DNA from: a virus
Taxonomy: Duplodnaviria; Heunggongvirae; Uroviricota; Caudoviricetes
Length of the DNA stretch: 64,000 nt
Reading direction: 5' to 3' (one strand)
Virus record (IMG/VR): IMGVR_UViG_3300038412_000041
In this document: positions 1 through 64,000 of the stretch, piece after piece
How positions within the stretch are numbered: the first letter of the stretch is position 1
Layout: each line of letters starts with the position of its first letter
Made by a program: the position numbers and the translations under genes
The notes under the pieces: generated by a model
What the model was told of the DNA's origin: nothing
Databases searched by the model: none
The model's input: the letters and a program-made list of their open reading frames with translations, nothing else

Positions 1-1791
1 AGATGTAGCTGAAAGGGCACAGACTGATAGGTAAGCGGCATTCACTCCGTTAATTACAGTTGCAGTTCCAAACGTTACATTGGTTCCTGAAATCGTTAAA
101 ACTACAGCCTCCAAGAAAGTGGTGGTGCCATTCTGATACACACACAAGGCTTCTGTAGGAGAAATAGCAGCAGTTACTATAAGTTGACTTGGCGCAACAG
201 TATTTGAAAATGGTGTTGCGCCAAATATTGTCTCCAAGGCATAACAATTAGCCGTAGCATTGCCAAAAGACCATACTCCGTTTACTGTAGTGTTATCAAC
301 CAGAAACACCAGTACAGTCTGTCCTGCATCAACTGCACAGATAGGTATTCCTCCACTATTCGTAACACCAAAAATAGTAGTGCCTGAGTTCTTGATTACA
401 AATACCGGACCACCTTCCGTGGTAATGGTGTTTGCTGCGGGTAATTCAACAACAAGGCCAACGGCAGTTGCCGTAACCTCTTGTAGTCGTGTTGATGTAT
501 AAGTCAATACAAGGTTGGCACTGATAGAACTGACTGTGGTACCTCCATTGCCGCCACCACCTCCACCAGAACCATTAGCCGCAGCAGTAACTCTGCCTTT
601 TGAATCTACTGCGATGTTGGCGCTTGTGTAAGAACCTGCAACAACTCCTGTATTTGCAAGAGTTATGATACCTCCACTATTCGACACATCACCAGTCAAA
701 GAAGTTCCTGTCAAGCCTCCTGCAGTACCACCAATTGAGAGACCAGCAGCGGTTCCAGTTAAGCCTGTACCTGGACCAGCAAAGTAACCACCACTTTGTG
801 CTGTAATGTTACCGTTAGCCGTCAAGAATCCGACCGTGCCTCCTGTCTTCATTAAATATGAAGAAGGTTGGTTGAATATTTGAAAGTTTATGGCGGTTAC
901 ATCAACAGTAACAATGGTATTGATCTGCATCAACACTGCATTGCCATAGATAGTTCCATACTCAATAGGAACCAAATCTCCAGGATGCATCTGTGTAACA
1001 CTATTATAATCAGTAGCTCTGGTTAGAACCCAAGCTACCGTTCCAGAACCTGCATTAGTTAATTCATAGATACCATTCTGACTTGCTGTTGTTTGATTCC
1101 AAACCAAAACTCTAGAACCAACACTAGGCGTAATACCGTCAGAACTGAAGGCTGCTAATGCTCCACTGTTAGTTAGTGTGTCACCTACACCACCATTATT
1201 CAAAAATGTAGCTGTGAGATTTGCAGTAGTAGCTACGTAACAGGCTGCCTTGTATTCACCGCCTGCTATAACAGCATTCAACTGTTGTAAGGTAACTGGT
1301 TGCAAATTGGTTGTGGCATCACCATACAGGTTGAATAAACCTGTCATGGAAACACCACCAGCTATAGGCAAACCACCAAGATTTGACAGAGCAGTAGCAG
1401 CTACACTGGAGCCTGTACCACCACTGCTAACTGGTAACGTGGCACCTGAAGGAGCAACGATCTGAGAGTTTGCAGCATAAACACTGCCTTCTGCAGGTTG
1501 ACTGAGAACAATATCATAAACATCAGCCGTAAAGTTTACAGGAGATGTTCCATTAGAACCGGCCAGAATGGAAGTTCTTGTAAGAATGATACCAGTATTA
1601 TCTAGAGTACCAATACCTGTTTCCCATAGACCTGTTGAGCGCCCAACAGCGACATAGAATGTAGAGTTGTTTACGCCTATACCAGACGCAAAGCTGCGAA
1701 AATTGGAGTTTAAAGGACCCAACAAAGTTAATGGTCCTATACCAGTAGTGGTGGAAGTTTCTCGAACACGGTCTGCTATGACAAAAGCCAT
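1..1791 (-). CDS. tail fibre protein, 5' part; the gene runs off the window start. The N-terminal anchor domain is paralogous to 5168..7180
   Basis: The minus-strand frame is open from the ATG at 1791 (MAFVIADRVRETSTTTGIGPLTLLGP...) to position 1; codon blocks at 1-240, 841-900 and 1681-1791 were hand-checked and have no stops. It is absent from the ORF track because it has no in-window stop. The first ~125 aa are ~60% identical to the N-terminus of the 670 aa fibre. Composition is S/T/G/N-rich and fibre-like. Confidence 0.6.
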   Translation of the reverse strand, partial: MAFVIADRVRETSTTTGIGPLTLLGPLNSNFRSFASGIGVNNSTFYVAVGRSTGLWETGIGTLDNTGIILTRTSILAGSNGTSPVNFTADVYDIVLSQPAEGSVYAANSQIVAPSGATLPVSSGGTGSSVAATALSNLGGLPIAGGVSMTGLFNLYGDATTNLQPVTLQQLNAVIAGGEYKAACYVATTANLTATFLNNGGVGDTLTNSGALAAFSSDGITPSVGSRVLVWNQTTASQNGIYELTNAGSGTVAWVLTRATDYNSVTQMHPGDLVPIEYGTIYGNAVLMQINTIVTVDVTAINFQIFNQPSSYLMKTGGTVGFLTANGNITAQSGGYFAGPGTGLTGTAAGLSIGGTAGGLTGTSLTGDVSNSGGIITLANTGVVAGSYTSANIAVDSKGRVTAAANGSGGGGGGNGGTTVSSISANLVLTYTSTRLQEVTATAVGLVVELPAANTITTEGGPVFVIKNSGTTIFGVTNSGGIPICAVDAGQTVLVFLVDNTTVNGVWSFGNATANCYALETIFGATPFSNTVAPSQLIVTAAISPTEALCVYQNGTTTFLEAVVLTISGTNVTFGTATVINGVNAAYLSVCALSATS

Positions 1792-1835
1792 CGCCTTAGT
1801 CCTCTATTGTTTTTGTACTCTAAAATTAGATTGAA

Positions 1836-3692
1836 TTAAACAGAGATACAGGTAACGACTGCATCGTCAATGTTCAAATTCGTAAATTCTATCTGTTCTA
1901 TCTGTGAAGTTACAATGAATACAGTATTTAGACCAAGGTCATAACGAGAACCGCCAAACATTGTTACCCACAGTTGTATAGGCAAGCTTGATTGAATTAT
2001 GGTACCTACATTTAAATCTTCAGTGTTTATTGTTTGTTGTCCATTACTGCTGACTACAAATTTCTGTAAGAGAGGAACTCCGTTAACACTGGTTAATCCA
2101 AATCTTTCTTTTCTTATACTTCTAACAGTGTTATCGTTAGCAACACCATACCCAATATCCAAAATCAACAACTGTCTCTTATTAAAAGATAAAGAACCAT
2201 TAGTGGGTACTGGTGGTTGAGCCTGAAGTATTGCAGTGTTGATTGCTTTCTGCAAGAATCTGGCATTTAATCCATCAGGTACAGCTAAAATATAGCTAGA
2301 TGTTGACTTTTGATTTTGATTAAATTTTAAATATGAATCCAATGATACATTTGTATTATTTAAGGCTTCTTGTATTAAATGCCCGATTAATAATCCTTGT
2401 ATATCTACACTATTTGAACCTCTAGTAAGCTGTAAAGAGGCCAATTTTAGATTGGCAGGTACTTCAACCTGATATCTAATTATTGAATGCTGACGTTGAT
2501 TAAAAACCAACGGATTATTTAAAGACAAACCACCATACAATAAGGCTCTTTGAACCAAACTTGCATCAAGTTGTCCTTTTAGAGACAACAAATTTGATCC
2601 TTCAATAAATTGAAAGGACTCAGCTAACAACTTTGCAGCTATTTCTATATCCGAGTTGCTAATAGACCTTTGACCTAGGTATGTAGATTTCTCCAAGTAC
2701 TTTGAATATACCTTAGAAGCACCGTACATTGGTAACTGTATGTTAAATCTACTTGTTGCTATTGCCAAAACTTTTGAAGCACCTAATAAGAATGAAGGAT
2801 CAAGTGTGCTATATACTAAGGAGCGTTGATATTCGTTAAGTTTTATGTTAGCTGATATCAATATAGTGGCAGAGTTTAATGCAGACTGCCTATTCCTAGT
2901 AGTAACTAACACTTGACTACTGATATCTATCAACTCTTTTATTTTCTGTTGCTCATTTACTAACAGGTGTGTATTTAAGGTAATATATGAAGTTTCAGCA
3001 GTCTTGATTCTTTCCTGTAAAGAAAGCAACAATTGGTATTCTAAAGTGCCAACATTAAATGCTGATTGTTTAGAGGAACCACTTAGTTTGGAATCAAGAA
3101 TAAATGAATTGGTAGCCCTGTTAATCTGTCTTGGGTAGACACTCAAATCAGAGTTAAAAACGAAATAACTTCCTGATCTACTATTCTGCTTTTCCCCACC
3201 AGATAAGGAAAGGTTGGTTAACAGATGTGTAAACTCTACTTGTCTTTGAAATAATTGGCTATCTAAAGCAAGGTTAACTGCGAAATAGCTTCCTGATCTA
3301 CTATTCTGCTTTTCCCCACCAGATAATGAAAGGTTGGTTAACAGATGTGTAGATTCTACTTGTTTTTGTATTAGGTTAGCGTCTAGTACTGATGCTAGAT
3401 AAGGATAACCTGTCGATTTTGCAAATTGGTAGCTGCTATTAGATAGTCTTGCATTTTGTGTGAATGCTAAATTGGATTTGGAAGATTGCAAAAATCTTGA
3501 AGCTATTAAAAGTTGAATAGTGGGTGTTGACCCACTGAGTGCTTTTTGTTGAAGTAGAGACGTGACTTTTGCTGCTACTTGCATAGCACCATTGGATGAT
3601 ACTTGCTGTAAACCTGAACCAGCTACAGGGGGTGTTATATAAACACTATCAGACCCTACAGGAAGTTCTCCAATGGCCGATGCACCTATCAC
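1836..3692 (-). CDS. virion structural (tail/fibre-associated) protein with an internal ~40 aa tandem repeat; its C-terminal ~55 aa module is shared with the 7838..8248 product
   Basis: 618 aa ORF in the structural operon. The protein repeat is ...THLLTNLSLSGGEKQNSRSGSYF... x2, encoded by a 120-bp-period DNA duplication. The C-terminus ...NTVFIVTSQIEQIEFTNLNIDDAVVTCISV resembles the C-terminus of 7838..8248 (...NTLFVLTSPIVSVQVINDLNYSNVNVACLII). Confidence 0.5.
   Translation of the reverse strand: MIGASAIGELPVGSDSVYITPPVAGSGLQQVSSNGAMQVAAKVTSLLQQKALSGSTPTIQLLIASRFLQSSKSNLAFTQNARLSNSSYQFAKSTGYPYLASVLDANLIQKQVESTHLLTNLSLSGGEKQNSRSGSYFAVNLALDSQLFQRQVEFTHLLTNLSLSGGEKQNSRSGSYFVFNSDLSVYPRQINRATNSFILDSKLSGSSKQSAFNVGTLEYQLLLSLQERIKTAETSYITLNTHLLVNEQQKIKELIDISSQVLVTTRNRQSALNSATILISANIKLNEYQRSLVYSTLDPSFLLGASKVLAIATSRFNIQLPMYGASKVYSKYLEKSTYLGQRSISNSDIEIAAKLLAESFQFIEGSNLLSLKGQLDASLVQRALLYGGLSLNNPLVFNQRQHSIIRYQVEVPANLKLASLQLTRGSNSVDIQGLLIGHLIQEALNNTNVSLDSYLKFNQNQKSTSSYILAVPDGLNARFLQKAINTAILQAQPPVPTNGSLSFNKRQLLILDIGYGVANDNTVRSIRKERFGLTSVNGVPLLQKFVVSSNGQQTINTEDLNVGTIIQSSLPIQLWVTMFGGSRYDLGLNTVFIVTSQIEQIEFTNLNIDDAVVTCISV
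3161..3400 (-). repeat. tandem duplication of ~95 bp with 120-bp period inside the 618 aa structural gene
   Basis: 3161..3250 (cgaaataacttcctgatctactattctgcttttccccaccagataaggaaaggttggttaacagatgtgtaaactctacttgtctttg) is near-identical to 3281..3370, with a few substitutions. Confidence 0.8.
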
Positions 3693-3700
3693 GTGAGCTC

Positions 3701-4195
3701 CTAAGAGATTGTTATTTGATTACTAGGAAATGTCGCAGTTCCACCTAATTGAATTGTATTTAAAGTCTCTTCACATTGATACACAAAATCTCTGACAGCT
3801 TTTGCAAATTCGATAAAGTGAGAAGAGTCAAATGTATGTGCAACACCAGAAGTATCTCTATAATTGAATGTTGTTCCTCCACCAGGAAGACCAAGACCAT
3901 TGACTATACTGGATGCTATACCTGATATATTAATCAACGCATTAGGCATTGTTGAATAAGTACCATTTAGTGCAGGAGTTCCAGTAGAAGTCAGTGTTAT
4001 TCCTCCAGACATTAGAGAATTAAAAGTATCTTGTGCTTGCATTGCGGCAGGTATTTCAAGCACCCCATTAACCAGAGTGTAACTACCTATCATATTTATA
4101 TCAAATCCAGCAGGCTGTGTAATCCAGTGTTCTGGTCCAAAATAATCGTCAGTTGCAACGCCAATAACTAGGTTATTTCTAATTAGTAGTTTCAT
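3701..4195 (-). CDS. hypothetical virion protein (fibre-associated?)
   Basis: 164 aa ORF tightly packed between structural genes. No recognisable motif. Confidence 0.4.
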   Translation of the reverse strand: MKLLIRNNLVIGVATDDYFGPEHWITQPAGFDINMIGSYTLVNGVLEIPAAMQAQDTFNSLMSGGITLTSTGTPALNGTYSTMPNALINISGIASSIVNGLGLPGGGTTFNYRDTSGVAHTFDSSHFIEFAKAVRDFVYQCEETLNTIQLGGTATFPSNQITIS

Positions 4196-4197
4196 GT

Positions 4198-5154
4198 TTA
4201 GATATCACAACGTAAAAGACCGATATAGCCTGTTCCTGAACCAGTCCCGTTTAGGTGTACATTATATGGAGAAACTAAAGGTATAGCAGAATTAAAATCA
4301 GTAGCAATAGTAGAAGGTATACTAGATGTAGGTGAAGTAGTCGCAGATATTACGGTGCCTGTTCTTAATGTGTTAAAAATATCTGATCTAGCCATATTTA
4401 TAGACCTACTAGCTCCAAGTACAAGATAGTTTGTACCAGCCAAAGTAAGAGTAACGCTGGTTCCTGATCCAGCTTCTGTCCAAGACTGTACCGCATATTG
4501 TGAGGCTGCCCTAAATGCTGCCATACCTATAGTACTGGAAACAAGAAGATCAAGAGCAGAGTCACTGTTGTAGAAGGCCATCTTAGCAGTGCTAGATGCT
4601 GCTATAGCTGACATTGCAACTGTTGATCCTAGAACGCTGGCAAGTGCGGTGTTAGAATTTATTATAGAACTCATAGCAGTGCTAGATGCTGCTATAGCGG
4701 TCATTGCAGTGCTAGAGGCCAATACAGAGGCTAATGCGGCACTTGATGTTATAATGGCGCTCATAGCAGTGCTAGATGCTGCTATAGCTGTCATAGTTGC
4801 CTGTGCACTTAATGTAGAGTTTGTAGGTGCACCTGAATTAACAGCAACACTGTTTAAATAAGAACCTACTCCAGAACTAGAACCGAGAACAGTATTGTTC
4901 GCCGTAGTATTTGCAGTTATTTCCGCTATAGCCGTGCTGGAACTAGTCATAGCACCAATAGCTAGACTAGACGCTAATACTGCTGCCAATGAAGTGCTAG
5001 AGGCTGCTATCATTCTACAAGGACCTCTAAAAGTCACTAATTGTTGCCAATCACCAAGGTGTTCCGAATCACCTAGCAAGGTTTGTAGTTGTGTCCCTGT
5101 TATTGCGCCAGAGTTAATACCATTTAACATCCGTACTGCGATAATCATCCCCAT
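4198..5154 (-). CDS. fibrous structural protein with Ala/Ser/Thr-rich heptad-like repeats
   Basis: 318 aa. Repeated AIAASSTAMSAI/ALASVLASS segments. The DNA carries a repeated catagcagtgctagatgctgctatagc block (~4590, ~4675, ~4765). Confidence 0.45.
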   Translation of the reverse strand: MGMIIAVRMLNGINSGAITGTQLQTLLGDSEHLGDWQQLVTFRGPCRMIAASSTSLAAVLASSLAIGAMTSSSTAIAEITANTTANNTVLGSSSGVGSYLNSVAVNSGAPTNSTLSAQATMTAIAASSTAMSAIITSSAALASVLASSTAMTAIAASSTAMSSIINSNTALASVLGSTVAMSAIAASSTAKMAFYNSDSALDLLVSSTIGMAAFRAASQYAVQSWTEAGSGTSVTLTLAGTNYLVLGASRSINMARSDIFNTLRTGTVISATTSPTSSIPSTIATDFNSAIPLVSPYNVHLNGTGSGTGYIGLLRCDI

Positions 5155-5167
5155 GTTGTGCTCCTTA

Positions 5168-7180
5168 TCATTTTATTACCAGTATGTTCCAGGTAGACGC
5201 AACTATTGTAGCTGTATTTGCTGATGGATTACGTATACTTACAGTAACAGTATTTGTAGAAGATACAAAAGCTATATATGTTAACATAGCTTCGTCAGTA
5301 GATGATGCTCCAAAGGAGTTACCTGGATTAACTAAAACACTATCTCCAATAGAAGCACCTACTACTGATACAGAAAAGTCTGTTGCTGTTAATGCTGACA
5401 ATGAGGTTAAGGACATGTTAAATGAACCTAATATGAATCCGGCTTGAAAGGCAAATAAGGATGTTACATCGTTCTCTACATTCTCGATACGTTCATCATG
5501 AACATAGAAATCTGGTAGCCAATAAGCAAAAGCTACGTCCCAAGCAACAGCCTCTAATAACCAACAACCTCCAGTAGCTGCAAAACACGTCTCACTGTCA
5601 TCTGTTTCTGTGCTTCCTAAAACAAAGATAAACAGACCTAGCCCTTCAACAACGGCGTGTTCTCCACCTACCAATCCAGAAAGAGAACGCAAACTACTAG
5701 CATTTGTATAAGTTAAGTAATACGTTTTAGGAATAGCCCAGGTTAAGGCGGAACCACTATAAGTAGCAACTGCTCCAGTAGTTGTAGGTGCTGACAAAAA
5801 ACCTGTTGTTCCTGTAGCAGTCTGAAGCACTAGTTCATTAGCTGCACCACCTGCAATATTAGTGGCTGTAGTTGCAGTTGTAGCTGAACCTGCAGTTGTT
5901 GCAGTTGTTGCAGATGTTGAAGTTGCAGCGTTGCCGCTGATGCTGATACCCCAAGTGCCACTAGCTCCTGTTCCAGTTAGAGTAGGACTATAGCTGTTAA
6001 AATTTGCAGCATCAAGTACCTGGGAACCACCTATTGTCAGATTAGAAAAATTCGTTTGACTGGTAGTTGCAGCGTTACCTGAAGTATTGACATTGATGGT
6101 TGAAGGTAGTGACAGAGTAATGACACCTGTACTAGCAGATGCTACTATCTGATTAGCCGTACCACTAATACTCAATACCTCATTTGCAATACCATCAATC
6201 TTGTCCCAGGTAGTACCATCAAAAATAATGGTGTCACCTGCATTCCATTGGCTGTTCCCATCAATCAACGTACTGCCTGCCACTGATACTTTGTAATAGT
6301 TGCCTTTGGTGCCGACACCACTAGCTAGAGTTGGAGTATTCGTAGAAGCGTTCCACGTACCTTGGTAAACAACTGCGCCAACAAGAGAAGCAGGAATTTG
6401 AGCACTTGTGAGTTTTCCTGTACTGTCTAGCGTTGCTATACCGTTGGAAACTCCAAATCCAGACAAAGCTGTGTTAGGTATTGAAGTGAAATTTGTGCCA
6501 ACTAGTGTTGGGGTTGTGGTGTATCCAGGAGTTGAACCACCAACTAAAACACCAGTTCCTGCAAGCAACATTGCAGTAGTATTGGTACCTGTTTGGTACG
6601 CAATAGAACCGGCAGCACCACCTACAAGATTTGAAGCGGTGGTTGCTGTACTGGCATTACCTGTTGTGTTTTGGTTTAAAGTAGGTACATCTGCTGCTTG
6701 GATTGCTGACACTGTAAGATTAGTGCCGTCACCTCTCAAATAGTGTCCGGCTGTAACTACCCCACCTGCCAAGGTATTGATAGCTGCTTGAGCAGTTCCA
6801 ACACCTGTTCCACCACTACTGATAGGTAAAGTGACTCCAGATGGTGCCACAATATTCGTGCCGTCAGAATAAACCATCCTTTCTACAAGAATGGTCACGT
6901 ATATATCATAAGTATCTGCAGGCAGGTTAACCACAGCATTGCCATTGGAAGATAGAATAACGGACGTTCTTGTTAAAACAGTACCTGTACTATCCAGTGT
7001 ACCTATACCAGATTCAAAAACCGAACTGTTTCTTGAAGACAAGGAATATATGGTGGTATTGTTGGCTCCAACTCCGGCTGAAAAACTGCGAAAACCACTG
7101 GCTGGACCCAACAGCGTAAGAGGTCCGATACCAGTGGTAGTCGTAGTTTCCTTTATTCTATCCCCAATGACAAAAGCCAT
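5168..7180 (-). CDS. tail fibre protein (second paralogue, different distal domain)
   Basis: 670 aa. The N-terminus MAFVIGDRIKETTTTTGIGPLTLLGP... is shared with the 1..1791 gene. G/T/S/N-rich beta-fibre composition, with a GTWNASTNTPTLASGVG...WNAGDTIIFDGTTWDKIDG fibre-repeat-like segment. Confidence 0.65.
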   Translation of the reverse strand: MAFVIGDRIKETTTTTGIGPLTLLGPASGFRSFSAGVGANNTTIYSLSSRNSSVFESGIGTLDSTGTVLTRTSVILSSNGNAVVNLPADTYDIYVTILVERMVYSDGTNIVAPSGVTLPISSGGTGVGTAQAAINTLAGGVVTAGHYLRGDGTNLTVSAIQAADVPTLNQNTTGNASTATTASNLVGGAAGSIAYQTGTNTTAMLLAGTGVLVGGSTPGYTTTPTLVGTNFTSIPNTALSGFGVSNGIATLDSTGKLTSAQIPASLVGAVVYQGTWNASTNTPTLASGVGTKGNYYKVSVAGSTLIDGNSQWNAGDTIIFDGTTWDKIDGIANEVLSISGTANQIVASASTGVITLSLPSTINVNTSGNAATTSQTNFSNLTIGGSQVLDAANFNSYSPTLTGTGASGTWGISISGNAATSTSATTATTAGSATTATTATNIAGGAANELVLQTATGTTGFLSAPTTTGAVATYSGSALTWAIPKTYYLTYTNASSLRSLSGLVGGEHAVVEGLGLFIFVLGSTETDDSETCFAATGGCWLLEAVAWDVAFAYWLPDFYVHDERIENVENDVTSLFAFQAGFILGSFNMSLTSLSALTATDFSVSVVGASIGDSVLVNPGNSFGASSTDEAMLTYIAFVSSTNTVTVSIRNPSANTATIVASTWNILVIK

Positions 7181-7198
7181 TTTAACTATCCTTTAATA

Positions 7199-7828
7199 TC
7201 AAGGCACCAAAGTGAATGTCCATGAGCCAATAGCGATAACAGGAGAAGTAGAACCGTTAATGATAGGAACAGGTGTAGTTGAAATATCATAGTCCCAGGC
7301 ATTGCCACCAGTCAGCGCGTCGTATCTTGCAAGACCCACGACCAAACCGACTTGGCTAGAAGTAGGAGCACCAAAGGTGATGACTGCATTGTTGGAGATT
7401 TGACCAGAAGAGCCAGTGCTTACAGTAGTTGTTCCAGCACCTTGTGTACCGCTAAACTCTGTCAGACCAGAAGTGACAGCAACCCGCGCATAACCAGCAT
7501 AAGTAGCTTCAGGAATAGTTCCGGCATTCATAGCCAAAGTCTGTTCCTGCCAAGTCACGGTATTGTCTACAACTGTTCCACCTTCAGTTGTCGGCCAAGT
7601 AGGAGCAGTAGCACCACTAGTACCACCAACAGTTGCTTGGTAAAGTCTATTATTGGTAGGACTACCAGTAACAACATAGTCACCAATGCTGTACACCGTA
7701 CCTGCAGCCCACATACCTTTGTTAGCTACAACCATTGCATAGTAGTACGTAGCAGGTGCACCCAAAGCTTGCGCTCTATTCAGGGCATCAAGCACTTTGT
7801 TTGAAGCAAAATTTGTAAAAGCGGCCAT
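7199..7828 (-). CDS. hypothetical virion structural protein
   Basis: 209 aa, G/T/A-rich, located in the structural operon. Confidence 0.4.
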   Translation of the reverse strand: MAAFTNFASNKVLDALNRAQALGAPATYYYAMVVANKGMWAAGTVYSIGDYVVTGSPTNNRLYQATVGGTSGATAPTWPTTEGGTVVDNTVTWQEQTLAMNAGTIPEATYAGYARVAVTSGLTEFSGTQGAGTTTVSTGSSGQISNNAVITFGAPTSSQVGLVVGLARYDALTGGNAWDYDISTTPVPIINGSTSPVIAIGSWTFTLVP

Positions 7829-7837
7829 TTTAACTCC

Positions 7838-8248
7838 TTAGATAATTAAGCAAGCAACATTGACGTTGCTGTAGTTTAGGTCATTTATTACTTGCACTGA
7901 AACAATTGGACTGGTTAAAACAAACAATGTATTCTGCCCAAAGTCATAGGTACCTACTGACGTTGTAACAAGCAGATGTACAGGACTATCAGAACTAACA
8001 ATTACACTACTGTTGCCTGTTGGAGCTACAATAGTGTTTGATGATGGAGTGGTACCTGCTGCTGTTTGAAGCAAGACAAACTGTTGATCGCTAACCGTTC
8101 CTGTATAGTTGGAGCTTTCTGCTCTAACCTTCAAAACATTGCGAACTCTGTTAGCAGAAGCAATGTTGCAGGAAAGATCAACGAGCAAAGTCTTGCTTAC
8201 TTGATTCGCAAGATTTACAGGTATCGGTAGAGAGCCTACTGTTGCCAT
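7838..8248 (-). CDS. hypothetical virion protein carrying the same C-terminal module as the 618 aa protein
   Basis: 136 aa. The C-terminus is similar to that of 1836..3692. Confidence 0.4.
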   Translation of the reverse strand: MATVGSLPIPVNLANQVSKTLLVDLSCNIASANRVRNVLKVRAESSNYTGTVSDQQFVLLQTAAGTTPSSNTIVAPTGNSSVIVSSDSPVHLLVTTSVGTYDFGQNTLFVLTSPIVSVQVINDLNYSNVNVACLII

Positions 8249-8266
8249 TTTAGTGTAGCTCCTATT

Positions 8267-8959
8267 TTACAAAGGTATGGTTATGACTGGAGAAGTAGCT
8301 GCTGCATTAGCTATAGGAGCAGTTTCTATTGACACGGTTGATTCAATCGCACCTATTCTTGAAACAATACGCATACCGTCTTCACCTTTACCACTAATCA
8401 AACCTATTACTGTCATTGTGGCCGTGTATTCATACACGTTAGGTCTCGATACGCTTTCGTCTCTGTCAGGTGTGGATACATGCGGATCACACAAAACCTG
8501 AACGTCAAAGTCCATAGACGCATAGCTTATGGAAAAGTTGAAGCTCTTGCGTGTTCCATGCCATACCCAACCACATGCAAAAGAAAACGCTTTCCAAAAG
8601 TCATCTACCATGTAAGTGACTTCAAAGGAGAAAGCGGCTGGAACAAAAGAAACATTTACCAAGGACTTAGCAGAGTCATCCATCTGCACATTAACGCCTT
8701 GTCTTGCTAGAATCTTTGGAACATAGGCACTCTGTTCCGTGGTTGCTTCACCTACATCACTTAAATGAACAAAAACTTTCGGCCATTTAATAGTTGATTG
8801 AGGACCGTTACGCATTTGATCTATACGTTGCGCCAACTGCATCCTGTTTGTAGATGAGTAAAAGTCTATGGCATCACCAGATACTTCAAAGACCTGACCG
8901 ATTCTTTCAAGTATACCTTTGACAACCATAACTTCAAAATCAGGTAAAAGATTTGCCAT
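8267..8959 (-). CDS. hypothetical virion protein (tail/neck candidate)
   Basis: 230 aa ORF in the structural operon. No diagnostic motif recognised. Confidence 0.4.
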   Translation of the reverse strand: MANLLPDFEVMVVKGILERIGQVFEVSGDAIDFYSSTNRMQLAQRIDQMRNGPQSTIKWPKVFVHLSDVGEATTEQSAYVPKILARQGVNVQMDDSAKSLVNVSFVPAAFSFEVTYMVDDFWKAFSFACGWVWHGTRKSFNFSISYASMDFDVQVLCDPHVSTPDRDESVSRPNVYEYTATMTVIGLISGKGEDGMRIVSRIGAIESTVSIETAPIANAAATSPVITIPL

Positions 8960-8964
8960 TATTT

Positions 8965-9026
8965 AGTCACTCCAGATGTGGTAAAGGTCCGCCCAAGTCA
9001 CCCTGAACGGACCTTTATCAGTGACT
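8965..9026 (-). other. nested inverted repeats (7 bp outer, 9 bp inner AAAGGTCCG/CGGACCTTT) directly after the stop of the acidic-protein gene
   Basis: agtcact(8965-8971)...AAAGGTCCG(8983-8991)-16 nt loop-CGGACCTTT(9008-9016)...agtgact(9020-9026). No clear U-run follows on the minus strand. Confidence 0.35.
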
Positions 9027-9027
9027 T

Positions 9028-9417
9028 TTAGTAACGAGATTTCTTGTTTCTCTCCAAACGAGCCTGGACTTGTTGTTGGCGATTTTGTTCATCACCGTCA
9101 ACATCTTCAGTACCCATACCATCATCTTGCTCTGCTGTTTCTGGTTCGTTCTCTTCTTCCACTTGTTGGGTGTCTTGAGGAACTTCCAGTTCTTGTTCAG
9201 AAGCAAGAATACGGGAGAGAGCCTTAGAAATAACAGCCTCTTCTTCATTGGAATCATCTTGATCTTCTTGTTGCTGGTTCACCTCCTGCAGCATATCATC
9301 CGTATCATCTTGAGTAGCAGCCATGTGCAAATACTTTGCAGCTTCCTGCGGCTTACCAAGGCGAACAGACTCAATGGCAGCAAGGGCGCAATCCAACGAT
9401 CTGTAATACTTTTTCAT
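9028..9417 (-). CDS. highly acidic small virion-associated protein (scaffold/decoration/internal protein candidate)
   Basis: 129 aa. D/E/Q-rich (QQQEDQDDSNEEEA...EEENEPETAEQDDG). Immediately downstream of the capsid candidate. Confidence 0.4.
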   Translation of the reverse strand: MKKYYRSLDCALAAIESVRLGKPQEAAKYLHMAATQDDTDDMLQEVNQQQEDQDDSNEEEAVISKALSRILASEQELEVPQDTQQVEEENEPETAEQDDGMGTEDVDGDEQNRQQQVQARLERNKKSRY

Positions 9418-9447
9418 AACAAGCCCTCACAAAAGTTGAGTTAAATT

Positions 9448-9485
9448 GAAGCTACCTAACTTACTTTATTCAGTTAGGTAGCTTT
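9448..9485 (-). other. perfect 14-bp stem-loop (GAAGCTACCTAACT / AGTTAGGTAGCTTC, 10-nt loop) just downstream of the capsid gene stop on the minus strand; attenuator or RNA-stabiliser candidate
   Basis: Inverted repeat at 9448-9461 and 9472-9485. Lies between the capsid stop (9498) and the next start (9417). No clean U-tract. Confidence 0.4.
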
Positions 9486-9497
9486 CAACTGGACCAC

Positions 9498-10559
9498 CTA
9501 CGATCTGGTTGCGCGAGCAACAGAACGTGCGTTGGCGATAACCATTGACATAAGTTCGCTGAACGCCCAACCTCTACCAGGAATCTTCTCCGTGGTAATA
9601 TCGGTGGGTTGCGAAGTCACGCCGCCACGGTCGGTGTACTGGCCGTGATTGATAGGATCACCAATAGCAAACATTTCACCTTGGCTCAACACTTTCTGCT
9701 CAGGATGACGATAAGCATCGGAAAGGATACCCATGCCAAACATTTCGCCGAGTTGACCAGTCATCAGCAGTTCATACTTGCTCACCTGGTCAATAACAGC
9801 TTGGAAGCTGGCATCAGAAACAATGTCAGTCCACACGTCATTGGCGATCAGGAAGCTGGTGACAGGAATGTTCCAACGGCTAACTTGATTGCGGAGGGTC
9901 ATCAGACCACCAGCAGTCATAGTGCCTATGAATTGCGTCAGCGGGTTAGCCATGTTGACTGTGGAAACAGCCATGTTTCTCCACAGACGATCTTCGGCAA
10001 CCATGATACCTTCTTGAGCTTCTTGGAACTTTTCATCCAACACATCACCAGGAGATTGTTGAATTTCGCGCTCTTCCACGAAGGGACGAGACACGATATA
10101 AAATTCTGGAGGTGTGTAGGTGTTGTCGCGAATAAGTTGCGACTGCACTTGAACAGGAGACGTAGCGATGGTAGCCACGTTGTTCTTCATACGCATCTTC
10201 ACGTAGGGGAATTGACCCTGCTTGATATCTTGGCGAGCCAAGAAACGACGCATGAAGCCTTCACGATTTGCGGCTTGGTAGAGTTCTTCGGCAACAACTT
10301 CACCCAACTCACGATGAGCTTCTTGACTGGTGAAAGCCATTTCCAAGGAAGCACGACGGGCAGCAGCGGCTTGTTCACGACTGGCGGCTACTTCAGGAGT
10401 AACAGCACCGCTTTCGGAAACCATCTTCAAGAATGCAGCAACCTGCTTGGTAAGGTCCTTGTCCGAGGACGCATTGATGTGACCGTTCGATCCAACAAAA
10501 CGCTCACTACCGCGAGTCAGACGCAGATCGGTTGCGAGTACCGGGGTTTTACTTTTCAT
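9498..10559 (-). CDS. major capsid protein candidate
   Basis: 353 aa. The position (after a putative scaffold-like gene, before fibres), size and the downstream stem-loop are typical of a highly expressed capsid gene. No family-level motif could be confirmed by eye. Confidence 0.5.
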   Translation of the reverse strand: MKSKTPVLATDLRLTRGSERFVGSNGHINASSDKDLTKQVAAFLKMVSESGAVTPEVAASREQAAAARRASLEMAFTSQEAHRELGEVVAEELYQAANREGFMRRFLARQDIKQGQFPYVKMRMKNNVATIATSPVQVQSQLIRDNTYTPPEFYIVSRPFVEEREIQQSPGDVLDEKFQEAQEGIMVAEDRLWRNMAVSTVNMANPLTQFIGTMTAGGLMTLRNQVSRWNIPVTSFLIANDVWTDIVSDASFQAVIDQVSKYELLMTGQLGEMFGMGILSDAYRHPEQKVLSQGEMFAIGDPINHGQYTDRGGVTSQPTDITTEKIPGRGWAFSELMSMVIANARSVARATRS

Positions 10560-10573
10560 TTGTTAGTCACTCC

Positions 10574-11278
10574 TTAGTTAGGCACGTTAACGAACAGGCC
10601 CAAATAAGCAGAGCCAGTTGAGGGCAACGAGATAATTTGTACGCCCGAAACAGCAGCGCCTGCAGTGTTGGCAGGACCAAACAATCCGTTTGCTTCCAGC
10701 GTCACGCCGACTGCGCTAGTCCAGCTAACAGATGTATCAAACTCGGAGGTATAGATATCGCCGCGAGTGATAACACCGACTTGACCAAGATACGCACCAG
10801 CAGGACCACCGGGCAACACGTTGCCTTGCAGTTGCATTGCTTGTTGAACAGTCGGGCTGTAACGGTAAGCTACAGTCAGGGACACCCCAGAGTTGCTAGT
10901 GTTGGTATCCAAGGCATTGACGTTAGTACCATCAAGCATGTACTGAGAAGCGGTCGGAGCCGAAGCAACAGGCGTAAGAGCCGAACCAGTAGTAGCATTG
11001 ATGACGTAGATGGAACCACCGACAGGCGTGTTGCTAAGAACAACTTGACCTGCAGCAGAAACCACCAGAGTTTCGATGAAAGGCAAGGAAAGAGGTTGGA
11101 TCGGAGTATTGATTGCAACACCGGCCAACGACGTTTCGCCGCCAGCAGAAGGTTTCAATCCATACACACCACCTACGATATTACCAACCAAAGCACAGCC
11201 TTCAGCATTGACGGTCACCCCAGCTTGCAGGGGACGCTCAACCGTCAACTCAGGACGAGTTTGCGGAAAATAAAGCAT
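10574..11278 (-). CDS. capsid-associated or decoration protein candidate
   Basis: 234 aa, G/A/S/T/V-rich (Ig-like composition), adjacent to the capsid candidate. Confidence 0.4.
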   Translation of the reverse strand: MLYFPQTRPELTVERPLQAGVTVNAEGCALVGNIVGGVYGLKPSAGGETSLAGVAINTPIQPLSLPFIETLVVSAAGQVVLSNTPVGGSIYVINATTGSALTPVASAPTASQYMLDGTNVNALDTNTSNSGVSLTVAYRYSPTVQQAMQLQGNVLPGGPAGAYLGQVGVITRGDIYTSEFDTSVSWTSAVGVTLEANGLFGPANTAGAAVSGVQIISLPSTGSAYLGLFVNVPN

Positions 11279-11293
11279 TGTTAAGCTCCTTTA

Positions 11294-12826
11294 TTAACGA
11301 TTAAAGAGTGATCCGCCTGCTGCTTGTCTCAAGTCAGCAATCGAAGACACGTTATTGGCATAAGAAACCTGCCGCTTGATGCTACTTACTTCAGTTTCAA
11401 CTCTTCGACCCGACTGCTCCATGTGGTCTTCCATATTGTCACCATCTTCGTCTTCTTGTTCTTGCTCGTTGGACGATTTGATAACGCCAGGGTTGATTTG
11501 TTGGATAGCCGTTGCGAGTTCGTTGCGTACTTCTACAGATTTGTTCATGAGGTTGGATGCAACTTCAAACAGAACTCTGTGGTAGTCGTCCGAGTAACGC
11601 TCGAAGACACCTGCAGTAATCTTGTCAGCACCACGGATACCTGCTGCTGTAAGGGCTTGCACAAAACCATCACGCAAAACGTTGGATTGTTTCGAGAAGA
11701 AGTTCCGTGCCAAACCTGCCGCTGCTAGAGTGATACACTGATTATAATCAGCTTTCACTTCGTCAGCCTTGTCATGGTACAGTGCAGCACTTTCCTTAAC
11801 ACGTTTTGCAACAAGAGCCGCATTTACTTTACCTTGCGGGAATTGCAGAACGATATTGCGGAAACCGTAATGGGCCATTGCATTGTCGTAACCTTCACTT
11901 GCAACAGTTGCTTGGACCGCTCTTGCGAAGGAATTGCTACGCAGTACCGTTGCGTACTCACCTGCTTCTTCTTGACGAAGAGTAGCTACATGAATACCAC
12001 CCAGAGTTGCATGTACACGATCATCTGCAACGATCAGACCAAAGGTTGCTTTCTTGTTGTTAGCCAAGACAACAGAGGACAAAGCAACAGGAACTGGTTC
12101 ACCGTCATCTTGTTCAACTTCTTGAGGATCAACAAAGTCATCTGCGCCTTGCGACTGCTCCAGACCGATTTCATCTGCATTGTCATCAAGAGGTTCAGTT
12201 TCGGTAACATCATCCAAATCCGATTCCTGTTGGTTACGCCACGGACGATCATCGTCAGATACGGAATCACCTCCTTCTTGATCGCCGTCGCCATCTTCGG
12301 TATCGGCGTGTTGGACAGCAATAGGTTCTTCTTTTGCAGGACGTGTATCAGCCGGAGTTGCAGGCTTCTCTTCAGGTCTGGCATCTGGTTGAGTTGCTTT
12401 GGTTTCAGGAGCGCGAGTATCTGCAGGATGATCGCCACCTGCATTAAATTCATTGTTGTAAGCCAAGGAAGTGCCACAAGTAACGCAGTGCATCACACCA
12501 TCCAGTAGAGCAGCAGTCTGTTCATGGACAATGTTGTATGTACCGCAACCTTCTGCATGACAGCGTACAGCAACCATTGATTCATCAGTTTGAGGAATCT
12601 CCGGTGATGTAGCATCGGGCATTTGCTCAACGTGGTCGCTGCCACAGTTTACGCAGTAAGGTTCACTATCTGGATTCGAGGAAAACTCTGAGTCACATGC
12701 GGTACAGGCGTACATGTGTGCAATTTCCTTTCCAGAAAAGTGAGCTTTGGTTGCTGCTAGTACCAAAGACCCTTTATTCTGCTTGAGCAAGGACGCCCGC
12801 TCTACTAAGAGTTTCTTTTTGAGCAT
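11294..12826 (-). CDS. first gene of the structural operon: protein with two N-terminal Cys4 zinc-ribbon motifs, a long acidic linker and an alpha-rich C-terminal domain (scaffold or ejection protein candidate)
   Basis: 510 aa. CTACDS..CVNCGS and CHAEGCGT..CVTCGT motifs. The linker is D/E/P-rich and the C-terminus ends in an acidic EQEQEDEDGDNMED segment. Confidence 0.4.
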   Translation of the reverse strand: MLKKKLLVERASLLKQNKGSLVLAATKAHFSGKEIAHMYACTACDSEFSSNPDSEPYCVNCGSDHVEQMPDATSPEIPQTDESMVAVRCHAEGCGTYNIVHEQTAALLDGVMHCVTCGTSLAYNNEFNAGGDHPADTRAPETKATQPDARPEEKPATPADTRPAKEEPIAVQHADTEDGDGDQEGGDSVSDDDRPWRNQQESDLDDVTETEPLDDNADEIGLEQSQGADDFVDPQEVEQDDGEPVPVALSSVVLANNKKATFGLIVADDRVHATLGGIHVATLRQEEAGEYATVLRSNSFARAVQATVASEGYDNAMAHYGFRNIVLQFPQGKVNAALVAKRVKESAALYHDKADEVKADYNQCITLAAAGLARNFFSKQSNVLRDGFVQALTAAGIRGADKITAGVFERYSDDYHRVLFEVASNLMNKSVEVRNELATAIQQINPGVIKSSNEQEQEDEDGDNMEDHMEQSGRRVETEVSSIKRQVSYANNVSSIADLRQAAGGSLFNR

Positions 12827-12952
12827 GTCGTTACCTCACTAAAAGAGTTGATGGAACGATCTGTTAAAATCGTTGACCAACATCAAATTAGTTCTCACAA
12901 AATTTTGAACGAATATTGTTAATAATGTGTTTAAACAGTTGTCAAAATAAGG
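12827..12952. promoter_or_regulatory. divergent intergenic control region between the minus-strand structural operon and the plus-strand early region
   Basis: 126 bp AT-rich gap flanked by opposite-strand starts. Contains TTGACC and TTGTCA -35-like hexamers. No hexamer pair could be assigned with confidence. Confidence 0.3.
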
Positions 12953-13309
12953 GTGAAAACAATGAGTAAAAACCAAGGTGCAATTTTTGTAGATTTGGAT
13001 GGAACTTTGGCCTACTACGATGGTTGGCGAGGTGTAGAACATATCGGTGAACCTATAGAACCGATGATGAATAGGGTAAGAGAATGGTTAATAAGAGGAA
13101 GAATAGTAAAAATCTTCACTGCAAGAGCTTGTGATCCTCGTGCAATTCCTTATATTCAGGCTTGGTTGGATAGTCACGGAATTGGACACCTAGAAATTAC
13201 CAATATTAAGGATTACTCTATGGTCGAGTGTTGGGATGATAGGGCTATTCGTGTAGTTTTAAACAGTGGTGAGCCATGCTGTAAATATGTAGAGTTAAAA
13301 GATAACTAA
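12953..13309 (+). CDS. HAD-superfamily phosphatase-like protein
   Basis: HAD motif I FVDLDGTLA near the N-terminus. GTG start at 12953 (alternative ATG at 12962 with an AAGGG ribosome-binding site). Confidence 0.5.
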   Translation: MKTMSKNQGAIFVDLDGTLAYYDGWRGVEHIGEPIEPMMNRVREWLIRGRIVKIFTARACDPRAIPYIQAWLDSHGIGHLEITNIKDYSMVECWDDRAIRVVLNSGEPCCKYVELKDN

Positions 13310-13326
13310 AACAAGAGGTATACACA

Positions 13327-14301
13327 ATGGATGCTTTAGAATTGAAGGGGCATTGCGAGAATGTATTAAAACTGATAAGCACTAACAAAGGATCAGCAAC
13401 CTTTGATTTTCTCTATCGTAACTCTAAAGGACTAAGTGAACGTACCGAATTAAGTAGGGTATTGCACAAACTGATTGAGTACAAGTCAATCAAGAAACAA
13501 TACAATCAATATTGGTTGATAGATGCAAGCGTTGTTATACCTATTGAAGATGACAGCAAAGAAAAAGAAAGTGAAAAGTTTGAAAAGCTTGTAGCAAAGG
13601 TTGTTCAGCCTGTAAAGAAAGAGCAGACAAAGGAAGAGAAACAAAAAGTTGCTGAACCTCAAGAAACAAAAGTTAAAAAGAAAGAAAATGGTAAGCTTCG
13701 TAGAAAGGCAGAATCTGGGATGGTTGCCTATGTACTCTACAAGTTTAGTGGTTCAAACATTTCAGCTGAGGTAATAGCAAACCACTGCGGCTCACAAATA
13801 AGTGTGCAACGAGTAAAGGCAATCATTGGAATGCTACTCACAAAGTATGGCGATGATTACGTAGTCAAGATTGGTGAAGGTAGAAAATGCTTTTATGCTT
13901 GGTCTGGCAAAAAGAATTATCCTTTTAGTGTGGTAGAAGAGACAGACTGTGCAATGTTTAAGGAAAACACTCATCACGCATCCGATACCCAGTTGATTAC
14001 TCACAAATTTGATGAGTACAAACTGGAAGAAGAACGCGTAGATAATTCAGTTTCAGATGAGAGAGCAACCGTAGCTTCAACGTTGGACACTGCATTAAGT
14101 AAGATAGGAAAATCAGTTGATTCAAGAAAGGAAAATGAGACTGGTTATTCTGTAGAAGCAGACAGAAAACCTAAAGTAGATATTAAACAAGTGCTTAAGG
14201 TTGCTGAGGAAGAATTGGCAAGACTATACAGCCAACGCAATATCATTCAGTCAGCAATAAATGGGTTTGAACACATCATACGATTAATAGACCAAGGTTA
14301 A
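13327..14301 (+). CDS. hypothetical protein with a K/E-rich low-complexity centre
   Basis: 324 aa ORF. Ribosome-binding site AGAGG precedes the ATG. Confidence 0.45.
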   Translation: MDALELKGHCENVLKLISTNKGSATFDFLYRNSKGLSERTELSRVLHKLIEYKSIKKQYNQYWLIDASVVIPIEDDSKEKESEKFEKLVAKVVQPVKKEQTKEEKQKVAEPQETKVKKKENGKLRRKAESGMVAYVLYKFSGSNISAEVIANHCGSQISVQRVKAIIGMLLTKYGDDYVVKIGEGRKCFYAWSGKKNYPFSVVEETDCAMFKENTHHASDTQLITHKFDEYKLEEERVDNSVSDERATVASTLDTALSKIGKSVDSRKENETGYSVEADRKPKVDIKQVLKVAEEELARLYSQRNIIQSAINGFEHIIRLIDQG

Positions 14302-14306
14302 AACAA

Positions 14307-14594
14307 ATGGATGATTACTCTGATCTGATTAAGGTAGGATCAATGTCGGAAGAAGAACTTCAGCGACGTATGCGAATGATAGAAATTCCTGACAAAAAAG
14401 ATTCAAAAGAAAAGCAATTTCATTTTCATAGAACCGAACACGGAACACTAACCAGGTGCTACCACAATTGCAAACAGTTGTTGTTGAGTTGGCAATTCTG
14501 GATTGGAACTTTGGTTAGTTTTCCTTTAGAACATGCACTATATGAATACGTGTGGCCTTTTACACTAATAACCAAACTTTTGAGTCTGTCATGA
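14307..14594 (+). CDS. hypothetical protein
   Basis: 95 aa ORF tiled directly after the previous gene. Confidence 0.35.
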   Translation: MDDYSDLIKVGSMSEEELQRRMRMIEIPDKKDSKEKQFHFHRTEHGTLTRCYHNCKQLLLSWQFWIGTLVSFPLEHALYEYVWPFTLITKLLSLS

Positions 14595-14752
14595 ACTTTC
14601 TATTTGACCCAAAGATTTTCAACTATGTAATTTTAACTCTATACCTGATGAATGCAGGTTGGTGGTTGTTTCATGGTAAGTATGCGGATACCTGTTATTG
14701 GTTATCAGCATTCGCAATTACAGCAACAGTTACCTTTGGCTATAAACACTAG
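14552..14752 (+). CDS. small hydrophobic protein
   Basis: 66 aa, W/F-rich with two hydrophobic stretches. Overlaps the previous ORF by 43 nt. Confidence 0.3.
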   Translation: MAFYTNNQTFESVMNFLFDPKIFNYVILTLYLMNAGWWLFHGKYADTCYWLSAFAITATVTFGYKH

Positions 14753-14760
14753 GACTACAG

Positions 14761-14991
14761 ATGATTGACAAAGCAGAAGTAAATAACAGTATTCAGATTC
14801 TCTTGAAGGACAAACTAACGAAAGCAGATAAGGAAAAGATTAAGATAGTATTGAAAAAGATTGTGGATGCGAAACCTGTTGGTTACACATATCCTCAATG
14901 TGCTGAATACTTGACGAAGCAAAGCTCAGCAAAGATGCAAAAAGAAAAGGATGCATTCTTTAACGTTCCACTCTATGAAGGAAACGAATAG
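14761..14991 (+). CDS. hypothetical small protein
   Basis: 76 aa ORF. Confidence 0.35.
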   Translation: MIDKAEVNNSIQILLKDKLTKADKEKIKIVLKKIVDAKPVGYTYPQCAEYLTKQSSAKMQKEKDAFFNVPLYEGNE

Positions 14992-14997
14992 GAGATT

Positions 14998-15294
14998 ATG
15001 ATGATAGCTGATGAAAACAAGGTAGAAAACAGAATAACGAGCCAAGAAGGGAAGATTAGTCGTGCTGTTAAGGAACTTAGAATTTCTGTTTCTGTTCTAG
15101 AACAACATATATCTGTCCTGGAAAACAAGCTGGAATCTATATGCAGACCAGTTGCAATATTAAAGGCTGTAGATGATGCAGCAGAGGCTAGTGAAGGTAT
15201 ATCACCACTGTCTTGTGAACTGTATGAGTTGGATGGTACATTGGCTAGACTTGTCCGAAGAGTAGATGTTTTGACAAACCATTTGGATATCTAA
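14998..15294 (+). CDS. hypothetical coiled-coil protein
   Basis: 98 aa. Heptad-like LEQHISVLENKLESI segment. Confidence 0.35.
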   Translation: MMIADENKVENRITSQEGKISRAVKELRISVSVLEQHISVLENKLESICRPVAILKAVDDAAEASEGISPLSCELYELDGTLARLVRRVDVLTNHLDI

Positions 15295-15309
15295 GAGAAC
15301 CCACTAAAT

Positions 15310-15371
15310 AGCAATCTAGTAATATCTATGATATATGGTTATTGCTAGTTAGTAGATATTACTAGATTGCT
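15310..15371 (+). other. 19-bp perfect inverted repeat (AGCAATCTAGTAATATCTA ... TAGATATTACTAGATTGCT) with a 24-nt spacer; terminator or operator candidate immediately before the first repeated promoter-like motif
   Basis: Arms at 15310-15328 and 15353-15371. Sits between the stop of 14998..15294 and motif copy 1. Confidence 0.4.
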
Positions 15372-15374
15372 TAC

Positions 15375-15391
15375 TAGTATACATATAGTTA
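15375..15391 (+). promoter_or_regulatory. repeated 17-nt motif TAGTATACATATAGTTA, copy 1 (phage promoter candidate)
   Basis: Identical 17-mer also at 15675 and 16469. Each lies upstream of a gene start (21 nt before the ATG at 15413). Confidence 0.4.
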
Positions 15392-15412
15392 TCTCTAAGT
15401 GGAGGATATAGA

Positions 15413-15661
15413 ATGGATAACTTTGCCATATTCTGCATCTGGTTAACAGGGTTCATAGTAATTACGGTTTTATTGGTGGCAAACAATATATGGATAATCA
15501 AGGGTAAAAACAATAGAATTACAAGAGGAATAGGTATGATTACAGTGGATGAAGATATAATCCTATTCGCAAGCTCTTTATGGTTCCTTGTTTTAGCCTT
15601 ATTCGTAATCACTCACGTATTTAATATACACGTAACAGTAATCAAGAAGCTTTACGGCTAG
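15413..15661 (+). CDS. small transmembrane protein
   Basis: 82 aa with two hydrophobic helices. Ribosome-binding site GGAGGA. Confidence 0.4.
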   Translation: MDNFAIFCIWLTGFIVITVLLVANNIWIIKGKNNRITRGIGMITVDEDIILFASSLWFLVLALFVITHVFNIHVTVIKKLYG

Positions 15662-15674
15662 TAGATGCATCAGG

Positions 15675-15691
15675 TAGTATACATATAGTTA
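15675..15691 (+). promoter_or_regulatory. repeated 17-nt motif TAGTATACATATAGTTA, copy 2
   Basis: Identical to copies 1 and 3. 20 nt upstream of the ATG at 15712. Confidence 0.4.
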
Positions 15692-15711
15692 ATATCTGAA
15701 TAGGAGAACAT

Positions 15712-15996
15712 GTGATGATGGGAAACGAAGTTAGTATTTTGTGGTTTGTTGTGTGGTTAATAGGTTTCATTATCTCTAACCTGATTCTGCTAAATAGCAA
15801 TGCAAATGTTGAAAACAACAAAAGAAGCTGGATTTCTGATAAAGTAGGCAGATTCAGTTATTACGAAATCACAATGATAAGTTGTTTATGGTTCTCTGTT
15901 TTGATTTTAGCAGCCATAGTCTATGCAGGATATTTGTACGTTAGTCTTTTGAAGGCTATAACGAAATATCTGGCAAATAGGAACAAGAAACAATGA
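15712..15996 (+). CDS. small transmembrane protein
   Basis: 94 aa with two hydrophobic helices. Ribosome-binding site GGAGAA. Confidence 0.4.
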   Translation: MMMGNEVSILWFVVWLIGFIISNLILLNSNANVENNKRSWISDKVGRFSYYEITMISCLWFSVLILAAIVYAGYLYVSLLKAITKYLANRNKKQ

Positions 15997-16181
15997 ACTA
16001 CTTGTCTATATATTGGTGGTTATCTGTAACAGGTGTCATGTTGTTCGTTATCTACCGCTTGTTCTTTAATAACCATTCAAAGACATTAAGCATACTATTG
16101 CTTTTGCCTGTTACTTGGCCTATCTTAGCGTATTTGTTAGCAATTCAGGCTTATCGTTTCATATTGAAAAAGGACAAATAA
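15993..16181 (+). CDS. small transmembrane protein
   Basis: 62 aa with two hydrophobic helices. Start overlaps the previous stop (ATGA). Confidence 0.4.
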   Translation: MNYLSIYWWLSVTGVMLFVIYRLFFNNHSKTLSILLLLPVTWPILAYLLAIQAYRFILKKDK

Positions 16182-16182
16182 C

Positions 16183-16446
16183 TTGAACTTAATTATCTAT
16201 CTGTTAATTGTTTTGTTATTCTTGTTATTAGGTACTTTCTACAATGGCTATATATTGCAAGATAGAAAATTCATAATAAACACTACAACATTCTGGAGGC
16301 TTGATTGTAACCAGCTATTGTTTCTAGGTATATGCTGGCCTATTTCAATACCTGTCCTTGTTTTATTTCTCTTCTACTCTTTTGTCTATGTTGGCTTTAT
16401 GTGTAAGCTTACCTGCCTTTTTAAGGAATTAAGGGATAAATGCTAA
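16183..16446 (+). CDS. small transmembrane protein
   Basis: 87 aa with two or three hydrophobic helices. TTG start with an AAAGGA ribosome-binding site; start uncertain. Confidence 0.35.
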   Translation: MNLIIYLLIVLLFLLLGTFYNGYILQDRKFIINTTTFWRLDCNQLLFLGICWPISIPVLVLFLFYSFVYVGFMCKLTCLFKELRDKC

Positions 16447-16468
16447 GTCATTGATTTTGTTCAGCTTC

Positions 16469-16485
16469 TAGTATACATATAGTTA
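16469..16485 (+). promoter_or_regulatory. repeated 17-nt motif TAGTATACATATAGTTA, copy 3
   Basis: Identical 17-mer, 86 nt upstream of the HNH endonuclease gene. Confidence 0.4.
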
Positions 16486-16570
16486 AGTTGTTGGTTTTAA
16501 TAGATATTGAGCTTGGTAATCTGTGATTTTCGCTGATAGTATACCAATGTTATACCACTAAGGATTTTCC

Positions 16571-17527
16571 ATGGTTAGTAGAGTTAAATGTAAAGGTTCA
16601 GGTAGAATATGGATAACCAACGGTAGAAGTAATATGCTTATACGTAGAGATAAGCCTATCAAGTTATCAGATAAATGGTGGTATGGAAGGACAAAGACAG
16701 CGAGAAGTTTAATGGATAGAGATTACGTATGGGTGAATAACGGAATAATAAACAAAAAAGTGAAAGTAGGTTCAAGCATAGAAGAAGGCTGGAGAGAAGG
16801 AAGAAAGCGGTGTGAAAAAGGAAAAGCACTTACTAACAAGATATGGATAACAAATGGAGTGCGTAACCTTGTAATATTTCCAAATGAAAAAATACCAGAT
16901 GGTTGGGAACGAGGAGTAACCAAATACCGAGATTACAAAATAACAGAAAAGCAGCGTTTGAAGAAAGCAAAGTATCAAAGGGAAAATGTTGATCGTGTTT
17001 TATTAAGTTCAGCGAGAAAGAGTGCGAAGCTTAGAAAGTTAAAGTTCAACCTAGAGTTAGGTGACATATTAGTACCTACTATCTGCCCTATACTAAAAAT
17101 AAGATTAAAGAGTCATATAGGTACTGGAATAGGAAGACAAGATAACACACCGTCTCTCGATAGAATAGATTCTAGTAAAGGTTACGTTAAAGGCAACGTT
17201 CGCGTAATATCTTGGTTGGCAAACAGGATGAAGACAAACGCAACAGAGCAACAACTTTTAGCTTTTGCAAAAGGCATCCTGAGACTTTCAAAATCGCAGG
17301 TTGTTGTAGGTTATTTGGTGGCAAAAAATTTAAGAGACTTGGATTTAGAGAATGTAAAAATACATGAGTCACTAGATTCAGCCAGACAGCAAATAGGAAG
17401 AAGACTGTACAAAGTAAAGATTGGTTATGGTAGTATTTTAAGGCACAAGCTCGTTGCTATAAGAAAGAATAAAAGATGGGTTTCAACTACACTATTAAAA
17501 AGTGAAACTAACAAGATAAAGGTATGA
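16571..17527 (+). CDS. HNH homing endonuclease with N-terminal repeated DNA-binding modules
   Basis: C-terminal His-Me finger SLDRIDSSKGYVKGNVRVISWLANRMK (HNH_3-like). Three N-terminal (I/V)W(I/V)(T/N)NG repeats, as in free-standing phage homing endonucleases. Confidence 0.7.
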   Translation: MVSRVKCKGSGRIWITNGRSNMLIRRDKPIKLSDKWWYGRTKTARSLMDRDYVWVNNGIINKKVKVGSSIEEGWREGRKRCEKGKALTNKIWITNGVRNLVIFPNEKIPDGWERGVTKYRDYKITEKQRLKKAKYQRENVDRVLLSSARKSAKLRKLKFNLELGDILVPTICPILKIRLKSHIGTGIGRQDNTPSLDRIDSSKGYVKGNVRVISWLANRMKTNATEQQLLAFAKGILRLSKSQVVVGYLVAKNLRDLDLENVKIHESLDSARQQIGRRLYKVKIGYGSILRHKLVAIRKNKRWVSTTLLKSETNKIKV

Positions 17528-18210
17528 AAATGGAATACAAAAGATTAGCAAATAATTTGAAACACAGGTTGTTAAAACAAGGAATAAACGATCCGTTGAC
17601 TACTGATATCTTAACATTTATTGTATTGCTTTTAAACAGGCATATTGATTGTGCGTGTATGAATTGTAGAATGAAAGCTGTTAATAGTAAAGACACTAGC
17701 TACACAGATAAAAAATATCTCATGTTTGACCCGTTGACAGGTTCACCGTACTCTGTAGTAATTGATAGCAGAGAGTGGAGATTAAATAATCCGAATGTTA
17801 CCTGGCTTTACAACCCGTGGACAGGTGAGTTAAGAGACGGCAGAGACGTGCTATCTGACAGAGAAGGTTTTCTGTTGGTCCCACCTGTTAACAGAGAAAC
17901 TTTCAGAGTCTTAGTTGTTGAATACAGACTGGAACCTACAGTAGGTTATCAGTATAAAAAAGTGAGATTAAATAAAGGCAGTTTGGATGTAAAAGTGGAT
18001 AGAGATATTTATATAACATCTGCATTAAAGCTTAGGCTTGATGAAATATTGACCACTTGCCTTAACTCAACAATTGAAAACTCTACAAAGGATTCACTCA
18101 TTGCTTCTGTGAAACATTTGTTGATTTCTGGGTTACATGCAAACGATGCATCATTTGATTCTAGAACCTACAGTGGTTATGTGTTGAAAGGTGAACCGCA
18201 GTACTTTTAG
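17524..18210 (+). CDS. hypothetical protein
   Basis: 228 aa ORF overlapping the previous stop. Confidence 0.4.
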   Translation: MKMEYKRLANNLKHRLLKQGINDPLTTDILTFIVLLLNRHIDCACMNCRMKAVNSKDTSYTDKKYLMFDPLTGSPYSVVIDSREWRLNNPNVTWLYNPWTGELRDGRDVLSDREGFLLVPPVNRETFRVLVVEYRLEPTVGYQYKKVRLNKGSLDVKVDRDIYITSALKLRLDEILTTCLNSTIENSTKDSLIASVKHLLISGLHANDASFDSRTYSGYVLKGEPQYF

Positions 18211-18224
18211 ATAAAGGATAAGAA

Positions 18225-18839
18225 ATGTTAGTTAATGTTTTGCTGGATACTGAGAAAGTAGAAAGAGTGGCAGACTTTTTGGATTCTTTATCTAAAGATA
18301 AAGCTCATGAAGTAGCAGATTACCTCCGAGAGTTATCATCTATCAATAAACAAGACGAATCTTGTTGCGAGTCCTGTAAAGGAACTGGATACACATCAAG
18401 AACGATTGCTGATCCTTATATGAATTACGAAAAAGAACCAATAGCAAGAATGCTACATTGGGTTGGGCCAGCTAGTCTTAAATGCTTTGACTCTGTTGCC
18501 AGAACATTTTCAGAGTATGGCCTATCTGAAACAGAAAAGACAAACTCGTGTTGGAGAGAAGGTGAGTTACTGTTCCGTAAAAAAGATAGAACAAAAATCG
18601 AAACAAAAACTGTTCGTTTTGATTACACTCTTTATATAAAGGGTGCTGAACCAGTAACCAGAAACGGATTGCGAGTTTCAAATCTGAACAAGGTAGACAA
18701 TTTAATAGGTGGTTATGTCCACGGTCTGACTACAAAGCCGGTGTTTGTCAGTTGGAGTCTTGATGGTTTGTATTACGGAACTAATAGACTTTCTGTTTTG
18801 GATTTAATGCTTGAGGTTAAAGATGAAATATCTGGTTAA
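18225..18839 (+). CDS. hypothetical protein with a CxxC..CxxC motif
   Basis: 204 aa with a CCESCKGTGY motif. Confidence 0.4.
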   Translation: MLVNVLLDTEKVERVADFLDSLSKDKAHEVADYLRELSSINKQDESCCESCKGTGYTSRTIADPYMNYEKEPIARMLHWVGPASLKCFDSVARTFSEYGLSETEKTNSCWREGELLFRKKDRTKIETKTVRFDYTLYIKGAEPVTRNGLRVSNLNKVDNLIGGYVHGLTTKPVFVSWSLDGLYYGTNRLSVLDLMLEVKDEISG

Positions 18840-19305
18840 ACCTGGATTAGAGGAACAGATTGAGAGACTACGCGTAAAGTGGAAAGCTGCTCACTTCGAG
18901 CAACCAAAGTCAGGTTATTACGGAGACTTTCATTTAATCGTTATTCCTGGTTTTCATTTACCGAAAGGTTGGAACAAGACGATATGCACCGTTTTGTTTT
19001 TGGCAAGAGTTAACGATGACAAGTTATCAACACCATTGGATGGTTTCTATGTTGATCTTCCTGATCTAAGACTTAATAACGGAAGACAACCAAAGTATGC
19101 AAGACCATTTGCAATGAATGATTATTATGAGTATTGGCATGAACCTACAAAAAGATTCTGGAGTACCAAAGAGGAAATCCCAGGTTTTCCTCAATGGCGG
19201 GAGTTAACCAGATTTTGGTGGCATCAACAATCTTTCAATCCTAATAGTGAAACCCTGTTTACTTCAGCAATGGTCATTAAAAGAAGGTTAGATTATGTCC
19301 AATAA
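18811..19305 (+). CDS. hypothetical protein
   Basis: 164 aa ORF. Confidence 0.4.
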   Translation: MRLKMKYLVKPGLEEQIERLRVKWKAAHFEQPKSGYYGDFHLIVIPGFHLPKGWNKTICTVLFLARVNDDKLSTPLDGFYVDLPDLRLNNGRQPKYARPFAMNDYYEYWHEPTKRFWSTKEEIPGFPQWRELTRFWWHQQSFNPNSETLFTSAMVIKRRLDYVQ

Positions 19306-20125
19306 TAGTTACCATGATATTTACGTGTCGTATGTAGATAGAGAAGGTCACCATCTAAAGTTTCGTCTGTTTGATGCACCATGTAATTACAGGATTACTT
19401 GTACAAGAGCAGGTGGATGGGAACTTTGGCACCACACTCTAGGAAAAGAACCAAAATTGTTAGCAGGAGAGTATAACGAAATACAACTAACAGTTAGTTT
19501 GACTGATGGAACATATCTGTGTAACCCTCCTCCAAACATAAAGGAAAATTCTAAAGAGGAGGAATCTACTATTAGAAATAGGCATTTATTATTTACTGAA
19601 GTTTTTGGTATGGTAAAGTCTGGCTTCTTAGAATATGTTGAAAAGCACAACACTATACTGAGTCATTTAGTAATAGGTACTCATATTATCGAAGATGTTT
19701 GCGCCAACATAGCATTAGCCCTTCTTACTAACAAGCTATATATAGATGAAAACAAACATGTAAATGTACCTGGGAGTCAAATGATGGGTGATGAACAACA
19801 CATAATCGGAGAGTTAGTCTATGACCACTACGGAATGCAAGGTCCACCTAAACTCGTAGTACGGTGGAATACTGCAATAAAAGCAGGTATGAAATTGTAT
19901 GGAGATAGTGCAGTTAAGCGTATCGCCGAACTTGAAGCCGAGAATATAGAGTTGAGGAAGGATGCGGAGCGGTATCGGTGGTTAATTAATGAGAGACTTG
20001 AGCATTCATCAGACGACACAATCTATCTATGCTGCCAAGGGGTATGTCTTCCCGCAGAAGATACAAAAGGGTGCATTGACGCCACAATTGACGCCACCAT
20101 GAATGAGAGAGCTATAAACTATTAA
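19295..20125 (+). CDS. hypothetical protein
   Basis: 276 aa ORF. Confidence 0.4.
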   Translation: MSNNSYHDIYVSYVDREGHHLKFRLFDAPCNYRITCTRAGGWELWHHTLGKEPKLLAGEYNEIQLTVSLTDGTYLCNPPPNIKENSKEEESTIRNRHLLFTEVFGMVKSGFLEYVEKHNTILSHLVIGTHIIEDVCANIALALLTNKLYIDENKHVNVPGSQMMGDEQHIIGELVYDHYGMQGPPKLVVRWNTAIKAGMKLYGDSAVKRIAELEAENIELRKDAERYRWLINERLEHSSDDTIYLCCQGVCLPAEDTKGCIDATIDATMNERAINY

Positions 20126-20130
20126 ACTGT

Positions 20131-20535
20131 ATGGTTAACAGGTTTCTTGGTTGGAAATTGCCACAAAACTTTAATCCTGATGGTGGCATTAGTTTCAAAC
20201 GCGAGTACAATGAAGACACACCTTGGCCAGGAAAGTATGAGCCGTATGGAACGAACCTATTTGACGCGACTCAGGCCAGAGCAATGTTCGAGTATTGCTT
20301 AGACTTTAGCGTTAATGAAAAGATGCTTGGTTTAGGTCATGACCTGTACGTAGATAGACGTGACGATAATAGTTGGATTGTTTGTGTTGGCAAAACTTAC
20401 AAAGACTTGGAAGAAGCTCAACGTGCCTGTTCTTTGCTTAAAGAAGCAACGACCACTTTTCTTCAGGAACTTACAGACGCAGAAATTCAGGAAGCAATTT
20501 TGGATAGCAATGAAGCGTATTTGAATTTAGTTTAG
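20131..20535 (+). CDS. hypothetical protein
   Basis: 134 aa ORF. Confidence 0.4.
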   Translation: MVNRFLGWKLPQNFNPDGGISFKREYNEDTPWPGKYEPYGTNLFDATQARAMFEYCLDFSVNEKMLGLGHDLYVDRRDDNSWIVCVGKTYKDLEEAQRACSLLKEATTTFLQELTDAEIQEAILDSNEAYLNLV

Positions 20536-20616
20536 TGGTCAACAATAGAAATTGTGTGACAGAGGATTGGAAACGTCTGTTTGCAAAATCGCTGTTTAAA
20601 ATAATCAGAGGAAGAC

Positions 20617-21093
20617 ATGAGCGAAAAATGGGATAAACACTTTTTAGGTCTGGCTAGTTACCATAGTAAGATATCGAAAGACCCAAGCACAAGAGTTGGA
20701 GCAGTCATTGTTAAGGACAAAGAAGTTTTGAGTTTGGGATTCAATGGTTTTCCTACTGGCATTGCTGACACCAATGAAAGATTGAATGATCGAGAGCTAA
20801 AATATTCCTTAGTTGTCCACGGAGAAATGAATGCCATTCTACTAGCTGCTAGACACGGAGTACGCTTGGAAGGAACAACACTTTACGTTGTTGCTACAGA
20901 CGTGGTTACTGGTAGTATGTGGGGTGGACCACCATGCAGTAGATGTACGGTGGAAGTAATTCAAGCAGGTATCAAAAAGATTGTTAGCCTTAGAATTGAT
21001 ATGGCAAATGAAAGATGGGGTAAGTCTATGGAAAAGTCACTGGCTCTCTTGAAAGAGGCCGGTATCGAATATGTAGAATATGAGGGTCTTTAA
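20617..21093 (+). CDS. dCMP deaminase (zinc-dependent cytidine/deoxycytidylate deaminase family)
   Basis: VHGEMNAILLAARHG (H-x-E zinc motif) and PCSRCTVEVIQAGI (PCxxC). 158 aa, the typical size. Confidence 0.8.
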   Translation: MSEKWDKHFLGLASYHSKISKDPSTRVGAVIVKDKEVLSLGFNGFPTGIADTNERLNDRELKYSLVVHGEMNAILLAARHGVRLEGTTLYVVATDVVTGSMWGGPPCSRCTVEVIQAGIKKIVSLRIDMANERWGKSMEKSLALLKEAGIEYVEYEGL

Positions 21094-21127
21094 AATGTTT
21101 CTATGCTTTCTTCTGCCTGTATTCTGT

Positions 21128-21157
21128 TTGATAATTATTATCTTGTTTATCTATAAT
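21128..21157 (+). promoter_or_regulatory. sigma-70-like promoter candidate (TTGATA-18-TATAAT)
   Basis: Lies in the 137-bp AT-rich gap upstream of 21231. Confidence 0.3.
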
Positions 21158-21230
21158 ATTTGGATCAATAGACCTGTATATGGCAAGTCTGGAAAGAGAC
21201 TTTACGGTGCAGCAAGAAAAGCATATTTGA

Positions 21231-21623
21231 ATGGTAAAGGTAAAAATGTTCACTAGCCTACAAGAACAAGCGTTTCATTCTCTGTCCACAGATAAGTGGA
21301 TTTCCTTAACAGAGTTGGGGTATAACAGCAGAACAATGTTTAGCCTTGTTGAGAATGGATTAGCTATTTCCTACAAAGAAGGTAAGACTACGTTCTATAA
21401 AGCGTTACCAAATGTGCGGTGTCCTTCATCCAAAAGAAAATTGTCTGATCTTGAGCTAAAGGTTTTGACAATGCTTAGTAGTGAATGGAAGATTATCAGC
21501 TACTCATCCAATATAAGGATACATCAAGCACTCCAATCTCTACTGCGTTTGAAAGAGGTTGAAAAGAAAATGGTAAAGATTGACGGTAGAACTGTTCCTC
21601 ATTACAGGTTGACTAACAAATGA
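21231..21623 (+). CDS. hypothetical protein (possible winged-helix)
   Basis: 130 aa ORF. Confidence 0.4.
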   Translation: MVKVKMFTSLQEQAFHSLSTDKWISLTELGYNSRTMFSLVENGLAISYKEGKTTFYKALPNVRCPSSKRKLSDLELKVLTMLSSEWKIISYSSNIRIHQALQSLLRLKEVEKKMVKIDGRTVPHYRLTNK

Positions 21624-22033
21624 CAGATAAGCACTACGCACACTATTTAACGGTTCAACAGTATTACACGTTGGACATTCTATGTCTTCAGGTGAACGAT
21701 GCATTTAGAAGTCTATCTACTGATGATGAACGTGATTGGTCTGTAGGTCATACCTATCTGGTTGGCTCTTGTTTGACCAAACCAGACTTTCGTGATGTTG
21801 ACGTAAGGTTCATCATGAGTGATTCGTATTTCAACCGATTGTATCCGTTTGCTGACGATTCTGGATTTAGTCCGTATCTGAAACTTATTAATGTAGGAAT
21901 AAGCCAGTGGCTTTCAATCGCTACTGGTTTACATGTTGACTTTCAGATTCAAAAACAATCAATAGCTAATGCCAAGCATAAAGGTCTTAGAAACGCTATA
22001 GGTATCCGAATCTCAGATAAGGATCATACATAA
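21620..22033 (+). CDS. minimal nucleotidyltransferase-fold (Pol-beta-like) protein candidate
   Basis: LVGSCLTKPDFRDVDVRFI matches the hG[GS]x9-13DxD nucleotidyltransferase signature. Confidence 0.35.
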   Translation: MTDKHYAHYLTVQQYYTLDILCLQVNDAFRSLSTDDERDWSVGHTYLVGSCLTKPDFRDVDVRFIMSDSYFNRLYPFADDSGFSPYLKLINVGISQWLSIATGLHVDFQIQKQSIANAKHKGLRNAIGIRISDKDHT

Positions 22034-22533
22034 TGCTAAAGCCAGCTATTCTATATAAAGAGCAATTAACCGAGTTGTTTAGTTCAATGGCACTTGATTC
22101 AAGGTACAAGTACCTATATCAAACAGCGTATATGGATTTCTCGCCAACCTTGGAGAATGACACTTGGAAATCAATTCAGTTAGCTATTTGTGATTCTTCC
22201 AAGGTCATAGGTTATGTATCTGCCTCTCTTGATAGAGTATCCAATGTAGTAACCTCAATCATGTTTATAAACTTTTCTAGCAATTCGGTAGTATTTGTTA
22301 AAGATTGCTGGTTCTTTTTTGATTATCTGTTGACCACTATGAATTTTGACAAGATTAAATGGTCTGTCATTGTGGGCAACCCAGCAGAAGAACTATATGA
22401 TAGACTGTGCGAAAGATTTAAAGGCCGAATAGTCGGTACTTTTGAAAAAGATTGTAGGTTATCTGATAATAAAATATACGATGTAAAGCATTATGAAATA
22501 CTCCGAAGTGTGTACCTTGATCTTAAAGCTTAG
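22033..22533 (+). CDS. hypothetical protein (GNAT-like?)
   Basis: 166 aa. Weak resemblance to an acyl-CoA N-acyltransferase core (VIVGNPAEELYDRL..GRIVGTF). Confidence 0.3.
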   Translation: MLKPAILYKEQLTELFSSMALDSRYKYLYQTAYMDFSPTLENDTWKSIQLAICDSSKVIGYVSASLDRVSNVVTSIMFINFSSNSVVFVKDCWFFFDYLLTTMNFDKIKWSVIVGNPAEELYDRLCERFKGRIVGTFEKDCRLSDNKIYDVKHYEILRSVYLDLKA

Positions 22534-22542
22534 AGGATAACA

Positions 22543-23643
22543 ATGATAAAATTAGGCTCACCAATGATTGATGGTTGCAAGTCTGGTATAAAGATTAACA
22601 GTGATAAGGAATTTCGACGGATCAAAGATCGTTTGATAGATCGTGGTGGACTTCCTTTGAAAGAAGAGAGTGGTTCAATATTGGTATTGGATCATTTAGG
22701 AAAAAGCAAAGCCACGGTAAAGTGTCAGGAGTATGGTGGAGGATTCTTTCTGAATCTAGATGGCAATCCTATATCTTATTTGACTGGACAAAATGTTTTG
22801 GGGGAGGTGAGTGCGGAATTAATACTTCTGTTCTGGACAGAGATTCTATCAGAGTTGAGTCTTCTCGACTTGAAATCTTTCAAAGACGCTATAGGATCAG
22901 CAAATATCTTTCTACATTTTCTGGCGATAGCTGGTTACTCAAGAAAACTAGGTCCAAACAAAGTTATAAGACAGACGTTGAACGTTACTGATTTTGTTTA
23001 CTCTGCTGTAGGAGAAGATGGAGAGACTGTTAAAGATTGGGTCGGAGTAGCCGTCCACAGAGAAGGTAAGTACAGCATTAGATTTGATCGCAAGAAAGGG
23101 AAGAACCGTTATTGGAGTTTAGGTCTGTACGACAAGATTATAGAGTTGGATGAGACAGGTAAAGAAAGCCTTATAGTATCTAGCATTGCACAGCGTTTGC
23201 GTTTTGACCTTAGTCTATATAGTTCATGGTTACACGCTAACAAGTTGAAAACACTAAAGGACCTTGATCTAAGAATACGGTCCAGTGATTCGTGGGCTGC
23301 TGACTTGTTTGACGCAATGTTGAACCGACTTTACTTGAGAGACCTTTTAAAGTTTGATCTTTCCGATCTTGTACTTGGAGACTATGAGGAAGATTTTAAT
23401 GACTATCTCGGTGGTGGTAAACCTTCAGCAGACGCCATAGACTGGTTTCTCCGACAAAATGTAAATATCAAGATACCGTTCAAGATTTTATCGTTGGCTA
23501 GTATGGCTAGGTTTGTGTCAAACACAAGTACCGAGCAACGCAGGAATTATGTGGTAGATAACTATGAACTACCTAATCTTTTGAAGGTTAAATTGCCAAC
23601 TAGCAAACAAATAAGATTGGACTCTACATTTTCAGGGAGATAG
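22543..23643 (+). CDS. hypothetical protein upstream of the primase (replication-associated?)
   Basis: 366 aa ORF. Confidence 0.4.
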   Translation: MIKLGSPMIDGCKSGIKINSDKEFRRIKDRLIDRGGLPLKEESGSILVLDHLGKSKATVKCQEYGGGFFLNLDGNPISYLTGQNVLGEVSAELILLFWTEILSELSLLDLKSFKDAIGSANIFLHFLAIAGYSRKLGPNKVIRQTLNVTDFVYSAVGEDGETVKDWVGVAVHREGKYSIRFDRKKGKNRYWSLGLYDKIIELDETGKESLIVSSIAQRLRFDLSLYSSWLHANKLKTLKDLDLRIRSSDSWAADLFDAMLNRLYLRDLLKFDLSDLVLGDYEEDFNDYLGGGKPSADAIDWFLRQNVNIKIPFKILSLASMARFVSNTSTEQRRNYVVDNYELPNLLKVKLPTSKQIRLDSTFSGR

Positions 23644-23648
23644 TTTAA

Positions 23649-24539
23649 ATGGATGCGTCAGTTATTGTTTCTGAGTTATCCAGATACACAGGACGCAACT
23701 TGTCAGGCAAAAGAAGAGTTTTGATTAGATGCCCATTTCATAGAGACGATACACCCAGTATGGTTGTCAATTTGGTTGGAAAGAGTGCTGGTTTCTATTA
23801 CTGTTTTGGATGTTCAGCCCAAAGTAAAGACAATGGTTTTTGGAATGGGTTAGCCGCAAAGCTTGGTTTGCAGCAGGATGATGGTACAGGTCTATATCAA
23901 AGCGAACACACTGGATTATACAAGGGAAAAGAAGTCAAGATCAATACTTTGGATTCTCTGTTTGATGAGTGGGGTTGCATAGAACCAAAACCAGTAACAG
24001 AAAAGACGGAGTGGCGTGGTATCCAAGGCAAGACGTTAAAGATGGTCGGTGCATATCAAGGACTTGATGCATGGGGAGCCAACGCCATTTATTTACCGCT
24101 TTATGTAGGTGACGAAGTACACGGAATAAAAGCTTTGTATAAGCCTACAAGTGATGGTCGCAAGTATTTCAATAGTAGTGGTGATTGGAGTAAGACAGTA
24201 GGTCTGTATCCAATGCACTTGAAGAAAACGTGGAAGAGAGTTGTATTAGTTGAAGGTCCAAGAGACGCATTATCTGTAATACAAGCAGGCTTGCCTGCTT
24301 TAGCTATTCTTGGAAGCAAAACATGGTCATTGAAAAAACGTGACCTATTATTGAGTTTAGGTGTCGAGCAAGTGTTGGAAGCTCTTGATCCAGATGAGTC
24401 TGGGAGAGAAGGTGCAGAAATAATCAAGCGTGATTTGAAACCACATGTAAATTGGAAAAGACGAGTAATCAAAGAAGGTAAAGACCCAGCATCTATTGGC
24501 AGAGACTTTTGGTTAAAAACTAAGGAGATATGGAAATGA
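23649..24539 (+). CDS. DNA primase (CHC2 zinc finger plus TOPRIM)
   Basis: CPFHRDDTPSM...YYCFGC zinc finger. TOPRIM motifs VVLVEGPRDALS and ALDPDESGREGA. Confidence 0.75.
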   Translation: MDASVIVSELSRYTGRNLSGKRRVLIRCPFHRDDTPSMVVNLVGKSAGFYYCFGCSAQSKDNGFWNGLAAKLGLQQDDGTGLYQSEHTGLYKGKEVKINTLDSLFDEWGCIEPKPVTEKTEWRGIQGKTLKMVGAYQGLDAWGANAIYLPLYVGDEVHGIKALYKPTSDGRKYFNSSGDWSKTVGLYPMHLKKTWKRVVLVEGPRDALSVIQAGLPALAILGSKTWSLKKRDLLLSLGVEQVLEALDPDESGREGAEIIKRDLKPHVNWKRRVIKEGKDPASIGRDFWLKTKEIWK

Positions 24540-24970
24540 AATTGAAAGAACTAGCAAGAATGTTGCAACAGCCTATTAGCTGGACGTTACATCCAAACAA
24601 CCGCTGGGTTGCTTATCTGCCCCATATCTTTATCAACGAAAGTCCAGCAGTCGCTGAAGGTGTAACACAGCACGATGCTACTATGAACCTTGCAAAACTC
24701 TTGTCAAAGAAGACTTTAGAAACAGCGACAGGTACAGCACACTTTAAGACAGAAAAGATTGAACATGAGCGTGACGTTCCTGTATACGTTCTAAGTTTTG
24801 AAGGTGCTCCAACCACTATTCACTCCACTGTTGGAGAGGCTAAAGTAAAAGCTAACAGTCTAGACAGTTCAATACTTGAAACTTCCTGGATTAATATACG
24901 TAATAAGGAAACAGAAAAGATAGTAGCCCTAGTCGCTAAACAGTTTACAATTCAAAGAGTACTGGCATGA
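24530..24970 (+). CDS. hypothetical protein
   Basis: 146 aa ORF. Confidence 0.4.
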   Translation: MEMKLKELARMLQQPISWTLHPNNRWVAYLPHIFINESPAVAEGVTQHDATMNLAKLLSKKTLETATGTAHFKTEKIEHERDVPVYVLSFEGAPTTIHSTVGEAKVKANSLDSSILETSWINIRNKETEKIVALVAKQFTIQRVLA

Positions 24971-26031
24971 AGGCAAAGCTTATAACGCAAGTAGCAGATA
25001 CAGGTGGTTGCGGTTTTTACAGAATGGTTTTGCCTGGTAAGATGTTGGCTGCTTTGAATCTTACTGAGTGGGTTGTCGAATCAAATTCTTGGTTTACCGT
25101 AGAGCAACTAGCTAGACTGAACCCTTCACATGTAATCGTTCAAAGACAAACTGAGCCTTCACAGTATGAAGCTGCAAAAATCTACCATGCCTTTGGAAAA
25201 GCACAATTGATATACGAGTTGGACGATCTATTGTGGGAAGTACCTACATACAACACTTATCGCAAGTATTTTAAGGGTGCTAACAAGAAAGTGATGCGTG
25301 GTTTTCTGAGTGAGGTTGATAGAGTTGTAGTATCAACGAAACCATTGGCAGATCAGGTAGAGTCTTTGTCCAAAGCTAAGCCTGTAATCATGCCAAACAT
25401 GATAGCACCTCAATATTACAAGTTGCCAAGAAACAGAAGTGAGAAGCTTAAAGTGGGTTGGGCTGGATCATCAACACACAAAGAAGACCTTCGCGTGTTA
25501 GAACACGTAGTAAGAGATACTTGGGAAAAGTGGGAGTGGCATTTTCTTGGTTACGTTCCACCATTCTTGAAAGGCAAAGTTGTTGAGCATAAACACGTTC
25601 ACGTATTCGATTACATGAATGCCTTAGATAGTCTTCAACTAGATGTTGCTTTGGCACCTCTTAAGGTAAATTTGTTCAATGAGTGCAAGAGTAATTTAAA
25701 GTTGATAGAATTTGGTGCTATAGGTGTTCCAGTAATTACTACCAATGTTTACCCGTATAAGGATAATCCATGCATCAAGATAAGAGATACACCTGATGCA
25801 TTCAAAGCGTGGCGTGCTGCTATTGAATCATACGATAAAGATGAGACTCTAAGAAAGCATCATGCCATGTTAGCATATGCCTATGCTTCAAATTTTCGAG
25901 TAGATACTCCTAGCAACGTAGACCTTATCAAAAAGAGTTGGCTGATTGACGAACCTAAAGCGTCGCATTCTTTCTTGCAAGGATATGATCTAAGTGTTCT
26001 CCAACAAAAACCAGACATGCGGCTAATATGA
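24967..26031 (+). CDS. glycosyltransferase, GT-B fold (GT1/GT4-like)
   Basis: C-terminal KLIEFGAIGVPVITTNVYPY resembles the GT4 EX7E/nucleotide-sugar binding segment. 354 aa. Confidence 0.5.
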   Translation: MKAKLITQVADTGGCGFYRMVLPGKMLAALNLTEWVVESNSWFTVEQLARLNPSHVIVQRQTEPSQYEAAKIYHAFGKAQLIYELDDLLWEVPTYNTYRKYFKGANKKVMRGFLSEVDRVVVSTKPLADQVESLSKAKPVIMPNMIAPQYYKLPRNRSEKLKVGWAGSSTHKEDLRVLEHVVRDTWEKWEWHFLGYVPPFLKGKVVEHKHVHVFDYMNALDSLQLDVALAPLKVNLFNECKSNLKLIEFGAIGVPVITTNVYPYKDNPCIKIRDTPDAFKAWRAAIESYDKDETLRKHHAMLAYAYASNFRVDTPSNVDLIKKSWLIDEPKASHSFLQGYDLSVLQQKPDMRLI

Positions 26032-26786
26032 GACCTTTGCAAAATGCTGTATCTGTAAGAGTAACGGCTCCTTTACTTGGAGACACGCTCTGTTCTTTCC
26101 CTGCTTTGGAAGAGTACTCAAAGACAGTTAAGGTCTCAGTTGATTTTGTAAATCCTGCTGTCATAGAATTACTACCTAAAGACTCCAAACTGTGGTTAAC
26201 AAATAAGAATCAAATTGACATTGAGTTGGATATCAATAGTATTTTTGCAAGGTCTGTTAGCCATGAACATATGATTCAAGGATACTTTAGAGCGTTGTCT
26301 TTAGAAGTACCCTCTTTTGTACCTACGATAAACATTGACGCTTCGGAAATAGTAAAGGAGCAATACGACTTTTTGATATCTCCTTACTCTCATAGTGATA
26401 TCTCTGGTAACAAGTTGTGGCCTCTTGATAGGTGGCAGCACATAGTAAACCATTTATCTGGTATTGGCTCGGTCGGTGTGTTCGGATCAAAGAAAGGTTC
26501 GTACACAATACCTTGCGAATTTGATAATGCTACCATGATTATTGATCGTTCTCTGTCAGAAGTAGCAGCATTAATTAAGAAGGCTCGCCTCATTCTCACT
26601 ATAGACAACGGAATTTCACATCTTACTGGTGCTGTAGGTACAGAGCATTTGCTTTTGTATCCAGCTTGTTTGCCACTAACCTGGGTAAGAAATCCTAGAG
26701 ATAACTGCCACGTTATTCAAGACACTCCTAACTTAATAAATGCCAACCGTGTATTAAAAACCATAGATTCGATAGTTGGCAATTGA
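26028..26786 (+). CDS. glycosyltransferase family 9 (heptosyltransferase-like)
   Basis: N-terminal VRVTAPLLGDTLCSFPAL and C-terminal LSEVAALIKKARLILTIDNGISHLTGAVGTEHLLLYPACLP match the GT9 signatures (..GD..P.. and ..DSG.HLA.A.G.P.V.L.G...P). Confidence 0.55.
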   Translation: MRPLQNAVSVRVTAPLLGDTLCSFPALEEYSKTVKVSVDFVNPAVIELLPKDSKLWLTNKNQIDIELDINSIFARSVSHEHMIQGYFRALSLEVPSFVPTINIDASEIVKEQYDFLISPYSHSDISGNKLWPLDRWQHIVNHLSGIGSVGVFGSKKGSYTIPCEFDNATMIIDRSLSEVAALIKKARLILTIDNGISHLTGAVGTEHLLLYPACLPLTWVRNPRDNCHVIQDTPNLINANRVLKTIDSIVGN

Positions 26787-26811
26787 CAAATGGTTATTCC
26801 TAGTGTATAAT
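26783..26811 (+). promoter_or_regulatory. perfect sigma-70 consensus promoter TTGACA-17-TATAAT
   Basis: ttgaca (26783-88), 17-nt spacer, tataat (26806-11). Overlaps the stop codon of the GT9 gene. Confidence 0.55.
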
Positions 26812-26846
26812 AAAGTGTCGTTTCTTTTTGCAAAAAGTGTTATCAA

Positions 26847-26884
26847 GCGTGGCTCCTATTTCACAGATAGGGCCGCGCTTTTTT
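26847..26884 (+). terminator. rho-independent terminator
   Basis: GCGTGGCTCC / GGGCCGCGC stem (two G-U pairs), 13-nt loop, then TTTTTT. Confidence 0.6.
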
Positions 26885-26909
26885 GCTAAATCAACTAGAG
26901 GATAACTAG

Positions 26910-27221
26910 ATGAAAAACTTGAGTTTGGGTATAATTACAGAAGAACAAGCTAAAAATATACTTCGTTCTAGGGGTTTCTCTGAAAAACAAATTGAATCTT
27001 GGTTTAATGAAAACGTTTATAGAAAACATCCTTTGTATGACCAACTATTAGCTGTTCCTACTTGGTTGATTTATGCTAACCGTGTCTTTGGTGGTAAAAC
27101 CTCATTAGCTAAGTGGGCCATCTTTAGATCAAAGGATGCCGAAACAATTGATTACTTTATGTGGCTTTGTTTCATAACATGTGTTTTAAGTTTTTACGCA
27201 GTAATGCGATCCATGTTTTGA
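26910..27221 (+). CDS. hypothetical protein with C-terminal hydrophobic helix
   Basis: 103 aa. Ribosome-binding site AGAGGA. Confidence 0.35.
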   Translation: MKNLSLGIITEEQAKNILRSRGFSEKQIESWFNENVYRKHPLYDQLLAVPTWLIYANRVFGGKTSLAKWAIFRSKDAETIDYFMWLCFITCVLSFYAVMRSMF

Positions 27222-27284
27222 TTATTAGGTGTTTAATAAACTGTAAATATCTTTACCATTGACTAACAAGCATATAGGAAAACC

Positions 27285-27818
27285 ATGTATACAACATTCA
27301 TTCAAATTTACTCCGCTTCTGGTATTCTTCCAAAGTTCGCCAAAGAAGGCGATTCCGGTATGGATGTTCAATATTGGGAACCAAACCAAACTCTCCAAGG
27401 TCATGAGCATGACTGTACTGTTGATATCGAACCCTTCATTGTAATTCCTCCAAACGAACGACGTTTAATCCCAACAGGTCTTTTTGTAGCCATTCCAAAG
27501 GGTTACGAGATGCAAGTTCGCAGTCGCAGTGGCTTGGCTCTGAAACGCGGAGTCTTTGTTTTGAATAGTCCTGGAACTATTGATAGTGGTTATCGTGGTG
27601 AGATTAAAATCATTCTCCAAAATATGGGCAAAGACCCATTCGCTGTTAGAATTGGTGATAGAGTAGCACAACTAGTCGTGGCAAAGGTTGTTGGTGAAGG
27701 CTCACTTGGAGTTAAAGTTATGGTTGATGAATTAGATTTAGGTCAAACCTCACGTGATACAGGTGGATTTGGAAGCACTGGTGTTTCTTCAGATAGTGGT
27801 TCCGTAGTGGCGGAGTAA
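27285..27818 (+). CDS. dut: dUTP pyrophosphatase (trimeric dUTPase)
   Basis: Motifs DSGMDV, RSRSG, GTIDSGYRGE and RVAQLVV, equivalent to dUTPase motifs 1-4. Confidence 0.85.
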   Translation: MYTTFIQIYSASGILPKFAKEGDSGMDVQYWEPNQTLQGHEHDCTVDIEPFIVIPPNERRLIPTGLFVAIPKGYEMQVRSRSGLALKRGVFVLNSPGTIDSGYRGEIKIILQNMGKDPFAVRIGDRVAQLVVAKVVGEGSLGVKVMVDELDLGQTSRDTGGFGSTGVSSDSGSVVAE

Positions 27819-27852
27819 GAGGGTAGATATTAAGAATATTTGTTAAAGGTCT

Positions 27853-28131
27853 ATGCGTTGTACATTTTACAAACTATTGGAAAAGGAAAAAGAAATGAAA
27901 ACTTTAGTAGCCTATAATGATTTTGAGAACATGGCGAGATTTTTTGAACTGGAAGGTGACTACTCCAGACTTGATGATACTATCATTAATGATGTGCTTA
28001 GTCCTGAGAATCTCAAAGAAGAGTTATATTCTCTCATATATGACGACAATGGTAATGAAAAGAAGATTGAGTGGTTGAAACAGCCTACTAAAGACTGGGA
28101 TTTTTTCGTTAGTTGTGGTTTCTATTTTTGA
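27853..28131 (+). CDS. hypothetical acidic protein
   Basis: 92 aa ORF. Confidence 0.35.
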   Translation: MRCTFYKLLEKEKEMKTLVAYNDFENMARFFELEGDYSRLDDTIINDVLSPENLKEELYSLIYDDNGNEKKIEWLKQPTKDWDFFVSCGFYF

Positions 28132-28169
28132 TCTTGCAGCAACTCTTGCCGTATGCTAGGAGAATTTAA

Positions 28170-28508
28170 ATGCTTAGACCTAAGATTGTATGCTTGTGTG
28201 GATCAACCAGATTCAAGAAGGCTTTCGACATTGCAAACTATGAAGAAACTATAAAAGGCAACATCGTGTTGTCTGTAGGTTTCTACGTACATGCTAAAGA
28301 GGGTGAACATGGTGAGCAAGTAGGTTGTAGTCCTGAACTAAAAATCAAACTGGACGAGCTACATAAAAGAAAGATTGATCTGGCAGATGAGGTCTTTGTT
28401 CTAAATGTATACGGTTACATTGGTGACTCTACATTTTCTGAAATTGAATATGCAAAGCTTCACAATAAACCAGTTAGGTATCTTGAGAAAATTTCAAGTG
28501 GAAACTAA
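28170..28508 (+). CDS. nucleoside 2-deoxyribosyltransferase / dNMP N-hydrolase-like protein (weak)
   Basis: C-terminal GYIGDSTFSEIEYAKLHNKPV resembles the D.GTAFE.GYA...KPV motif of the deoxyribosyltransferase/DNPH1 fold. The N-terminus KIVCLCGSTRF is Rossmann-like. Confidence 0.3.
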   Translation: MLRPKIVCLCGSTRFKKAFDIANYEETIKGNIVLSVGFYVHAKEGEHGEQVGCSPELKIKLDELHKRKIDLADEVFVLNVYGYIGDSTFSEIEYAKLHNKPVRYLEKISSGN

Positions 28509-28674
28509 CAATACATATTAGGTATACCATGGAAAAGAATAGTGACTCAAGAATCGTAGAAGAGGTTATGCATCAAGAATACGAAATGTCCTCTGATTAG
28601 TATATAGACCTTGAATTTGAAACTATAGCTTACGATTATAAATTGCATGTAGCTGCTAAAAAAGAATTGAAGCT

Positions 28675-28872
28675 TTGTTCCAGCGCATTAAAAACAACAA
28701 AGTGTTTGAAGGTTACAGTACTGTCTTTAAAGAAAAACGAAAGAGTGGAGGAGTACGTTGTGTTCAAGCTCTTTATCTGGATAAAGATGACTACCAGATA
28801 TATGACGATCCTGACATTGAAGAACGTATCTTGGTTTCCAGAGAGGAAGTATTCTCGTTAAAATCTTGTTAG
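28675..28872 (+). CDS. hypothetical small protein
   Basis: 65 aa. Preferred over the overlapping 28643..28861 frame on composition. Confidence 0.25.
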   Translation: MFQRIKNNKVFEGYSTVFKEKRKSGGVRCVQALYLDKDDYQIYDDPDIEERILVSREEVFSLKSC

Positions 28873-28881
28873 AGGTCTAAT

Positions 28882-29415
28882 ATGAAAGAGAAAACCGCAG
28901 AAGAACTAATCAAGGATATAGAACTCATATTGGTTACAATGCCAACATTACCAAAATCTGTACAAGATACATTGACCACTGTAGGAAAACACTTGACAAT
29001 CCTTGCTATTGCTGAGAAGCAATGTGGGATAGAACACGTAGCAACTGTGGCAGAGGTCTACAAGAGTCGCTATACTCTTGAGTGGAATAACCACGATTTA
29101 CCACAAGGAACAAAGCTTTACCTGCATCCAGATTTTTACAAGAGCAAACCACCTGAGAATGAGGATTTTAGCCATCTGATTCCTTTCATAACAGACGCAA
29201 GAGAGGGCGACCACGTAACGATCAAGGATAAGGAATTTGTCTTTAAAATTAGAAATACTTGTGAGTGTTTTCTAGTAAGTGAAGGTCTTCCAGTAACAAG
29301 ACGCAACTCTAAATACCTACGTTATATAGTAGAAGAAGGTAGTGCTGCTCTATTCAGTTCAAAGTCTGAAATGATTAAGGCTATTAAAGACAAAGTTGTT
29401 TATATTGATGACTAG
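28882..29415 (+). CDS. hypothetical protein
   Basis: 177 aa ORF. Confidence 0.4.
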   Translation: MKEKTAEELIKDIELILVTMPTLPKSVQDTLTTVGKHLTILAIAEKQCGIEHVATVAEVYKSRYTLEWNNHDLPQGTKLYLHPDFYKSKPPENEDFSHLIPFITDAREGDHVTIKDKEFVFKIRNTCECFLVSEGLPVTRRNSKYLRYIVEEGSAALFSSKSEMIKAIKDKVVYIDD

Positions 29416-29424
29416 AGGTGCAAC

Positions 29425-29664
29425 ATGAAATTTATAGGTTGGTTAGTATTCATATTACCAATTGCTTTGCTTGTTTACGGAATCTGGTATATTAAAGACA
29501 GCACTCCTTTTCTCATAGTTGTTTATACAACTGGTGTAATGATCGCAGCTATATTAGGCCTAATGACAATCGTTTTACTCTTTAAACTTCTTGAGAGAAT
29601 TTTTTCTATGTGGCTTAACCTAGTCAAAATGTTAGTGACAGGTCAAAATAATCGCTCATTGTAG
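29425..29664 (+). CDS. small transmembrane protein
   Basis: 79 aa with two hydrophobic helices. Confidence 0.35.
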   Translation: MKFIGWLVFILPIALLVYGIWYIKDSTPFLIVVYTTGVMIAAILGLMTIVLLFKLLERIFSMWLNLVKMLVTGQNNRSL

Positions 29665-29689
29665 TTTATTGTTTAACTAGAGGTGAAAT

Positions 29690-30184
29690 ATGAAAGAATG
29701 GGACGAGTTTGAAAAGTCGGTTATTGTTGATATTGAAATCATGTCTAATAGATACGAACACCGTTACGGTTTTTGGCCTAGAGCTTTAGCCAGAGCAACC
29801 TTGCAAATGCTTAGAAGGCGAGCACCTGCCAACTTTACTGATGCCTTATCTATCAACGTCTTCAAGAAACTTGGTAAACTTCAAACAGGTACATGTAACT
29901 GTGGAGCAAAGCCCGATGAACTAGAGTATCATAAAGATACATGTATCTACAGGCTGGCTTCAGAGATTGAAGACCTTCTTCTTCCAAGATTTCTAAACCA
30001 TCAACTTAATTGGCAAACGACGGATACTGGTGAAAATCAAATTCCTTGCCACTCGCTAATGCTTGGTGGTGTCTTATGTAGGTGGTGGGGTGACAAAAAT
30101 AGTATTATACCTTCAGGTGTGGAACTAATTGATACTCTGCTAAATGAACCAAAAGTAGATAACCATGAGTCCGAAAAAGCTTGA
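29690..30184 (+). CDS. hypothetical protein
   Basis: 164 aa ORF. Confidence 0.4.
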   Translation: MKEWDEFEKSVIVDIEIMSNRYEHRYGFWPRALARATLQMLRRRAPANFTDALSINVFKKLGKLQTGTCNCGAKPDELEYHKDTCIYRLASEIEDLLLPRFLNHQLNWQTTDTGENQIPCHSLMLGGVLCRWWGDKNSIIPSGVELIDTLLNEPKVDNHESEKA

Positions 30185-30212
30185 AGGCTTTTTCACTATG
30201 GGAGTTTTCAAA

Positions 30213-30542
30213 ATGAAAGACAAACGCGTGATTCTTGAACCTCGAATTGTTTGTGCTGCTAACCGCCACCCTACTACTGGTGAGATTGCAATTGGCGTCC
30301 GACATTTCTGTACCCAAATGCACCAAAACATTCGTGGTCTATGTGCTAGACGTGGTGTTAAGGCTAGTGACTTAAATAACGAATATGCAATGGGTTGGCG
30401 TACTTCCAAACAAGGTTTCATTGACCAGTTCTGGAAGTTTCATACGCGTGAAGAAGCGTGGGTTATAGCAGACGCCAATGGACAGATAATTCAGGACCGT
30501 GATTGGTTTACAGGCTCATTGCATAGTGAGCATCTTTATTAG
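30213..30542 (+). CDS. hypothetical protein
   Basis: Frame of ORF 30165..30542. Start placed at the internal ATG 30213 (ribosome-binding site GGGAG) to avoid overlapping the upstream gene; start uncertain. Confidence 0.3.
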   Translation: MKDKRVILEPRIVCAANRHPTTGEIAIGVRHFCTQMHQNIRGLCARRGVKASDLNNEYAMGWRTSKQGFIDQFWKFHTREEAWVIADANGQIIQDRDWFTGSLHSEHLY

Positions 30543-30550
30543 AGGTTAAT

Positions 30551-30952
30551 ATGGACTTTCCTAAAGGCAGTATCGTTAGACTAAAAAGTGGTGGTCCTAA
30601 CATGACCGTTGCCGATTATAGAGTATGTGCCTCTTATAGTATTATCACTTGTGTTTGGTACGATGAAGGCAAGATTAATCAAGAAAATGTTCTATCAACT
30701 ACTTTGGATTTGGTTAGCTTGAATAAGGACGTAGACATATCTTTTTTGAATATAGAAAATTTGGACAAAGCAATTTTCTACCTTGCAAGTGCCTATCGTG
30801 AATTAAACGAGCTTGATGAGAAGTTGGAGGCTTACAGAAAACTTGAAAACCCTGTTGTATTACATGCAAATTTAATACGAGGTTTTCCTGCAATGTTGTC
30901 TAAAGAACAGTTGTTACATCTGTTGGGTGAATACGGTAATAAGGAGATATAG
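30551..30952 (+). CDS. YodC/DUF2158-like small protein
   Basis: N-terminal KGSIVRLKSGGPNMTV resembles the K.GD.V.LKSGGP.MTV motif. Confidence 0.35.
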   Translation: MDFPKGSIVRLKSGGPNMTVADYRVCASYSIITCVWYDEGKINQENVLSTTLDLVSLNKDVDISFLNIENLDKAIFYLASAYRELNELDEKLEAYRKLENPVVLHANLIRGFPAMLSKEQLLHLLGEYGNKEI

Positions 30953-31217
30953 AACGGCTACATTTTCTTATTTGATACCTCTATTAAAAGAAGCAAAAAA
31001 CGGAGACACTATCAAGGTTGAAAAGTATGGAGATTTTGAGTTTGTCAGATTTGACATTGGTTCGGTTTTCTTGGTTTCTAAAGAAAATCTTAATATGTTG
31101 TACGATAGCCAGGTATATCTGCGTCTTGTCAGCGAATCTGACTTAGGTAAAGCACTCTTTGTATCTCTAATGGAAATGTTTGCTGCCATCGAAAATGATA
31201 TGGTAGTAATCAAATAA
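30927..31217 (+). CDS. hypothetical protein
   Basis: 96 aa ORF. Confidence 0.3.
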   Translation: MNTVIRRYRTATFSYLIPLLKEAKNGDTIKVEKYGDFEFVRFDIGSVFLVSKENLNMLYDSQVYLRLVSESDLGKALFVSLMEMFAAIENDMVVIK

Positions 31218-31229
31218 TAGAGGTCTTAT

Positions 31230-31436
31230 ATGACTATCAAAAACATTTCAAGTTCTATCCTTACATTGGCAGTAAGTCTTTTAGCTGTCTTGTCTCCTGT
31301 TGCTTTGGTCGCATCTATTGACATATATGACTGCTCATATTTTGGAAAAAGCTTAGGTATAACCACAAGGTATGACTACGAATGTATGGTGTCTGTAGGT
31401 GGTAGTTGGATTCCAAAGAGATACATCTCACACTAA
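31230..31436 (+). CDS. small secreted or membrane protein
   Basis: 68 aa with an N-terminal hydrophobic segment. Confidence 0.3.
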   Translation: MTIKNISSSILTLAVSLLAVLSPVALVASIDIYDCSYFGKSLGITTRYDYECMVSVGGSWIPKRYISH

Positions 31437-31461
31437 GAAACATTAAACAGGGAGACTGCAC

Positions 31462-31641
31462 ATGATTGCACGTTTTGTTTTATTTTGGGTAATAACAACA
31501 GGTCTTTGTTTTGCTTATGCTTGGATCATGACCAACCAGGATAAGCAGTTGTTTAAACTTTGGTCAAAACGTATTTCCATTTCTGCCTTAATTGCCTTTC
31601 TTCTGCTAATATGTATCGTCATTTTGGAGAGACACTCATGA
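31462..31641 (+). CDS. small two-helix membrane protein, translationally coupled (ATGA) to the SPFH gene; NfeD-like partner candidate
   Basis: 59 aa, below the ORF-track cutoff: MIARFVLFWVITTGLCFAYAWIM...ALIAFLLLICIVILERHS. Ribosome-binding site GGGAGA. The stop overlaps the SPFH start codon. Confidence 0.35.
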   Translation: MIARFVLFWVITTGLCFAYAWIMTNQDKQLFKLWSKRISISALIAFLLLICIVILERHS

Positions 31642-32447
31642 AACTTCGTAACTTTATCTTTTTGCCTATACTCTGTATCGTGCTGACTGCTTGTGGTAAC
31701 ATTGATACAGGTCATGTAGGTGTTCGCACTACATTTGGACAAGTGTCTCAAAATCCTGAGAACCCTGGATTCTATATTGCTATTCTTAGTCACGTTGACG
31801 AGTACTCTGCAAAGCAGATTGCTATTGATCTGAAAAACATGACTCCTAAAGCCAAGGACAATTTGAATCTGGAAGACTTGGATTTGACGGTTTATTACGA
31901 AGTTGCACCTAGCAAAATTCCGTCTCTTGCTACAAAATATTCAGGTCAGTCTATTTTTGAACACAGTCTAGGTTATCCTGGATACGTATTGGTTGAAAAT
32001 TTGGCAAAGGCAGTAACTTTTGATGAAGTAGCAAAGCATGACTCTATGACAATTCATCTATACCGGCAGGAAGTTGAAGCTGATATTAAGAGTACGCTTC
32101 AAGCAGAGCTTAATCAGTCTGACCCAAGTGTATTTACGATTACACGCGTGGCTATTCTTCAGGCAAAGACGGATCGTGCTGTAGAAGAGTCTATCGTTCG
32201 TGCTGTAACTGTACAAAAAGAGGTAGAAGCCAAGAAGCAACAGATTGAGTTGGCTAAAGCTGAAGCTACAAGAGCTATCGCAGAAGCAGGAGGCATTGCT
32301 CAAAGTAATCAAATGGTAGCAGCCAGTATTAGCAAGGAACTAGTAGAGTATAAGAAAGCTGAAGCTATGCAGACGTGTGCCGCAACCTCTGGTTGTGCCA
32401 TGACATTGATCGTTGGAAATGCAACACCTTTGATTAACGTAAAGTAA
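31638..32447 (+). CDS. SPFH/band-7 (prohibitin/HflK-like) lipoprotein
   Basis: Signal peptide plus lipobox MKLRNFIFLPILCIVLTAC. SPFH core IDTGHVGVRTTFGQV...PGFYIA and a C-terminal EAKKQQIELAKAEATRAIAEAGG coiled coil. Start chosen at 31638 (ribosome-binding site GGAGA) rather than the ORF-track start 31560. Confidence 0.65.
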   Translation: MKLRNFIFLPILCIVLTACGNIDTGHVGVRTTFGQVSQNPENPGFYIAILSHVDEYSAKQIAIDLKNMTPKAKDNLNLEDLDLTVYYEVAPSKIPSLATKYSGQSIFEHSLGYPGYVLVENLAKAVTFDEVAKHDSMTIHLYRQEVEADIKSTLQAELNQSDPSVFTITRVAILQAKTDRAVEESIVRAVTVQKEVEAKKQQIELAKAEATRAIAEAGGIAQSNQMVAASISKELVEYKKAEAMQTCAATSGCAMTLIVGNATPLINVK

Positions 32448-32454
32448 AAATTAG

Positions 32455-32904
32455 GTGATACTAATGAACAAAAAAGCTTATTTTGCAATGGTTCTTTCGA
32501 CTGCGTGTTTATTAATATCCTTAGTGTCTGCATATTTGTATAGAACAGTACCAGGATACAAAGATTTGTTTATCGAGATAGCAATAGTGGCAGGCGTTAT
32601 CTCTTTTGTTTCCTACACACGCTACAAGAAAAACAAGGTATCAACACCCAGATATCGAGCAGTCAAGTTTGAAAGAGCGGGTTCAGATGTGGAAATGTGG
32701 GTAGTACAAGAGTATGGTGTTCATCTTGAACACGATGGTACTACCACTTTAGGTTACGAACAGATCGGCAGTACGTTTAACACTGCTGAACAAGCTCAGG
32801 CTTATCTCAATAGTCTGTTAGTTATGGGTGGGCAATGCAAGTATACTTACTACACACCAGATGAATTGAGAGCAGAGCTAGAAACAAAACATTTAGGACT
32901 ATAA
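32455..32904 (+). CDS. membrane-anchored hypothetical protein
   Basis: 149 aa with two N-terminal hydrophobic helices. Confidence 0.35.
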   Translation: MILMNKKAYFAMVLSTACLLISLVSAYLYRTVPGYKDLFIEIAIVAGVISFVSYTRYKKNKVSTPRYRAVKFERAGSDVEMWVVQEYGVHLEHDGTTTLGYEQIGSTFNTAEQAQAYLNSLLVMGGQCKYTYYTPDELRAELETKHLGL

Positions 32905-32908
32905 TCAA

Positions 32909-33256
32909 ATGGGTATGTTTAATCAGAATGATTTTCTAGAACCTTTGCAGGTCAATACACAACAATCAGATTTAAAGTCGGCGTTAGTCAACAAAATCCA
33001 ACACATTTTTAAAAGGAAAGAAAAAGTGAACCCAAATTTTGAATTAGTAGTAAAGTTCGCCAAGTTTTACATGAATGACACGTCTAAAGAAATCACTAAT
33101 GAAACAAAGTTGATGGAGGTACTTGACGATTCTTTGGACCTTGTAGAGTTTGCAATGGACATTGAAGAGACAGTTAAAACCAGCATTCCTGATTATGTAG
33201 TCGAGAGTTGGAAAACTATAGGTGATGTAGTCGAGTATCTTGATACACATAGTTGA
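32909..33256 (+). CDS. acyl carrier protein-like
   Basis: LMEVLDDSLDLVEFAMDIEETV matches the acyl carrier protein phosphopantetheine-attachment signature (DSL). Confidence 0.5.
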   Translation: MGMFNQNDFLEPLQVNTQQSDLKSALVNKIQHIFKRKEKVNPNFELVVKFAKFYMNDTSKEITNETKLMEVLDDSLDLVEFAMDIEETVKTSIPDYVVESWKTIGDVVEYLDTHS

Positions 33257-33265
33257 GGAAAAATT

Positions 33266-33838
33266 ATGATTTGCAGACGCTGCCAAGGATTAGTAATAAA
33301 AGATAGTCAAGCTCTTGGTTATTCAGGTACCCTATGTGGTTGCCAAAAACCAGACGTGCCAGAATCAAACCATGGTTGGGTATGTACTTTATGTGGAGTA
33401 TCAAATTCTCCTACAAGTATCACATGTATGTGTTCTCAGTTCAAAACAATCAAAGTGTTTAATGTAAATGAAGATAGTACAAACGAAACAGAAGACCTAC
33501 TACATACAATAGTACGTAATTTACCAGGTTGGGAACACATGCTTGTTTGGAGTGATATTATTGGAACCTTTCTTTATAAAAGTCATATAAAAAACAAACC
33601 CAAATCAGATTGGAATCCGTTAACGAGCAATGAAGATGCAGCTTGGTTAGAGGCACATCTTGAGATAAACATAGAATGGAACCTCTACAAGGACGATCAT
33701 GTTTATGCCACCATAGTAGAACATAACCTTACCTGTTCCGAGCCTTACAGAACAGATAAAAATGTAGCTAGGCGGCTTGCAACCACAAGAGTTGCTGCCG
33801 TTTATTATTCCAAACTAGAAATAGAACGGATAACTTAA
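33266..33838 (+). CDS. zinc-ribbon hypothetical protein
   Basis: CRRCQ..CGC..CTLCG..CMC cysteine clusters. Confidence 0.4.
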   Translation: MICRRCQGLVIKDSQALGYSGTLCGCQKPDVPESNHGWVCTLCGVSNSPTSITCMCSQFKTIKVFNVNEDSTNETEDLLHTIVRNLPGWEHMLVWSDIIGTFLYKSHIKNKPKSDWNPLTSNEDAAWLEAHLEINIEWNLYKDDHVYATIVEHNLTCSEPYRTDKNVARRLATTRVAAVYYSKLEIERIT

Positions 33839-33937
33839 AAGGTACCACATGCTATATGATCTAGAGTTCATAATTATAGGTGCCTTAGCCGCATTGCTAA
33901 TTATCTCAATACTTGTAGCTCTGATAACTTTGGCGTC

Positions 33938-34594
33938 TTGTTTAATTTCCAAATAGGTTTGAAAATGTCATTGTTAAACATTAGTGACCCATCAAAAATA
34001 AAAACAATCTTGAAACCAAGAGTAGTGCATTTGTGCGATGATACAGTTAAAAAGCCTATCAATGCAAAACCAAAATCTATACCTACCAAACCTGTAACTA
34101 GGAAACCAAATGTCGGTGATTTATCTATCCAGGAACCGGCACCCCATAAAAACGCCAAGTTGCAAATTCACAAAACTCGATCAAAGGAAACCATTCCTGT
34201 TAATAAAAGAAAAACGAAGCTCCCGGTATATAAAAAGCCATATGTAGAAGGTCCTTTCGCAAAAAGAAAGAAACCAGAATTTAAAACACCTGTTTGGTTT
34301 ATTAAGCTTGCTCATTATATGGATTATCAGTTGCCGAATCCAGTTCCTTACAAAATCAAAGCTCTTTGTAGTGGTAAGAATGATCTGTACAGTATTTCAA
34401 TGTTGTTGATTAAAGGATATCCTGTACGTTATCTAAACAAAACAGGTCACTGTAGTTGCAATACATTGCGTAGACTTCGCAAATTGTTAATAGAAGCATT
34501 CAACATTAAAATTCTCTGTGGGTGTGGTAAAGACTCCAAACACCAAGGGAGTTGTGATTTTAGAAACTCTATAAAAGAAAAGGATAAATCATGA
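33938..34594 (+). CDS. lysine/proline-rich hypothetical protein
   Basis: 218 aa with KPK/KRK-rich N-terminal half and C-terminal Cys/His motifs. Confidence 0.35.
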   Translation: MFNFQIGLKMSLLNISDPSKIKTILKPRVVHLCDDTVKKPINAKPKSIPTKPVTRKPNVGDLSIQEPAPHKNAKLQIHKTRSKETIPVNKRKTKLPVYKKPYVEGPFAKRKKPEFKTPVWFIKLAHYMDYQLPNPVPYKIKALCSGKNDLYSISMLLIKGYPVRYLNKTGHCSCNTLRRLRKLLIEAFNIKILCGCGKDSKHQGSCDFRNSIKEKDKS

Positions 34595-34700
34595 TTATTA
34601 CACTTCACTGGTGGTTCTTACCTATACTTTTAGTTTGTTGTGGTCTGTACTTCGGTCGGTCTTCAGGTGACTATGATTTTGCTTCTCCAATGATAGCTCT

Positions 34701-34928
34701 ATGTTTTTACATAGCGGCTATTTTTATTTGTGCTGGATTCCTTATCGGCAAAATAGCATAGGTGTATATATGCAACCCATAATCAGTATGTTTATATCTC
34801 TTTTTCTGCTAACATGCGGCCTTTATCTTCTTAATCAAGAAGATACTAAAGAGAAGGATTTCTCACAATACTTGGTCTACATATTCTTTGTAGAGTCTTT
34901 TCTATATCTTGGACTTGCTTTTTGGTAA
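34701..34928 (+). CDS. small transmembrane protein
   Basis: 75 aa with two hydrophobic helices. Confidence 0.3.
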   Translation: MFLHSGYFYLCWIPYRQNSIGVYMQPIISMFISLFLLTCGLYLLNQEDTKEKDFSQYLVYIFFVESFLYLGLAFW

Positions 34929-34936
34929 GGTGCTCA

Positions 34937-35557
34937 ATGAAAACACATCACAAGCTAGACACTGACACGCATGTATTTTTCTATGAACAGGAGTTTTACG
35001 TACTATCTAACTTTTCAGCTTTCACCTTGTACTGGAAACAGAAGATTTTTCAAACCTCAGAAGCTGCATACCACTATGAAAAATTTACTGGAAACCCAAC
35101 ATTACAGGATTTGATACATGGGGCTCCTTCAGCACACGAAGCTTATAAGATTGCTGGTCTAAACAAAGATCAAGTAAGAAAAGATTGGTTTGAGGTTCGT
35201 ACTCAGATAATGCGAAATATTCTTATAGCAAAGGCCAGTCAACACCAGTATGTTCTGAAAAAGCTTTTAGAAAGTGGTGATCGTGAGCTAGTAGAAGATT
35301 CCTGGAGAGACGATTATTGGGGATGGGGTCCTAACAAAGATGGTGAAAACATGTTAGGTAAATTATGGATGGAAGTCCGAGCATTGTTTCAACAATTTGA
35401 ACCTACAACTACTGGTATTGGTAGTGGTCATGTGCTCCCTGGTATCTTGACCAACATTGGTGATGGTTATGCTGCATATTGTCCTGGTATAGGTAATGCT
35501 GGACAACCAAGTTCCTTTATTAATGAGTCTATGCGTAACCACAAGGAATCAAAATGA
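34937..35557 (+). CDS. NADAR (YbiA-like) domain protein
   Basis: FYVLSNFSAF, FQTSEAAYHYEKF, VRTQIMRNILIAKASQHQ and DDYWGWG..GENMLGKLWMEVR align with YbiA/NADAR motifs. ATG 34937 with an AAGGTG ribosome-binding site (ORF-track TTG start at 34922). Confidence 0.7.
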   Translation: MKTHHKLDTDTHVFFYEQEFYVLSNFSAFTLYWKQKIFQTSEAAYHYEKFTGNPTLQDLIHGAPSAHEAYKIAGLNKDQVRKDWFEVRTQIMRNILIAKASQHQYVLKKLLESGDRELVEDSWRDDYWGWGPNKDGENMLGKLWMEVRALFQQFEPTTTGIGSGHVLPGILTNIGDGYAAYCPGIGNAGQPSSFINESMRNHKESK

Positions 35558-36342
35558 ATCTTGAACACGTTATTAAGGTCGATACTGACTATGGTGTAAT
35601 GTATCTTAATTCTCAAGACACCGCGCAAACACCTTTCTTTTTACATACAAGAAAAGCTATCAATCATAATGAGCTTGAGCTTTTGAATCAGGTCTGCAAT
35701 ATTCTTTTCAATCATGGACAGTTTGATCTAGTTGATGGTGGTTCGCACGTCGGAACTTATCCTTTATTCTTCAAAAAGTTTAATCCTAGACTAGGACAAG
35801 TCTTTTCATTTGAGCCTATTCCACGTTTTGCCGAAATGCAGATGGAGAGCATTCTGCTAAACTACCCAATAGAAGAAACTAGAAATATGCATGTTTGGGT
35901 TAAAGCACTTGGTAGAAATCCTGGAGTACTTTTAGTACCAAGTCTTGACTATTCAAAACTTACAAACTTTGGTGGCATAGAGTGGGGTCACGATCAGCTA
36001 GAGGATATTGGTCAACATGTTACACGGTCTACTGATGACAAAGTAGAGGTTGTAACCTTAGAGTCTATAGAGCCTAGATTGGCTGATAAGCTATTCATAA
36101 AGTTAGACGTTGAAGGTATGGAAGAAGATGTGCTGCAAGGTGCAAAAGAAATGTTGCTCTCTAAGAGACCTCTACTGTTTGTAGAATTTATCAAGTCTAA
36201 CCAAGAGAATTTAAAAAGCATTTTGAAGGAACTTGATTACAGAATCTTTAGAACGAACACTGACTTTCTTTGTATTAATCGACAGTCTCCTTATATGGAA
36301 GTTGCTTGTAGTTTAGTAGAGTCTCAGTATAATGAGGAGTGA
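35554..36342 (+). CDS. FkbM-family SAM-dependent methyltransferase
   Basis: FDLVDGGSHVGTYPLFF (motif I) and IKLDVEGMEEDVLQGAKEML..RPLLFVEF (FkbM signature). Confidence 0.6.
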   Translation: MNLEHVIKVDTDYGVMYLNSQDTAQTPFFLHTRKAINHNELELLNQVCNILFNHGQFDLVDGGSHVGTYPLFFKKFNPRLGQVFSFEPIPRFAEMQMESILLNYPIEETRNMHVWVKALGRNPGVLLVPSLDYSKLTNFGGIEWGHDQLEDIGQHVTRSTDDKVEVVTLESIEPRLADKLFIKLDVEGMEEDVLQGAKEMLLSKRPLLFVEFIKSNQENLKSILKELDYRIFRTNTDFLCINRQSPYMEVACSLVESQYNEE

Positions 36343-36345
36343 AAC

Positions 36346-36882
36346 ATGGTTGATCTACATCTTGTGGAAAAAGCAAGGTCTTATGCTACATGGGCGCACG
36401 GTGATATAGGACAACGTCGAAAGTATACCGACGAGCCTTACATTGTCCATCCAAAAGCAGTAGTTGATATCTTGACAGGTGTCAATAAACATACCACGCA
36501 GATGCTATGTCTAGGATGGTTGCACGATGTTGTCGAAGATGTTCCTAATATAACTATAGACAACATTAACATGGCTTTTGGACAGGAACTTGCAGAAGCT
36601 ATGGAGTTTATCACAGACAGGAAATCTCCATATCTCAACCGTTATACAAGAAAAGCAATATACAGAGCAAAGCTCTCCATCGCCCCTGACTGGGTAAAAA
36701 CAGTAAAACTGGCAGACTGTATAGATAACCTTGACTCGATAATCAAATATGATTCTCAGTTTGCTAAAGTGTATGTCTATGAAAAACAGTTGATGCTTCC
36801 GTACCTGATAGGCGGTGATGCCCAACTATATCATAGACTTGCCAGTATCCTACAAAAATATGAGGATTCCAAGAATGGATAA
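36346..36882 (+). CDS. HD-domain (p)ppGpp/ppApp hydrolase-like (small alarmone hydrolase)
   Basis: DEPYIVHPKAVVDIL...LGWLHDVVEDV matches the RelA/SpoT HD hydrolase motif (PYI.HP.AVA..L...A.LHDV.EDT). Confidence 0.6.
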   Translation: MVDLHLVEKARSYATWAHGDIGQRRKYTDEPYIVHPKAVVDILTGVNKHTTQMLCLGWLHDVVEDVPNITIDNINMAFGQELAEAMEFITDRKSPYLNRYTRKAIYRAKLSIAPDWVKTVKLADCIDNLDSIIKYDSQFAKVYVYEKQLMLPYLIGGDAQLYHRLASILQKYEDSKNG

Positions 36883-37720
36883 ACCTATTCTCTGCATCTA
36901 CCACGATCAATGTGTGGATGGTTTCACCGCTTATTGTTTGTTGGCGACCAAGTTTAATGTTGAACCTTTTGCAGCCAACTATAACAATCCACCTCCAGAT
37001 GTTACTGATAGAGTTGTGTACATTTTGGATTTTTCATATCCTCTTGAAGTCATGCAGTCCATAATTGAAAAAGCTAGACATGTTGTACTTATGGACCACC
37101 ATGCTTCTGCCATAAGGAATCTAAATAGTTTAGAGTCTTCAGACAAGTTTGAAAAATATATGGACCTGGATAGATCAGGAGCCATGATTGTTTTTGACCA
37201 TTTAAAAGAAGGCAATACTTTTGCAGGAATCAAAGCCAGTATATTTAGAGAGTTTGTCGATTATGTTCAGGATCGTGATCTATGGAGAAAGCAGTTAGAC
37301 ATGACAGAGGAAGTATACGCAGCAATCTTTAGTTATCCTTTTGATTATGATACATACATCAACCTAATATTTTCAGGTATAGAAAAATTAAAAGAAGAGG
37401 GAATAGCTTTACTTCGTAATCACAGAAAAGTAGTAGACGAACTTTTGAAGAACTATGCAAGACCTATGACTGTTGCAGGTTACAAAGTGTTGGCTGTAAA
37501 TTCTCCGAAAATGTACGCCAGTGATGTTGCAAGCATATTAGCCGAATCATATCCTTTTGGTGTTTGTTATAGAGATACTAGTGAAGGCCGGATATTTGAT
37601 TTGCGTTCTAGAAAAGACGGTATTGATGTTTCAAAGATCGCTGAATCTTATGGAGGTGGTGGTCACAAACACGCATCTGGTTTCAAAATGCCTATCTACA
37701 AGTTGATGGATTCTATATAA
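36875..37720 (+). CDS. DHH/DHHA1 phosphoesterase (NrnA/RecJ-like nanoRNase or oligonucleotide phosphodiesterase)
   Basis: DHH motifs YHDQCVDGFTA, ILDFSYP and VVLMDHHAS, plus DHHA1 GGGGHKHASGF. Start at ATG 36875 (ribosome-binding site GAGGA), overlapping the upstream stop by 8 nt. The ORF-track start 36815 would overlap by 68 nt. Confidence 0.65.
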   Translation: MDKPILCIYHDQCVDGFTAYCLLATKFNVEPFAANYNNPPPDVTDRVVYILDFSYPLEVMQSIIEKARHVVLMDHHASAIRNLNSLESSDKFEKYMDLDRSGAMIVFDHLKEGNTFAGIKASIFREFVDYVQDRDLWRKQLDMTEEVYAAIFSYPFDYDTYINLIFSGIEKLKEEGIALLRNHRKVVDELLKNYARPMTVAGYKVLAVNSPKMYASDVASILAESYPFGVCYRDTSEGRIFDLRSRKDGIDVSKIAESYGGGGHKHASGFKMPIYKLMDSI

Positions 37721-38182
37721 ATGGTTGATGGTAGAAAAGACCTTACATCAAAATTGAAACAAGTTGCCTCAAAATACTTTGCCAAAAAGAACTACTCTGT
37801 ACACTTTGAATTAGGTCTAGTCCCTTGGGGCAAACTCAAAGCTGACATATTTGCATTTAACTATGGTTATGCAACGGTTATCTGTGAGGTAAAGTCATGT
37901 TATGAAGATTTTGGAACAGATAAGAAATGGAGAGCTTACACTCCCTATGCAGATCGTTGTTATTTCGTCATTGATTTGGAGGCATGGTCTGAAAAACAAA
38001 TCGAGAAATTAAAGACTCTTTCCAAAGTTGAAGGGTGGGGAATATTGGTTGTAAATAACGGAAGAGTAAAGTGTCTTCAAAATTCCAAGAATCGAGCAAC
38101 TAACCGTAAAACAAAAACATCAAAAGACTTACACCTTCTTATAAAACGCATAGCTTTTAGAGCGGGTATAACCAGGAAATAG
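37721..38182 (+). CDS. PD-(D/E)xK nuclease-fold protein candidate
   Basis: ADIFAF...TVICEVKS is a D...E-x-K arrangement. 153 aa. Confidence 0.35.
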   Translation: MVDGRKDLTSKLKQVASKYFAKKNYSVHFELGLVPWGKLKADIFAFNYGYATVICEVKSCYEDFGTDKKWRAYTPYADRCYFVIDLEAWSEKQIEKLKTLSKVEGWGILVVNNGRVKCLQNSKNRATNRKTKTSKDLHLLIKRIAFRAGITRK

Positions 38183-38183
38183 T

Positions 38184-38837
38184 ATGAAACCAAAAAGAAT
38201 AGTTCTGGTCAGGCACGGACAATCAGAAGCAAATGTTGATAAAAGCATTTACCTGCATAAGCAAGATCACATCATTGATCTCACTGAAACAGGTAAACAA
38301 CAAGCCGTGACCTGCAGCAAAGAGTTGAAAAACTTGTTCGGTAATGAAAGTGTCCGAGTTTATTCTTCACCTTACAACAGAGCAATTCAAACTCTTGACA
38401 TTCTTCAACCACATATCAATATGGAAGGCAAACCGTTTCTTGATCCTAGAATTAGAGAGCAAGAGTGGGGAAATTTCCGTAATCTTGAGGAAGTGAAACT
38501 TGCTAATGAGCAACGTAACAAGTACGGCTCCTTCTTTTTCAGACTACCAAACGGAGAATCCTGTGCTGACGTTTTTGACAGAGTTAGTGGATTCATGTCT
38601 TCAATGCATCGAGCCTTCGACAAACTAGATTTTCCTGATAACACTTTACTGATAACACATGGTTGTTTGATTAGAGTATTCCTAATGCGCTGGTTTCGTT
38701 GGGACTATACCTACTTTCAAAAGATCAACAACCCTGCAAATTGCAGTATTGTCTTATTGGAAAAATACAACTCAGAAAAATACGAGTTGGTGGATTATAC
38801 AACTGAAGAGTACTCCGAGTATGAGGCTTCAAAATGA
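38184..38837 (+). CDS. histidine phosphatase superfamily (phosphoglycerate-mutase-like) protein
   Basis: N-terminal IVLVRHGQSEAN RHG catalytic motif. 217 aa. Confidence 0.6.
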   Translation: MKPKRIVLVRHGQSEANVDKSIYLHKQDHIIDLTETGKQQAVTCSKELKNLFGNESVRVYSSPYNRAIQTLDILQPHINMEGKPFLDPRIREQEWGNFRNLEEVKLANEQRNKYGSFFFRLPNGESCADVFDRVSGFMSSMHRAFDKLDFPDNTLLITHGCLIRVFLMRWFRWDYTYFQKINNPANCSIVLLEKYNSEKYELVDYTTEEYSEYEASK

Positions 38838-39424
38838 ATTTGTACGATACGTTAGGTATTAAAAAAGATGCAACACCAGAAGAGATAAAAGCTGCCTATA
38901 GAAAACGCGCCCAATCAACACATCCAGATAGAAAGGGTGGTGATATGGTAGTGTTTCAGAAAATAAATAAAGCCTACTCTATTCTGTCAAAACGCCATCT
39001 TCGGAAGCGTTACGATGAGACAGGTCATACAGATATGCCACCTGATGTTGAAACAGATCAGGATATGGAGTTTGTAAAAAAGATTGGTGATATGCTATTC
39101 CAACTACTTGACAATCCAAATGTCAATATGGATACACACCACCTCATTGATAGCATGAAACGTATTATTCAAGATACGAAAAGAGGTAGACAGCAACAGA
39201 TTCAAAATCTAAATAGATTGATTCTTCTTAGAAAGAAAGCTATCAAACGAATAATCAGAAAGGACAAGACCAAACGTAACCCAATCAAGATTTTCTTGGA
39301 AGGCAGTATCAGTCAACTTGAGCAAAGAAAAGGGCAGTTAGAATACGAAATTAAAGACGACGAGGATTGCTTGGTGTTCCTTAATGACTTCGATCAACTG
39401 CCAATAGATGAAGGTTTTATTTAG
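38834..39424 (+). CDS. J-domain (DnaJ-like) protein
   Basis: NLYDTLGIKKDATPEEIKAAYRKRAQSTHPDRKGG...INKAYSILS contains the HPD tripeptide and J-domain helices. Confidence 0.65.
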   Translation: MNLYDTLGIKKDATPEEIKAAYRKRAQSTHPDRKGGDMVVFQKINKAYSILSKRHLRKRYDETGHTDMPPDVETDQDMEFVKKIGDMLFQLLDNPNVNMDTHHLIDSMKRIIQDTKRGRQQQIQNLNRLILLRKKAIKRIIRKDKTKRNPIKIFLEGSISQLEQRKGQLEYEIKDDEDCLVFLNDFDQLPIDEGFI

Positions 39425-39435
39425 AGGATTAATAT

Positions 39436-39918
39436 ATGGCGATATTAACTATGGTCGAAGTCACAGGTATTGATTTGGTCAGACTGGTGCAAAAAGCGTA
39501 TTATCTTTCTGAACCTGTAGTTCTAACTAAGGAGTTATCAGAAAGCTATGCCAAGTATGTACTAGGCAAGAACTATGAAACTTCTGAAGTACCTGTTTCC
39601 CTGTATTATCCGATATTTGGCCGCAACGTGAAAATCTTAGTTATACAAAGAGGTGGTCGTTTATGGATGCACGACTATTGGGAAGATCACACTCTAGACC
39701 AGTATAAGGAATTACTTGACAGTGTAGGAATCCAGTATAACCCTGTACCAGTACATTTCAAATTTGCATGTGAGCAATGTTCAAAATACTCAATGCTGTT
39801 AGAAAATTCTAAATGGAAGGAACAATGCTCCGCTTTTCCTGGAAGAGCAAATCTTTCAGCTTTTCCTTTTAAGAAAACAAATTGTGAGCAATATTTTTCA
39901 TTGAAACGTCTAACATGA
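39436..39918 (+). CDS. hypothetical protein
   Basis: 160 aa ORF. Confidence 0.4.
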   Translation: MAILTMVEVTGIDLVRLVQKAYYLSEPVVLTKELSESYAKYVLGKNYETSEVPVSLYYPIFGRNVKILVIQRGGRLWMHDYWEDHTLDQYKELLDSVGIQYNPVPVHFKFACEQCSKYSMLLENSKWKEQCSAFPGRANLSAFPFKKTNCEQYFSLKRLT

Positions 39919-40136
39919 ACCTATACTACATCAATGCAACAAAGAAAAGAGTAGACAAAGAAACAAAGGAAACAATTGTGTATGAAGAAGAAACTGCTAT
40001 TATTGCTAGTTCACTGGATTGCTTAAATCAAAAGGCAGACCAGTTCTATCTACTAGGCTACAAAGTTCTTGACCAAGTACAACAATTGTCTGCAATGTGG
40101 GATAATTTTACAGGGGATAACTATGTCTCAACGTGA
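39915..40136 (+). CDS. hypothetical small protein
   Basis: 73 aa ORF. Confidence 0.3.
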   Translation: MNLYYINATKKRVDKETKETIVYEEETAIIASSLDCLNQKADQFYLLGYKVLDQVQQLSAMWDNFTGDNYVST

Positions 40137-40353
40137 TAGTATGACAATACAGATTTTAGGTCCAAGAAAGTCAGGTAAAAGCGTTGTGCTGTTCTTAGTA
40201 GCCAAGTATCTGCAAACTATAGGCTATAACGTACTACTACCACCTGATATACAGACGCTAGATGACAATCAAAAGAATCATGTAATGAGGCAATTGACCG
40301 ATTCGGAAGCATGTCAAACCATCACAATGCTTGAACATACAACAGAAATTTAA
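40122..40353 (+). CDS. small P-loop-containing protein
   Basis: ILGPRKSGKS Walker-A-like motif. Start placed at ATG 40122 (ribosome-binding site AGGGGA) within ORF 40069..40353. Confidence 0.3.
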
Positions 40354-40364
40354 AGGGTTTTCAA

Positions 40365-41324
40365 ATGAAACAATATATAGAGCTATTAAACAAAGTAATG
40401 ACTGAAGGTACAGATCAGTTCAATGAGAGAACCGGCAAAATTTGCCGATTTCTTGTAGGTTATCAGATGCAATTCAATATGGCAGATGGTTTTCCTTTAG
40501 TTACTACCAGAAAGGCCCCGTTCAAAAGCATTGTTGGAGAGTTGCTTGGTTTCTTCCGTGGTTACGATAACGCTGCTGATTTTCGCAGTCTAGGTTGCAA
40601 GTTTTGGGATGGTAATGCAAACGAAACTGAAGCTTGGTTGAAGAATCCAAATCGTAAAGGTACTGATGATCTCGGTCGCATTTATGGTAAGCAATGGGCC
40701 GAGTGGTTGGATACAAGAGTAGTACATGGTATTGACTCTTACTCAGATCATAAAGATAGAGGCTACGAATTTGTTGCAGATATTGACAGTTATAATCCTA
40801 GTTATGTTGTTCAAAGGAAAATCAATCAGTTGGAGAATGCCCTCAGAACTATCATGATTAATCCTTCAGACAGGAGAATTATTGTCACTGGTTGGAATCC
40901 TGCAGAAATGGATTTGCAAGCTTTGCCAGCTTGTCACATGGACTATCGGTTTGTTCCTGTAGAACGTGCAAACACGTTACATGTAGTAATGACAATACGT
41001 AGTTGGGATTTGTTTCTAGGTGCTCCCGCCAACATTGCTGAGACTGCTCTTTTCCTGCATCTAATGTGCGCTCTGTCTGGATATCATCCTGGAACAGTTA
41101 CGATCCAAGCTACAAATGCTCATATCTATGAAGATCATTTTGAACAGATCAAAGAACAGCTAACCAGAGAACCTCACCAGTTGCCTACCATTCTTGTGTC
41201 TGATGAGTTACGTATTTCATCGGAAGCATCTATAAGTGGTGTGTTTACTAGAATCCAGCCTACAGATGTAGAGTTGTTGAATTATACACACCATGATCCT
41301 TTGTTTGGTGAAATGGCTAGATAA
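40365..41324 (+). CDS. thyA: thymidylate synthase family enzyme (ThyA; dUMP hydroxymethylase cannot be excluded)
   Basis: DGFPLVTTRK, GELLGFF (Glu58 equivalent), RIYGKQW, RRIIVTGWNP, LPACHMDY (catalytic Cys-His), RSWDLFLGAPANIAE (uracil-specifying Asn retained). Confidence 0.8.
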   Translation: MKQYIELLNKVMTEGTDQFNERTGKICRFLVGYQMQFNMADGFPLVTTRKAPFKSIVGELLGFFRGYDNAADFRSLGCKFWDGNANETEAWLKNPNRKGTDDLGRIYGKQWAEWLDTRVVHGIDSYSDHKDRGYEFVADIDSYNPSYVVQRKINQLENALRTIMINPSDRRIIVTGWNPAEMDLQALPACHMDYRFVPVERANTLHVVMTIRSWDLFLGAPANIAETALFLHLMCALSGYHPGTVTIQATNAHIYEDHFEQIKEQLTREPHQLPTILVSDELRISSEASISGVFTRIQPTDVELLNYTHHDPLFGEMAR

Positions 41325-41339
41325 TAAATTGGAGGCAGC

Positions 41340-41918
41340 ATGTACTATACTGGTGTAGGAAGCAGAGAAACACCTGCCAATTTTCTTTTACTGTTTAAGA
41401 AACTGGCACAGGAGTTCGCAAAACAAAAGATTACACTGCGAACAGGTGGAGCAGATGGAGCCGATGCATATTTTGAAGAGGGTGCAATTTCTGTCAGAGG
41501 GCCGATGGAGATTTATATACCATGGGATAACTTCAATGGTTTACATGCTGATAACAAAACTTATTTTTCAAAGGTATCTAAAGCAGCAATGACTATTGCA
41601 GAATCAACACATCCTGCTTGGGATAGATTATCTATCGGTGCAAAAACTTTGCATGGTAGAAACGTGTATCAGGTACTTGGTCTCAGTCTAGATAAACCTT
41701 CTGCCTTTTTGATTTGCTGGACTCCTGATGGTTGCGAATCTGCAACCACAAGAACAAAACAGACTGGAGGCACTGCAACTGCAATAGCCATCGCAGAAAA
41801 ACATAACGTACCTGTAATCAATGTGGCTAACAAAGCATGGGTTGACAGACTACTTGATTTACCATGCATTAAAAACAAGACACCGTTTACAAAATATAAA
41901 GCACCTACTTTATTCTAA
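41340..41918 (+). CDS. SLOG-superfamily Rossmann protein (DprA/LOG-like)
   Basis: YTGVGSRETP...LRTGGADGADA and KQTGGTATAIAIAEKHNVPVINV resemble DprA/LOG signatures (GSR..; GG.G..G; PGG.GT.EE). Confidence 0.45.
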   Translation: MYYTGVGSRETPANFLLLFKKLAQEFAKQKITLRTGGADGADAYFEEGAISVRGPMEIYIPWDNFNGLHADNKTYFSKVSKAAMTIAESTHPAWDRLSIGAKTLHGRNVYQVLGLSLDKPSAFLICWTPDGCESATTRTKQTGGTATAIAIAEKHNVPVINVANKAWVDRLLDLPCIKNKTPFTKYKAPTLF

Positions 41919-41929
41919 GAGGTCTAAAA

Positions 41930-43165
41930 ATGTTTCGCTTTCTATTGATTATGTTGTTGGCAGGTTGTGCAACTCAAGCACATAAAGACACTTATGTACC
42001 TGCAACTCCACCAAACGAAATAAAGTCTTTAAAGTCTGGATTTGATCTGGCGGAAGCAAGACAGATGTTAGAGTTTTGCATAGAGCTAAATGACCAGGAC
42101 GATAGATTGCGTAGTACTAGTATGGTTTATAAACCTGCCATAGATACAACTATCTGGAATCCTGAACCTGTATTTGATAGCAGACGTGTTGTTGCTCATG
42201 AGGTATATCAATACTACAAGAATCCGAAAGATTCTCCTTGGACAAAACTGTACGTAAAGATTTTGGCTAAGGCTAAAACCAAATACAATACTATAACGGA
42301 AAGCGTTATATACAATGATCCAGAGCTAAATGGTTTTGGTCCTTGGAATAATGCATGGTTATTGTATGAGGGGATCAATGATAATGCTGGTAATTACGCA
42401 ATAGCTGTTAGAGGCACTATCGTATCAAACAAAATGTCTGATATAGAGGATGCTCTATTCAGACCAGCAAAAGCTCAACACTTTCTATCACCCGCAATTC
42501 AGTTTTCTAAAGACCCTTATTCAGTACTTCACGGTGGATTCGCTCACGCAACCGTAGTCTTGTTGTTAGACGAAAAGTTTGGAATAGTGCCTGTACTGCA
42601 AAACAAAAATATTACAAAGCTCTACATAACTGGACATAGCCAAGGCGCAGCGATGGCGACATTATTGCATGCCTTCTTCCACTATTCAACTGATTCTGTG
42701 TTTGGTCTTGGCAGCTATCAGATAAAGTCTTACGTGTTTGCTCAACCTAAGCCAGGGAATGTATTCTTCAGCCAAGACTTTGCTTCATTTACCCAGTATG
42801 GTGATTCAGCAATTACTATAAATAACTCTGTTGATGTGGTACCTAAAGTACCACTCACAATAGAGACAACAGAAGATATAAATCCTTTGCTTAAAAAGGA
42901 AGAAGCTCTTCACGTTCTTAGTGATACTGGTTCATTCTTACGTAGGTCTGTAGAAAATCTAATACAACCGTATTCTGCTAAAGAACTCCTTGCTTATGGA
43001 AGGCTATACAAACAAGATTTGTTAAATCTTCATGAGGATAAAGAAGTAACCTCGTGGAATTTTGTTAGTGCTGGCCGTGTTCTTTATGTGTATGGAACTC
43101 CTGACTATTCCAAGGATACATTCTATCAACATCATGCTACTACCTACCGTGAACTATTAAAATGA
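41930..43165 (+). CDS. class-3 lipase-like alpha/beta-hydrolase lipoprotein
   Basis: Lipobox LLAGCAT at the N-terminus. Nucleophile elbow TGHSQGAAMATLL (GHSxG). Confidence 0.55.
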   Translation: MFRFLLIMLLAGCATQAHKDTYVPATPPNEIKSLKSGFDLAEARQMLEFCIELNDQDDRLRSTSMVYKPAIDTTIWNPEPVFDSRRVVAHEVYQYYKNPKDSPWTKLYVKILAKAKTKYNTITESVIYNDPELNGFGPWNNAWLLYEGINDNAGNYAIAVRGTIVSNKMSDIEDALFRPAKAQHFLSPAIQFSKDPYSVLHGGFAHATVVLLLDEKFGIVPVLQNKNITKLYITGHSQGAAMATLLHAFFHYSTDSVFGLGSYQIKSYVFAQPKPGNVFFSQDFASFTQYGDSAITINNSVDVVPKVPLTIETTEDINPLLKKEEALHVLSDTGSFLRRSVENLIQPYSAKELLAYGRLYKQDLLNLHEDKEVTSWNFVSAGRVLYVYGTPDYSKDTFYQHHATTYRELLK

Positions 43166-43350
43166 CACTGCTATTAGTGATTGTGGCTTATATTGTAGGC
43201 ATACACGCTCATAAGCAACCTGCTACTAGAAAGTTGTTAATACTGTTATTGCTACTAATTCTATTCAGTACTTGCAAGATCGTGCGTTTCCTTCTTTTGG
43301 ATGACTGGATTGGTGGTAAACCAACGGTAACTTTAAAATACTTGACCTAA
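43162..43350 (+). CDS. small transmembrane protein
   Basis: 62 aa, hydrophobic. Confidence 0.3.
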   Translation: MTLLLVIVAYIVGIHAHKQPATRKLLILLLLLILFSTCKIVRFLLLDDWIGGKPTVTLKYLT

Positions 43351-43355
43351 ATAAA

Positions 43356-44147
43356 ATGATATACAAAGAAGCCTACGACAGTATTTTATCCGTATTAGAG
43401 AAATTATTTACATGTGAGAACTGTACGGAGGATATATGGGACTTTATTGTGACGCACGAAGGGTTTTCGTATAAGGTATGTATCCTTGATAAGGGCTTCT
43501 ATACAAGGTCATCACTACAAGAATCTCTTCGCAATGTTACCGTTGATGACAACTATTGTATGGTGTTCATTCCTTATTTCATAGATTTAGCAGACGACCG
43601 AATCTTAAAGTTTCTTTTTAGGATCAACGATTCAAAATTTGGTAAAGGTAAGCATGGTTTCTTCAACGACCATGTTTTTCCTATAGATTTCAATGAAGGT
43701 GGTAACGATCTCTTAGTAAGAAATCTGACTGATCTGTGTGAAGGAGGTTGCGAAGATATAGCAGTAGATGTAGCAAAATCCTTATTTGATAGTAATCTTG
43801 ATGTTGACTTGAAAAAGTCCAACATGTACATAATCAATTATTTGCAAAGCACCTTTCATGAAAAACATCCATTAACTTTTGCAGAAGGGAGATTCCCTGC
43901 AATATTGGAGAAAAGCTTTTACGACGGAACAGAAGACTTTTGCTCTGGGTGTGCTATGCAGTTGTTGGATGATATGGTAGCCGATATAAATTCTGATTGG
44001 AACAGGAACCAAACTCAAGTCTTAGACAGAGCAATCTTGTTAGCTTCTATGCTAGGTAACGTTGCAAAACACAATCCTGATTTGGATCATGAACAACAAA
44101 CGGAATTACTACCAATATCAGGAAGAAAGACCCCCACAATACATTAA
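43356..44147 (+). CDS. hypothetical protein
   Basis: 263 aa ORF. Confidence 0.4.
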   Translation: MIYKEAYDSILSVLEKLFTCENCTEDIWDFIVTHEGFSYKVCILDKGFYTRSSLQESLRNVTVDDNYCMVFIPYFIDLADDRILKFLFRINDSKFGKGKHGFFNDHVFPIDFNEGGNDLLVRNLTDLCEGGCEDIAVDVAKSLFDSNLDVDLKKSNMYIINYLQSTFHEKHPLTFAEGRFPAILEKSFYDGTEDFCSGCAMQLLDDMVADINSDWNRNQTQVLDRAILLASMLGNVAKHNPDLDHEQQTELLPISGRKTPTIH

Positions 44148-44159
44148 AGGTATAGTACC

Positions 44160-44621
44160 ATGAATATATCTATGAAACCTTACTCTTGTAAGGTATTCCT
44201 GTTCGATGACTGGTACACATTAAAGAGCGTAAACATTGACCATGAGTTCGATTCAATGTATCAAATGTATACAGGAAGATCATCAATCTTTTTAGATTTG
44301 GCTTGTGATGTATCAGTAAAATTTCCTTACTCTTCAGTGTTCTCAAGATCAGTAGCGTTAAAATACACAAATCCAAATGGTTCAGAGGTTATTGCTAGTG
44401 GTGTATACCCATTTGAGGATAGAATAAAACTGCTACACCGTATTAATGACGTTGACCACCAGCAAAGAAAAATCTTTGTTTTTGGACAATGGCTTCCTTA
44501 CAAAGATTATCAAAAGAAACAAAGTCATTTAGGTTATCTTCTATGTATCACACTACCAGACTATTCAGAGATAAGTTTTCCTGAACATGGTCCTTTCATA
44601 GAAACCGTTAAATTTAAGTAG
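44160..44621 (+). CDS. hypothetical protein
   Basis: 153 aa ORF. Confidence 0.4.
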   Translation: MNISMKPYSCKVFLFDDWYTLKSVNIDHEFDSMYQMYTGRSSIFLDLACDVSVKFPYSSVFSRSVALKYTNPNGSEVIASGVYPFEDRIKLLHRINDVDHQQRKIFVFGQWLPYKDYQKKQSHLGYLLCITLPDYSEISFPEHGPFIETVKFK

Positions 44622-44656
44622 TACAACCCAGTAGTCTATAACTAATAGGAGTAGTC

Positions 44657-44941
44657 ATGCCAGACGAAAACACAACAATCAACTTTAATCTTACTATAAA
44701 TGAAGTTGACTTGCTGCTTGCTGCACTTGGAGAAATGCCTGCAAAAATGTCATTTGAGCTAATCTTCAAACTAAGGAGCACCGCTCAAATTCAACTTGCT
44801 GAAGCAAACAAACCAGCACCAGACCCTGCACCTATAGTGGCACCTCAACAAGCAGTACCTGCACAACAGACTTCCGAGTTTGTTAATACTCAGCCAGCAG
44901 TAACCGCAACACCAACTCCTGCAGAAACGCCTGCTGCATAA
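44657..44941 (+). CDS. hypothetical protein with P/A/Q-rich tail
   Basis: 94 aa ORF. Confidence 0.4.
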   Translation: MPDENTTINFNLTINEVDLLLAALGEMPAKMSFELIFKLRSTAQIQLAEANKPAPDPAPIVAPQQAVPAQQTSEFVNTQPAVTATPTPAETPAA

Positions 44942-44972
44942 AGAAGAGGGTGAAAGCCCTCTTCTAAACAAA

Positions 44973-45365
44973 ATGAAACCAGAAGATGATCCTACTTACG
45001 CTTTGGTTGAAAATCTATTAGATAATCAATCATATATACATCTAGATAAGATTACTGAAGAGTCGATTAATATTATATTTGAGAACAAGCTACCTCTTAG
45101 CGTGTATGAAAGACTAAAAGTTCCTGAACGTTCTAATGTGATTGGTTGGCGGTTCATTGACAAACAAGGCCACATGGAGTTAACTATAAAGACTAGGCTT
45201 GAAGAGAGACTTGAGATAGCGAATAAAAGATATGCTGGACCTCACAGATCAAGACGTTTAGCAAAACGGTGGGCCACTAGAAAAATGCATAATCTAGGTA
45301 ATCTTGCAGTGAGATTTGTTTCTCTACCACCATTAGTTGTTACTGGAAACCTTAATGTACTTTAA
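44973..45365 (+). CDS. hypothetical protein, tandem paralogue A (YAGPHRSRRLAKRWA family)
   Basis: Shares WRF(I/V)DKQGHME and YAGPHRSRRLAKRWA with the next gene. Confidence 0.45.
   Translation: MKPEDDPTYALVENLLDNQSYIHLDKITEESINIIFENKLPLSVYERLKVPERSNVIGWRFIDKQGHMELTIKTRLEERLEIANKRYAGPHRSRRLAKRWATRKMHNLGNLAVRFVSLPPLVVTGNLNVL
45231..45274 (+). repeat. 44-nt block identical to 45657..45700, inside paralogue A
   Basis: tatgctggacctcacagatcaagacgtttagcaaaacggtgggc is a perfect match in both paralogues, while the flanking coding sequence is diverged. Confidence 0.85.
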
Positions 45366-45380
45366 AATGGTTGATTAAAA

Positions 45381-45812
45381 ATGATATCAGAGGACGAGGT
45401 AAAAAGCAGACTAGAGGAACAACTTGTAAGCTTTCTGTCAAACAAGAATGTACCAGTTTATACGGATGTTCCTTCAATGTGCACCTCTATTGAGAACCAG
45501 ATTGAAGCCTTTCTTAATATGGTGCGTGGCAGCAGTATATCTGTTGTGGATTCCTCATATATCTATGGTTGGAGATTCGTTGATAAGCAAGGGCACATGG
45601 AGTTTCTTATAAAGAAGGCTTCAGGAGAGCTTATAACCAAATTTGTCAGTTCTAGCTATGCTGGACCTCACAGATCAAGACGTTTAGCAAAACGGTGGGC
45701 TAACAAGAAAGTAAGCAAGCTAGAGGTAGATATAAAGTTTGTTCCTGCAAGACCTGTAGATCATATTAACGTAAACTTAGTAGTAGGAAAACCAAATGAT
45801 ACCGAACATTGA
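45381..45812 (+). CDS. hypothetical protein, tandem paralogue B
   Basis: 143 aa. Shares motifs with 44973..45365. Confidence 0.45.
   Translation: MISEDEVKSRLEEQLVSFLSNKNVPVYTDVPSMCTSIENQIEAFLNMVRGSSISVVDSSYIYGWRFVDKQGHMEFLIKKASGELITKFVSSSYAGPHRSRRLAKRWANKKVSKLEVDIKFVPARPVDHINVNLVVGKPNDTEH
45657..45700 (+). repeat. second copy of the 44-nt identical block
   Basis: Perfect 44/44 identity with 45231..45274. Confidence 0.85.
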
Positions 45813-46530
45813 GATTGAAGTAAACCAGATTATAGGTTACGGTTGTCCTGACTCTTACCAAGTGCTAGTCATTTATGATAACCATGTTCTTGAAGAACAG
45901 ACAACAAACTCACCATTTTTACAAGGACAGTTTGCTGAAAGGTTGGAAAATAAATGGCGTGTTGAGTGGGATGAGCAAGCTTTTCTACAGCTAGTAGCTG
46001 AAAGCAGGTTAGCTTCCCCTATTTGTGATGGTTGCAACCAACCTACAAGAAATATTGGTAAAGAAAGCTCATACATAGGAGCAAAAGTTTTCTGTAGTGC
46101 TTGTAAGGATGTTTGTATTCCTCTCTACAGAAATCAATTGAGGCAAGAAGGTGAAGAACGAAATCGTAAGTTAGAAGAGGATAGAATTGCAAAACAAAAG
46201 GCACTTCATGATCGCATACATGAAATATTAGCTGGCGCCTTTCATTGGAAAGATAACTGGTTTTTCAAACGTCAAAGTGATGGCTCTGTTAGGATCATGA
46301 AACACAATTCTGAACACTACCCTCAATATGGTGATGGTACAGAAGTGCATGAATTTCTTTATCCTGACCTAGTCATTCCTGATAAAGAATGGGCATCAAT
46401 AGTATGTGTTGTCTCTAACCTTGGCACTACGTCCGATAGATACTCAAAAGCCTTAGCCTTTCATAACTATGAAGAGGCACAGTGTAAATCCGATAATCTA
46501 AAACCACCAATACTAAAGGTAGAGTACTAA
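45796..46530 (+). CDS. hypothetical Cys-rich protein
   Basis: 244 aa with CDGC..CSAC motifs. Confidence 0.4.
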   Translation: MIPNIEIEVNQIIGYGCPDSYQVLVIYDNHVLEEQTTNSPFLQGQFAERLENKWRVEWDEQAFLQLVAESRLASPICDGCNQPTRNIGKESSYIGAKVFCSACKDVCIPLYRNQLRQEGEERNRKLEEDRIAKQKALHDRIHEILAGAFHWKDNWFFKRQSDGSVRIMKHNSEHYPQYGDGTEVHEFLYPDLVIPDKEWASIVCVVSNLGTTSDRYSKALAFHNYEEAQCKSDNLKPPILKVEY

Positions 46531-46531
46531 A

Positions 46532-46765
46532 ATGGATAATCAACAATTACAACATTTAGCTGCTATACTGGCACCTGCCATATACACGGACAGTCCTACA
46601 TTCATGCAGCAATGTGTGACAGGCTTGTCTTTGATTTTAATAGGTTTTAGTCTTTCTCTAATCATATCACTGTCTATCATTGTTGCAACTAATACTGGTT
46701 CTGTTATAGGTACTACTATTAACAAAGCTGCAAAGCTATTGAGGGTTTTAAGAAATGGACGATAA
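46532..46765 (+). CDS. small transmembrane protein
   Basis: 77 aa, hydrophobic core. Confidence 0.3.
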   Translation: MDNQQLQHLAAILAPAIYTDSPTFMQQCVTGLSLILIGFSLSLIISLSIIVATNTGSVIGTTINKAAKLLRVLRNGR

Positions 46766-47084
46766 ATTTACTGAAGATGAGATAGCGGTTCTATCTAGTC
46801 TAAACTCTGGGTTTTCGCATTTACCTGACGCTGACAAACGCAAAGAAGCGATTGATTCGCTCATGAATAGAGAAATAGTTGCAAAGATTCAGATAACTGA
46901 AGGTACATACTTGTACCGAATAATTCAAAGTCCCAATAGTTGTGCATTTGTCGAGTTTACAAGTGCTGGACCTATCCTTCATGTATATGGTGTTCCGACA
47001 CGTTCTTATTTAGGAACGTGGTTTAACGCTGAATCTTTAGACCTTGCTGCTAAAATCAACATTAACGCAAAAAGATGTAAATAG
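46755..47084 (+). CDS. hypothetical protein
   Basis: 109 aa ORF. Confidence 0.35.
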   Translation: MDDKFTEDEIAVLSSLNSGFSHLPDADKRKEAIDSLMNREIVAKIQITEGTYLYRIIQSPNSCAFVEFTSAGPILHVYGVPTRSYLGTWFNAESLDLAAKININAKRCK

Positions 47085-47113
47085 TCTATAGTACAACAAC
47101 TATAGACCTAGGC

Positions 47114-48040
47114 ATGTCACTAAAACTTGTAAAAGTAATCAGCCATTTCAAATCCTCTTTTGACAAGGTTACGACCGACTATATTGAGACGCCTGTCTCT
47201 TTATTGTCAAAAGAGGATTCTCTGGATTATGCTAAACGCGCCAGAGAACTCCACCCTTCTTCTTTTCCAGTATGCCCTTTACGTATGGCATACGAGCGTC
47301 TCACAGTAGAAGACGATCCAATAGTCTATCGCAATTTCACCCAAGATTACTATCTGAATGTAGGAACCACAGCACACTTGTTGTTGCAGTACTGGTTCGG
47401 TAGAACTGGTTATCTTGTAGGTAACTGGACTTGTGCAAACTGCAAAACAGCTTACCGTTTTTCTGTCAAACCAAAGAAGTGTAGGAGTTGCAAGCACACG
47501 GAATTTCTATACCATGAGTTGGGAGGTAAGACTGACAACATTAGATGGCACACTGATGGAGTCTACAAAATAGGTGATTACTATTATGTTTTGGACTTCA
47601 AAACAACAGGTGATTACCAGTTAGATATGCACCGTAAGAATAAGAACGTTTTTCCTTACTTCAACAATGTCTTGCAGTTAGAAGGTTATTTTCCTCTGTT
47701 AGAGCAAAAGTACAATGTAAAGCTATCAGGTTGGCTTCTGGCATATATATCAAGATCACGTCCGATGCCTCCATACGGAATAGAAGTGATAGGAAAGACT
47801 GTAACTGATTCCGATAGAGACTTGATGGAAGAACGACTTGAAAGATTTAAAAAAGCTCATACTCTATCATTAAAGGTAGAAGAAAATCCTAGACTAGTAT
47901 TGAAAAAAGCAATGGCTACAAAGCTATGCGAGTCAAGACAAATGTATGAAGAGAAAATAAAAGGGTATAACCCATGTCCACTGTCAGACGTGTGTTTTAA
48001 AAAGTCTGCTCTAATCAAACAGTTAAAGGAAGTGATATGA
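47114..48040 (+). CDS. PD-(D/E)xK-like nuclease candidate with zinc-ribbon insert
   Basis: GTTAHLLLQYWF, then CANC..CRSC, then HTDGVYKIGDYYYVLDFKTTG (D / D-x-K arrangement). Weak. Confidence 0.35.
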   Translation: MSLKLVKVISHFKSSFDKVTTDYIETPVSLLSKEDSLDYAKRARELHPSSFPVCPLRMAYERLTVEDDPIVYRNFTQDYYLNVGTTAHLLLQYWFGRTGYLVGNWTCANCKTAYRFSVKPKKCRSCKHTEFLYHELGGKTDNIRWHTDGVYKIGDYYYVLDFKTTGDYQLDMHRKNKNVFPYFNNVLQLEGYFPLLEQKYNVKLSGWLLAYISRSRPMPPYGIEVIGKTVTDSDRDLMEERLERFKKAHTLSLKVEENPRLVLKKAMATKLCESRQMYEEKIKGYNPCPLSDVCFKKSALIKQLKEVI

Positions 48041-49017
48041 AAATAGAAACTGATGACTATGTGATACTAAAAATCGAGAAGAGCAAAAGCTTGGCGCAAA
48101 TTGAGAAGGTTAGCGGTGACAAGATTACTGCTACTCTTGAACAGCGGCGTTACGAAAGACCCATCACTGAAGAGTTCTTTGTTAAGGACATTATAGCCGT
48201 ACTCGGCGCTAGACCACAACCAGGTAGTGTCCACGGTGTTACCGTAGAACCTTATTGGAAAACAGTAGACCACAGTATGTGGGGGCCTGTAAGACTGTTT
48301 CATAGAATGAAGAAAGAAACGTGGAAGTCAATAAATGAAGGTCTCACATTAGCTTATAGACTATTGGAAAAGAAAGGTCTAACCGGATTCATTGAAGAAG
48401 GAAACTTGACAATCTCCATAAAGCCTAGTAGAGGCAAAAATCTTGGCATGTATTACTACCGTCAAAAAGGTGACCAATCTAATGACGAGTTAATGTTTAG
48501 AGTTCAAGAGACGCAACACAAGAGTCTATACAAAGAAGTGATACTTCATGAAGCAGGACATGGTATTTATTACCGTCTGTTTACGGCAGCACAACGTGCA
48601 TCATGGATCAAAGCTCACGTTCGTTACTGTTCGTTTATCAAACATGAAGCAGCTATCGTACAAACCTTAGGTAAGAAGTTTATCAAGAGTGGTATGCATC
48701 CTTTGTCCTTTGCTTCTGAGCTAGATGAACAGGAAGAAGCAATATTTCACTTAGCTTACAAAGAAATGTGTAGCAATTATCGGTTGAAGAAGAAACACGT
48801 TGAGGAGATAATTAGTAGTGGTAAGATTGAAGAGTTGCAAATGATGTGGCCTAAAACTGATATCCGCTATCCAGAGTTTGAAGAGGTAATTGGCAGTTAT
48901 GCATCCACAAACGCCGAAGAATTGTTCGCCGAGGCTTTTAGACTATACATGACTGGCGTTAAACTTCCAAAGTTTTTGAATGCTCCTATGGAAAGACACT
49001 TGGCATCAATCAAATAG
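48037..49017 (+). CDS. HExxH zinc-metallopeptidase-like protein (ImmA/IrrE-like?)
   Basis: VILHEAGHGIYY is a minimal zincin motif. 326 aa. Confidence 0.4.
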   Translation: MKIETDDYVILKIEKSKSLAQIEKVSGDKITATLEQRRYERPITEEFFVKDIIAVLGARPQPGSVHGVTVEPYWKTVDHSMWGPVRLFHRMKKETWKSINEGLTLAYRLLEKKGLTGFIEEGNLTISIKPSRGKNLGMYYYRQKGDQSNDELMFRVQETQHKSLYKEVILHEAGHGIYYRLFTAAQRASWIKAHVRYCSFIKHEAAIVQTLGKKFIKSGMHPLSFASELDEQEEAIFHLAYKEMCSNYRLKKKHVEEIISSGKIEELQMMWPKTDIRYPEFEEVIGSYASTNAEELFAEAFRLYMTGVKLPKFLNAPMERHLASIK

Positions 49018-49026
49018 GGTAATGAA

Positions 49027-50289
49027 ATGCAAGACATAAAAGAAATGATAGACCACCAACTATCGAACCAGCTTACTGTTGGCTTAGTAGGAGCCTCAGT
49101 AGTAGGCTGGTTTCTTTATACACTACGTTCTATACCTGATAAATTAAAAACACTGATTCTCTACTTCTTCACTGTAGAGGCTAACATTAGGAATGACAAC
49201 TCCATATTTGAAGATTTGGAGCGTTGGCTGGATAAGCAAATTGTAAGCTCTAGAGCTAGGACTCTTAGAATAACAACGCAATGGAACGATGACCACCCTG
49301 ATGCAAGCACCAAGGAAATGATGATTTCTGCTGGTTTAGGTTTCCACTATTTTAGATATAGGAAATCTTTTGTTTTTATGTGGCGCAAATCTGAAGGTGC
49401 GGGAGTAGATACAAAAGGTCCTGTCTATGAGTATATCGAATTAAGGACTATAGGTAGAAAGCAAGACGTGCTACGCGCAATATTTAATGAAGTAGACGAG
49501 AACAACAAACATGCTGATACGGTTGGTGTAAGGATATGGAATGGGTACTGGCGTTTGATTAACAGAAAATCCAAACGCAGTATGGACTCTGTATTCATTC
49601 CTATAGAGCAGAAAGAAAGAATAACCAAAGACCTAGAAAACTTCCTTAGTTCTGACACCAAAAAGTTTTATCTAAGTCGCGGCATTCCGTATCGTCGTGG
49701 TTATCTATTTAAAGGTATACCTGGTAGCGGTAAGACTACACTGATTCATGCTTTAGCAAGTCATTACAATCTGTCCCTCTATATTGTCAATCTAAGCACT
49801 ATAAAAGATGACAACGAACTCTTGACGTGTTTGTCAGGAGCTCCTATAAAGAGTTTGGTTCTTTTAGAAGATATAGATCGTCTAGGTATAGCACACGCTA
49901 ATTCTAAATTAGAAGTAGGTGCTAATAGTCAAGTAGAAGGTGAAGAAAGAAGTGTAGTTACACTGCAAGGATTATTGAATGCTATAGATGGTATAGCATC
50001 TAGTGAAGGCCGCATACTTGTAATGACTTCAAATCATCCTGAATTGCTTGATCCTGCTCTGATTCGTGATGGACGTATTGATCTACATGAGGACTTCAAT
50101 GCTATACACTTCAATGAAGCTCTGGATATGGTGTCTTATTTCTATGCAATACCTAAACAAAATATTGTAAATGCTTTACAGATGGTTTATAGAAAACCTA
50201 TACCAGCAAGCAAACTTCAAGGCATACTACTTAAAACCAAAAACATAGAAGATTCACTCAAGGCATTGGAGAATTTGAATGGCAATTAA
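49027..50289 (+). CDS. BCS1-like AAA+ ATPase with N-terminal transmembrane segment
   Basis: Walker A GIPGSGKTT, Walker B LVLLEDIDR and sensor region ILVMTSNHPELLDPALIRDGRIDL. N-terminal hydrophobic helix LTVGLVGASVVGWFLYTL. Confidence 0.65.
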   Translation: MQDIKEMIDHQLSNQLTVGLVGASVVGWFLYTLRSIPDKLKTLILYFFTVEANIRNDNSIFEDLERWLDKQIVSSRARTLRITTQWNDDHPDASTKEMMISAGLGFHYFRYRKSFVFMWRKSEGAGVDTKGPVYEYIELRTIGRKQDVLRAIFNEVDENNKHADTVGVRIWNGYWRLINRKSKRSMDSVFIPIEQKERITKDLENFLSSDTKKFYLSRGIPYRRGYLFKGIPGSGKTTLIHALASHYNLSLYIVNLSTIKDDNELLTCLSGAPIKSLVLLEDIDRLGIAHANSKLEVGANSQVEGEERSVVTLQGLLNAIDGIASSEGRILVMTSNHPELLDPALIRDGRIDLHEDFNAIHFNEALDMVSYFYAIPKQNIVNALQMVYRKPIPASKLQGILLKTKNIEDSLKALENLNGN

Positions 50290-50899
50290 AAGCATAACCG
50301 ATTTGAGAGCAGCAACTTATAATCCTAGAGAAATCACGACCACGCAACTCAAACAACTAAGGGACTCTATCGAGACCTTTGGAGATTTATCAGGTATCGT
50401 TGTAAACGTTGCTAAAGGTAAAAACACTTTAGTTAGCGGCCATCAACGACTGAAAACTTTGAAGGGTAAGAAAACTAGAATCGTAAAGACTGAATGCAAA
50501 AAGGACCAGCACGGAACGGTTGCTACTGGTTGGATAGAAGTCCTAAATGGAAAGACAGTCACCAAGATTCCATATAGAGAGGTAGACTGGCTGGATAAGC
50601 AAATGGAAATGGCTGCGAACGTTAACGCCAACAGTGCTGGAGGTGAATTTGATAAGGTTAAGCTCGGTTCTGTTTTAGCAAAACTCCAAGCAGGAAAGTT
50701 CAAGATTGAAAGTTTGGCCTTAGATAAGTTTTCAATGATGAAAGCCATGATTGACTTTAGGAAGTCAAACGTACAGTCCAAGGAAGAAGTTGTAAATACA
50801 AAGAGTAAAGACTCTAAGAAAACCAGTTTTGATAAGGTTGATCCTAGAAGTGAAAAGTTTGAACACGTTTGCCCTCGTTGCAAGTTTAAATGGTCTTGA
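50279..50899 (+). CDS. ParB/Srx-fold nuclease-like domain protein with C-terminal zinc ribbon
   Basis: YNPREITTTQLKQLRDSIETFGDLSGIVVN...LVSGHQRLKTL resembles the ParB N-terminal motif. C-terminal CPRCKFKW. Confidence 0.5.
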   Translation: MAIKSITDLRAATYNPREITTTQLKQLRDSIETFGDLSGIVVNVAKGKNTLVSGHQRLKTLKGKKTRIVKTECKKDQHGTVATGWIEVLNGKTVTKIPYREVDWLDKQMEMAANVNANSAGGEFDKVKLGSVLAKLQAGKFKIESLALDKFSMMKAMIDFRKSNVQSKEEVVNTKSKDSKKTSFDKVDPRSEKFEHVCPRCKFKWS

Positions 50900-50915
50900 T
50901 AAGGAGAATTGATAA

Positions 50916-51473
50916 ATGACTACAGTTTGTGCTGGTTGGGTAAACAACAAACCTATAATTGCAGCAGACAAGCTTACGACTACTGATAGGTGCTACTCGG
51001 TATCAAAGCTAATTAAAGGAGATTCTTACATTATTGGAGTTTCAGGAAGTCTTGCTTGCAAACAGGCAATAGAAGCTACATTATCTGATGACCCATCCAT
51101 AGATTTTTCATCAACCTCAACAACACTGGACAGTCTTAGTTGGCTCCATAGAACATTGATTGAGGAGTATGGTTTTTCTTCAGTAGTTAATGAAGAAGCA
51201 CACCGAGTTTTGTTGCCTGTAGAAATGATAATTCTGACAGACGATAGGATTTACGAAGTACATGCAGACTTAGCAATTCTTGAAGTGCAAAACAATCTGG
51301 CACAAAGCATATATCCGTTTACTGCTATTGGTTCTGGCAAGGCATACGCGTTAGGAAATCTACATAGAAACACGTATGAGTTAAAGGAAGTTGATCTAGT
51401 TAACGCCGTGTTAGCTGCTTCTGCCTTTGACATTGGAACAGCATTTGATGTAGAAGTGAGTAAGCTAACTTGA
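50916..51473 (+). CDS. HslV/proteasome-beta-like Ntn-hydrolase
   Basis: N-terminal MTTVCAGW (Thr2 nucleophile position), IIGVSGSLAC and FTAIGSGKAYALGNL, compared with HslV MTTIVSV..., ...AGFAGGTADA and AIGSGGPYA. Confidence 0.5.
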   Translation: MTTVCAGWVNNKPIIAADKLTTTDRCYSVSKLIKGDSYIIGVSGSLACKQAIEATLSDDPSIDFSSTSTTLDSLSWLHRTLIEEYGFSSVVNEEAHRVLLPVEMIILTDDRIYEVHADLAILEVQNNLAQSIYPFTAIGSGKAYALGNLHRNTYELKEVDLVNAVLAASAFDIGTAFDVEVSKLT

Positions 51474-52513
51474 AACTTCCAAAAGGTGCATCTGCAAAGA
51501 TTATAGAGTTTAAGCAGCCTTCAAGAGTACCATCAATCACTGAAATTAATGATAAGCCAAAACGTTGGAAAGCTCTATCATTCTTCAGTGGTTGTGGTGG
51601 AGGTAGCACCGGCCTTAAATGGGCCGGTTTTGACGTTTTGTACGCCAATGAGTTTGTACCTAATGCTGCCAAGAATTATAAGCTAAATTCTCCTAGTACT
51701 ATCGTGGACACTAGAGACATTCGTAAGGTAACCGGAAAGTCTATTCTGAAAAAGCTTGGTCTTAAAAGAGGACAAGTTGATTTAATAGAAGCTTCCCCAC
51801 CTTGTAAAGGTTTCTCAAGCACTAGAGCTTCCAAGAAAGGGTCAGATTTTGGTGTCATAGTAAAGTATAGTGAAGGGATTAAGCAGCGCATTGATGATCT
51901 ATTCTTTGAGTTCCTTAGAATCGCTGACGAAATTAAGCCAAAGGTCTTCGTTATGGAGAATGTTGATGGTCTGGCTAACCATGTTAATAAAGGAATCCTT
52001 GTAGAGATTCTGGACAACGTTGAGAGAATAGGTTACACAGTAGAAGCTAGAATCTTGGATTTGTCTCTGCTTGGTTGGCCTCAACGAAGAAAGCGCATGA
52101 TCTTTGTCTGTGTTAGAAACGACTTGGTTAAGAAAGGATTCAAACCAGTGTTTCCAAAACCAGCGGAAAAAGAAGCAACTGTTGCTTCAATGTTTCCTTA
52201 TATAGAAAGAATTAGGATTGGGAGCGGTTTTGTTAGTCCTGACAGAGCAAGTCCTTGTATAACAGCTAGTGATCATAGTATTGGTTTCACTGCTCGTTTT
52301 AGCTGTGGTGGTTGGATAGAAACTCGTAATGGTTATCGTCGTTACACGATACAGGAACTAAAGCGCATGTTTGGTTTTCCTGATGATTTTCAGTTAAAAG
52401 GTTCATTCATTCAGCAGTGGGAAAGATTAGGAAGATCACACGCTCCGCCACAGATGTACAAGATAGCGAAAACTATTGAAAAACATATCCTTCTACCTTG
52501 GGCTAATAGATGA
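51470..52513 (+). CDS. DNA (cytosine-5)-methyltransferase-family enzyme with atypical cofactor-pocket residues
   Basis: Motif I FFSGCGGGSTGLKWAGF, IV SPPCKGFS (PCK instead of PCQ), VI FVMENVDGL, VIII GWPQRRKRMIFV, IX RRYTIQELKRMFGFPDDF, X LGRSHAPP (GR instead of GN). TTG start overlapping the upstream TGA. Confidence 0.8.
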   Translation: MKLPKGASAKIIEFKQPSRVPSITEINDKPKRWKALSFFSGCGGGSTGLKWAGFDVLYANEFVPNAAKNYKLNSPSTIVDTRDIRKVTGKSILKKLGLKRGQVDLIEASPPCKGFSSTRASKKGSDFGVIVKYSEGIKQRIDDLFFEFLRIADEIKPKVFVMENVDGLANHVNKGILVEILDNVERIGYTVEARILDLSLLGWPQRRKRMIFVCVRNDLVKKGFKPVFPKPAEKEATVASMFPYIERIRIGSGFVSPDRASPCITASDHSIGFTARFSCGGWIETRNGYRRYTIQELKRMFGFPDDFQLKGSFIQQWERLGRSHAPPQMYKIAKTIEKHILLPWANR

Positions 52514-54321
52514 AGTACTCGACGCAAACTTTTATAAAAGAAGCGAAGAAGGTTCATGGAAATAAATATAGTTACAAGAAAACCAGGTTTGTAGGTTTAC
52601 ATACTAATATACTTGTAACTTGTAAAATTCATGGTGCTTGGTACCCAAGAGCAGTTAGACACCTTTCAGGTATGCAATGTCCGAAATGTGTAGGTAAATA
52701 TAAAGATACTGCATCATTTATTAAGGAACTTTCTAACGTACATGGTGTTGGGAAATTTGATTGGTCTAAGGTAGAGTATACAAAAGCAGAAAATAAAATA
52801 GAGGTTCTCTGCAAAACACATGGCATGTGGAAACCTACGGCAGCAAGTCATCTTAGAGGCAGTGGTTGTCCAAAATGCTCAATAGAAAAACAGAGAAAAC
52901 CAATACACATATTTTTAAAAGAAGCCTTAAAAGTACATGGTGTTAAGTATGACTACTCCAAGGTTGAGTACACGGCGAATAAAGATTTGATACTTATAGG
53001 TTGTAATATTCACGGTTTTTGGAAACAATACGTTTCTAGTCATTTGCGAGGACATGGTTGTCCAAAATGTTCAGCAATACGTGTAGGCAAAAAGAAACGT
53101 ATAACACATGATGAATTTCTAACAAAAGCCCTAAAAGTTCATGGAACAAAATTCAACTTAGACAAGGTAAAATATAAAACTTCAAATACGCATGTTATTA
53201 TAACCTGCAATAAACATGGAGACTGGCGTTGCACACCTGCAAATTATTTAAGAGGTTATGGTTGTCCTACATGTGCAAGAGTATTTGATAGCCGAGATTC
53301 ATGGATTAAGAAGGCTAGAGAGTTGCACGGTTCAACTTTTAGTTACCAATCTTTTGTTTTTAAGGATATTCAACAATCTATAAAGATTAGATGCAATAAA
53401 CATGGCTATGTGTTTACACAAAATCTTTACAAGCATTTACGTTACAAGTTTCCTTGTGCTAAATGTAGAACAGAATACTTAAATTCTATAGGCATAGGAA
53501 CTTCTTTACTTGAGAACATTGTAAGGAAATGGGTATCTAAATATACAACGGTTGTATCCAACACAAAAGAAATAATAAAGCCCTACGAGTTAGATATTTG
53601 GTGTCCTAAAGAAAAGATAGCTATAGAGATAAATGGTCTTTACTGGCATTCAGAATTGTACAAGTCTAAAGATTACCACAAAACAAAGTACGAACTGTGT
53701 AGAGATAGAGGTATACGTTTATTACAGTTTTGGGAAGATGCCGTACATAAAAGACCTAAAGCAGTGAAAAGCTTGATACTTAGTGCGTTAGGAAAAAATT
53801 TGAAAATAGGTGCAAGAGAGTGCCAAATTGTAAATGTATCTAGTGCAGAAACCAAAGAGTTTCTTGATGCTTATCATATACAAGGAAATGTGAATGGTAA
53901 AATACGTTTAGGTCTTACATACAAAGATAAACTTGTTTGTCTTGCTGTGTTTGGCGCTAATAGATTTGGAGAAGGTTTAGAGCTTTTACGTTTTGTTAGT
54001 AAGTATGGATATTTTGTTAGCGGTGGTTTTGCCAGACTCTTGTCAAAAATAGATATAAGACCTATAGTTACATACTGCAATCTAGACATATCTGTAGGTA
54101 CAATGTACGAAAATGCAGGTTTTGTACTTGATGGAAAAACTAAAGTAGGCTATCGCTGGTTCGGTCATGGCAAAATATTATCTAGATATCAATGTCAACC
54201 AACTAGATTAAAGTCTTTACTTCCTAAATACAACCAGTCATTGACAGAAGTTCAAAATATGCACAATGCAGGGTATGTTCGGTTATTCGATTCAGGAAAC
54301 TTGCGCTACATATTAAAATAG
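52510..54321 (+). CDS. modular endonuclease: five tandem ~65 aa zinc-ribbon repeat modules plus a DUF559/Vsr-like restriction-endonuclease-fold domain (homing endonuclease candidate)
   Basis: Five repeats of F(I/L)KEA.KVHG.KY.Y.KV.Y...C..HG.W....HLRG.GCPKC. Then ELDIWCPKEKIAIEINGLYWHS...KYELCRDRGIRLLQFWEDAV, matching the DUF559 pattern AIE.DG..H...D..R...L...G..vlRF. Confidence 0.55.
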   Translation: MKYSTQTFIKEAKKVHGNKYSYKKTRFVGLHTNILVTCKIHGAWYPRAVRHLSGMQCPKCVGKYKDTASFIKELSNVHGVGKFDWSKVEYTKAENKIEVLCKTHGMWKPTAASHLRGSGCPKCSIEKQRKPIHIFLKEALKVHGVKYDYSKVEYTANKDLILIGCNIHGFWKQYVSSHLRGHGCPKCSAIRVGKKKRITHDEFLTKALKVHGTKFNLDKVKYKTSNTHVIITCNKHGDWRCTPANYLRGYGCPTCARVFDSRDSWIKKARELHGSTFSYQSFVFKDIQQSIKIRCNKHGYVFTQNLYKHLRYKFPCAKCRTEYLNSIGIGTSLLENIVRKWVSKYTTVVSNTKEIIKPYELDIWCPKEKIAIEINGLYWHSELYKSKDYHKTKYELCRDRGIRLLQFWEDAVHKRPKAVKSLILSALGKNLKIGARECQIVNVSSAETKEFLDAYHIQGNVNGKIRLGLTYKDKLVCLAVFGANRFGEGLELLRFVSKYGYFVSGGFARLLSKIDIRPIVTYCNLDISVGTMYENAGFVLDGKTKVGYRWFGHGKILSRYQCQPTRLKSLLPKYNQSLTEVQNMHNAGYVRLFDSGNLRYILK

Positions 54322-54335
54322 TCAGGAGTCTACAA

Positions 54336-55127
54336 ATGAAAGAAGCAAAAGCAGGAACAAACGCTGAATTTCACCACAAGCATGAACAAGAACACCACCA
54401 GCAACAGCAGCAACTAGGTGATACACATGTTGCTAAAGAAGGTGAGAAGTGGGAGTTTGACCAAGAGGTTACCAAAGTATTTCCTGATATGATTTCTTCT
54501 TCTATCCCTGGCTATGATTCTATGCGTAGCTTAACTACTAGATTGGCTCAAAAGTTTTTAAAGAGTGGAGCTTGTCTTGATTTAGGTTCTTCTCTAGGTG
54601 GTGCTGTATCAGAACTGATTGATAGTAATGAACATGCTCGTTTTGTATTGACCGAGATTAGCCAACCTATGCTAGAGGCACTTTCTAAAAGATACAAAGA
54701 CGAGAAGAATGTGGACGTGTGTGAGGTTGATTTAAGAAATGGTATTGTGCCAGTCCTACGCAATAGTCTCTATAATGTAGTGTTGTGTAACCTGACTCTA
54801 ATGTTTGTGCCAGTAGAGTACAGGTTCAAGCTAGTTAGAAGCATATATAGGTCAATGGAGGCTGGTGGGATTTTTCTATTGGTAGAAAAGACACTTGGTA
54901 ATTATCCTGAATCACAAGAGTTGCTTGTCGAGCAGTACCTTGATCTAAAGAGATTACGTGGTTATACGGAAGAGCAGATTCTCAGAAAACGTCTTGCTTT
55001 AGAAGGTGTACTGGTTCCAGTGACTCAATCGTGGAATGAAGACATGTTAAAGTCAGCAGGCTTCAAGATTATTGACTGCTACTGGAGAGCATTACAATTT
55101 ACAGGTACGTTTGCTATAAAGGAATAA
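54336..55127 (+). CDS. cmoA: carboxy-S-adenosyl-L-methionine synthase (CmoA) homologue
   Basis: Full-length colinearity with bacterial CmoA: FDQEVTKVFPDMISSSIPGYDSM / ACLDLGSSLGGA / VVLCNLTLMFVP / GGIFLLVEK / LKRLRGYTEEQILRKRLALEGV / KSAGF. Confidence 0.7.
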   Translation: MKEAKAGTNAEFHHKHEQEHHQQQQQLGDTHVAKEGEKWEFDQEVTKVFPDMISSSIPGYDSMRSLTTRLAQKFLKSGACLDLGSSLGGAVSELIDSNEHARFVLTEISQPMLEALSKRYKDEKNVDVCEVDLRNGIVPVLRNSLYNVVLCNLTLMFVPVEYRFKLVRSIYRSMEAGGIFLLVEKTLGNYPESQELLVEQYLDLKRLRGYTEEQILRKRLALEGVLVPVTQSWNEDMLKSAGFKIIDCYWRALQFTGTFAIKE

Positions 55128-55129
55128 TC

Positions 55130-56275
55130 ATGAAAAAGACGTTCAAAGAGGAAGCCAAACTTTTGCTAGGTTATCTTATGCAGACTAGTCTGCACCATGA
55201 TAAAATCTTCTCCACCCAAAACCTGATAAATTTTCTTGAACGTGTTATTAATGAAGTGGCACCTGTTCATAAAGCACATCTTCGATCTATCTGGTTGAAC
55301 TACTGCACTCAAGGTAATCACAATCAGTATATGCACTTTGAAGGTTTTTGCAATGCCCTCAATAACATACTTGCAAACATTGAGAAAACCCCTTTGTATA
55401 CGTACCCACCAACATCCAACAACGATGTTGAGCTAGAAGCTTTAGTATCCAAGATAGATAAGGCGGAAGCCGAACAATCCATAGAACACAAGTACGAAAC
55501 GCTTAGGAAAGCAGTACATGATCTGTATTACTCAGCTAACTGGCAAGCAGACCGACCTGTTAATGAAGGTAAACTGTGGGAAGCCGTTCGTGATGCTGCT
55601 GGATTCTCAGTTGGAGAATCACCTAAAAAGCAAGTTGTTGATTCAGAACTGTTTATGAGTATTGAACCTATAAAATTGACAGCCGAACATATTTTCACAT
55701 CTACTATACAACCAAGTCTAAAAGTAAAAGAGGACTACTCCATTACTTTCTTCAATGACTATGGTATTGTTGGAAAGTTTGATTTTAATGGGCCTAAACT
55801 GAAATTTGAAGGTGACTTAGACGAGTCTGCGGAATTGTTTGTCAATCACCTATGTATGCTTTTTGAAAAACGCTTAGATACTGAACGTAAAAAGATGGAG
55901 CAGGTTACTAATGCAAACGTAGAGAAACTGAAGGACTTGCTGCGTCGCTTGCGTGATTGGGATATGCTGGATACTACTTCAGATGGTATATACTGGAGAA
56001 AGGAAATCAAAAGTGCTTTGGCAGATGAGTCTACGCTACCTTCACAAAAACCTACAATCTGGTGGAGTGGTTTAGGTGATGACCCTGAAAACTTTATGTC
56101 AGACAGCACACGTAAAAACCACATTCTGTATGGATCACATACATACAAAGAATTTCCAATACCTTTATTTACTTTTAACCCAAACTGCCAGACATGTAGA
56201 ACAAAGATTGTTCCAACGGATGATCCTTTAGCCAGAAAAGCTTGGGAAAGTTATCTTAATTGGATATCTGGTTGA
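55130..56275 (+). CDS. hypothetical protein
   Basis: 381 aa ORF. The start overlaps the CmoA-homologue stop region. Confidence 0.4.
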   Translation: MKKTFKEEAKLLLGYLMQTSLHHDKIFSTQNLINFLERVINEVAPVHKAHLRSIWLNYCTQGNHNQYMHFEGFCNALNNILANIEKTPLYTYPPTSNNDVELEALVSKIDKAEAEQSIEHKYETLRKAVHDLYYSANWQADRPVNEGKLWEAVRDAAGFSVGESPKKQVVDSELFMSIEPIKLTAEHIFTSTIQPSLKVKEDYSITFFNDYGIVGKFDFNGPKLKFEGDLDESAELFVNHLCMLFEKRLDTERKKMEQVTNANVEKLKDLLRRLRDWDMLDTTSDGIYWRKEIKSALADESTLPSQKPTIWWSGLGDDPENFMSDSTRKNHILYGSHTYKEFPIPLFTFNPNCQTCRTKIVPTDDPLARKAWESYLNWISG

Positions 56276-56290
56276 TTATAAGGAGTAATC

Positions 56291-56599
56291 ATGGATTACA
56301 TAAGTGAAGCAAAAAGGTTAGTAGCTCATTATTCTTTAGTACCTAATGCTGAAGCTAAAGATGTGACCGTATTACTTACGCACTTAATACAGGTTTTAGA
56401 ACCTATATTGAGTAAAGAAAAGTTCTGCTTTTGCAATAACGATATATCACTACAGATGGTTAGTGGTGGTGCAGCCACCGAAGGTTTGCACGGACGAGTC
56501 ACCTTGAAAGTCAAAGGTGTTTATGTTAACTATGTTAAAGTACAGCATCAATCTACAGACAAAGTTGATGCTATCATTGCAAATCATTTTAGGAATTAG
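56291..56599 (+). CDS. hypothetical protein
   Basis: 102 aa ORF. Confidence 0.35.
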   Translation: MDYISEAKRLVAHYSLVPNAEAKDVTVLLTHLIQVLEPILSKEKFCFCNNDISLQMVSGGAATEGLHGRVTLKVKGVYVNYVKVQHQSTDKVDAIIANHFRN

Positions 56600-56601
56600 T
56601 A

Positions 56602-56799
56602 ATGGAAAAACTACTCATAACCTTTATTCTCGCCATGTTATGCCTTATTATTTACTTAGTGTTCTTTAAGCTCATTAATGTGATACTTGGTTGTAACACA
56701 AGATGCAAACACGATTATGAGGTAGTATTTGAGGATAATTGCAAGAGAGTAGAAAGCTGTAAAAAGTGTGGTAACTCAACCATATATGGACAAAAGTGA
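56602..56799 (+). CDS. small transmembrane protein
   Basis: 65 aa with an N-terminal helix and a C-terminal CxxC. Confidence 0.3.
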   Translation: MEKLLITFILAMLCLIIYLVFFKLINVILGCNTRCKHDYEVVFEDNCKRVESCKKCGNSTIYGQK

Positions 56800-57052
56800 A
56801 ATGCTAGAAAAATCACCTATTAAAGACACAATAGATAAACTGGATGTAATACAACCACAGGTAGTCTCTCTTCAGAGAGAGGCAAAGCGCGGCAAATGGT
56901 TGATTAGTAAGATTTATAGCTCTCCTGTTTTTTCTATAGCAGAGAAAAAAGAAACAGGCAGTATAGCACACTCTATAATGTTCTATGGAAAAGCAGGTTT
57001 GTCAGTAGAAGAAGCAATAGACGAGTTAATGCGTAAAGAAGGTGTGTTATGA
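56768..57052 (+). CDS. hypothetical protein
   Basis: 94 aa ORF. Confidence 0.3.
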   Translation: MVTQPYMDKSEMLEKSPIKDTIDKLDVIQPQVVSLQREAKRGKWLISKIYSSPVFSIAEKKETGSIAHSIMFYGKAGLSVEEAIDELMRKEGVL

Positions 57053-57456
57053 GCAACCCGTATAGAATGCTGCTAAAAAAGTCTCAAGCACTCTTGGTAC
57101 TTGAAAGGAATCTAACAGAAGACGAACGTAAAGAAAACGAATGGTTGCTAACAGTGACTTTCAAAGGCATAGAAATGATTGTTGGCAAAGGTGACGTTAA
57201 CACCATGTTCTATCAACTTGGTGAAGGTAAAAGAGCAATCAACTACCCAGATGAGGTCTTAACTCTTTTAGAAAAGCTTGCAAAACGGAAGTATGTTTTG
57301 TATAGGGCTAACGATAAACTGTTTGTCAATGTTAAACGTGCATTTGCTTTTGCAAAGTCTGGAAGAATATACGGAATATTAGAAGATGGCAAAGAGAAAG
57401 CAGCTTACAAATGCAAGCCTACTCTAAAAGGAGGGTTGGAATGGGAGAAAATATAA
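57049..57456 (+). CDS. hypothetical protein
   Basis: 135 aa ORF. Confidence 0.35.
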   Translation: MSNPYRMLLKKSQALLVLERNLTEDERKENEWLLTVTFKGIEMIVGKGDVNTMFYQLGEGKRAINYPDEVLTLLEKLAKRKYVLYRANDKLFVNVKRAFAFAKSGRIYGILEDGKEKAAYKCKPTLKGGLEWEKI

Positions 57457-57662
57457 AGCCTATAGTAAGATACAATGCTGATGAAAACTTGTCATCAATT
57501 GTTGTAGGTGAACGCGCCGCTGTAATAGCGGTTGACCACCCTAATTTTAAAAGTTACTCTTTTGTAAGAACCTCAAAAGTTTTAAAAGTCAATGAAGAGA
57601 CAGGAGAGTTTGAGACAGTAAATTCAATCTATACTTTGGATAAGGGGTCTAAAAATGATTGA
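57411..57662 (+). CDS. hypothetical protein
   Basis: 83 aa ORF. Confidence 0.3.
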   Translation: MQAYSKRRVGMGENIKPIVRYNADENLSSIVVGERAAVIAVDHPNFKSYSFVRTSKVLKVNEETGEFETVNSIYTLDKGSKND

Positions 57663-58461
57663 CAAATTACGCATAGCCTTTAGCGGGTCTGGCTTCTTGG
57701 CTCCTATATTTGCTGGATTTTCCTTTTATCTGCTAGAGAGCAATGTTACAATAGTGGAGGTTGCTGGAACTAGTGGAGGCTCCATTATGTCTGCTCTTCT
57801 GGCATCAGGCAAAACCAGCAGTGAAATTAAACAAACCGCTCTCGGAGATATTCCACGAGGTGTACTTGATTGGCAACCAAGTGTTCTATTCAAGTATGGT
57901 ATCAATGGAGGCCAAGTATTGCAAAACTGGCTAGACTCTGTTCTAGGAGATTGTACGTTCAATGATGCTGTTATGCCTATTACTATTATGGCTACAGACA
58001 TTGATAATGGTTGCTCCTTCCGCTTCAGTAAAGATACAACGCCTAACATAAGATTAGCAGATGCGTGTAGGGCATCAGCAAGTGTTCCATTTATTTGGAC
58101 ACCTGCAATTGTTGCTAATAAAAAGCTTGTAGATGGAGGCATGTGCTGCAATATTCCTGTAGATCAATTGGTGATAGATTCAGTACCTAGAGTCGGAGTA
58201 GAAGTTATTGATGGAACACCTTCTGGCTCTACTGACAAGTTTGCCGATTATCTGAAGCAGTGTTTGTCTACTCTTTTAGGCTCAAATGAGAATAATCTAA
58301 TTGCTTGGGCTAAACAGACAGGAGCAACCATTGTTCCTGTAGATGCCAACCCTTATGGATTTTTGGACCCTGAACTTCCTGCATTGGCAAAGCTTTCGTT
58401 ATTTGATCGCGGTTACAATGCTGCAAGGAATTACTACAGTAAAGCAAACCAAAATGGCTAA
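57655..58461 (+). CDS. patatin-like phospholipase
   Basis: Oxyanion loop AFSGSGFLAP, serine elbow AGTSGGS (GxSxG) and catalytic-Asp DGG (LVDGGMCCN). Confidence 0.65.
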   Translation: MIDKLRIAFSGSGFLAPIFAGFSFYLLESNVTIVEVAGTSGGSIMSALLASGKTSSEIKQTALGDIPRGVLDWQPSVLFKYGINGGQVLQNWLDSVLGDCTFNDAVMPITIMATDIDNGCSFRFSKDTTPNIRLADACRASASVPFIWTPAIVANKKLVDGGMCCNIPVDQLVIDSVPRVGVEVIDGTPSGSTDKFADYLKQCLSTLLGSNENNLIAWAKQTGATIVPVDANPYGFLDPELPALAKLSLFDRGYNAARNYYSKANQNG

Positions 58462-59356
58462 ACGTAACATACCGAGGTCCGCTTTTAAACTACATGAAAG
58501 AAGAGCCTCTTTAATTCATGACCACATGGTTGAATATATGAAGTCAATACCGTGTGAGGAAATAGCAGTCCTGTTAAGTTCAGGTGTTGATAGTCATCTT
58601 TTATTGTTTGCTATTCTTGATGCAGGTAAGACTCCTATTTGTTACTCTGCTACATTGGATGATAGAGAGTCTAAAGATTTTACCTGTGCCAGAAACACTG
58701 CTGATCTTTTAGGATTAAAGTTTGTGCCAGTCATTCTTCCTACTGACGTTAAGCACATCTACAATTTTGTGAAGGAAGAGATATATGGGCCTATAAATCC
58801 AGGTATAATCGTAACTAAGGCGCATGCAGAATGTCTTTGGCCTGTAGCAAGAATCTTTGACAAGATAAAAGAGAAAGCCGTTGTGATAGGGTTTGGAGGA
58901 GATATCTGGTTTTCAACTTTACGCTCCCAAAAGAAGGAATGGTTAGCTGGAACCTATAAAGAATACGTAGAAACCCAACGTCTTCTATATACAGGAAAGA
59001 CAGTCAAGTGTCCTCGCAGAATGGTGCATGATAAATATCTTGCCTTGTATAAGAAAGGATTGAAGCTTTACGAGCCATACTACACAAAACAAATGTTCAA
59101 GATCATGGATGGGATGGACCCAATAAAAGAAGGTTGGAATCCTATTCAGAAAGCTCCTTTCCGTTTGGCCTTCTGGGAATATTTCGAGTTGTGTAAAGAT
59201 AATGTTTACATGCATGTGAACCTGCAGAAAGGCGATAGCGGTATAAGTGAACACTTTTTAAAGCTATTGGCTACTGATTTGAATACAGGTAACTACAAAT
59301 CTACATTAGGCATATATAACGATCAACTACGAAAATGGAGGGAGGAAAATGAATAA
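58454..59356 (+). CDS. PP-loop ATP pyrophosphatase, asparagine-synthetase-like amidotransferase domain (synthetase domain only)
   Basis: EIAVLLSSGVDSHLL (SGGxDS-like PP-loop with one substitution) and VIGFGGDIWFS (AsnB-like SGEGADE..GGY region). Start at ATG 58454 is uncertain (ORF-track start 58343 overlaps the patatin gene). Confidence 0.4.
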   Translation: MAKRNIPRSAFKLHERRASLIHDHMVEYMKSIPCEEIAVLLSSGVDSHLLLFAILDAGKTPICYSATLDDRESKDFTCARNTADLLGLKFVPVILPTDVKHIYNFVKEEIYGPINPGIIVTKAHAECLWPVARIFDKIKEKAVVIGFGGDIWFSTLRSQKKEWLAGTYKEYVETQRLLYTGKTVKCPRRMVHDKYLALYKKGLKLYEPYYTKQMFKIMDGMDPIKEGWNPIQKAPFRLAFWEYFELCKDNVYMHVNLQKGDSGISEHFLKLLATDLNTGNYKSTLGIYNDQLRKWREENE

Positions 59357-59405
59357 ACCTATACCTCAAATTTACCTGTAGGTTGTAGGTTATGGTAGGT
59401 GAAAT

Positions 59406-59425
59406 CTGAAAAGTGTGTATACTAA
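59406..59425 (+). promoter_or_regulatory. TGAAAAGT...TACTAAT motif, copy related to those at 60106 and 61154
   Basis: TGAAAAGTGTGTATACTAAT upstream of the small basic protein gene. Confidence 0.3.
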
Positions 59426-59434
59426 TTTAATGTC

Positions 59435-59452
59435 ACGCAGAACGTTCTGCGT
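59435..59452 (+). other. perfect 18-bp palindrome ACGCAGAACGTTCTGCGT (operator or hairpin)
   Basis: Self-complementary. 29 nt upstream of the ATG at 59481, followed by TCTTATC. Confidence 0.45.
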
Positions 59453-59480
59453 TCTTATCAACTAAATAAGGATCCTTAAC

Positions 59481-59618
59481 ATGAATACATTTGCTCGTAT
59501 GAACAATGCCGGTGGCGAAGCCAAGACTGCAAAGCGTGGCGCTGCCAAGAAGCCTGCTAAGAAGGCTCCTGCTGCCAAGAAGGCTGCAAAGAAGCCTGCT
59601 CGCAAGTTTGCTCGCTAA
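59481..59618 (+). CDS. small lysine/alanine-rich basic protein (histone H1 / AlgP-tail-like DNA-binding protein candidate)
   Basis: 45 aa, MNTFARMNNAGGEAKTAKRGAAKKPAKKAPAAKKAAKKPARKFAR. Below the ORF-track cutoff. Flanked by the palindrome upstream and a strong terminator downstream. Confidence 0.45.
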   Translation: MNTFARMNNAGGEAKTAKRGAAKKPAKKAPAAKKAAKKPARKFAR

Positions 59619-59649
59619 TAAAACATAGCAGTAAGCAAAGCAGCATAAG

Positions 59650-59680
59650 AAGGGGGAGTCTAAAAGGCTTCCCCTTTTTC
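59650..59680 (+). terminator. rho-independent terminator
   Basis: AAGGGGGAG / CTTCCCCTT 9-bp stem (one G-U pair), 9-nt loop, then TTTTTC tail. Confidence 0.6.
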
Positions 59681-59694
59681 ACAGGAGAAACGCT

Positions 59695-60108
59695 ATGCTA
59701 AATATCTCACAGCTTTTGAAGAGTACGTTTCCTAATTTCAAGAAGTCTGCTGCTTACGTTGATCTAAACAAGATCAGAGTAGGTACTAACAAAGCAGGCT
59801 TTGCAAAAATTATGGCTACTGCTTCGTCTAAGGTAGACGCTAATGGAAAACGCAAGTCAGGTATTCAGCAACACGTGTGCGCTATAACTTCTCTTGATAA
59901 GAATAAAGGGTTTAAAGGTCCAGTTAAAACCAGTTGTGATTGCGAAGCCTTCGTCTACACATGCGAGGTTGCTTTGCACAATCAAGGTGCTGCTGATATT
60001 ATTTATTCAAATGGTGAAGCACCTGACGTAAAGAATCCAAGAATGATACCTACTCTGTGTAAACATTTGTATGCTTTGGCCCAACAAGTGAAGACGAGTG
60101 GTTATTGA
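59695..60108 (+). CDS. hypothetical protein with SWIM-like CxC...CxH motif
   Basis: SCDCEAF...TLCKHL. 137 aa. Ribosome-binding site AGGAGA. Confidence 0.4.
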   Translation: MLNISQLLKSTFPNFKKSAAYVDLNKIRVGTNKAGFAKIMATASSKVDANGKRKSGIQQHVCAITSLDKNKGFKGPVKTSCDCEAFVYTCEVALHNQGAADIIYSNGEAPDVKNPRMIPTLCKHLYALAQQVKTSGY

Positions 60109-60141
60109 AAAGTTGTAAATGTCTGATATACTCTAACTAAT
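60106..60141 (+). promoter_or_regulatory. conserved intergenic motif TGAAAAGTTGTAAATG(N15)TACT, copy A
   Basis: The first 16 nt are identical to 61154..61169. Begins at the stop codon of the upstream gene. Confidence 0.35.
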
Positions 60142-60160
60142 AACAAGAGGCAGACCTAGC

Positions 60161-61153
60161 GTGTCATCAAATGTTCTCTCAGCCCTAAAGAAAATTCAAG
60201 AACAGCTTCCTGACAACTATTCAAGCCACCAACTTTTGTCTACTCTAGACCAGCTTCTTCTTAATGCTTGTCTACCAATAATAGACAGAACTAGATTTTT
60301 CGACCGTCATCTAGGCATCATATCCGGTTGGTACGCTAGTGCTGCTCGTCGTAAGCTTGCCTCTCTCCCATCAAAAGAAAGATTCACTGCTCTTACCTCT
60401 GCTTTCATTATATCAAACTCTACAGAAGAAAGAATTGCGGCTTGGAAAGCCTTGAAGCTTGAGCGTACTCTCGTTTTCTGGCTTTTGAATAACTGGCAGG
60501 AAACAATGAGTGAGTGGACCGATGCAGTAGATGCAAAGGACTATGATAAAAAGCAAGTGATAGAACGTCGAGCCTGTTTCATTGTCCACTCCTCCATTTT
60601 TCAAATAAAGCAACATGTAGACTTTTGGTTGACAAAGGCCACAGAGTTTAAACAGATGCTTGTGGAAAAATATATGCGCTATGTGATGGTTGAGGTAGTC
60701 AACTTTTCAAAGTATCAGAAGCAACATAACCCACACATGCAGTTTGATTTAGATGAGGTTGCTCAAGATTTTTGTCTGGCAGTCAGTAAAGCTATTGATA
60801 AGTGTGACACTGAAAAAGGTACATTGACCAGTTATGTCCAGAAGTGGCTTCAGGATGCAAGAACAAATAGATCAGAGTATGGAACTGCCTTTAGTTTACC
60901 AAGCAATCAACGACGAGCCATAGCCCAAGGCTTATCATTTACGAACAACCTCAGTGTCAGTCTTGATTCTGAGCAAGTCTTAGAGTTAGCAGGATCAACC
61001 AATATAGAGCAGGAGTATATTGATGCTGCTACTGTCAATAGAGTACGTCACCTAGCAAAATCTGCTGATCCTTTAGGCATCGGTAGAATCTCGCTAAAAA
61101 TCACAGAAGTTTTATCGGAAGAAGAGTTGCGTTTGTTGAGAACAGCCTGTTAG
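60161..61153 (+). CDS. sigma-70-family RNA polymerase sigma factor-like protein
   Basis: EKYMRYVMVEVVNFSK...DLDEVAQDFCLAVSKAIDKCDTEKGTLTSYVQKWLQDA aligns with sigma region 2 (DLIQEGN.GLMKAVDKFD..RG.KFSTYA.WWIRQA). GTG start with an AAGAGG ribosome-binding site. Confidence 0.55.
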   Translation: MSSNVLSALKKIQEQLPDNYSSHQLLSTLDQLLLNACLPIIDRTRFFDRHLGIISGWYASAARRKLASLPSKERFTALTSAFIISNSTEERIAAWKALKLERTLVFWLLNNWQETMSEWTDAVDAKDYDKKQVIERRACFIVHSSIFQIKQHVDFWLTKATEFKQMLVEKYMRYVMVEVVNFSKYQKQHNPHMQFDLDEVAQDFCLAVSKAIDKCDTEKGTLTSYVQKWLQDARTNRSEYGTAFSLPSNQRRAIAQGLSFTNNLSVSLDSEQVLELAGSTNIEQEYIDAATVNRVRHLAKSADPLGIGRISLKITEVLSEEELRLLRTAC

Positions 61154-61189
61154 TGAAAAGTTGTAAATGCATTGTGTACTAAGTAATCT
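61154..61189 (+). promoter_or_regulatory. conserved intergenic motif TGAAAAGTTGTAAATG(N15)TACT, copy B
   Basis: Starts immediately after the sigma-like gene stop, upstream of the single-stranded-DNA-binding gene. Confidence 0.35.
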
Positions 61190-61203
61190 GTCTATGTCAG
61201 ACA

Positions 61204-62592
61204 GTGTGGGATTTTTGTCAATTAAGGAGTAGTGCAATGAAAAGAGCAATGTCATCCTTCGGCTCGACAAAACCGAGCGTTGGTGGAGGCAATAAAGCAC
61301 CAAACATTCAAGAACAAGTTGATTTGCTGGAATATCCAAAGTCTGGAGGTTCAGTCCAAGTTCGTTACATTGGACCTATTGCTCCACGAGGACTGCACAA
61401 GATTAAAGTCATTAAGAAGGATGGTACTGAAACACAGATCACTAAAGCGTGTTTGGCCTTCAATCCAGAGATTGATGACCGCGACTCAAAGCTTTCATGC
61501 CCGTACTGTGATATGGACAAGGATATCACAACGTTTACCAAGATTTATTTCTCAAACGCTATTGATCGTAGACTTGAAGAGGATAAGCCTGCAAAGATTA
61601 AGGTATCCAGCAAAGAAAAAGAAACCGGAATCAAGAATATGGAATCATCTTCTTGGACGCCTGTACGTGTGAGCCGTATCCCATCTACCCTCGCTTTGCG
61701 TCTGAAGAAGTTGGGTGAACGCAACATTGTCAAGAGCAAGACTGGCGAAAAGAAAACATTTCCTGTCAATCACAAAAAATATGGATTTGATGTTGATGTG
61801 TCTTTCGACAAGAACTTACCTGCCGCCAGCATGTATTCCGCTGACAGAAATCTAGATGAACGATATACACCTCTCACAGAAGAGGAAGAAGCGTATCTGA
61901 TTTATGATCTAGAAGTTCTCTATACTCCTGAAGATGAAGAGACTGCTGAAAAGGAAGCAAACTCTTTGGCTGATCGCTGGTCTAATGGCGGTAAAGCTAG
62001 TGATCCTAAAAAGTCTATCAAGAAGCGTAAGCCTAAAGATGAAGATGAAGACGATGATGACGATATTATTGAGGATGAGGATGATGAGGATGGAGATAAG
62101 CCATCTAAAAAGTCATCCAAGAAATCTTCAAAGAAACCTACTTCCAAGCGTGGTAAGAAGGACGAAGATGAAGACCTTTTAGAAGATGAAGATGATGACG
62201 ATCTTTTAGAAGATGACGAAGACGAAGAAGAGGAAGAGGAAGAGAAACCTAAGAAGAAAGCAAAGCCTACAAAGCACCATAAGGCTGAAGACGAAGAAGA
62301 TGAAGAAGAAGATGAAGAAGATGAAGAAGATGAAGATTTAGAAGAAGACGAAGAGGAAGATCAAGAGGAAGAGAAACCTAAGAAATCTTCTAAAGGAAAA
62401 ACATCTTCCAAGAAACGTCCAACTAAAGACGAAGAAGAGGAAGATGATCTTGATGACGGCTTAGAAGACGACGAAGATGAAGAAGAGGAAGAAGAAAAGC
62501 CTCGCAAGAAATCCAGTAAGACGAAGCCAACGCCTACTAGCAAAAATCGTAAGTCTAAGGATGAAGACGATGACGGTGATATCCCATTCTAA
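61204..62592 (+). CDS. ssb: single-stranded DNA-binding protein (gp32-like OB/zinc region) with a ~200 aa charge-block disordered linker and a DIPF acidic tip
   Basis: N-terminal GGSVQVRYIGP...CPYCDM (gp32-like G.G.V.IRFLP plus Zn ligands). Alternating poly-D/E and K-rich blocks. C-terminus DEDDDGDIPF, as in bacterial SSB (DDDIPF). Confidence 0.55.
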   Translation: MWDFCQLRSSAMKRAMSSFGSTKPSVGGGNKAPNIQEQVDLLEYPKSGGSVQVRYIGPIAPRGLHKIKVIKKDGTETQITKACLAFNPEIDDRDSKLSCPYCDMDKDITTFTKIYFSNAIDRRLEEDKPAKIKVSSKEKETGIKNMESSSWTPVRVSRIPSTLALRLKKLGERNIVKSKTGEKKTFPVNHKKYGFDVDVSFDKNLPAASMYSADRNLDERYTPLTEEEEAYLIYDLEVLYTPEDEETAEKEANSLADRWSNGGKASDPKKSIKKRKPKDEDEDDDDDIIEDEDDEDGDKPSKKSSKKSSKKPTSKRGKKDEDEDLLEDEDDDDLLEDDEDEEEEEEEKPKKKAKPTKHHKAEDEEDEEEDEEDEEDEDLEEDEEEDQEEEKPKKSSKGKTSSKKRPTKDEEEEDDLDDGLEDDEDEEEEEEKPRKKSSKTKPTPTSKNRKSKDEDDDGDIPF

Positions 62593-62604
62593 TAAAGGTG
62601 CTTT

Positions 62605-63987
62605 GTGAAAAAATCTACAAACTCAAAAAAGGTACAAGAGTCTGCCAAAAAGATTTTTGTGCCTAATTATGATGGGATGATGGAAGTACTTGATAAGAAT
62701 GCTCGTTTAGTTCAAGGCAGTATGTCGTTAGAAGCCAGAAAAGACTCCACCATAAGTACAGGTCTGTTAGGAACAGACTTGATGATTGGTGGAGGTCTTC
62801 TCGGTGGTCGCTGGTACACAATGTTCGGTGCTGAAGGCTCAGGAAAAAGTTCACACTTAGCACACATGAAGATTGCAGCATCCAACTCTGGTATTCCTAT
62901 TATTGGAGATTTCGACTACGAGGGCTCCTCAACTCCTGAGTATTATGATGGGATTCTAGAGTATGCTTCAAAGACTATCAGAAAGACGCAACAACTATAT
63001 GGTTTGAAAGATGCTAAAGGTGCATGGGTTATTCCACCAAAAGTTCGGTACTGGAATCCTAATGTTGCCGAAGACTTTTTTAATCCAATAGCGTCAATGC
63101 TCAGAAAAATGCCTGACAAACTGTTTATCGAAAACCATTGGTTTTACGTGTGGGATGCAGATAAGCCAGGTAGAGCAGCCGCAGGTGATAAGTACTCAAA
63201 AGCAATGTACAGCAAGTATCACAGGCTGTTCGTTGAAGCACCTGATGGAAAGCCGCAAGCTCTGTTCTTTCTGGATTCATACCCAGCAATGTTCCCAGAG
63301 GCTCTAGATCAAGATGATGCAGGCCGTGGTATGGCAGCTATCGCAAGAGCAATGTCTGAAAACTGCCCTAAAATTTTTAGTAAGTTGCGCCCAAAGAATG
63401 TCATAATTGTAGGTGCAAATCAGTTGCGTCAAAGACCTGCTGTGATGTATGGCGATCCGACGTATGAGCCTGCTGGTGATACTATCAAGTTTGTTAGTTC
63501 TTGTAGAGTACGCCATACACCTATTTCGGTTCCGCACGGTAAAGGACCAATCGAAAAAGAGTCGTCTGCTATCTATGATGATCTTCAAGATACTTACCGC
63601 TACATCAAAATGAAAGCAATCAAGAACAAGATCAGTACACCTTATCTTGAGACGAAGCAAAGAGTTTGGGTAGATGATGGCACTGGAACAGCACATGGTT
63701 TTGATCCTGTATGGGATACGTTTCAATTTTTAAAGAGTACTGGACAGCTTGAAGGCTCAATGAAGAAGATGAAGATTACACTTGATGGCATTCAACCTAT
63801 CTCAACAGATTGGTTAGGCTTCAAGACACTAATCTTGATTCAAGGTAAAGACAGAATACCTGCATTAAAGAGTCTCAAACTCAAAGCTGATCCTAAAATC
63901 AGAGAACGTTGTTTTGCTCAAGTACGTTCAGGTGCTGCATTTGAAATGTACTTTGCAAACATAAAACAAGAAGACGTTGATGACTAA
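62605..63987 (+). CDS. RecA/UvsX-like recombinase (RecA-fold ATPase)
   Basis: GLLGTDLMIGGGLLGGRWYTMFGAEGSGKSSHLAHM resembles RecA G.LSLD.ALG.GG.P.GRI.EIYGPESSGKTT. GTG start. Confidence 0.6.
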   Translation: MKKSTNSKKVQESAKKIFVPNYDGMMEVLDKNARLVQGSMSLEARKDSTISTGLLGTDLMIGGGLLGGRWYTMFGAEGSGKSSHLAHMKIAASNSGIPIIGDFDYEGSSTPEYYDGILEYASKTIRKTQQLYGLKDAKGAWVIPPKVRYWNPNVAEDFFNPIASMLRKMPDKLFIENHWFYVWDADKPGRAAAGDKYSKAMYSKYHRLFVEAPDGKPQALFFLDSYPAMFPEALDQDDAGRGMAAIARAMSENCPKIFSKLRPKNVIIVGANQLRQRPAVMYGDPTYEPAGDTIKFVSSCRVRHTPISVPHGKGPIEKESSAIYDDLQDTYRYIKMKAIKNKISTPYLETKQRVWVDDGTGTAHGFDPVWDTFQFLKSTGQLEGSMKKMKITLDGIQPISTDWLGFKTLILIQGKDRIPALKSLKLKADPKIRERCFAQVRSGAAFEMYFANIKQEDVDD

Positions 63988-64000
63988 AAGAGGTACTTGT

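What the first reader, a model, noticed from the sequence alone, without database searches (positions are those of the whole stretch)
34937..38837. Island of nucleotide-signal and ADP-ribose 'eraser' enzymes: NADAR, FkbM methyltransferase, HD alarmone hydrolase, DHH/DHHA1 phosphoesterase, PD-(D/E)xK, histidine phosphatase
Seen: six consecutive, partly overlapping genes with clear catalytic motifs. These are a YbiA/NADAR domain; an FkbM methyltransferase; a RelA/SpoT-type HD hydrolase (HP...LHDVVED); a DHH (DHH motif plus GGGH DHHA1); a D..E-x-K nuclease; and an RHG histidine phosphatase. Established: NADAR proteins remove ADP-ribose from guanine in DNA (DarT-type modification). Small alarmone hydrolases degrade (p)ppGpp/(p)ppApp. 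DHH/DHHA1 enzymes cleave pAp, nanoRNAs and cyclic di- or oligonucleotides. Inference: a concentrated counter-defence or host-takeover module that erases toxin- or defence-generated nucleotide signals (DarTG, alarmone-based defence or the stringent response, cyclic-oligonucleotide signalling).
Basis: partly seen in the sequence, partly recalled or inferred. Interest (0 to 1): 0.72.

Follow-up and report, generated by a model that had tools for sequence, protein, structure and literature searches.

The report
Six accessory enzyme genes, jumbo phage
An uncultivated ~190-kb phage carries six tightly packed, intact enzyme genes; at least two probably undo host anti-phage chemistry, but the six are not inherited together in other phages, so this is a loose collection of known gene types, not a new system.

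Summary
Six intact, co-directional genes at 34937-38837 encode a YbiA-type NADAR, an FkbM methyltransferase, a RelA/SpoT-type small alarmone hydrolase (SAH), a stand-alone DHH/DHHA1 phosphoesterase, an MmcB-like PD-(D/E)xK nuclease and a branch-1 histidine phosphatase. All pass profile searches and keep their catalytic residues. The SAH is 40% identical to the Salmonella phage SSU5 SAH, which neutralises toxSAS toxins experimentally. NADARs remove ADP-ribose from guanine. The 'counter-nucleotide' reading of HD, DHH and NADAR genes in jumbo phages was already published (Iyer et al. 2021). The six-gene arrangement occurs only in this phage. Of 292 IMG/VR loci anchored on four of the families, none has three of them, and no isolate phage has the set. 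Only pairs recur, in a few large-phage lineages: His-phosphatase with SAH, His-phosphatase with DHH, and NADAR with DHH. FkbM and MmcB-like show no linkage. The run lies in the replication and nucleotide-metabolism arm (dCMP deaminase, primase, dUTPase, ThyA) and has no promoter or terminator boundaries. These are new members of known kinds, of modest interest.

The parts
34937..35557 (+). YbiA-type NADAR domain protein (206 aa). The NADAR domain spans residues ~1-155. A Gly-rich C-terminal tail of ~50 aa has no counterpart in homologs.
   Evidence: PF08719 E=1.6e-26. TIGR02464 86.3 bits, above the 73.7 cut-off. Best PDB hit is E. coli YbiA 2b3w, E=1e-15. E42, K49 and E120 are invariant in 22 homologs at 58-65% identity to the window protein over the whole alignment (A5), 60-71% in local alignments; the tail is unaligned.
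35554..36342 (+). FkbM-family SAM-dependent methyltransferase (262 aa); substrate unknown.
   Evidence: PF05050 45.8 bits against a 22.7 cut-off. TIGR01444 63.1 bits against 37.7. phrog_8156. Only one weak hit in 50,697 phage records. No PDB relative by sequence.
36346..36882 (+). Small alarmone hydrolase: a single-domain RelA/SpoT-type HD pyrophosphohydrolase (178 aa).
   Evidence: PF13328 34 bits against a 27.2 cut-off. PDB hits: RelSeq hydrolase domain 1vj7 E=2.7e-13, Lmo0812, MESH1. 40% identity, E=1e-31, to the phage SSU5 SAH. H35, H60-D61, E64-D65, D124 and N128 are invariant.
36875..37720 (+). Stand-alone DHH/DHHA1 phosphoesterase (281 aa), NrnA/NrnB-like.
   Evidence: phrog_4771 E=4e-81. 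1464 homologs, which JGI labels NrnB-type. DHH motifs and GGGH are invariant. AlphaFold model has pLDDT 94.2. Foldseek probability 1.0 to NrnA, Pde2, DhhP, TM1595, PggH and GdpP.
37721..38182 (+). MmcB-like PD-(D/E)xK nuclease-fold protein (153 aa).
   Evidence: PF06319 43.8 bits against a 22 cut-off. PDB 3dnx E=4e-4. phrog_2776. D42, E56 and K58 are conserved with the GR7B homolog.
38184..38837 (+). Histidine phosphatase superfamily branch 1 (217 aa); substrate unknown.
   Evidence: PF00300 111.6 bits. No NCBIfam equivalog reaches its cut-off. PDB hits: TIGAR-like, CobC, PspA. R10, H11, R66, E94 and H159 are invariant in phage homologs.
38834..39424 (+). J-domain (DnaJ-like) protein. Its start overlaps the phosphatase stop. 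It continues the same gene run but is not part of the enzyme set.
   Evidence: PF00226 E=1.3e-18. GR7B also has a DnaJ gene upstream of ThyA.

Best explanation
This is a run of six independently evolving auxiliary enzyme genes. It lies in the early/replication and nucleotide-metabolism arm of an uncultivated ~190-kb jumbo myophage, whose nearest isolate is Vibrio phage GR7B. It is not a dedicated, co-inherited system. Likely roles follow; the family and residue assignments are shown, the substrates are inferred. (1) The HD protein is a small alarmone hydrolase. It removes the 3'-pyrophosphate from (p)ppGpp or (p)ppApp and from tRNA CCA ends pyrophosphorylated by toxSAS toxins, which blunts the stringent response and CapRel/FaRel-type abortive infection. 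(2) The NADAR is a YbiA-type N-glycohydrolase that can take ADP-ribose off guanine in DNA. (3) The DHH/DHHA1 enzyme cleaves short linear or cyclic (oligo)nucleotides or pAp. This either destroys signals or simply recycles nucleotides. (4) The histidine phosphatase is a phosphomonoesterase. It recurs beside SAH and DHH genes in other large phages, so it most likely finishes dephosphorylation in the same nucleotide-turnover chemistry. (5) The FkbM methyltransferase and the MmcB-like nuclease are unlinked passengers with unknown substrates. The genes are adjacent because large phages gather accessory nucleotide-handling genes in one plastic region, with weak selection keeping a few pairs together.
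For: Family membership and intact catalytic residues are shown for all six. The SAH is 40% identical to the experimentally validated SSU5 SAH (PMC7229694), and SAHs reverse tRNA pyrophosphorylation (bioRxiv 10.1101/2021.04.30.441581). The six-gene set is unique. All four island proteins looked up are singleton clusters at 90% identity, and the nearest homologs are 45% (DHH), 54% (HD) and ~70% (NADAR domain) identical. There is no co-occurrence of three or more families in 240 + 52 anchored IMG/VR loci or in 50,697 phage records. Pairs recur in independent lineages. His-phosphatase with HD: L266-271/L276 (60 nt apart), L261, L273. His-phosphatase with DHH: L256 (25 nt apart, with DprA-like and ThyA downstream as in the window) and phage ME3. 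NADAR with DHH: GR7B and IMGVR_UViG_3300050331_000001. The context is dCMP deaminase, primase, dUTPase/DCD and ThyA. No promoter or terminator delimits the run. His-phosphatase homologs in other phages sit near dCTP deaminase, TMP/dNMP kinases, or dUTPase/ThyA.
Against: No substrate was tested. The within-window clustering of nucleotide hydrolases is nominally significant (p=0.005, post hoc), and three different pairings recur elsewhere, so some functional coupling cannot be dismissed. Anchor sets were limited to the 80 closest loci per family and are dominated by a few lineages. FkbM and MmcB-like were never used as anchors in IMG/VR. Only 64 kb of the ~190-kb genome was available.
Confidence: 0.55

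Rival explanations
1. One reading: a coordinated counter-defence island in which every gene erases a different toxin- or defence-generated nucleotide signal or modification (DarT ADP-ribosylation, alarmone/toxSAS, cyclic oligonucleotides), kept together as an anti-defence gene cluster.
For: SAH homologs from phages neutralise toxSAS (PMC7229694). Phage NADARs counter DarTG1 (PMC11257639). DHH enzymes degrade cyclic di- and oligonucleotides in some systems, and Iyer et al. predicted such roles for jumbo phages (PMC7824862). The genes are tightly packed and co-directional. Clustering within the window has p=0.005-0.03.
Against: The six genes do not travel together anywhere else. The NADAR is YbiA-type, and E. 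coli YbiA did not protect against DarT1 in vivo (PMC11125620). FkbM, MmcB-like and the His-phosphatase have no known signal substrate. No PADLOC or anti-defence model is matched at significance. No phage DHH has experimental anti-CBASS or anti-CRISPR evidence in the searchable literature. Flanking genes are nucleotide metabolism, not known anti-defence genes.
Confidence: 0.18
2. A nucleotide-salvage and host-takeover set. The MmcB-like nuclease and DHH nanoRNase degrade host nucleic acid to mononucleotides. The His-phosphatase trims 3'- or 2'-phosphates. The SAH removes (p)ppGpp so that purine synthesis and replication are not shut down. All of this feeds the adjacent dNTP pathway (dCMP deaminase, dUTPase, ThyA).
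For: The run lies between dUTPase/DCD (27285-27818) and ThyA (40365-41324), with dCMP deaminase and primase upstream. His-phosphatase homologs in RTH11, Ab1-TPeters, ME3 and L256 lie beside dCTP deaminase, TMP/dNMP kinases, dUTPase or ThyA. The structural relatives of the DHH enzyme are nanoRNases and dinucleotide phosphodiesterases. DHH lies near RNase H and ligases in phage EL, CcrColossus and a 176-kb contig.
Against: The RNase H-DHH association does not generalise (0 of 80 loci). NADAR and FkbM have no place in a salvage scheme. In about 40-kb temperate phages the DHH gene sits next to integrase, repressor and DNA methylase genes, not nucleotide metabolism. Phage SAHs have a demonstrated anti-toxin activity.
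Confidence: 0.2
3. An RNA/tRNA end-healing set. SAH removes 3'-pyrophosphate, His-phosphatase and DHH remove 3'- or 2',3'-cyclic phosphates, NADAR processes ADP-ribose by-products of 2'-phosphate removal, and FkbM methylates the repaired end (Hen1-like).
For: In 68 of 80 IMG/VR loci holding the closest viral SAH relatives, the SAH lies inside a block of DSP-phosphatase, AAA_33 kinase, metallophosphatase, SAH and T4 Rnl1-type RNA ligase. Kurata et al. note a Pnk-like 3'-phosphatase role for SAHs. NADAR has been linked to RNA repair (PMC9503650).
Against: The window has no RNA ligase, polynucleotide kinase or KptA/Tpt1, and none of the four cassette partners. The FkbM-Hen1 analogy rests on no sequence evidence.
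Confidence: 0.05

Closest known systems
Phage small alarmone hydrolases (Salmonella phage SSU5 PaSpo-type and PVP-SE1 PbcSpo-type SAHs; Jimmy et al. 2020, PMC7229694)
   Same: A single HD_4 domain of ~170-210 aa with no synthetase domain and the same catalytic residues. The window protein is 40% identical to the SSU5 SAH over 160 aa.
   Different: The window protein is untested. It lies next to DHH and FkbM genes. In SSU5 the SAH lies among hypothetical genes near a DNA methyltransferase, and in most IMG/VR relatives it lies in an RNA-repair-like cassette.
YbiA family of the NADAR superfamily (E. coli YbiA; YarT-associated YbiA antitoxin; PMC11125620), and phage AdfN/gp30.3 (PMC11257639)
   Same: NADAR fold. 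The Glu and Lys seven residues apart (E42/K49) match the catalytic E36/K43 of AdfN. The last-strand Glu (E120) marks the YbiA family. NADARs of all subfamilies tested hydrolyse ADP-ribosyl-guanine in vitro.
   Different: It is not the AdfN type (His in the last strand) or the DarG1 type (Asp plus an N-terminal extension). E. coli YbiA did not rescue DarT1 toxicity in vivo. No ADP-ribosyltransferase partner was found in the window. It has a unique Gly-rich C-terminal tail of ~50 aa.
Stand-alone DHH-DHHA1 phosphodiesterases: NrnA, Pde2, CnpB/Rv2837c, TM1595, DhhP, PggH
   Same: Two-domain DHH/DHHA1 fold with all metal-binding motifs and GGGH present.
   Different: Only 12-18% identical to any solved enzyme. 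It belongs to a large, mostly viral clade (phrog_4771; 1464 homologs) with no characterised member, and its N-terminal motif reads H-x4-D-G. Its substrate is unknown.
'Counter-nucleotide and NAD+-centred systems' of jumbo phages (Iyer et al. 2021, PMC7824862 section 3.4.8; PMC9503650)
   Same: The same three families (HD alarmone PDEase, DHH PDEase, NADAR) in jumbo phages, with the same proposed role.
   Different: Those papers treat the families as separate genes scattered in genomes. Here they are contiguous, together with three families those sections do not discuss (FkbM, MmcB-like, histidine phosphatase).
Acinetobacter jumbo phage ME3 locus gp125-gp123 and IMG/VR contig 3300048854_000232 (L256)
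   Same: DHH and a homologous histidine phosphatase lie adjacent or one gene apart, with ThyA a few kb downstream.
   Different: No NADAR, FkbM, HD or MmcB-like gene. The gene between DHH and the phosphatase in ME3 is unrelated to MmcB. The gene order is inverted in L256.

Membership tests
NADAR superfamily, YbiA family | NADAR domain above the curated thresholds | tested here: met
   PF08719 93.9 bits against 35.1. TIGR02464 86.3 bits against 73.7.
NADAR superfamily, YbiA family | Catalytic Glu and Lys in the core helix, and a Glu (not Asp or His) in the last strand | tested here: met
   E42, K49 and E120 are invariant in alignment A5. They align with YbiA 'SEhyfqaqKF' and 'LVE'. Subfamily rule from PMC11125620.
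NADAR superfamily, YbiA family | Hydrolysis of ADP-ribosyl-guanine or riboflavin-intermediate N-glycosides | not testable with these tools
   Needs an enzyme assay.
Anti-DarTG1 phage NADAR (AdfN/gp30.3) or DarG1 antitoxin | Last-strand His (gp30.3) or Asp plus an N-terminal extension (DarG1); clusters with T4-like phage NADARs | tested here: not met
   The residue is Glu and there is no N-terminal extension. No T4-like phage appears among the 30 records listed (281 with a match), all at 36% identity or less. NF053876 'NADAR family anti-phage protein' scores 81.5 bits against a 240 cut-off.
RelA/SpoT homolog small alarmone hydrolase (SAH) | HD_4 hydrolase domain alone, with no synthetase or regulatory domains | tested here: met
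   178 aa. PF13328 34 bits against 27.2. It aligns to residues 24-152 of RelSeq.
RelA/SpoT homolog small alarmone hydrolase (SAH) | Metal and substrate residues: HP-His, HD, ED, the Asp of the KLAD motif and the Asn four residues after it | tested here: met
   H35, H60-D61, E64-D65, D124 and N128 are invariant in 24 sequences.
RelA/SpoT homolog small alarmone hydrolase (SAH) | Homology to an experimentally validated phage SAH | tested here: met
   40% identity, E=1e-31, to SSU5_099, validated in PMC7229694.
RelA/SpoT homolog small alarmone hydrolase (SAH) | (p)ppGpp/(p)ppApp or pyrophosphoryl-tRNA hydrolysis | not testable with these tools
   Needs an enzyme or toxicity-rescue assay.
DHH/DHHA1 phosphoesterase (NrnA/NrnB-like) | DHH motifs I-IV and the DHHA1 GGGH motif | tested here: met
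   H10, D15, D52, D74-H75-H76, D133/D135 and G260-G263-H264 are invariant in 34 sequences.
DHH/DHHA1 phosphoesterase (NrnA/NrnB-like) | Pfam DHH and DHHA1 domains above the gathering score | tested here: inconclusive
   DHHA1 scores 25.8 bits against 25.9, and the DHH domain is not reported. However, phrog_4771 gives E=4e-81 and the fold matches with probability 1.0.
DHH/DHHA1 phosphoesterase (NrnA/NrnB-like) | Substrate: nanoRNA, pAp, dinucleotide or cyclic nucleotide | not testable with these tools
   The fold search does not separate the subtypes.
FkbM methyltransferase family | Methyltransf_21 / TIGR01444 domain above cut-off | tested here: met
   45.8 bits against 22.7. 63.1 bits against 37.7.
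MmcB-like PD-(D/E)xK | PF06319 above cut-off with the D...E-x-K motif | tested here: met
   43.8 bits against 22, but only profile positions 15-90 of 148 are matched. D42, E56 and K58 are conserved.
Histidine phosphatase superfamily, branch 1 | RHG His, two Arg, a second His and the acid Glu | tested here: met
   PF00300 111.6 bits. R10, H11, R66, E94 and H159 are invariant. No specific equivalog reaches its cut-off.
Co-inherited counter-defence module / gene island | The same gene set recurs together in independent genomes | tested here: not met
   No anchored IMG/VR locus has three or more families. No isolate phage has them adjacent. Only pairs recur.
Co-inherited counter-defence module / gene island | Own regulatory boundaries or compositional distinctness | tested here: not met
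   Promoter-like sites number fewer than in shuffled sequence, and no terminator flanks the run. GC is 0.37-0.38, the same as the flanks.

The most novel reading that the evidence does not exclude
The SAH-type HD hydrolase, the DHH/DHHA1 enzyme and the histidine phosphatase (with NADAR as a frequent companion) could form a cooperating 'damage-reversal and clean-up' pathway of large phages. In this reading SAH and NADAR strip toxin-added pyrophosphate and ADP-ribose from tRNA and DNA, and the DHH enzyme and phosphatase destroy the released or residual phosphorylated products. That would explain why His-phosphatase/SAH, His-phosphatase/DHH and NADAR/DHH pairs recur in unrelated large phages, and why SAHs elsewhere sit next to other phosphomonoesterases in RNA-repair-like cassettes.
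Probability: 0.12. Interest if true: 0.65.

Novelty: new member of a known kind. Interest (0 to 1): 0.3.

Why it matters
If the SAH and NADAR are active, this phage adds natural examples of enzymatic counter-defence against toxSAS/alarmone and DNA ADP-ribosylation systems. Enzymatic counter-defences are still less commonly described than stoichiometric inhibitors. The recurring pairing of a histidine phosphatase with SAH or DHH genes in large phages gives a concrete lead to the substrate of a phage phosphatase family with no known function (phrog_12933). The SAH embedded in an RNA-ligase, kinase and phosphatase cassette supports the idea that SAHs act as RNA 3'-end repair enzymes. The six-gene cluster itself does not define a new system.

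Tried and rejected
1. Near-identical DNA in isolate phages: none. Close relatives in IMG/VR using single island or flanking proteins: none. The phage is a singleton.
2. I considered whether ME3 gp124, the gene between DHH and the phosphatase, is an MmcB homolog. It is not.
3. I considered whether the two genes between NADAR and DHH in GR7B are remote homologs of the window's FkbM or HD. They are not.
4. RNase H as a regular partner of the DHH gene looked plausible from phage EL, CcrColossus and a 176-kb contig. It is absent from all 80 DHH-anchored loci and from the window, so I rejected it.
5. The RNA-repair partners of the SAH (DSP phosphatase, AAA_33 kinase, metallophosphatase, Rnl1) have no homolog in the window.
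6. PADLOC defence models give no significant match to any island protein.
7. A shared contig length suggested that DHH homolog P0049 and NADAR homolog P0266 might be adjacent. No NADAR lies within 10 kb.
8. The fold search of the DHH model confirmed the fold but could not tell nanoRNase from cyclic-nucleotide phosphodiesterase.
9. There are no tRNA genes or Rfam families in the window.
10. PDB entry 9r7o, the best sequence hit for the DHHA1 part, is Borrelia DhhP. No paper on it is in the library.

Full report
WHAT IS THERE. The window is part of a large tailed phage. Structural genes lie on the minus strand at 1.8-12.8 kb, including a major head protein (phrog_2522, E=3e-75) and tail proteins. 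A single co-directional run of about 70 plus-strand genes then extends from 13 to 64 kb. The exact proteins occur on a 189,810-bp JGI contig and on a 15-kb Logan contig of the same phage. No near-identical DNA exists among 50,697 phage records. The nearest isolate is Vibrio phage vB_VcorM_GR7B (208 kb). Only 14 of 83 window proteins find a GR7B homolog, at 28-43% identity.

THE OBSERVATION. They are NADAR (PF08719, E=1.6e-26), FkbM methyltransferase (PF05050, TIGR01444), a RelA/SpoT-type HD_4 hydrolase (PF13328), a DHH/DHHA1 phosphoesterase (phrog_4771, E=4e-81; Pfam DHHA1 0.1 bit under its cut-off), an MmcB-like PD-(D/E)xK protein (PF06319) and a branch-1 histidine phosphatase (PF00300, E=5e-32). 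Catalytic residues are invariant in alignments with homologs. Homolog alignments and independent gene calls place the DHH start at 36875, not 36815, and the NADAR start at 34937. The 'overlaps' are therefore ordinary 4-8 nt start/stop overlaps. A J-domain gene (38834-39424) continues the run in the same way.

FINER ASSIGNMENTS.

The HD protein is a single-domain small alarmone hydrolase. It aligns with the hydrolase half of RelSeq and with Lmo0812 and MESH1. It is 40% identical (E=1e-31) to the Salmonella phage SSU5 SAH. That enzyme, together with the PVP-SE1 SAH, neutralised all five toxSAS toxins tested (PMC7229694). SAHs can also remove the pyrophosphate that toxSAS enzymes put on the tRNA CCA end.

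The NADAR is of the YbiA type. E. coli YbiA is its best solved relative (E=1e-15), it passes the TIGR02464 cut-off, and it has Glu in the last strand (E120). By the published rule, that Glu distinguishes YbiA from DarG1-type (Asp) and phage gp30.3/AdfN-type (His) NADARs (PMC11125620). All NADAR subtypes tested hydrolyse ADP-ribosyl-guanine in vitro, but E. coli YbiA did not protect against DarT1 in vivo (same paper). The NADAR domain is unusually conserved, at 60-71% identity to about 2,400 proteins, whereas the ~50-residue Gly-rich C-terminal tail is unique to this phage.

The DHH protein gives a confident model (pLDDT 94.2). Its closest solved structures are the stand-alone DHH-DHHA1 nanoRNases and dinucleotide phosphodiesterases (NrnA, Pde2, Rv2837c, TM1595, DhhP, PggH), at 12-18% identity. 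Substrate class cannot be resolved from this.

The histidine phosphatase reaches no NCBIfam equivalog cut-off. The FkbM gene has essentially no phage relatives, with one weak hit.

IS IT A MODULE? This was the main test. Concatenated-protein tblastn against all isolate phages found no record with the genes adjacent. The one exception is Acinetobacter jumbo phage ME3, which has DHH, an unrelated gene and a homologous histidine phosphatase in a row, with ThyA about 7 kb further on. I then fetched IMG/VR loci with flanks of up to 10 kb, anchored on alignments of the DHH, HD, NADAR and histidine-phosphatase families (80, 80, 80 and 52 loci). I scanned them with profile HMMs and phmmer. No locus contains three or more of the six families.

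In the DHH-, HD- and NADAR-anchored sets (3.4 Mb), a single contig has two families (DHH next to NADAR). The histidine-phosphatase set is different. An SAH-family gene lies within 10 kb in 9 of 52 loci. After dereplication this amounts to three lineages besides the window: a T4-like lineage in which the phosphatase is followed by the SAH after 60 nt, between DNA ligase and gp32 (L266-271, L276), plus L261 and L273. A DHH gene directly follows the phosphatase in L256, a 295-kb contig that also has DprA-like and ThyA genes downstream, as the window does. ME3 also reappears in this set.

GR7B, the nearest isolate, has NADAR, two unrelated small genes and then a DHH of the same family (HMM E=7e-50) in one run. 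It also has an MmcB-like gene directly after RecA/UvsX, but no HD, FkbM or histidine phosphatase.

The six-gene arrangement is therefore unique to this phage, while three pairings recur a few times in independent large phages: phosphatase with SAH, phosphatase with DHH, and NADAR with DHH. Because large phages concentrate nucleotide-handling genes in one arm, I regard this enrichment as suggestive, not proven.

CONTEXT. The run has no promoter- or terminator-like boundaries and no compositional shift. Upstream lie dCMP deaminase (20617-21093), primase (23649-24539), a GT9 glycosyltransferase, dUTPase/DCD (27285-27818), a Band_7 protein and an acyl carrier protein. Downstream lie DnaJ, ThyA (40365-41324), a DprA/SLOG-like protein, two lipase-type proteins, a C5 DNA methylase, a sigma-70-like factor, a BCS1-type AAA ATPase and UvsX. 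About 40% of plus-strand ORFs of at least 100 aa have a Pfam hit. A run of seven annotated genes has p=0.034, and four of five nucleotide hydrolases within six genes has p=0.005, though that class was defined post hoc. Histidine-phosphatase homologs in other large phages also lie beside dCTP deaminase, TMP/dNMP kinases or dUTPase/ThyA.

WHAT IT MOST LIKELY IS. It is a plastic stretch of the nucleotide-metabolism and early arm of a jumbo phage in which six auxiliary enzyme genes have accumulated. The SAH is the best-supported counter-defence enzyme. The NADAR is a plausible one. The DHH enzyme and histidine phosphatase handle phosphorylated nucleotides or short oligonucleotides, and their recurrent proximity to SAH or to each other hints at shared chemistry. 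FkbM and MmcB-like are passengers of unknown role. I put 0.55 on this reading, 0.18 on a coordinated counter-defence island, 0.20 on a mainly salvage/host-takeover role and 0.05 on an RNA-end-repair set. The last reading draws on a side observation: in 68 of 80 loci holding the closest viral SAH relatives, the SAH sits inside a block of DSP-phosphatase, AAA_33 kinase, metallophosphatase, SAH and Rnl1 RNA ligase. None of those partners is present in the window.

COMPARISON WITH WHAT IS KNOWN, AND NOVELTY. Iyer et al. 2021 (PMC7824862, section 3.4.8) already proposed that the HD alarmone phosphodiesterases, DHH phosphodiesterases and NADAR domains of jumbo phages counter nucleotide- and NAD-derived immune signals. 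NADAR domains occur in about 48% of medium and jumbo phages (PMC9503650). Phage SAH and phage NADAR counter-defence have experimental precedent (PMC7229694, PMC11257639). Each gene here is thus a new member of a known kind, and the contiguity is a peculiarity of one genome. I found no report of the phosphatase/SAH pairing in the searchable literature.

VERDICT. The novelty class is 'new member of a known kind', and I score interest at 0.3.

Noticed in passing
L085-L164 (IMG/VR loci with the closest viral relatives of the window's HD gene); also L306: In 68 of 80 loci the SAH-type HD gene lies inside a conserved block: DSP/PTP-like phosphatase, AAA_33 P-loop kinase, calcineurin-like metallophosphatase, SAH, then T4 Rnl1-type RNA ligase. 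This looks like an RNA/tRNA-repair cassette with an alarmone-hydrolase-type enzyme in it, which fits the reported ability of SAHs to remove 3'-pyrophosphate from tRNA. These 80 loci may be only a few related lineages.
   Followed up: partly
L266-L271, L276, L261, L273, L256, L295 (ME3): Phage histidine phosphatases (phrog_12933, unknown function) recur next to SAH genes: 60 nt apart in a T4-like lineage, between DNA ligase and gp32. They also recur next to DHH genes: 25 nt apart on a 295-kb contig with DprA-like and ThyA downstream. I found no report of either pairing.
   Followed up: partly
window 35400-35557: The NADAR protein ends in a Gly/Pro-rich tail of ~50 residues (…TTGIGSGHVLPGILTNIGDGYAAYCPGIGNAGQPSS…). 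None of 21 aligned homologs has it, although the NADAR domain itself is 60-71% identical to them. Its function is unknown.
   Followed up: no
L250 3248-6181 (Vibrio phage GR7B 196247-199180); L249 12061-12603: The nearest cultured relative has NADAR, a 93-aa gene, a 236-aa gene and then DHH in one run, and an MmcB-like gene directly after RecA/UvsX. The two intervening genes have no Pfam hit and are unrelated to the window's FkbM and HD genes.
   Followed up: partly
window 41340-41918: A 192-aa DprA/SLOG-like protein (PF02481, E=1.4e-5; weak PADLOC PsyrA hit) lies just after ThyA. A homolog at 28% identity lies between DHH and ThyA in L256, so this gene may belong to the same conserved neighbourhood.
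   Followed up: no
window 31560-33256, 41930-43165, 49027-50289 and ORFs within 43356-62592: The phage has an unusual set of membrane- and lipid-related genes: a Band_7/SPFH protein, an acyl carrier protein, a class-3 lipase, a patatin-like phospholipase and a BCS1-type AAA ATPase with the BCS1_N domain. The exact position of the patatin gene was not mapped.
   Followed up: no
window 20617-21093, 27285-27818, 40365-41324, plus a C5 DNA methylase among ORFs 43356-62592: dCMP deaminase, a dUTPase/dCTP-deaminase-like protein, a long-type (319-aa) thymidylate synthase and a C5 cytosine methylase occur together. This may indicate a modified pyrimidine or a remodelled dNTP pool.
   Followed up: no
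window 52510-54321: A 603-aa protein combines several small nuclease or zinc-finger domains (DUF4379 treble clef, DUF723, CapR, DUF559). It looks like a homing-endonuclease-type protein in the replication arm.
   Followed up: no
L307 5733-9360: On a 91-kb contig a close SAH homolog (49% identity) is flanked by DUF4326 (a domain Iyer et al. linked to NADAR, Macro and SLOG), a RecD2-like helicase, a DksA/TraR-type zinc finger and a PfkB-GGDEF protein. This is a third, different context for the same SAH family.
   Followed up: no
L005-L084 (DHH-anchored loci, mostly ~40-kb contigs): In smaller phages the DHH gene sits near an integrase, an S24 LexA-like repressor, DUF2303 and a C5 DNA methylase. 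That places it in the early or lysogeny-control region of temperate phages, not in a nucleotide-metabolism region.
   Followed up: partly

What the first reader, a model, noticed from the sequence alone, without database searches (positions are those of the whole stretch)
51470..55127. CmoA (carboxy-SAM synthase) homologue next to a C5-cytosine DNA methyltransferase with basic substitutions at PCQ and GN: candidate natural 5-carboxymethylcytosine DNA modification
Seen in sequence: the 54336..55127 product is colinear with bacterial CmoA over its whole length (FPDMI..S.PGY; LDLGSSLGG; CNLTLMF; GGIFLLVEK; KRLRGY.EEQI.RKRLALE; AGF), including the arginine in the ..KR..LE.. segment that in E. coli CmoA contacts the Cx-SAM carboxylate. 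Two genes upstream, 51470..52513 has the full C5-methyltransferase motif set (I FSGCGGG, VI ENV, VIII QRRKR, IX, X). However, the near-invariant Gln of motif IV is Lys (SPPCKGFS) and the Asn of the motif X GN dipeptide is Arg (LGRSHAPP). Established: CmoA makes carboxy-S-adenosylmethionine from SAM and prephenate. C5 DNA methyltransferases can transfer the carboxymethyl group of Cx-SAM to cytosine C5, and an engineered Asn-to-Lys change at the motif X Asn of M.MpeI switches preference to Cx-SAM. Inference: this phage may have evolved that solution naturally, a Cx-SAM supplier plus a methyltransferase whose cofactor pocket carries positive charges to accept a carboxylate. That would write 5-carboxymethyl-dC on its own DNA as an anti-restriction hypermodification. 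A homing-type endonuclease gene (52510..54321) appears inserted between the two partners. An alternative is that the CmoA homologue feeds host tRNA cmo5U synthesis.
Basis: partly seen in the sequence, partly recalled or inferred. Interest (0 to 1): 0.92.

Follow-up and report, generated by a model that had tools for sequence, protein, structure and literature searches.

The report
Phage carboxymethylcytosine DNA modification module

Summary
51470-52513 is a C5-cytosine methyltransferase homologue. Arg322 replaces the motif X Asn (M.HhaI N304) and Lys113 replaces the motif IV Gln (Q82). 54336-55127 is a full-length CmoA homologue that keeps Arg199 and Glu164. A homing-type endonuclease gene (52510-54321) lies between them.

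Yang et al., Nat Commun 2025 (PMC12783734) showed that Synechococcus phage S-B43 uses CmoA (Cx-SAM synthase), CmoX (Cx-SAM-dependent DNA C5-carboxymethyltransferase) and CmoY (Asn-synthetase-like amide ligase). In CmoX the motif X Arg binds the carboxylate.

The window methyltransferase's best solved-structure match is SpCmoX itself (8YF3, E 2.6e-49), and every named Cx-SAM contact is conserved. The end product is therefore probably an amide of 5cxmC.

The nearest isolate is Pseudomonas jumbo phage PaBG. In close metagenomic relatives cmoX and cmoA are adjacent, so the endonuclease is an insertion.

Small additions here:
- Loss of Gln co-varies with gain of Arg in the 120 homologues tabulated.
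- A conserved 135-aa protein of unknown fold sits between cmoA and cmoY.
- The amine substrate of this CmoY clade is unknown.

Verdict: new member of a known kind.

The parts
50279..50899 (+). ParB-like (ParBc) protein, a frequent companion of CmoX
   Evidence: PHROG 620 'ParB-like partition protein' E 8.3e-28. Weak Pfam ParB_N match, E 0.0029. 40% identical to PaBG_00176, 'ParB-like nuclease', which lies immediately upstream of PaBG cmoX. Conserved at the same place in L003, L005 and L008. The paper reports ParBc proteins in 1,660 CmoX contigs, role unknown.
50916..51473 (+). HslV/proteasome-like protein directly upstream of cmoX; a conserved neighbour in close relatives, with no shown link to the pathway
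   Evidence: PHROG 1040 'peptidase HslV family' E 2.3e-16. Homologues lie at the same position in L003 and L005 (31-34% identity), and the L005 gene carries Pfam Proteasome. Absent at this position in PaBG.
51470..52513 (+). CmoX: DNA cytosine C5-carboxymethyltransferase homologue (C5-MTase fold, SPPC-K, G-R)
   Evidence: PF00145 E 9.3e-51. Best solved structure 8YF3 (SpCmoX) E 2.6e-49, against HhaI at 6e-21. F39, E61, F62, D83, S109-P-P-C112 and R322 correspond to SpCmoX F25, E47, F48, D69, S95-C98 and R350. 48% identical to PaBG_00177.
52510..54321 (+). Free-standing homing-type endonuclease inserted between cmoX and cmoA; a mobile element, not part of the pathway
   Evidence: PHROG 559 E 3.9e-114 and PHROG 3339 'homing endonuclease' E 3.1e-83. 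Pfam DUF4379, CapR and DUF723 zinc-finger modules plus a DUF559 (Vsr-like) core at residues 352-427. Five N-terminal repeats, each ending in a GCPxC-like motif, are visible in the translation. Absent from PaBG, L003/L004 and L005/L006, where cmoX and cmoA are 1-81 nt apart. Single copy in the window.
54336..55127 (+). CmoA: carboxy-S-adenosyl-L-methionine (Cx-SAM) synthase homologue
   Evidence: TIGR00740 E 1.9e-35, full length, 122.7 bits. The experimentally active SpCmoA scores 115.6 bits on the same model. 4GEK E 2.6e-30. E. coli Y39, D62, G64, S66, D117, N132, F137, E164 and R199 are conserved. 40% identical to PaBG_00178.
57049..57456 (+). p135: conserved small protein of unknown function found between cmoA and cmoY in this phage lineage; candidate accessory component
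58454..59356 (+). CmoY homologue: single-domain Asn-synthetase-like, PP-loop, AMP-forming amide ligase. The mechanical ORF starts at 58343; ATG 58454 is the likely start.
   Evidence: Colinear with SpCmoY (25.6% identity) and PaBG_00180 'asparagine synthase' (38%), with PP-loop SSGVDS. All 26 phage records hit come from seven host genera that also appear in the CmoA hit list. Profile against PDB: QueC 9.8e-6, AsnB 7.4e-4 over the synthetase domain. AF2 pLDDT 93.9; Foldseek top hits are beta-lactam synthetase, carbapenam synthetase and AsnB (1CT9 TMq 0.71). No glutaminase domain.

Best explanation
The window carries a CmoA-CmoX-CmoY DNA hypermodification module of the kind characterised in Synechococcus phage S-B43.

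Step 1 (inferred by homology): CmoA (54336-55127) converts SAM plus host prephenate into carboxy-SAM.

Step 2 (inferred by homology and conserved contact residues): CmoX (51470-52513) uses the normal C5-methyltransferase chemistry. Cys112 attacks C6 of a flipped-out cytosine. Because Arg322 replaces the motif X Asn and Gln is lost from motif IV (Lys113), the enzyme binds Cx-SAM and transfers a carboxymethyl group, not a methyl group. The product is 5-carboxymethylcytosine on double-stranded phage DNA after replication.

Step 3 (inferred; the amine is unknown): CmoY (58454-59356) adenylates that carboxylate with ATP and joins it to an amine. The amine is glycine in S-B43 but is undetermined for this clade. 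The product is an amide-hypermodified cytosine.

The purpose is protection of phage DNA from host restriction and other DNA-targeting defences.

The ParB-like protein (50279-50899) and the conserved 135-aa protein (57049-57456) travel with the module; their roles are unknown. The 603-aa endonuclease gene is a selfish insertion between cmoX and cmoA and plays no part in the chemistry.
For: Homology to the experimentally characterised enzymes:
- CmoX against 8YF3, E 2.6e-49.
- CmoA against SpCmoA, 29% identity, tblastn E about 1e-22. It scores higher on TIGR00740 than the active SpCmoA (122.7 against 115.6 bits).
- CmoY against SpCmoY, E 1e-6 in the 2.3-Gb phage collection, colinear over the full length, with an AsnB-type synthetase fold.

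Residues:
- All SpCmoX residues named as Cx-SAM contacts are conserved, including the Arg that replaces HhaI N304.
- CmoA keeps Arg199 and Glu164.
- Q82 and N304 are the two residues that crowd the transferable group in M.HhaI (PMC3526304). In 119 of 120 homologues both are changed together.

Gene order:
- The order ParB-cmoX-cmoA-p135-cmoY is conserved in PaBG and in two metagenomic relatives.
- All ORFs are intact and co-oriented.

Experimental support in the homologous system (PMC12783734):
- Wild-type SpCmoX accepts only Cx-SAM, and the R350N mutant is inactive.
- 5gcxmC was found in virion DNA.
- 5cxmC blocks HhaI cleavage.
Against: - No chemistry was done on this phage.
- CmoX is only 35% identical to SpCmoX and CmoY only 26% identical to SpCmoY. 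The target sequence and the amine could therefore differ.
- CmoA falls below NCBIfam's curated equivalog cut-off (122.7 against 193.3 bits), as does the validated SpCmoA.
- Two of the 13 named E. coli CmoA contacts differ (D89E, N90I).
- cmoY is about 3.3 kb from cmoA here, separated by window-specific genes, so co-regulation is not shown.
- The role of Lys113 is untested.
Confidence: 0.85

Rival explanations
1. The methyltransferase is an ordinary SAM-dependent C5 DNA methyltransferase making 5mC. The CmoA homologue serves tRNA instead, raising Cx-SAM so that host CmoB can make cmo5U34 on host or phage tRNAs.
For: Bacterial CmoA works in tRNA cmo5U synthesis (PMC3663124). Databases annotate the phage homologues as 'tRNA methyltransferase'. 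PaBG carries tRNA-Thr(UGU) and tRNA-Ala(UGC) about 5 kb upstream of its module.
Against: - No tRNA gene in the 64-kb window.
- None of the 56 window ORFs scanned against Pfam, NCBIfam or PHROGs had a CmoB annotation. I did not search for CmoB directly.
- The Asn that C5 methyltransferases keep at motix X is Arg, and wild-type SpCmoX does not use SAM at all.
- cmoA is linked to an Arg-type MTase and an amide ligase across unrelated phages: PaBG, Erwinia and Dickeya jumbo phages, S-B43 and Moraxella Mcat8.
Confidence: 0.05
2. The module stops at 5-carboxymethylcytosine. The Asn-synthetase-like gene at 58454-59356 works on something else, for example a small-molecule or protein carboxylate.
For: It lies about 3.3 kb from cmoA, behind window-specific genes including a patatin-like phospholipase. 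It is only 26% identical to SpCmoY. About 60% of the CmoX contigs in the published survey lack a ligase (2,251 of 5,615).
Against: In the closest relative (L003/L004) and in PaBG it lies two genes after cmoA, with only p135 between them. In L005 one further gene intervenes. In the isolate collection it is found only in host genera that also appear in the CmoA hit list. Its fold is that of carboxylate-adenylating amide synthetases. In S-B43 virions only the amide was detected, not free 5cxmC.
Confidence: 0.1

Closest known systems
CmoA/CmoX/CmoY 5cxmC to 5gcxmC pathway of Synechococcus phage S-B43 (Yang et al., Nat Commun 2025, PMC12783734; structure 8YF3)
   Same: The same three enzyme families are present. 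CmoX has SPPC plus the motif X Arg and all Cx-SAM contact residues. CmoA has Arg199 and Glu164. CmoY is single-domain with no glutaminase. ParBc accompanies the module, as in many contigs of the paper's survey.
   Different: - Identities are low: CmoX 35%, CmoA 29%, CmoY 26%.
- Gene order is cmoX-cmoA...cmoY here and cmoA-cmoY-cmoX in S-B43.
- Motif IV is PCK here and PCS in SpCmoX.
- The target-recognition region is shorter here, so GC specificity cannot be assumed.
- The amine is unknown.
- The host lineage is different: a PaBG-like large phage rather than a cyanomyovirus.
Pseudomonas jumbo phage PaBG (Baikalvirus) genes PaBG_00176-00180
   Same: Closest isolate. It has the same order, ParB-like, cytosine methylase, 'tRNA (cmo5U34)-methyltransferase', small hypothetical protein, asparagine synthase. 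Identities are 40%, 48%, 40%, 27% and 35%. It also has PCK and GR.
   Different: PaBG has no endonuclease between cmoX and cmoA, no HslV-like gene before cmoX, and no 55130-57052 block or patatin gene. None of the papers found or read here reports a chemical test of the PaBG module.
Engineered C5 methyltransferases: M.MpeI N374K (Cx-SAM user) and M.HhaI Q82A/Y254S/N304A (extended-cofactor user)
   Same: The same two pocket positions are altered, the motif X Asn and the motif IV Gln. A basic residue at the Asn position gives Cx-SAM use. Removing Gln82 lowers methyl transfer and makes room for larger groups (PMC3526304).
   Different: Those are laboratory mutants of SAM-dependent enzymes and retain some methyl transfer. 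The natural CmoX clade has Arg rather than Lys at motif X. In SpCmoX it is strictly Cx-SAM dependent.
Bacterial CmoA/CmoB tRNA cmo5U34 pathway
   Same: The same Cx-SAM synthase family and the same cofactor.
   Different: The acceptor enzyme is a DNA C5-methyltransferase homologue, not CmoB. The substrate is DNA cytosine, not tRNA ho5U.

Membership tests
CmoX (DNA cytosine C5-carboxymethyltransferase, Yang et al. 2025) | C5-cytosine methyltransferase domain with catalytic motifs I, IV (PC), VI (ENV), VIII (QxRxR) and X | tested here: met
   PF00145 E 9.3e-51. F39/G41, P111-C112, E163-N164-V165, R207/R209 and G321 align to the corresponding HhaI residues.
CmoX (DNA cytosine C5-carboxymethyltransferase, Yang et al. 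2025) | 'SPPC' motif (SpCmoX S95-P96-P97-C98), used as a selection criterion in the paper | tested here: met
   S109-P110-P111-C112.
CmoX (DNA cytosine C5-carboxymethyltransferase, Yang et al. 2025) | Arg at the position of SpCmoX R350 (HhaI N304), which binds the Cx-SAM carboxyl group | tested here: met
   R322. Placed there both by HMMER alignments to 8YF3 and HhaI and by MAFFT. 119 of 120 nearest homologues share it.
CmoX (DNA cytosine C5-carboxymethyltransferase, Yang et al. 2025) | Adenine and ribose contacts of Cx-SAM (SpCmoX F25, E47, F48, D69) | tested here: met
   F39, E61, F62 and D83.
CmoX (DNA cytosine C5-carboxymethyltransferase, Yang et al. 2025) | Phage-encoded CmoA in the neighbourhood | tested here: met
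   cmoA lies 1.8 kb downstream, and is directly adjacent in PaBG, L003 and L005.
CmoX (DNA cytosine C5-carboxymethyltransferase, Yang et al. 2025) | Transfers carboxymethyl from Cx-SAM and does not use SAM; GC target motif | not testable with these tools
   Needs an enzyme assay or nucleoside mass spectrometry. The target-recognition region differs in length from SpCmoX.
CmoA (carboxy-SAM synthase) | Score above the curated cut-off of the NCBIfam equivalog models TIGR00740 and NF011995 | tested here: not met
   122.7 bits against a cut-off of 193.3, and 105.1 against 285, although the match is full length at E 1.9e-35. Calibration: the experimentally active SpCmoA scores 115.6 and 102 on the same models, and PaBG scores 130.5. 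The cut-off therefore excludes the whole phage clade, including a proven member.
CmoA (carboxy-SAM synthase) | Arg199 (E. coli numbering), salt bridge to the cofactor carboxylate; Glu164 | tested here: met
   Both are conserved in the alignment with E. coli CmoA. Their roles are taken from PMC3663124.
CmoA (carboxy-SAM synthase) | SAM-moiety contacts Y39, D62, G64, S66, D89, N90, D117, N132 and F137 | tested here: met
   Seven of the nine are identical. D89 is Glu and N90 is Ile; both changes are shared by PaBG, and SpCmoA has Glu and Leu at these positions.
CmoA (carboxy-SAM synthase) | Makes Cx-SAM from SAM and prephenate | not testable with these tools
   Needs an enzyme assay.
CmoY (5cxmC amide ligase, Asn-synthetase-like) | Asn synthetase B-type synthetase-domain fold with a PP-loop (SGGxDS) | tested here: met
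   PP-loop S42-S-G44-V-D46-S47, invariant in 34 homologues. Foldseek: beta-lactam synthetase 3.3e-8, AsnB 1CT9 TMq 0.71. Profile against PDB: AsnB 7.4e-4. Pfam Asn_synthase is only weak on the window protein itself (E 0.0019), but is recorded for many homologues.
CmoY (5cxmC amide ligase, Asn-synthetase-like) | Sequence homology to SpCmoY (A0A514ABJ0) | tested here: met
   tblastn E 1e-6 against the whole phage collection. 25.6% identity, colinear over 258 aligned positions. It would not join SpCmoY's cluster at the paper's network threshold of about 30% identity.
CmoY (5cxmC amide ligase, Asn-synthetase-like) | Glycine-carboxylate-binding pocket residues (amine specificity) | not testable with these tools
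   The residues appear only in figure images of the paper's supplement. No ligand docking is available.

The most novel reading that the evidence does not exclude
The PaBG-like subclade is marked by PCK-type CmoX, a CmoY only about 26% identical to the glycine ligase, and a conserved 135-aa protein of unrecognised fold between cmoA and cmoY. This subclade may attach an amine other than glycine, producing a cytosine hypermodification not yet described. p135 could act as a specificity or DNA-binding factor, and Lys113 as a second carboxylate contact.
Probability: 0.3. Interest if true: 0.55.

Novelty: new member of a known kind. Interest (0 to 1): 0.3.

Why it matters
It shows that the newly described carboxymethylcytosine pathway is present in an uncultured phage on a contig of about 190 kb, related to the Pseudomonas jumbo phage PaBG. 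This supports the published claim that the modification is widespread.

For anyone working with such phages or their DNA, it predicts resistance to cytosine-sensitive restriction enzymes. It also predicts possible trouble with bisulfite, enzymatic-conversion and nanopore base-calling.

Three questions remain open for this clade: the amine added by CmoY, the target sequence of CmoX, and the roles of the conserved 135-aa and ParB-like proteins. The paired change at the HhaI Q82 and N304 positions gives a simple two-residue signature for recognising carboxymethyltransferases in sequence data. It also matches the positions that protein engineers chose independently.

Tried and rejected
- Megablast of the 3.7-kb region against 50,697 phage records found nothing. 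The phage has no close cultured relative, and only protein-level searches were informative.
- A tail-fibre-like 670-aa protein (5168-7180) gave only partial domain hits and did not identify the lineage.
- An exact-sequence look-up of the window CmoX in the contig index failed. The sample of origin is therefore unknown beyond 'JGI contig of 189,810 bp'.
- I considered whether p135 could be a chorismate mutase supplying prephenate. The predicted mixed alpha/beta fold does not resemble an all-helical AroQ mutase (the AroQ comparison is from memory), and the fold search listed no chorismate mutase, so I dropped the idea.
- I considered whether the HslV-like protein could be an Ntn-type glutaminase feeding ammonia to CmoY. 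There is no evidence beyond adjacency and it is absent from PaBG, so it is left as an observation.
- The promoter and terminator scan of 49000-60500 gave fewer promoter-like sites than shuffled sequence and nothing interpretable.
- The supplement of the paper does not give the glycine-pocket residues in text, so the amine specificity of the window CmoY could not be classified.
- An ordinary thymidylate synthase at 40365-41324 was checked as a possible dC/dU hydroxymethylase. It passes the ThyA equivalog cut-off (TIGR03284), so there is no sign of a second base-modification route.

Full report
**Observation**

51470-52513 (347 aa, TTG start overlapping the stop of the upstream gene) is a C5-cytosine DNA methyltransferase homologue. 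It matches PF00145 at E 9.3e-51 and TIGR00675 at E 6.8e-45.

54336-55127 (263 aa) matches the two NCBIfam CmoA equivalog models end to end: TIGR00740 at E 1.9e-35 (model positions 6-239 of 239) and NF011995 at E 3.9e-30. The next family, BioC, is about thirty orders of magnitude weaker. Its best solved structures are the CmoA entries 4GEK, 1IM8 and 4IWN.

52510-54321 (603 aa) matches PHROG 559 'HNH endonuclease' (E 3.9e-114) and PHROG 3339 'homing endonuclease' (E 3.1e-83). It has five N-terminal treble-clef zinc-finger repeats and a DUF559 (Vsr-like) core.

The two substitutions read by eye are correct. In HMMER alignments to solved structures and in a MAFFT alignment, Lys113 sits on M.HhaI Gln82 (motif IV, PCQ) and Arg322 on M.HhaI Asn304 (motif X, GN). 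It agrees with the fragments printed.

**What it is**

[quoted passage not shown] It reports the following for Synechococcus phage S-B43:
- A phage CmoA makes Cx-SAM from SAM and prephenate.
- A C5-methyltransferase homologue, CmoX, transfers the carboxymethyl group to cytosine C5 at GC sites. It accepts Cx-SAM but not SAM.
- The 1.9 A structure 8YF3 shows Arg350, which replaces HhaI Asn304, contacting the carboxymethyl group. The R350N mutant is dead.
- An asparagine-synthetase-like ligase, CmoY, uses ATP to join glycine to the carboxylate.
- Virion DNA contains the glycine amide and no free 5cxmC.
- The paper's survey found 5,615 candidate CmoX sequences, defined by 'SPPC' plus Arg350. They were accompanied by 4,257 CmoA, 2,251 ligase and 1,660 ParBc genes.

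**Membership of the window genes**

*CmoX.* The window methyltransferase's best match among all solved structures is 8YF3 itself (E 2.6e-49, against 6e-21 for HhaI). Every residue the paper names as a Cx-SAM contact is conserved:

| SpCmoX | Window |
|---|---|
| F25 | F39 |
| E47 | E61 |
| F48 | F62 |
| D69 | D83 |
| S95-C98 | S109-C112 |
| R350 | R322 |

*CmoA.* The window protein keeps E. coli Tyr39, Asp62, Gly64, Ser66, Asp117, Asn132, Phe137, Glu164 and Arg199. Asp89 is Glu and Asn90 is Ile (residue roles from PMC3663124). It scores below NCBIfam's curated cut-off (122.7 against 193.3 bits). As a calibration, the experimentally active SpCmoA scores 115.6 bits on the same model and the PaBG protein 130.5. 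The cut-off is tuned to bacterial tRNA-pathway CmoA and excludes the whole phage clade.

- 50279-50899 is ParB-like (PHROG 620, E 8.3e-28).
- 58454-59356 is a CmoY homologue. The mechanical ORF starts at 58343 and overlaps the preceding gene, so ATG 58454 is the likely start.
- The CmoY homologue is colinear with SpCmoY (25.6% identity) and has an invariant PP-loop, SSGVDS.
- In the isolate collection it hits only 26 records. All come from seven host genera that also appear in the CmoA hit list.
- A profile of 34 homologues reaches QueC and the synthetase domain of AsnB in the PDB.
- A confident model (pLDDT 93.9) matches beta-lactam synthetase, carbapenam synthetase and AsnB (1CT9, TMq 0.71).
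- It lacks a glutaminase domain, like SpCmoY.

**Lineage and anatomy**

No cultured phage is close at the DNA level. The nearest isolate is Pseudomonas jumbo phage PaBG, whose genes 00176-00180 are ParB-like, cytosine methylase, 'tRNA (cmo5U34)-methyltransferase', a small hypothetical protein and asparagine synthase. Identities to the window proteins are 40, 48, 40, 27 and 35%.

The window protein is identical to a JGI metagenome protein from a 189,810-bp contig.

Two closer metagenomic relatives (CmoX 64% and 61% identical) have the order ParB, HslV-like, cmoX, cmoA, p135, (one gene), cmoY. In them cmoX and cmoA are 1-40 nt apart. Several window genes are therefore window-specific:
- the 603-aa endonuclease, which starts 4 nt inside the end of cmoX and ends 14 nt before cmoA;
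- the BCS1/AAA ATPase gene (49027-50289);
- the 55130-57052 block.

**A small addition: two positions change together**

I tabulated the two pocket positions in the 120 nearest homologues.
- 119 have Arg at the N304 position.
- None of those 119 has Gln at the Q82 position. They have Ala (67), Lys (42), Ser (7), Leu (2) or Arg (1).
- The single homologue with Asn at motif X has Gln at motif IV.

Lys is characteristic of the PaBG-like subclade that includes the window. SpCmoX has Ser.

Gln82 and Asn304 are the two conserved residues that Lukinavicius et al. identified as crowding the transferable group in M.HhaI. They mutated both to accept larger cofactors, and Q82A specifically lowered methyl transfer (PMC3526304).

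The general natural solution is therefore 'lose Gln, gain Arg'. A text search of Yang et al. found no mention of the Gln position.

**Mechanism**

This is stated by homology and was not shown for this phage.
1. CmoA makes Cx-SAM.
2. CmoX flips out a cytosine, and Cys112 adds to C6. The C5 carbanion takes the carboxymethyl group from Cx-SAM, which Arg322 holds in place.
3. CmoY adenylates the new carboxylate and joins it to an amine.

The amine cannot be assigned. The window CmoY is too far from SpCmoY to fall in its similarity cluster, and the pocket residues are given only in figure images. The target sequence also cannot be assigned, because the target-recognition region differs in length from SpCmoX.

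**Rivals**

*tRNA role for CmoA with an ordinary 5mC methyltransferase.* This is unlikely. There are no tRNA genes in the window. None of the 56 window ORFs scanned against Pfam, NCBIfam or PHROGs had a CmoB annotation; I did not search for CmoB directly. The Arg-type enzyme in S-B43 cannot use SAM. The gene trio also recurs in unrelated phages.

*The pathway stops at free 5cxmC.* This is possible but less likely, given the conserved linkage of cmoY.

**Conserved unknown: p135**

**Verdict**

This locus is a new, divergent member of a known system. It is of modest interest for the open questions about amine identity, target motif, Lys113 and p135.

Noticed in passing
L008 1486-3615 (Dickeya phage vB_DsoM_AD1, MH460463.1 29986-32115): The CmoX homologue of this jumbo phage is 709 aa. 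It appears to carry an intein inserted exactly at the catalytic cysteine: GSPP | CFTEDTI...VVHN | CKGFS. The same two-piece match is seen in Erwinia phages vB_Ea_2910A and pEa_SNUABM_33. Metagenomic homologue P0029 has Hint_2 and Intein_splicing Pfam domains. Together with the endonuclease in the window, this suggests cmoX is a hotspot for selfish elements.
   Followed up: partly
L007 2986-4693 (Moraxella phage Mcat8, KR093632.1): A small 40.7-kb phage of a human pathogen has a CmoX-type gene (SPPCS, MGRMV) annotated 'hypothetical protein'. It is followed directly by a short CmoA-like gene (TIGR00740 E 2.2e-17). The pathway is therefore not restricted to large phages.
   Followed up: partly
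window 50916-51473: An HslV/proteasome-like protein (PHROG 1040 E 2.3e-16; N-terminus MTT as in HslV) lies between the ParB-like gene and cmoX. It is conserved at that position in two metagenomic relatives but not in PaBG. Its function here is unknown.
   Followed up: partly
[not shown]
   Followed up: yes
window 57655-58461: A patatin-like phospholipase (PF01734 E 5.6e-25; weak NCBIfam hits to CBASS and anti-phage phospholipases) lies immediately upstream of cmoY and overlaps its long ORF.
   Followed up: no
window 49027-50289: A BCS1_N plus AAA ATPase (PF08740 E 1.4e-21, PF00004 E 4e-16) lies just upstream of the ParB-like gene. It is absent from the syntenic relatives L003 and L005.
   Followed up: no
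window 55130-57052: A block of one 381-aa ORF and three small ORFs lies between cmoA and p135. It has no family match and no counterpart in PaBG, L003 or L005, so it is a second insertion into the module.
   Followed up: partly
window 54336-54420: The window CmoA has an N-terminal extension of about 28 residues, rich in His and Gln (HHKHEQEHHQQQQQ), that is missing from the relatives. Either it is a low-complexity tail or the true start lies further downstream.
   Followed up: no
window 23649-46530 and 60161-63987: The surrounding genes are typical of a large-phage replication and nucleotide-metabolism region:
- primase (23649-24539)
- GT9 glycosyltransferase (26028-26786)
- SPFH/Band 7 protein (31560-32447)
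- NADAR (34922-35557)
- FkbM methyltransferase (35554-36342)
- histidine phosphatase (38184-38837)
- ThyA (40365-41324)
- class 3 lipase (41930-43165)
- a PD-(D/E)xK or Cas4-like nuclease (47114-48040)
- a RecA/UvsX-like protein (62605-63987)

There are no tRNA genes in the window.
   Followed up: partly
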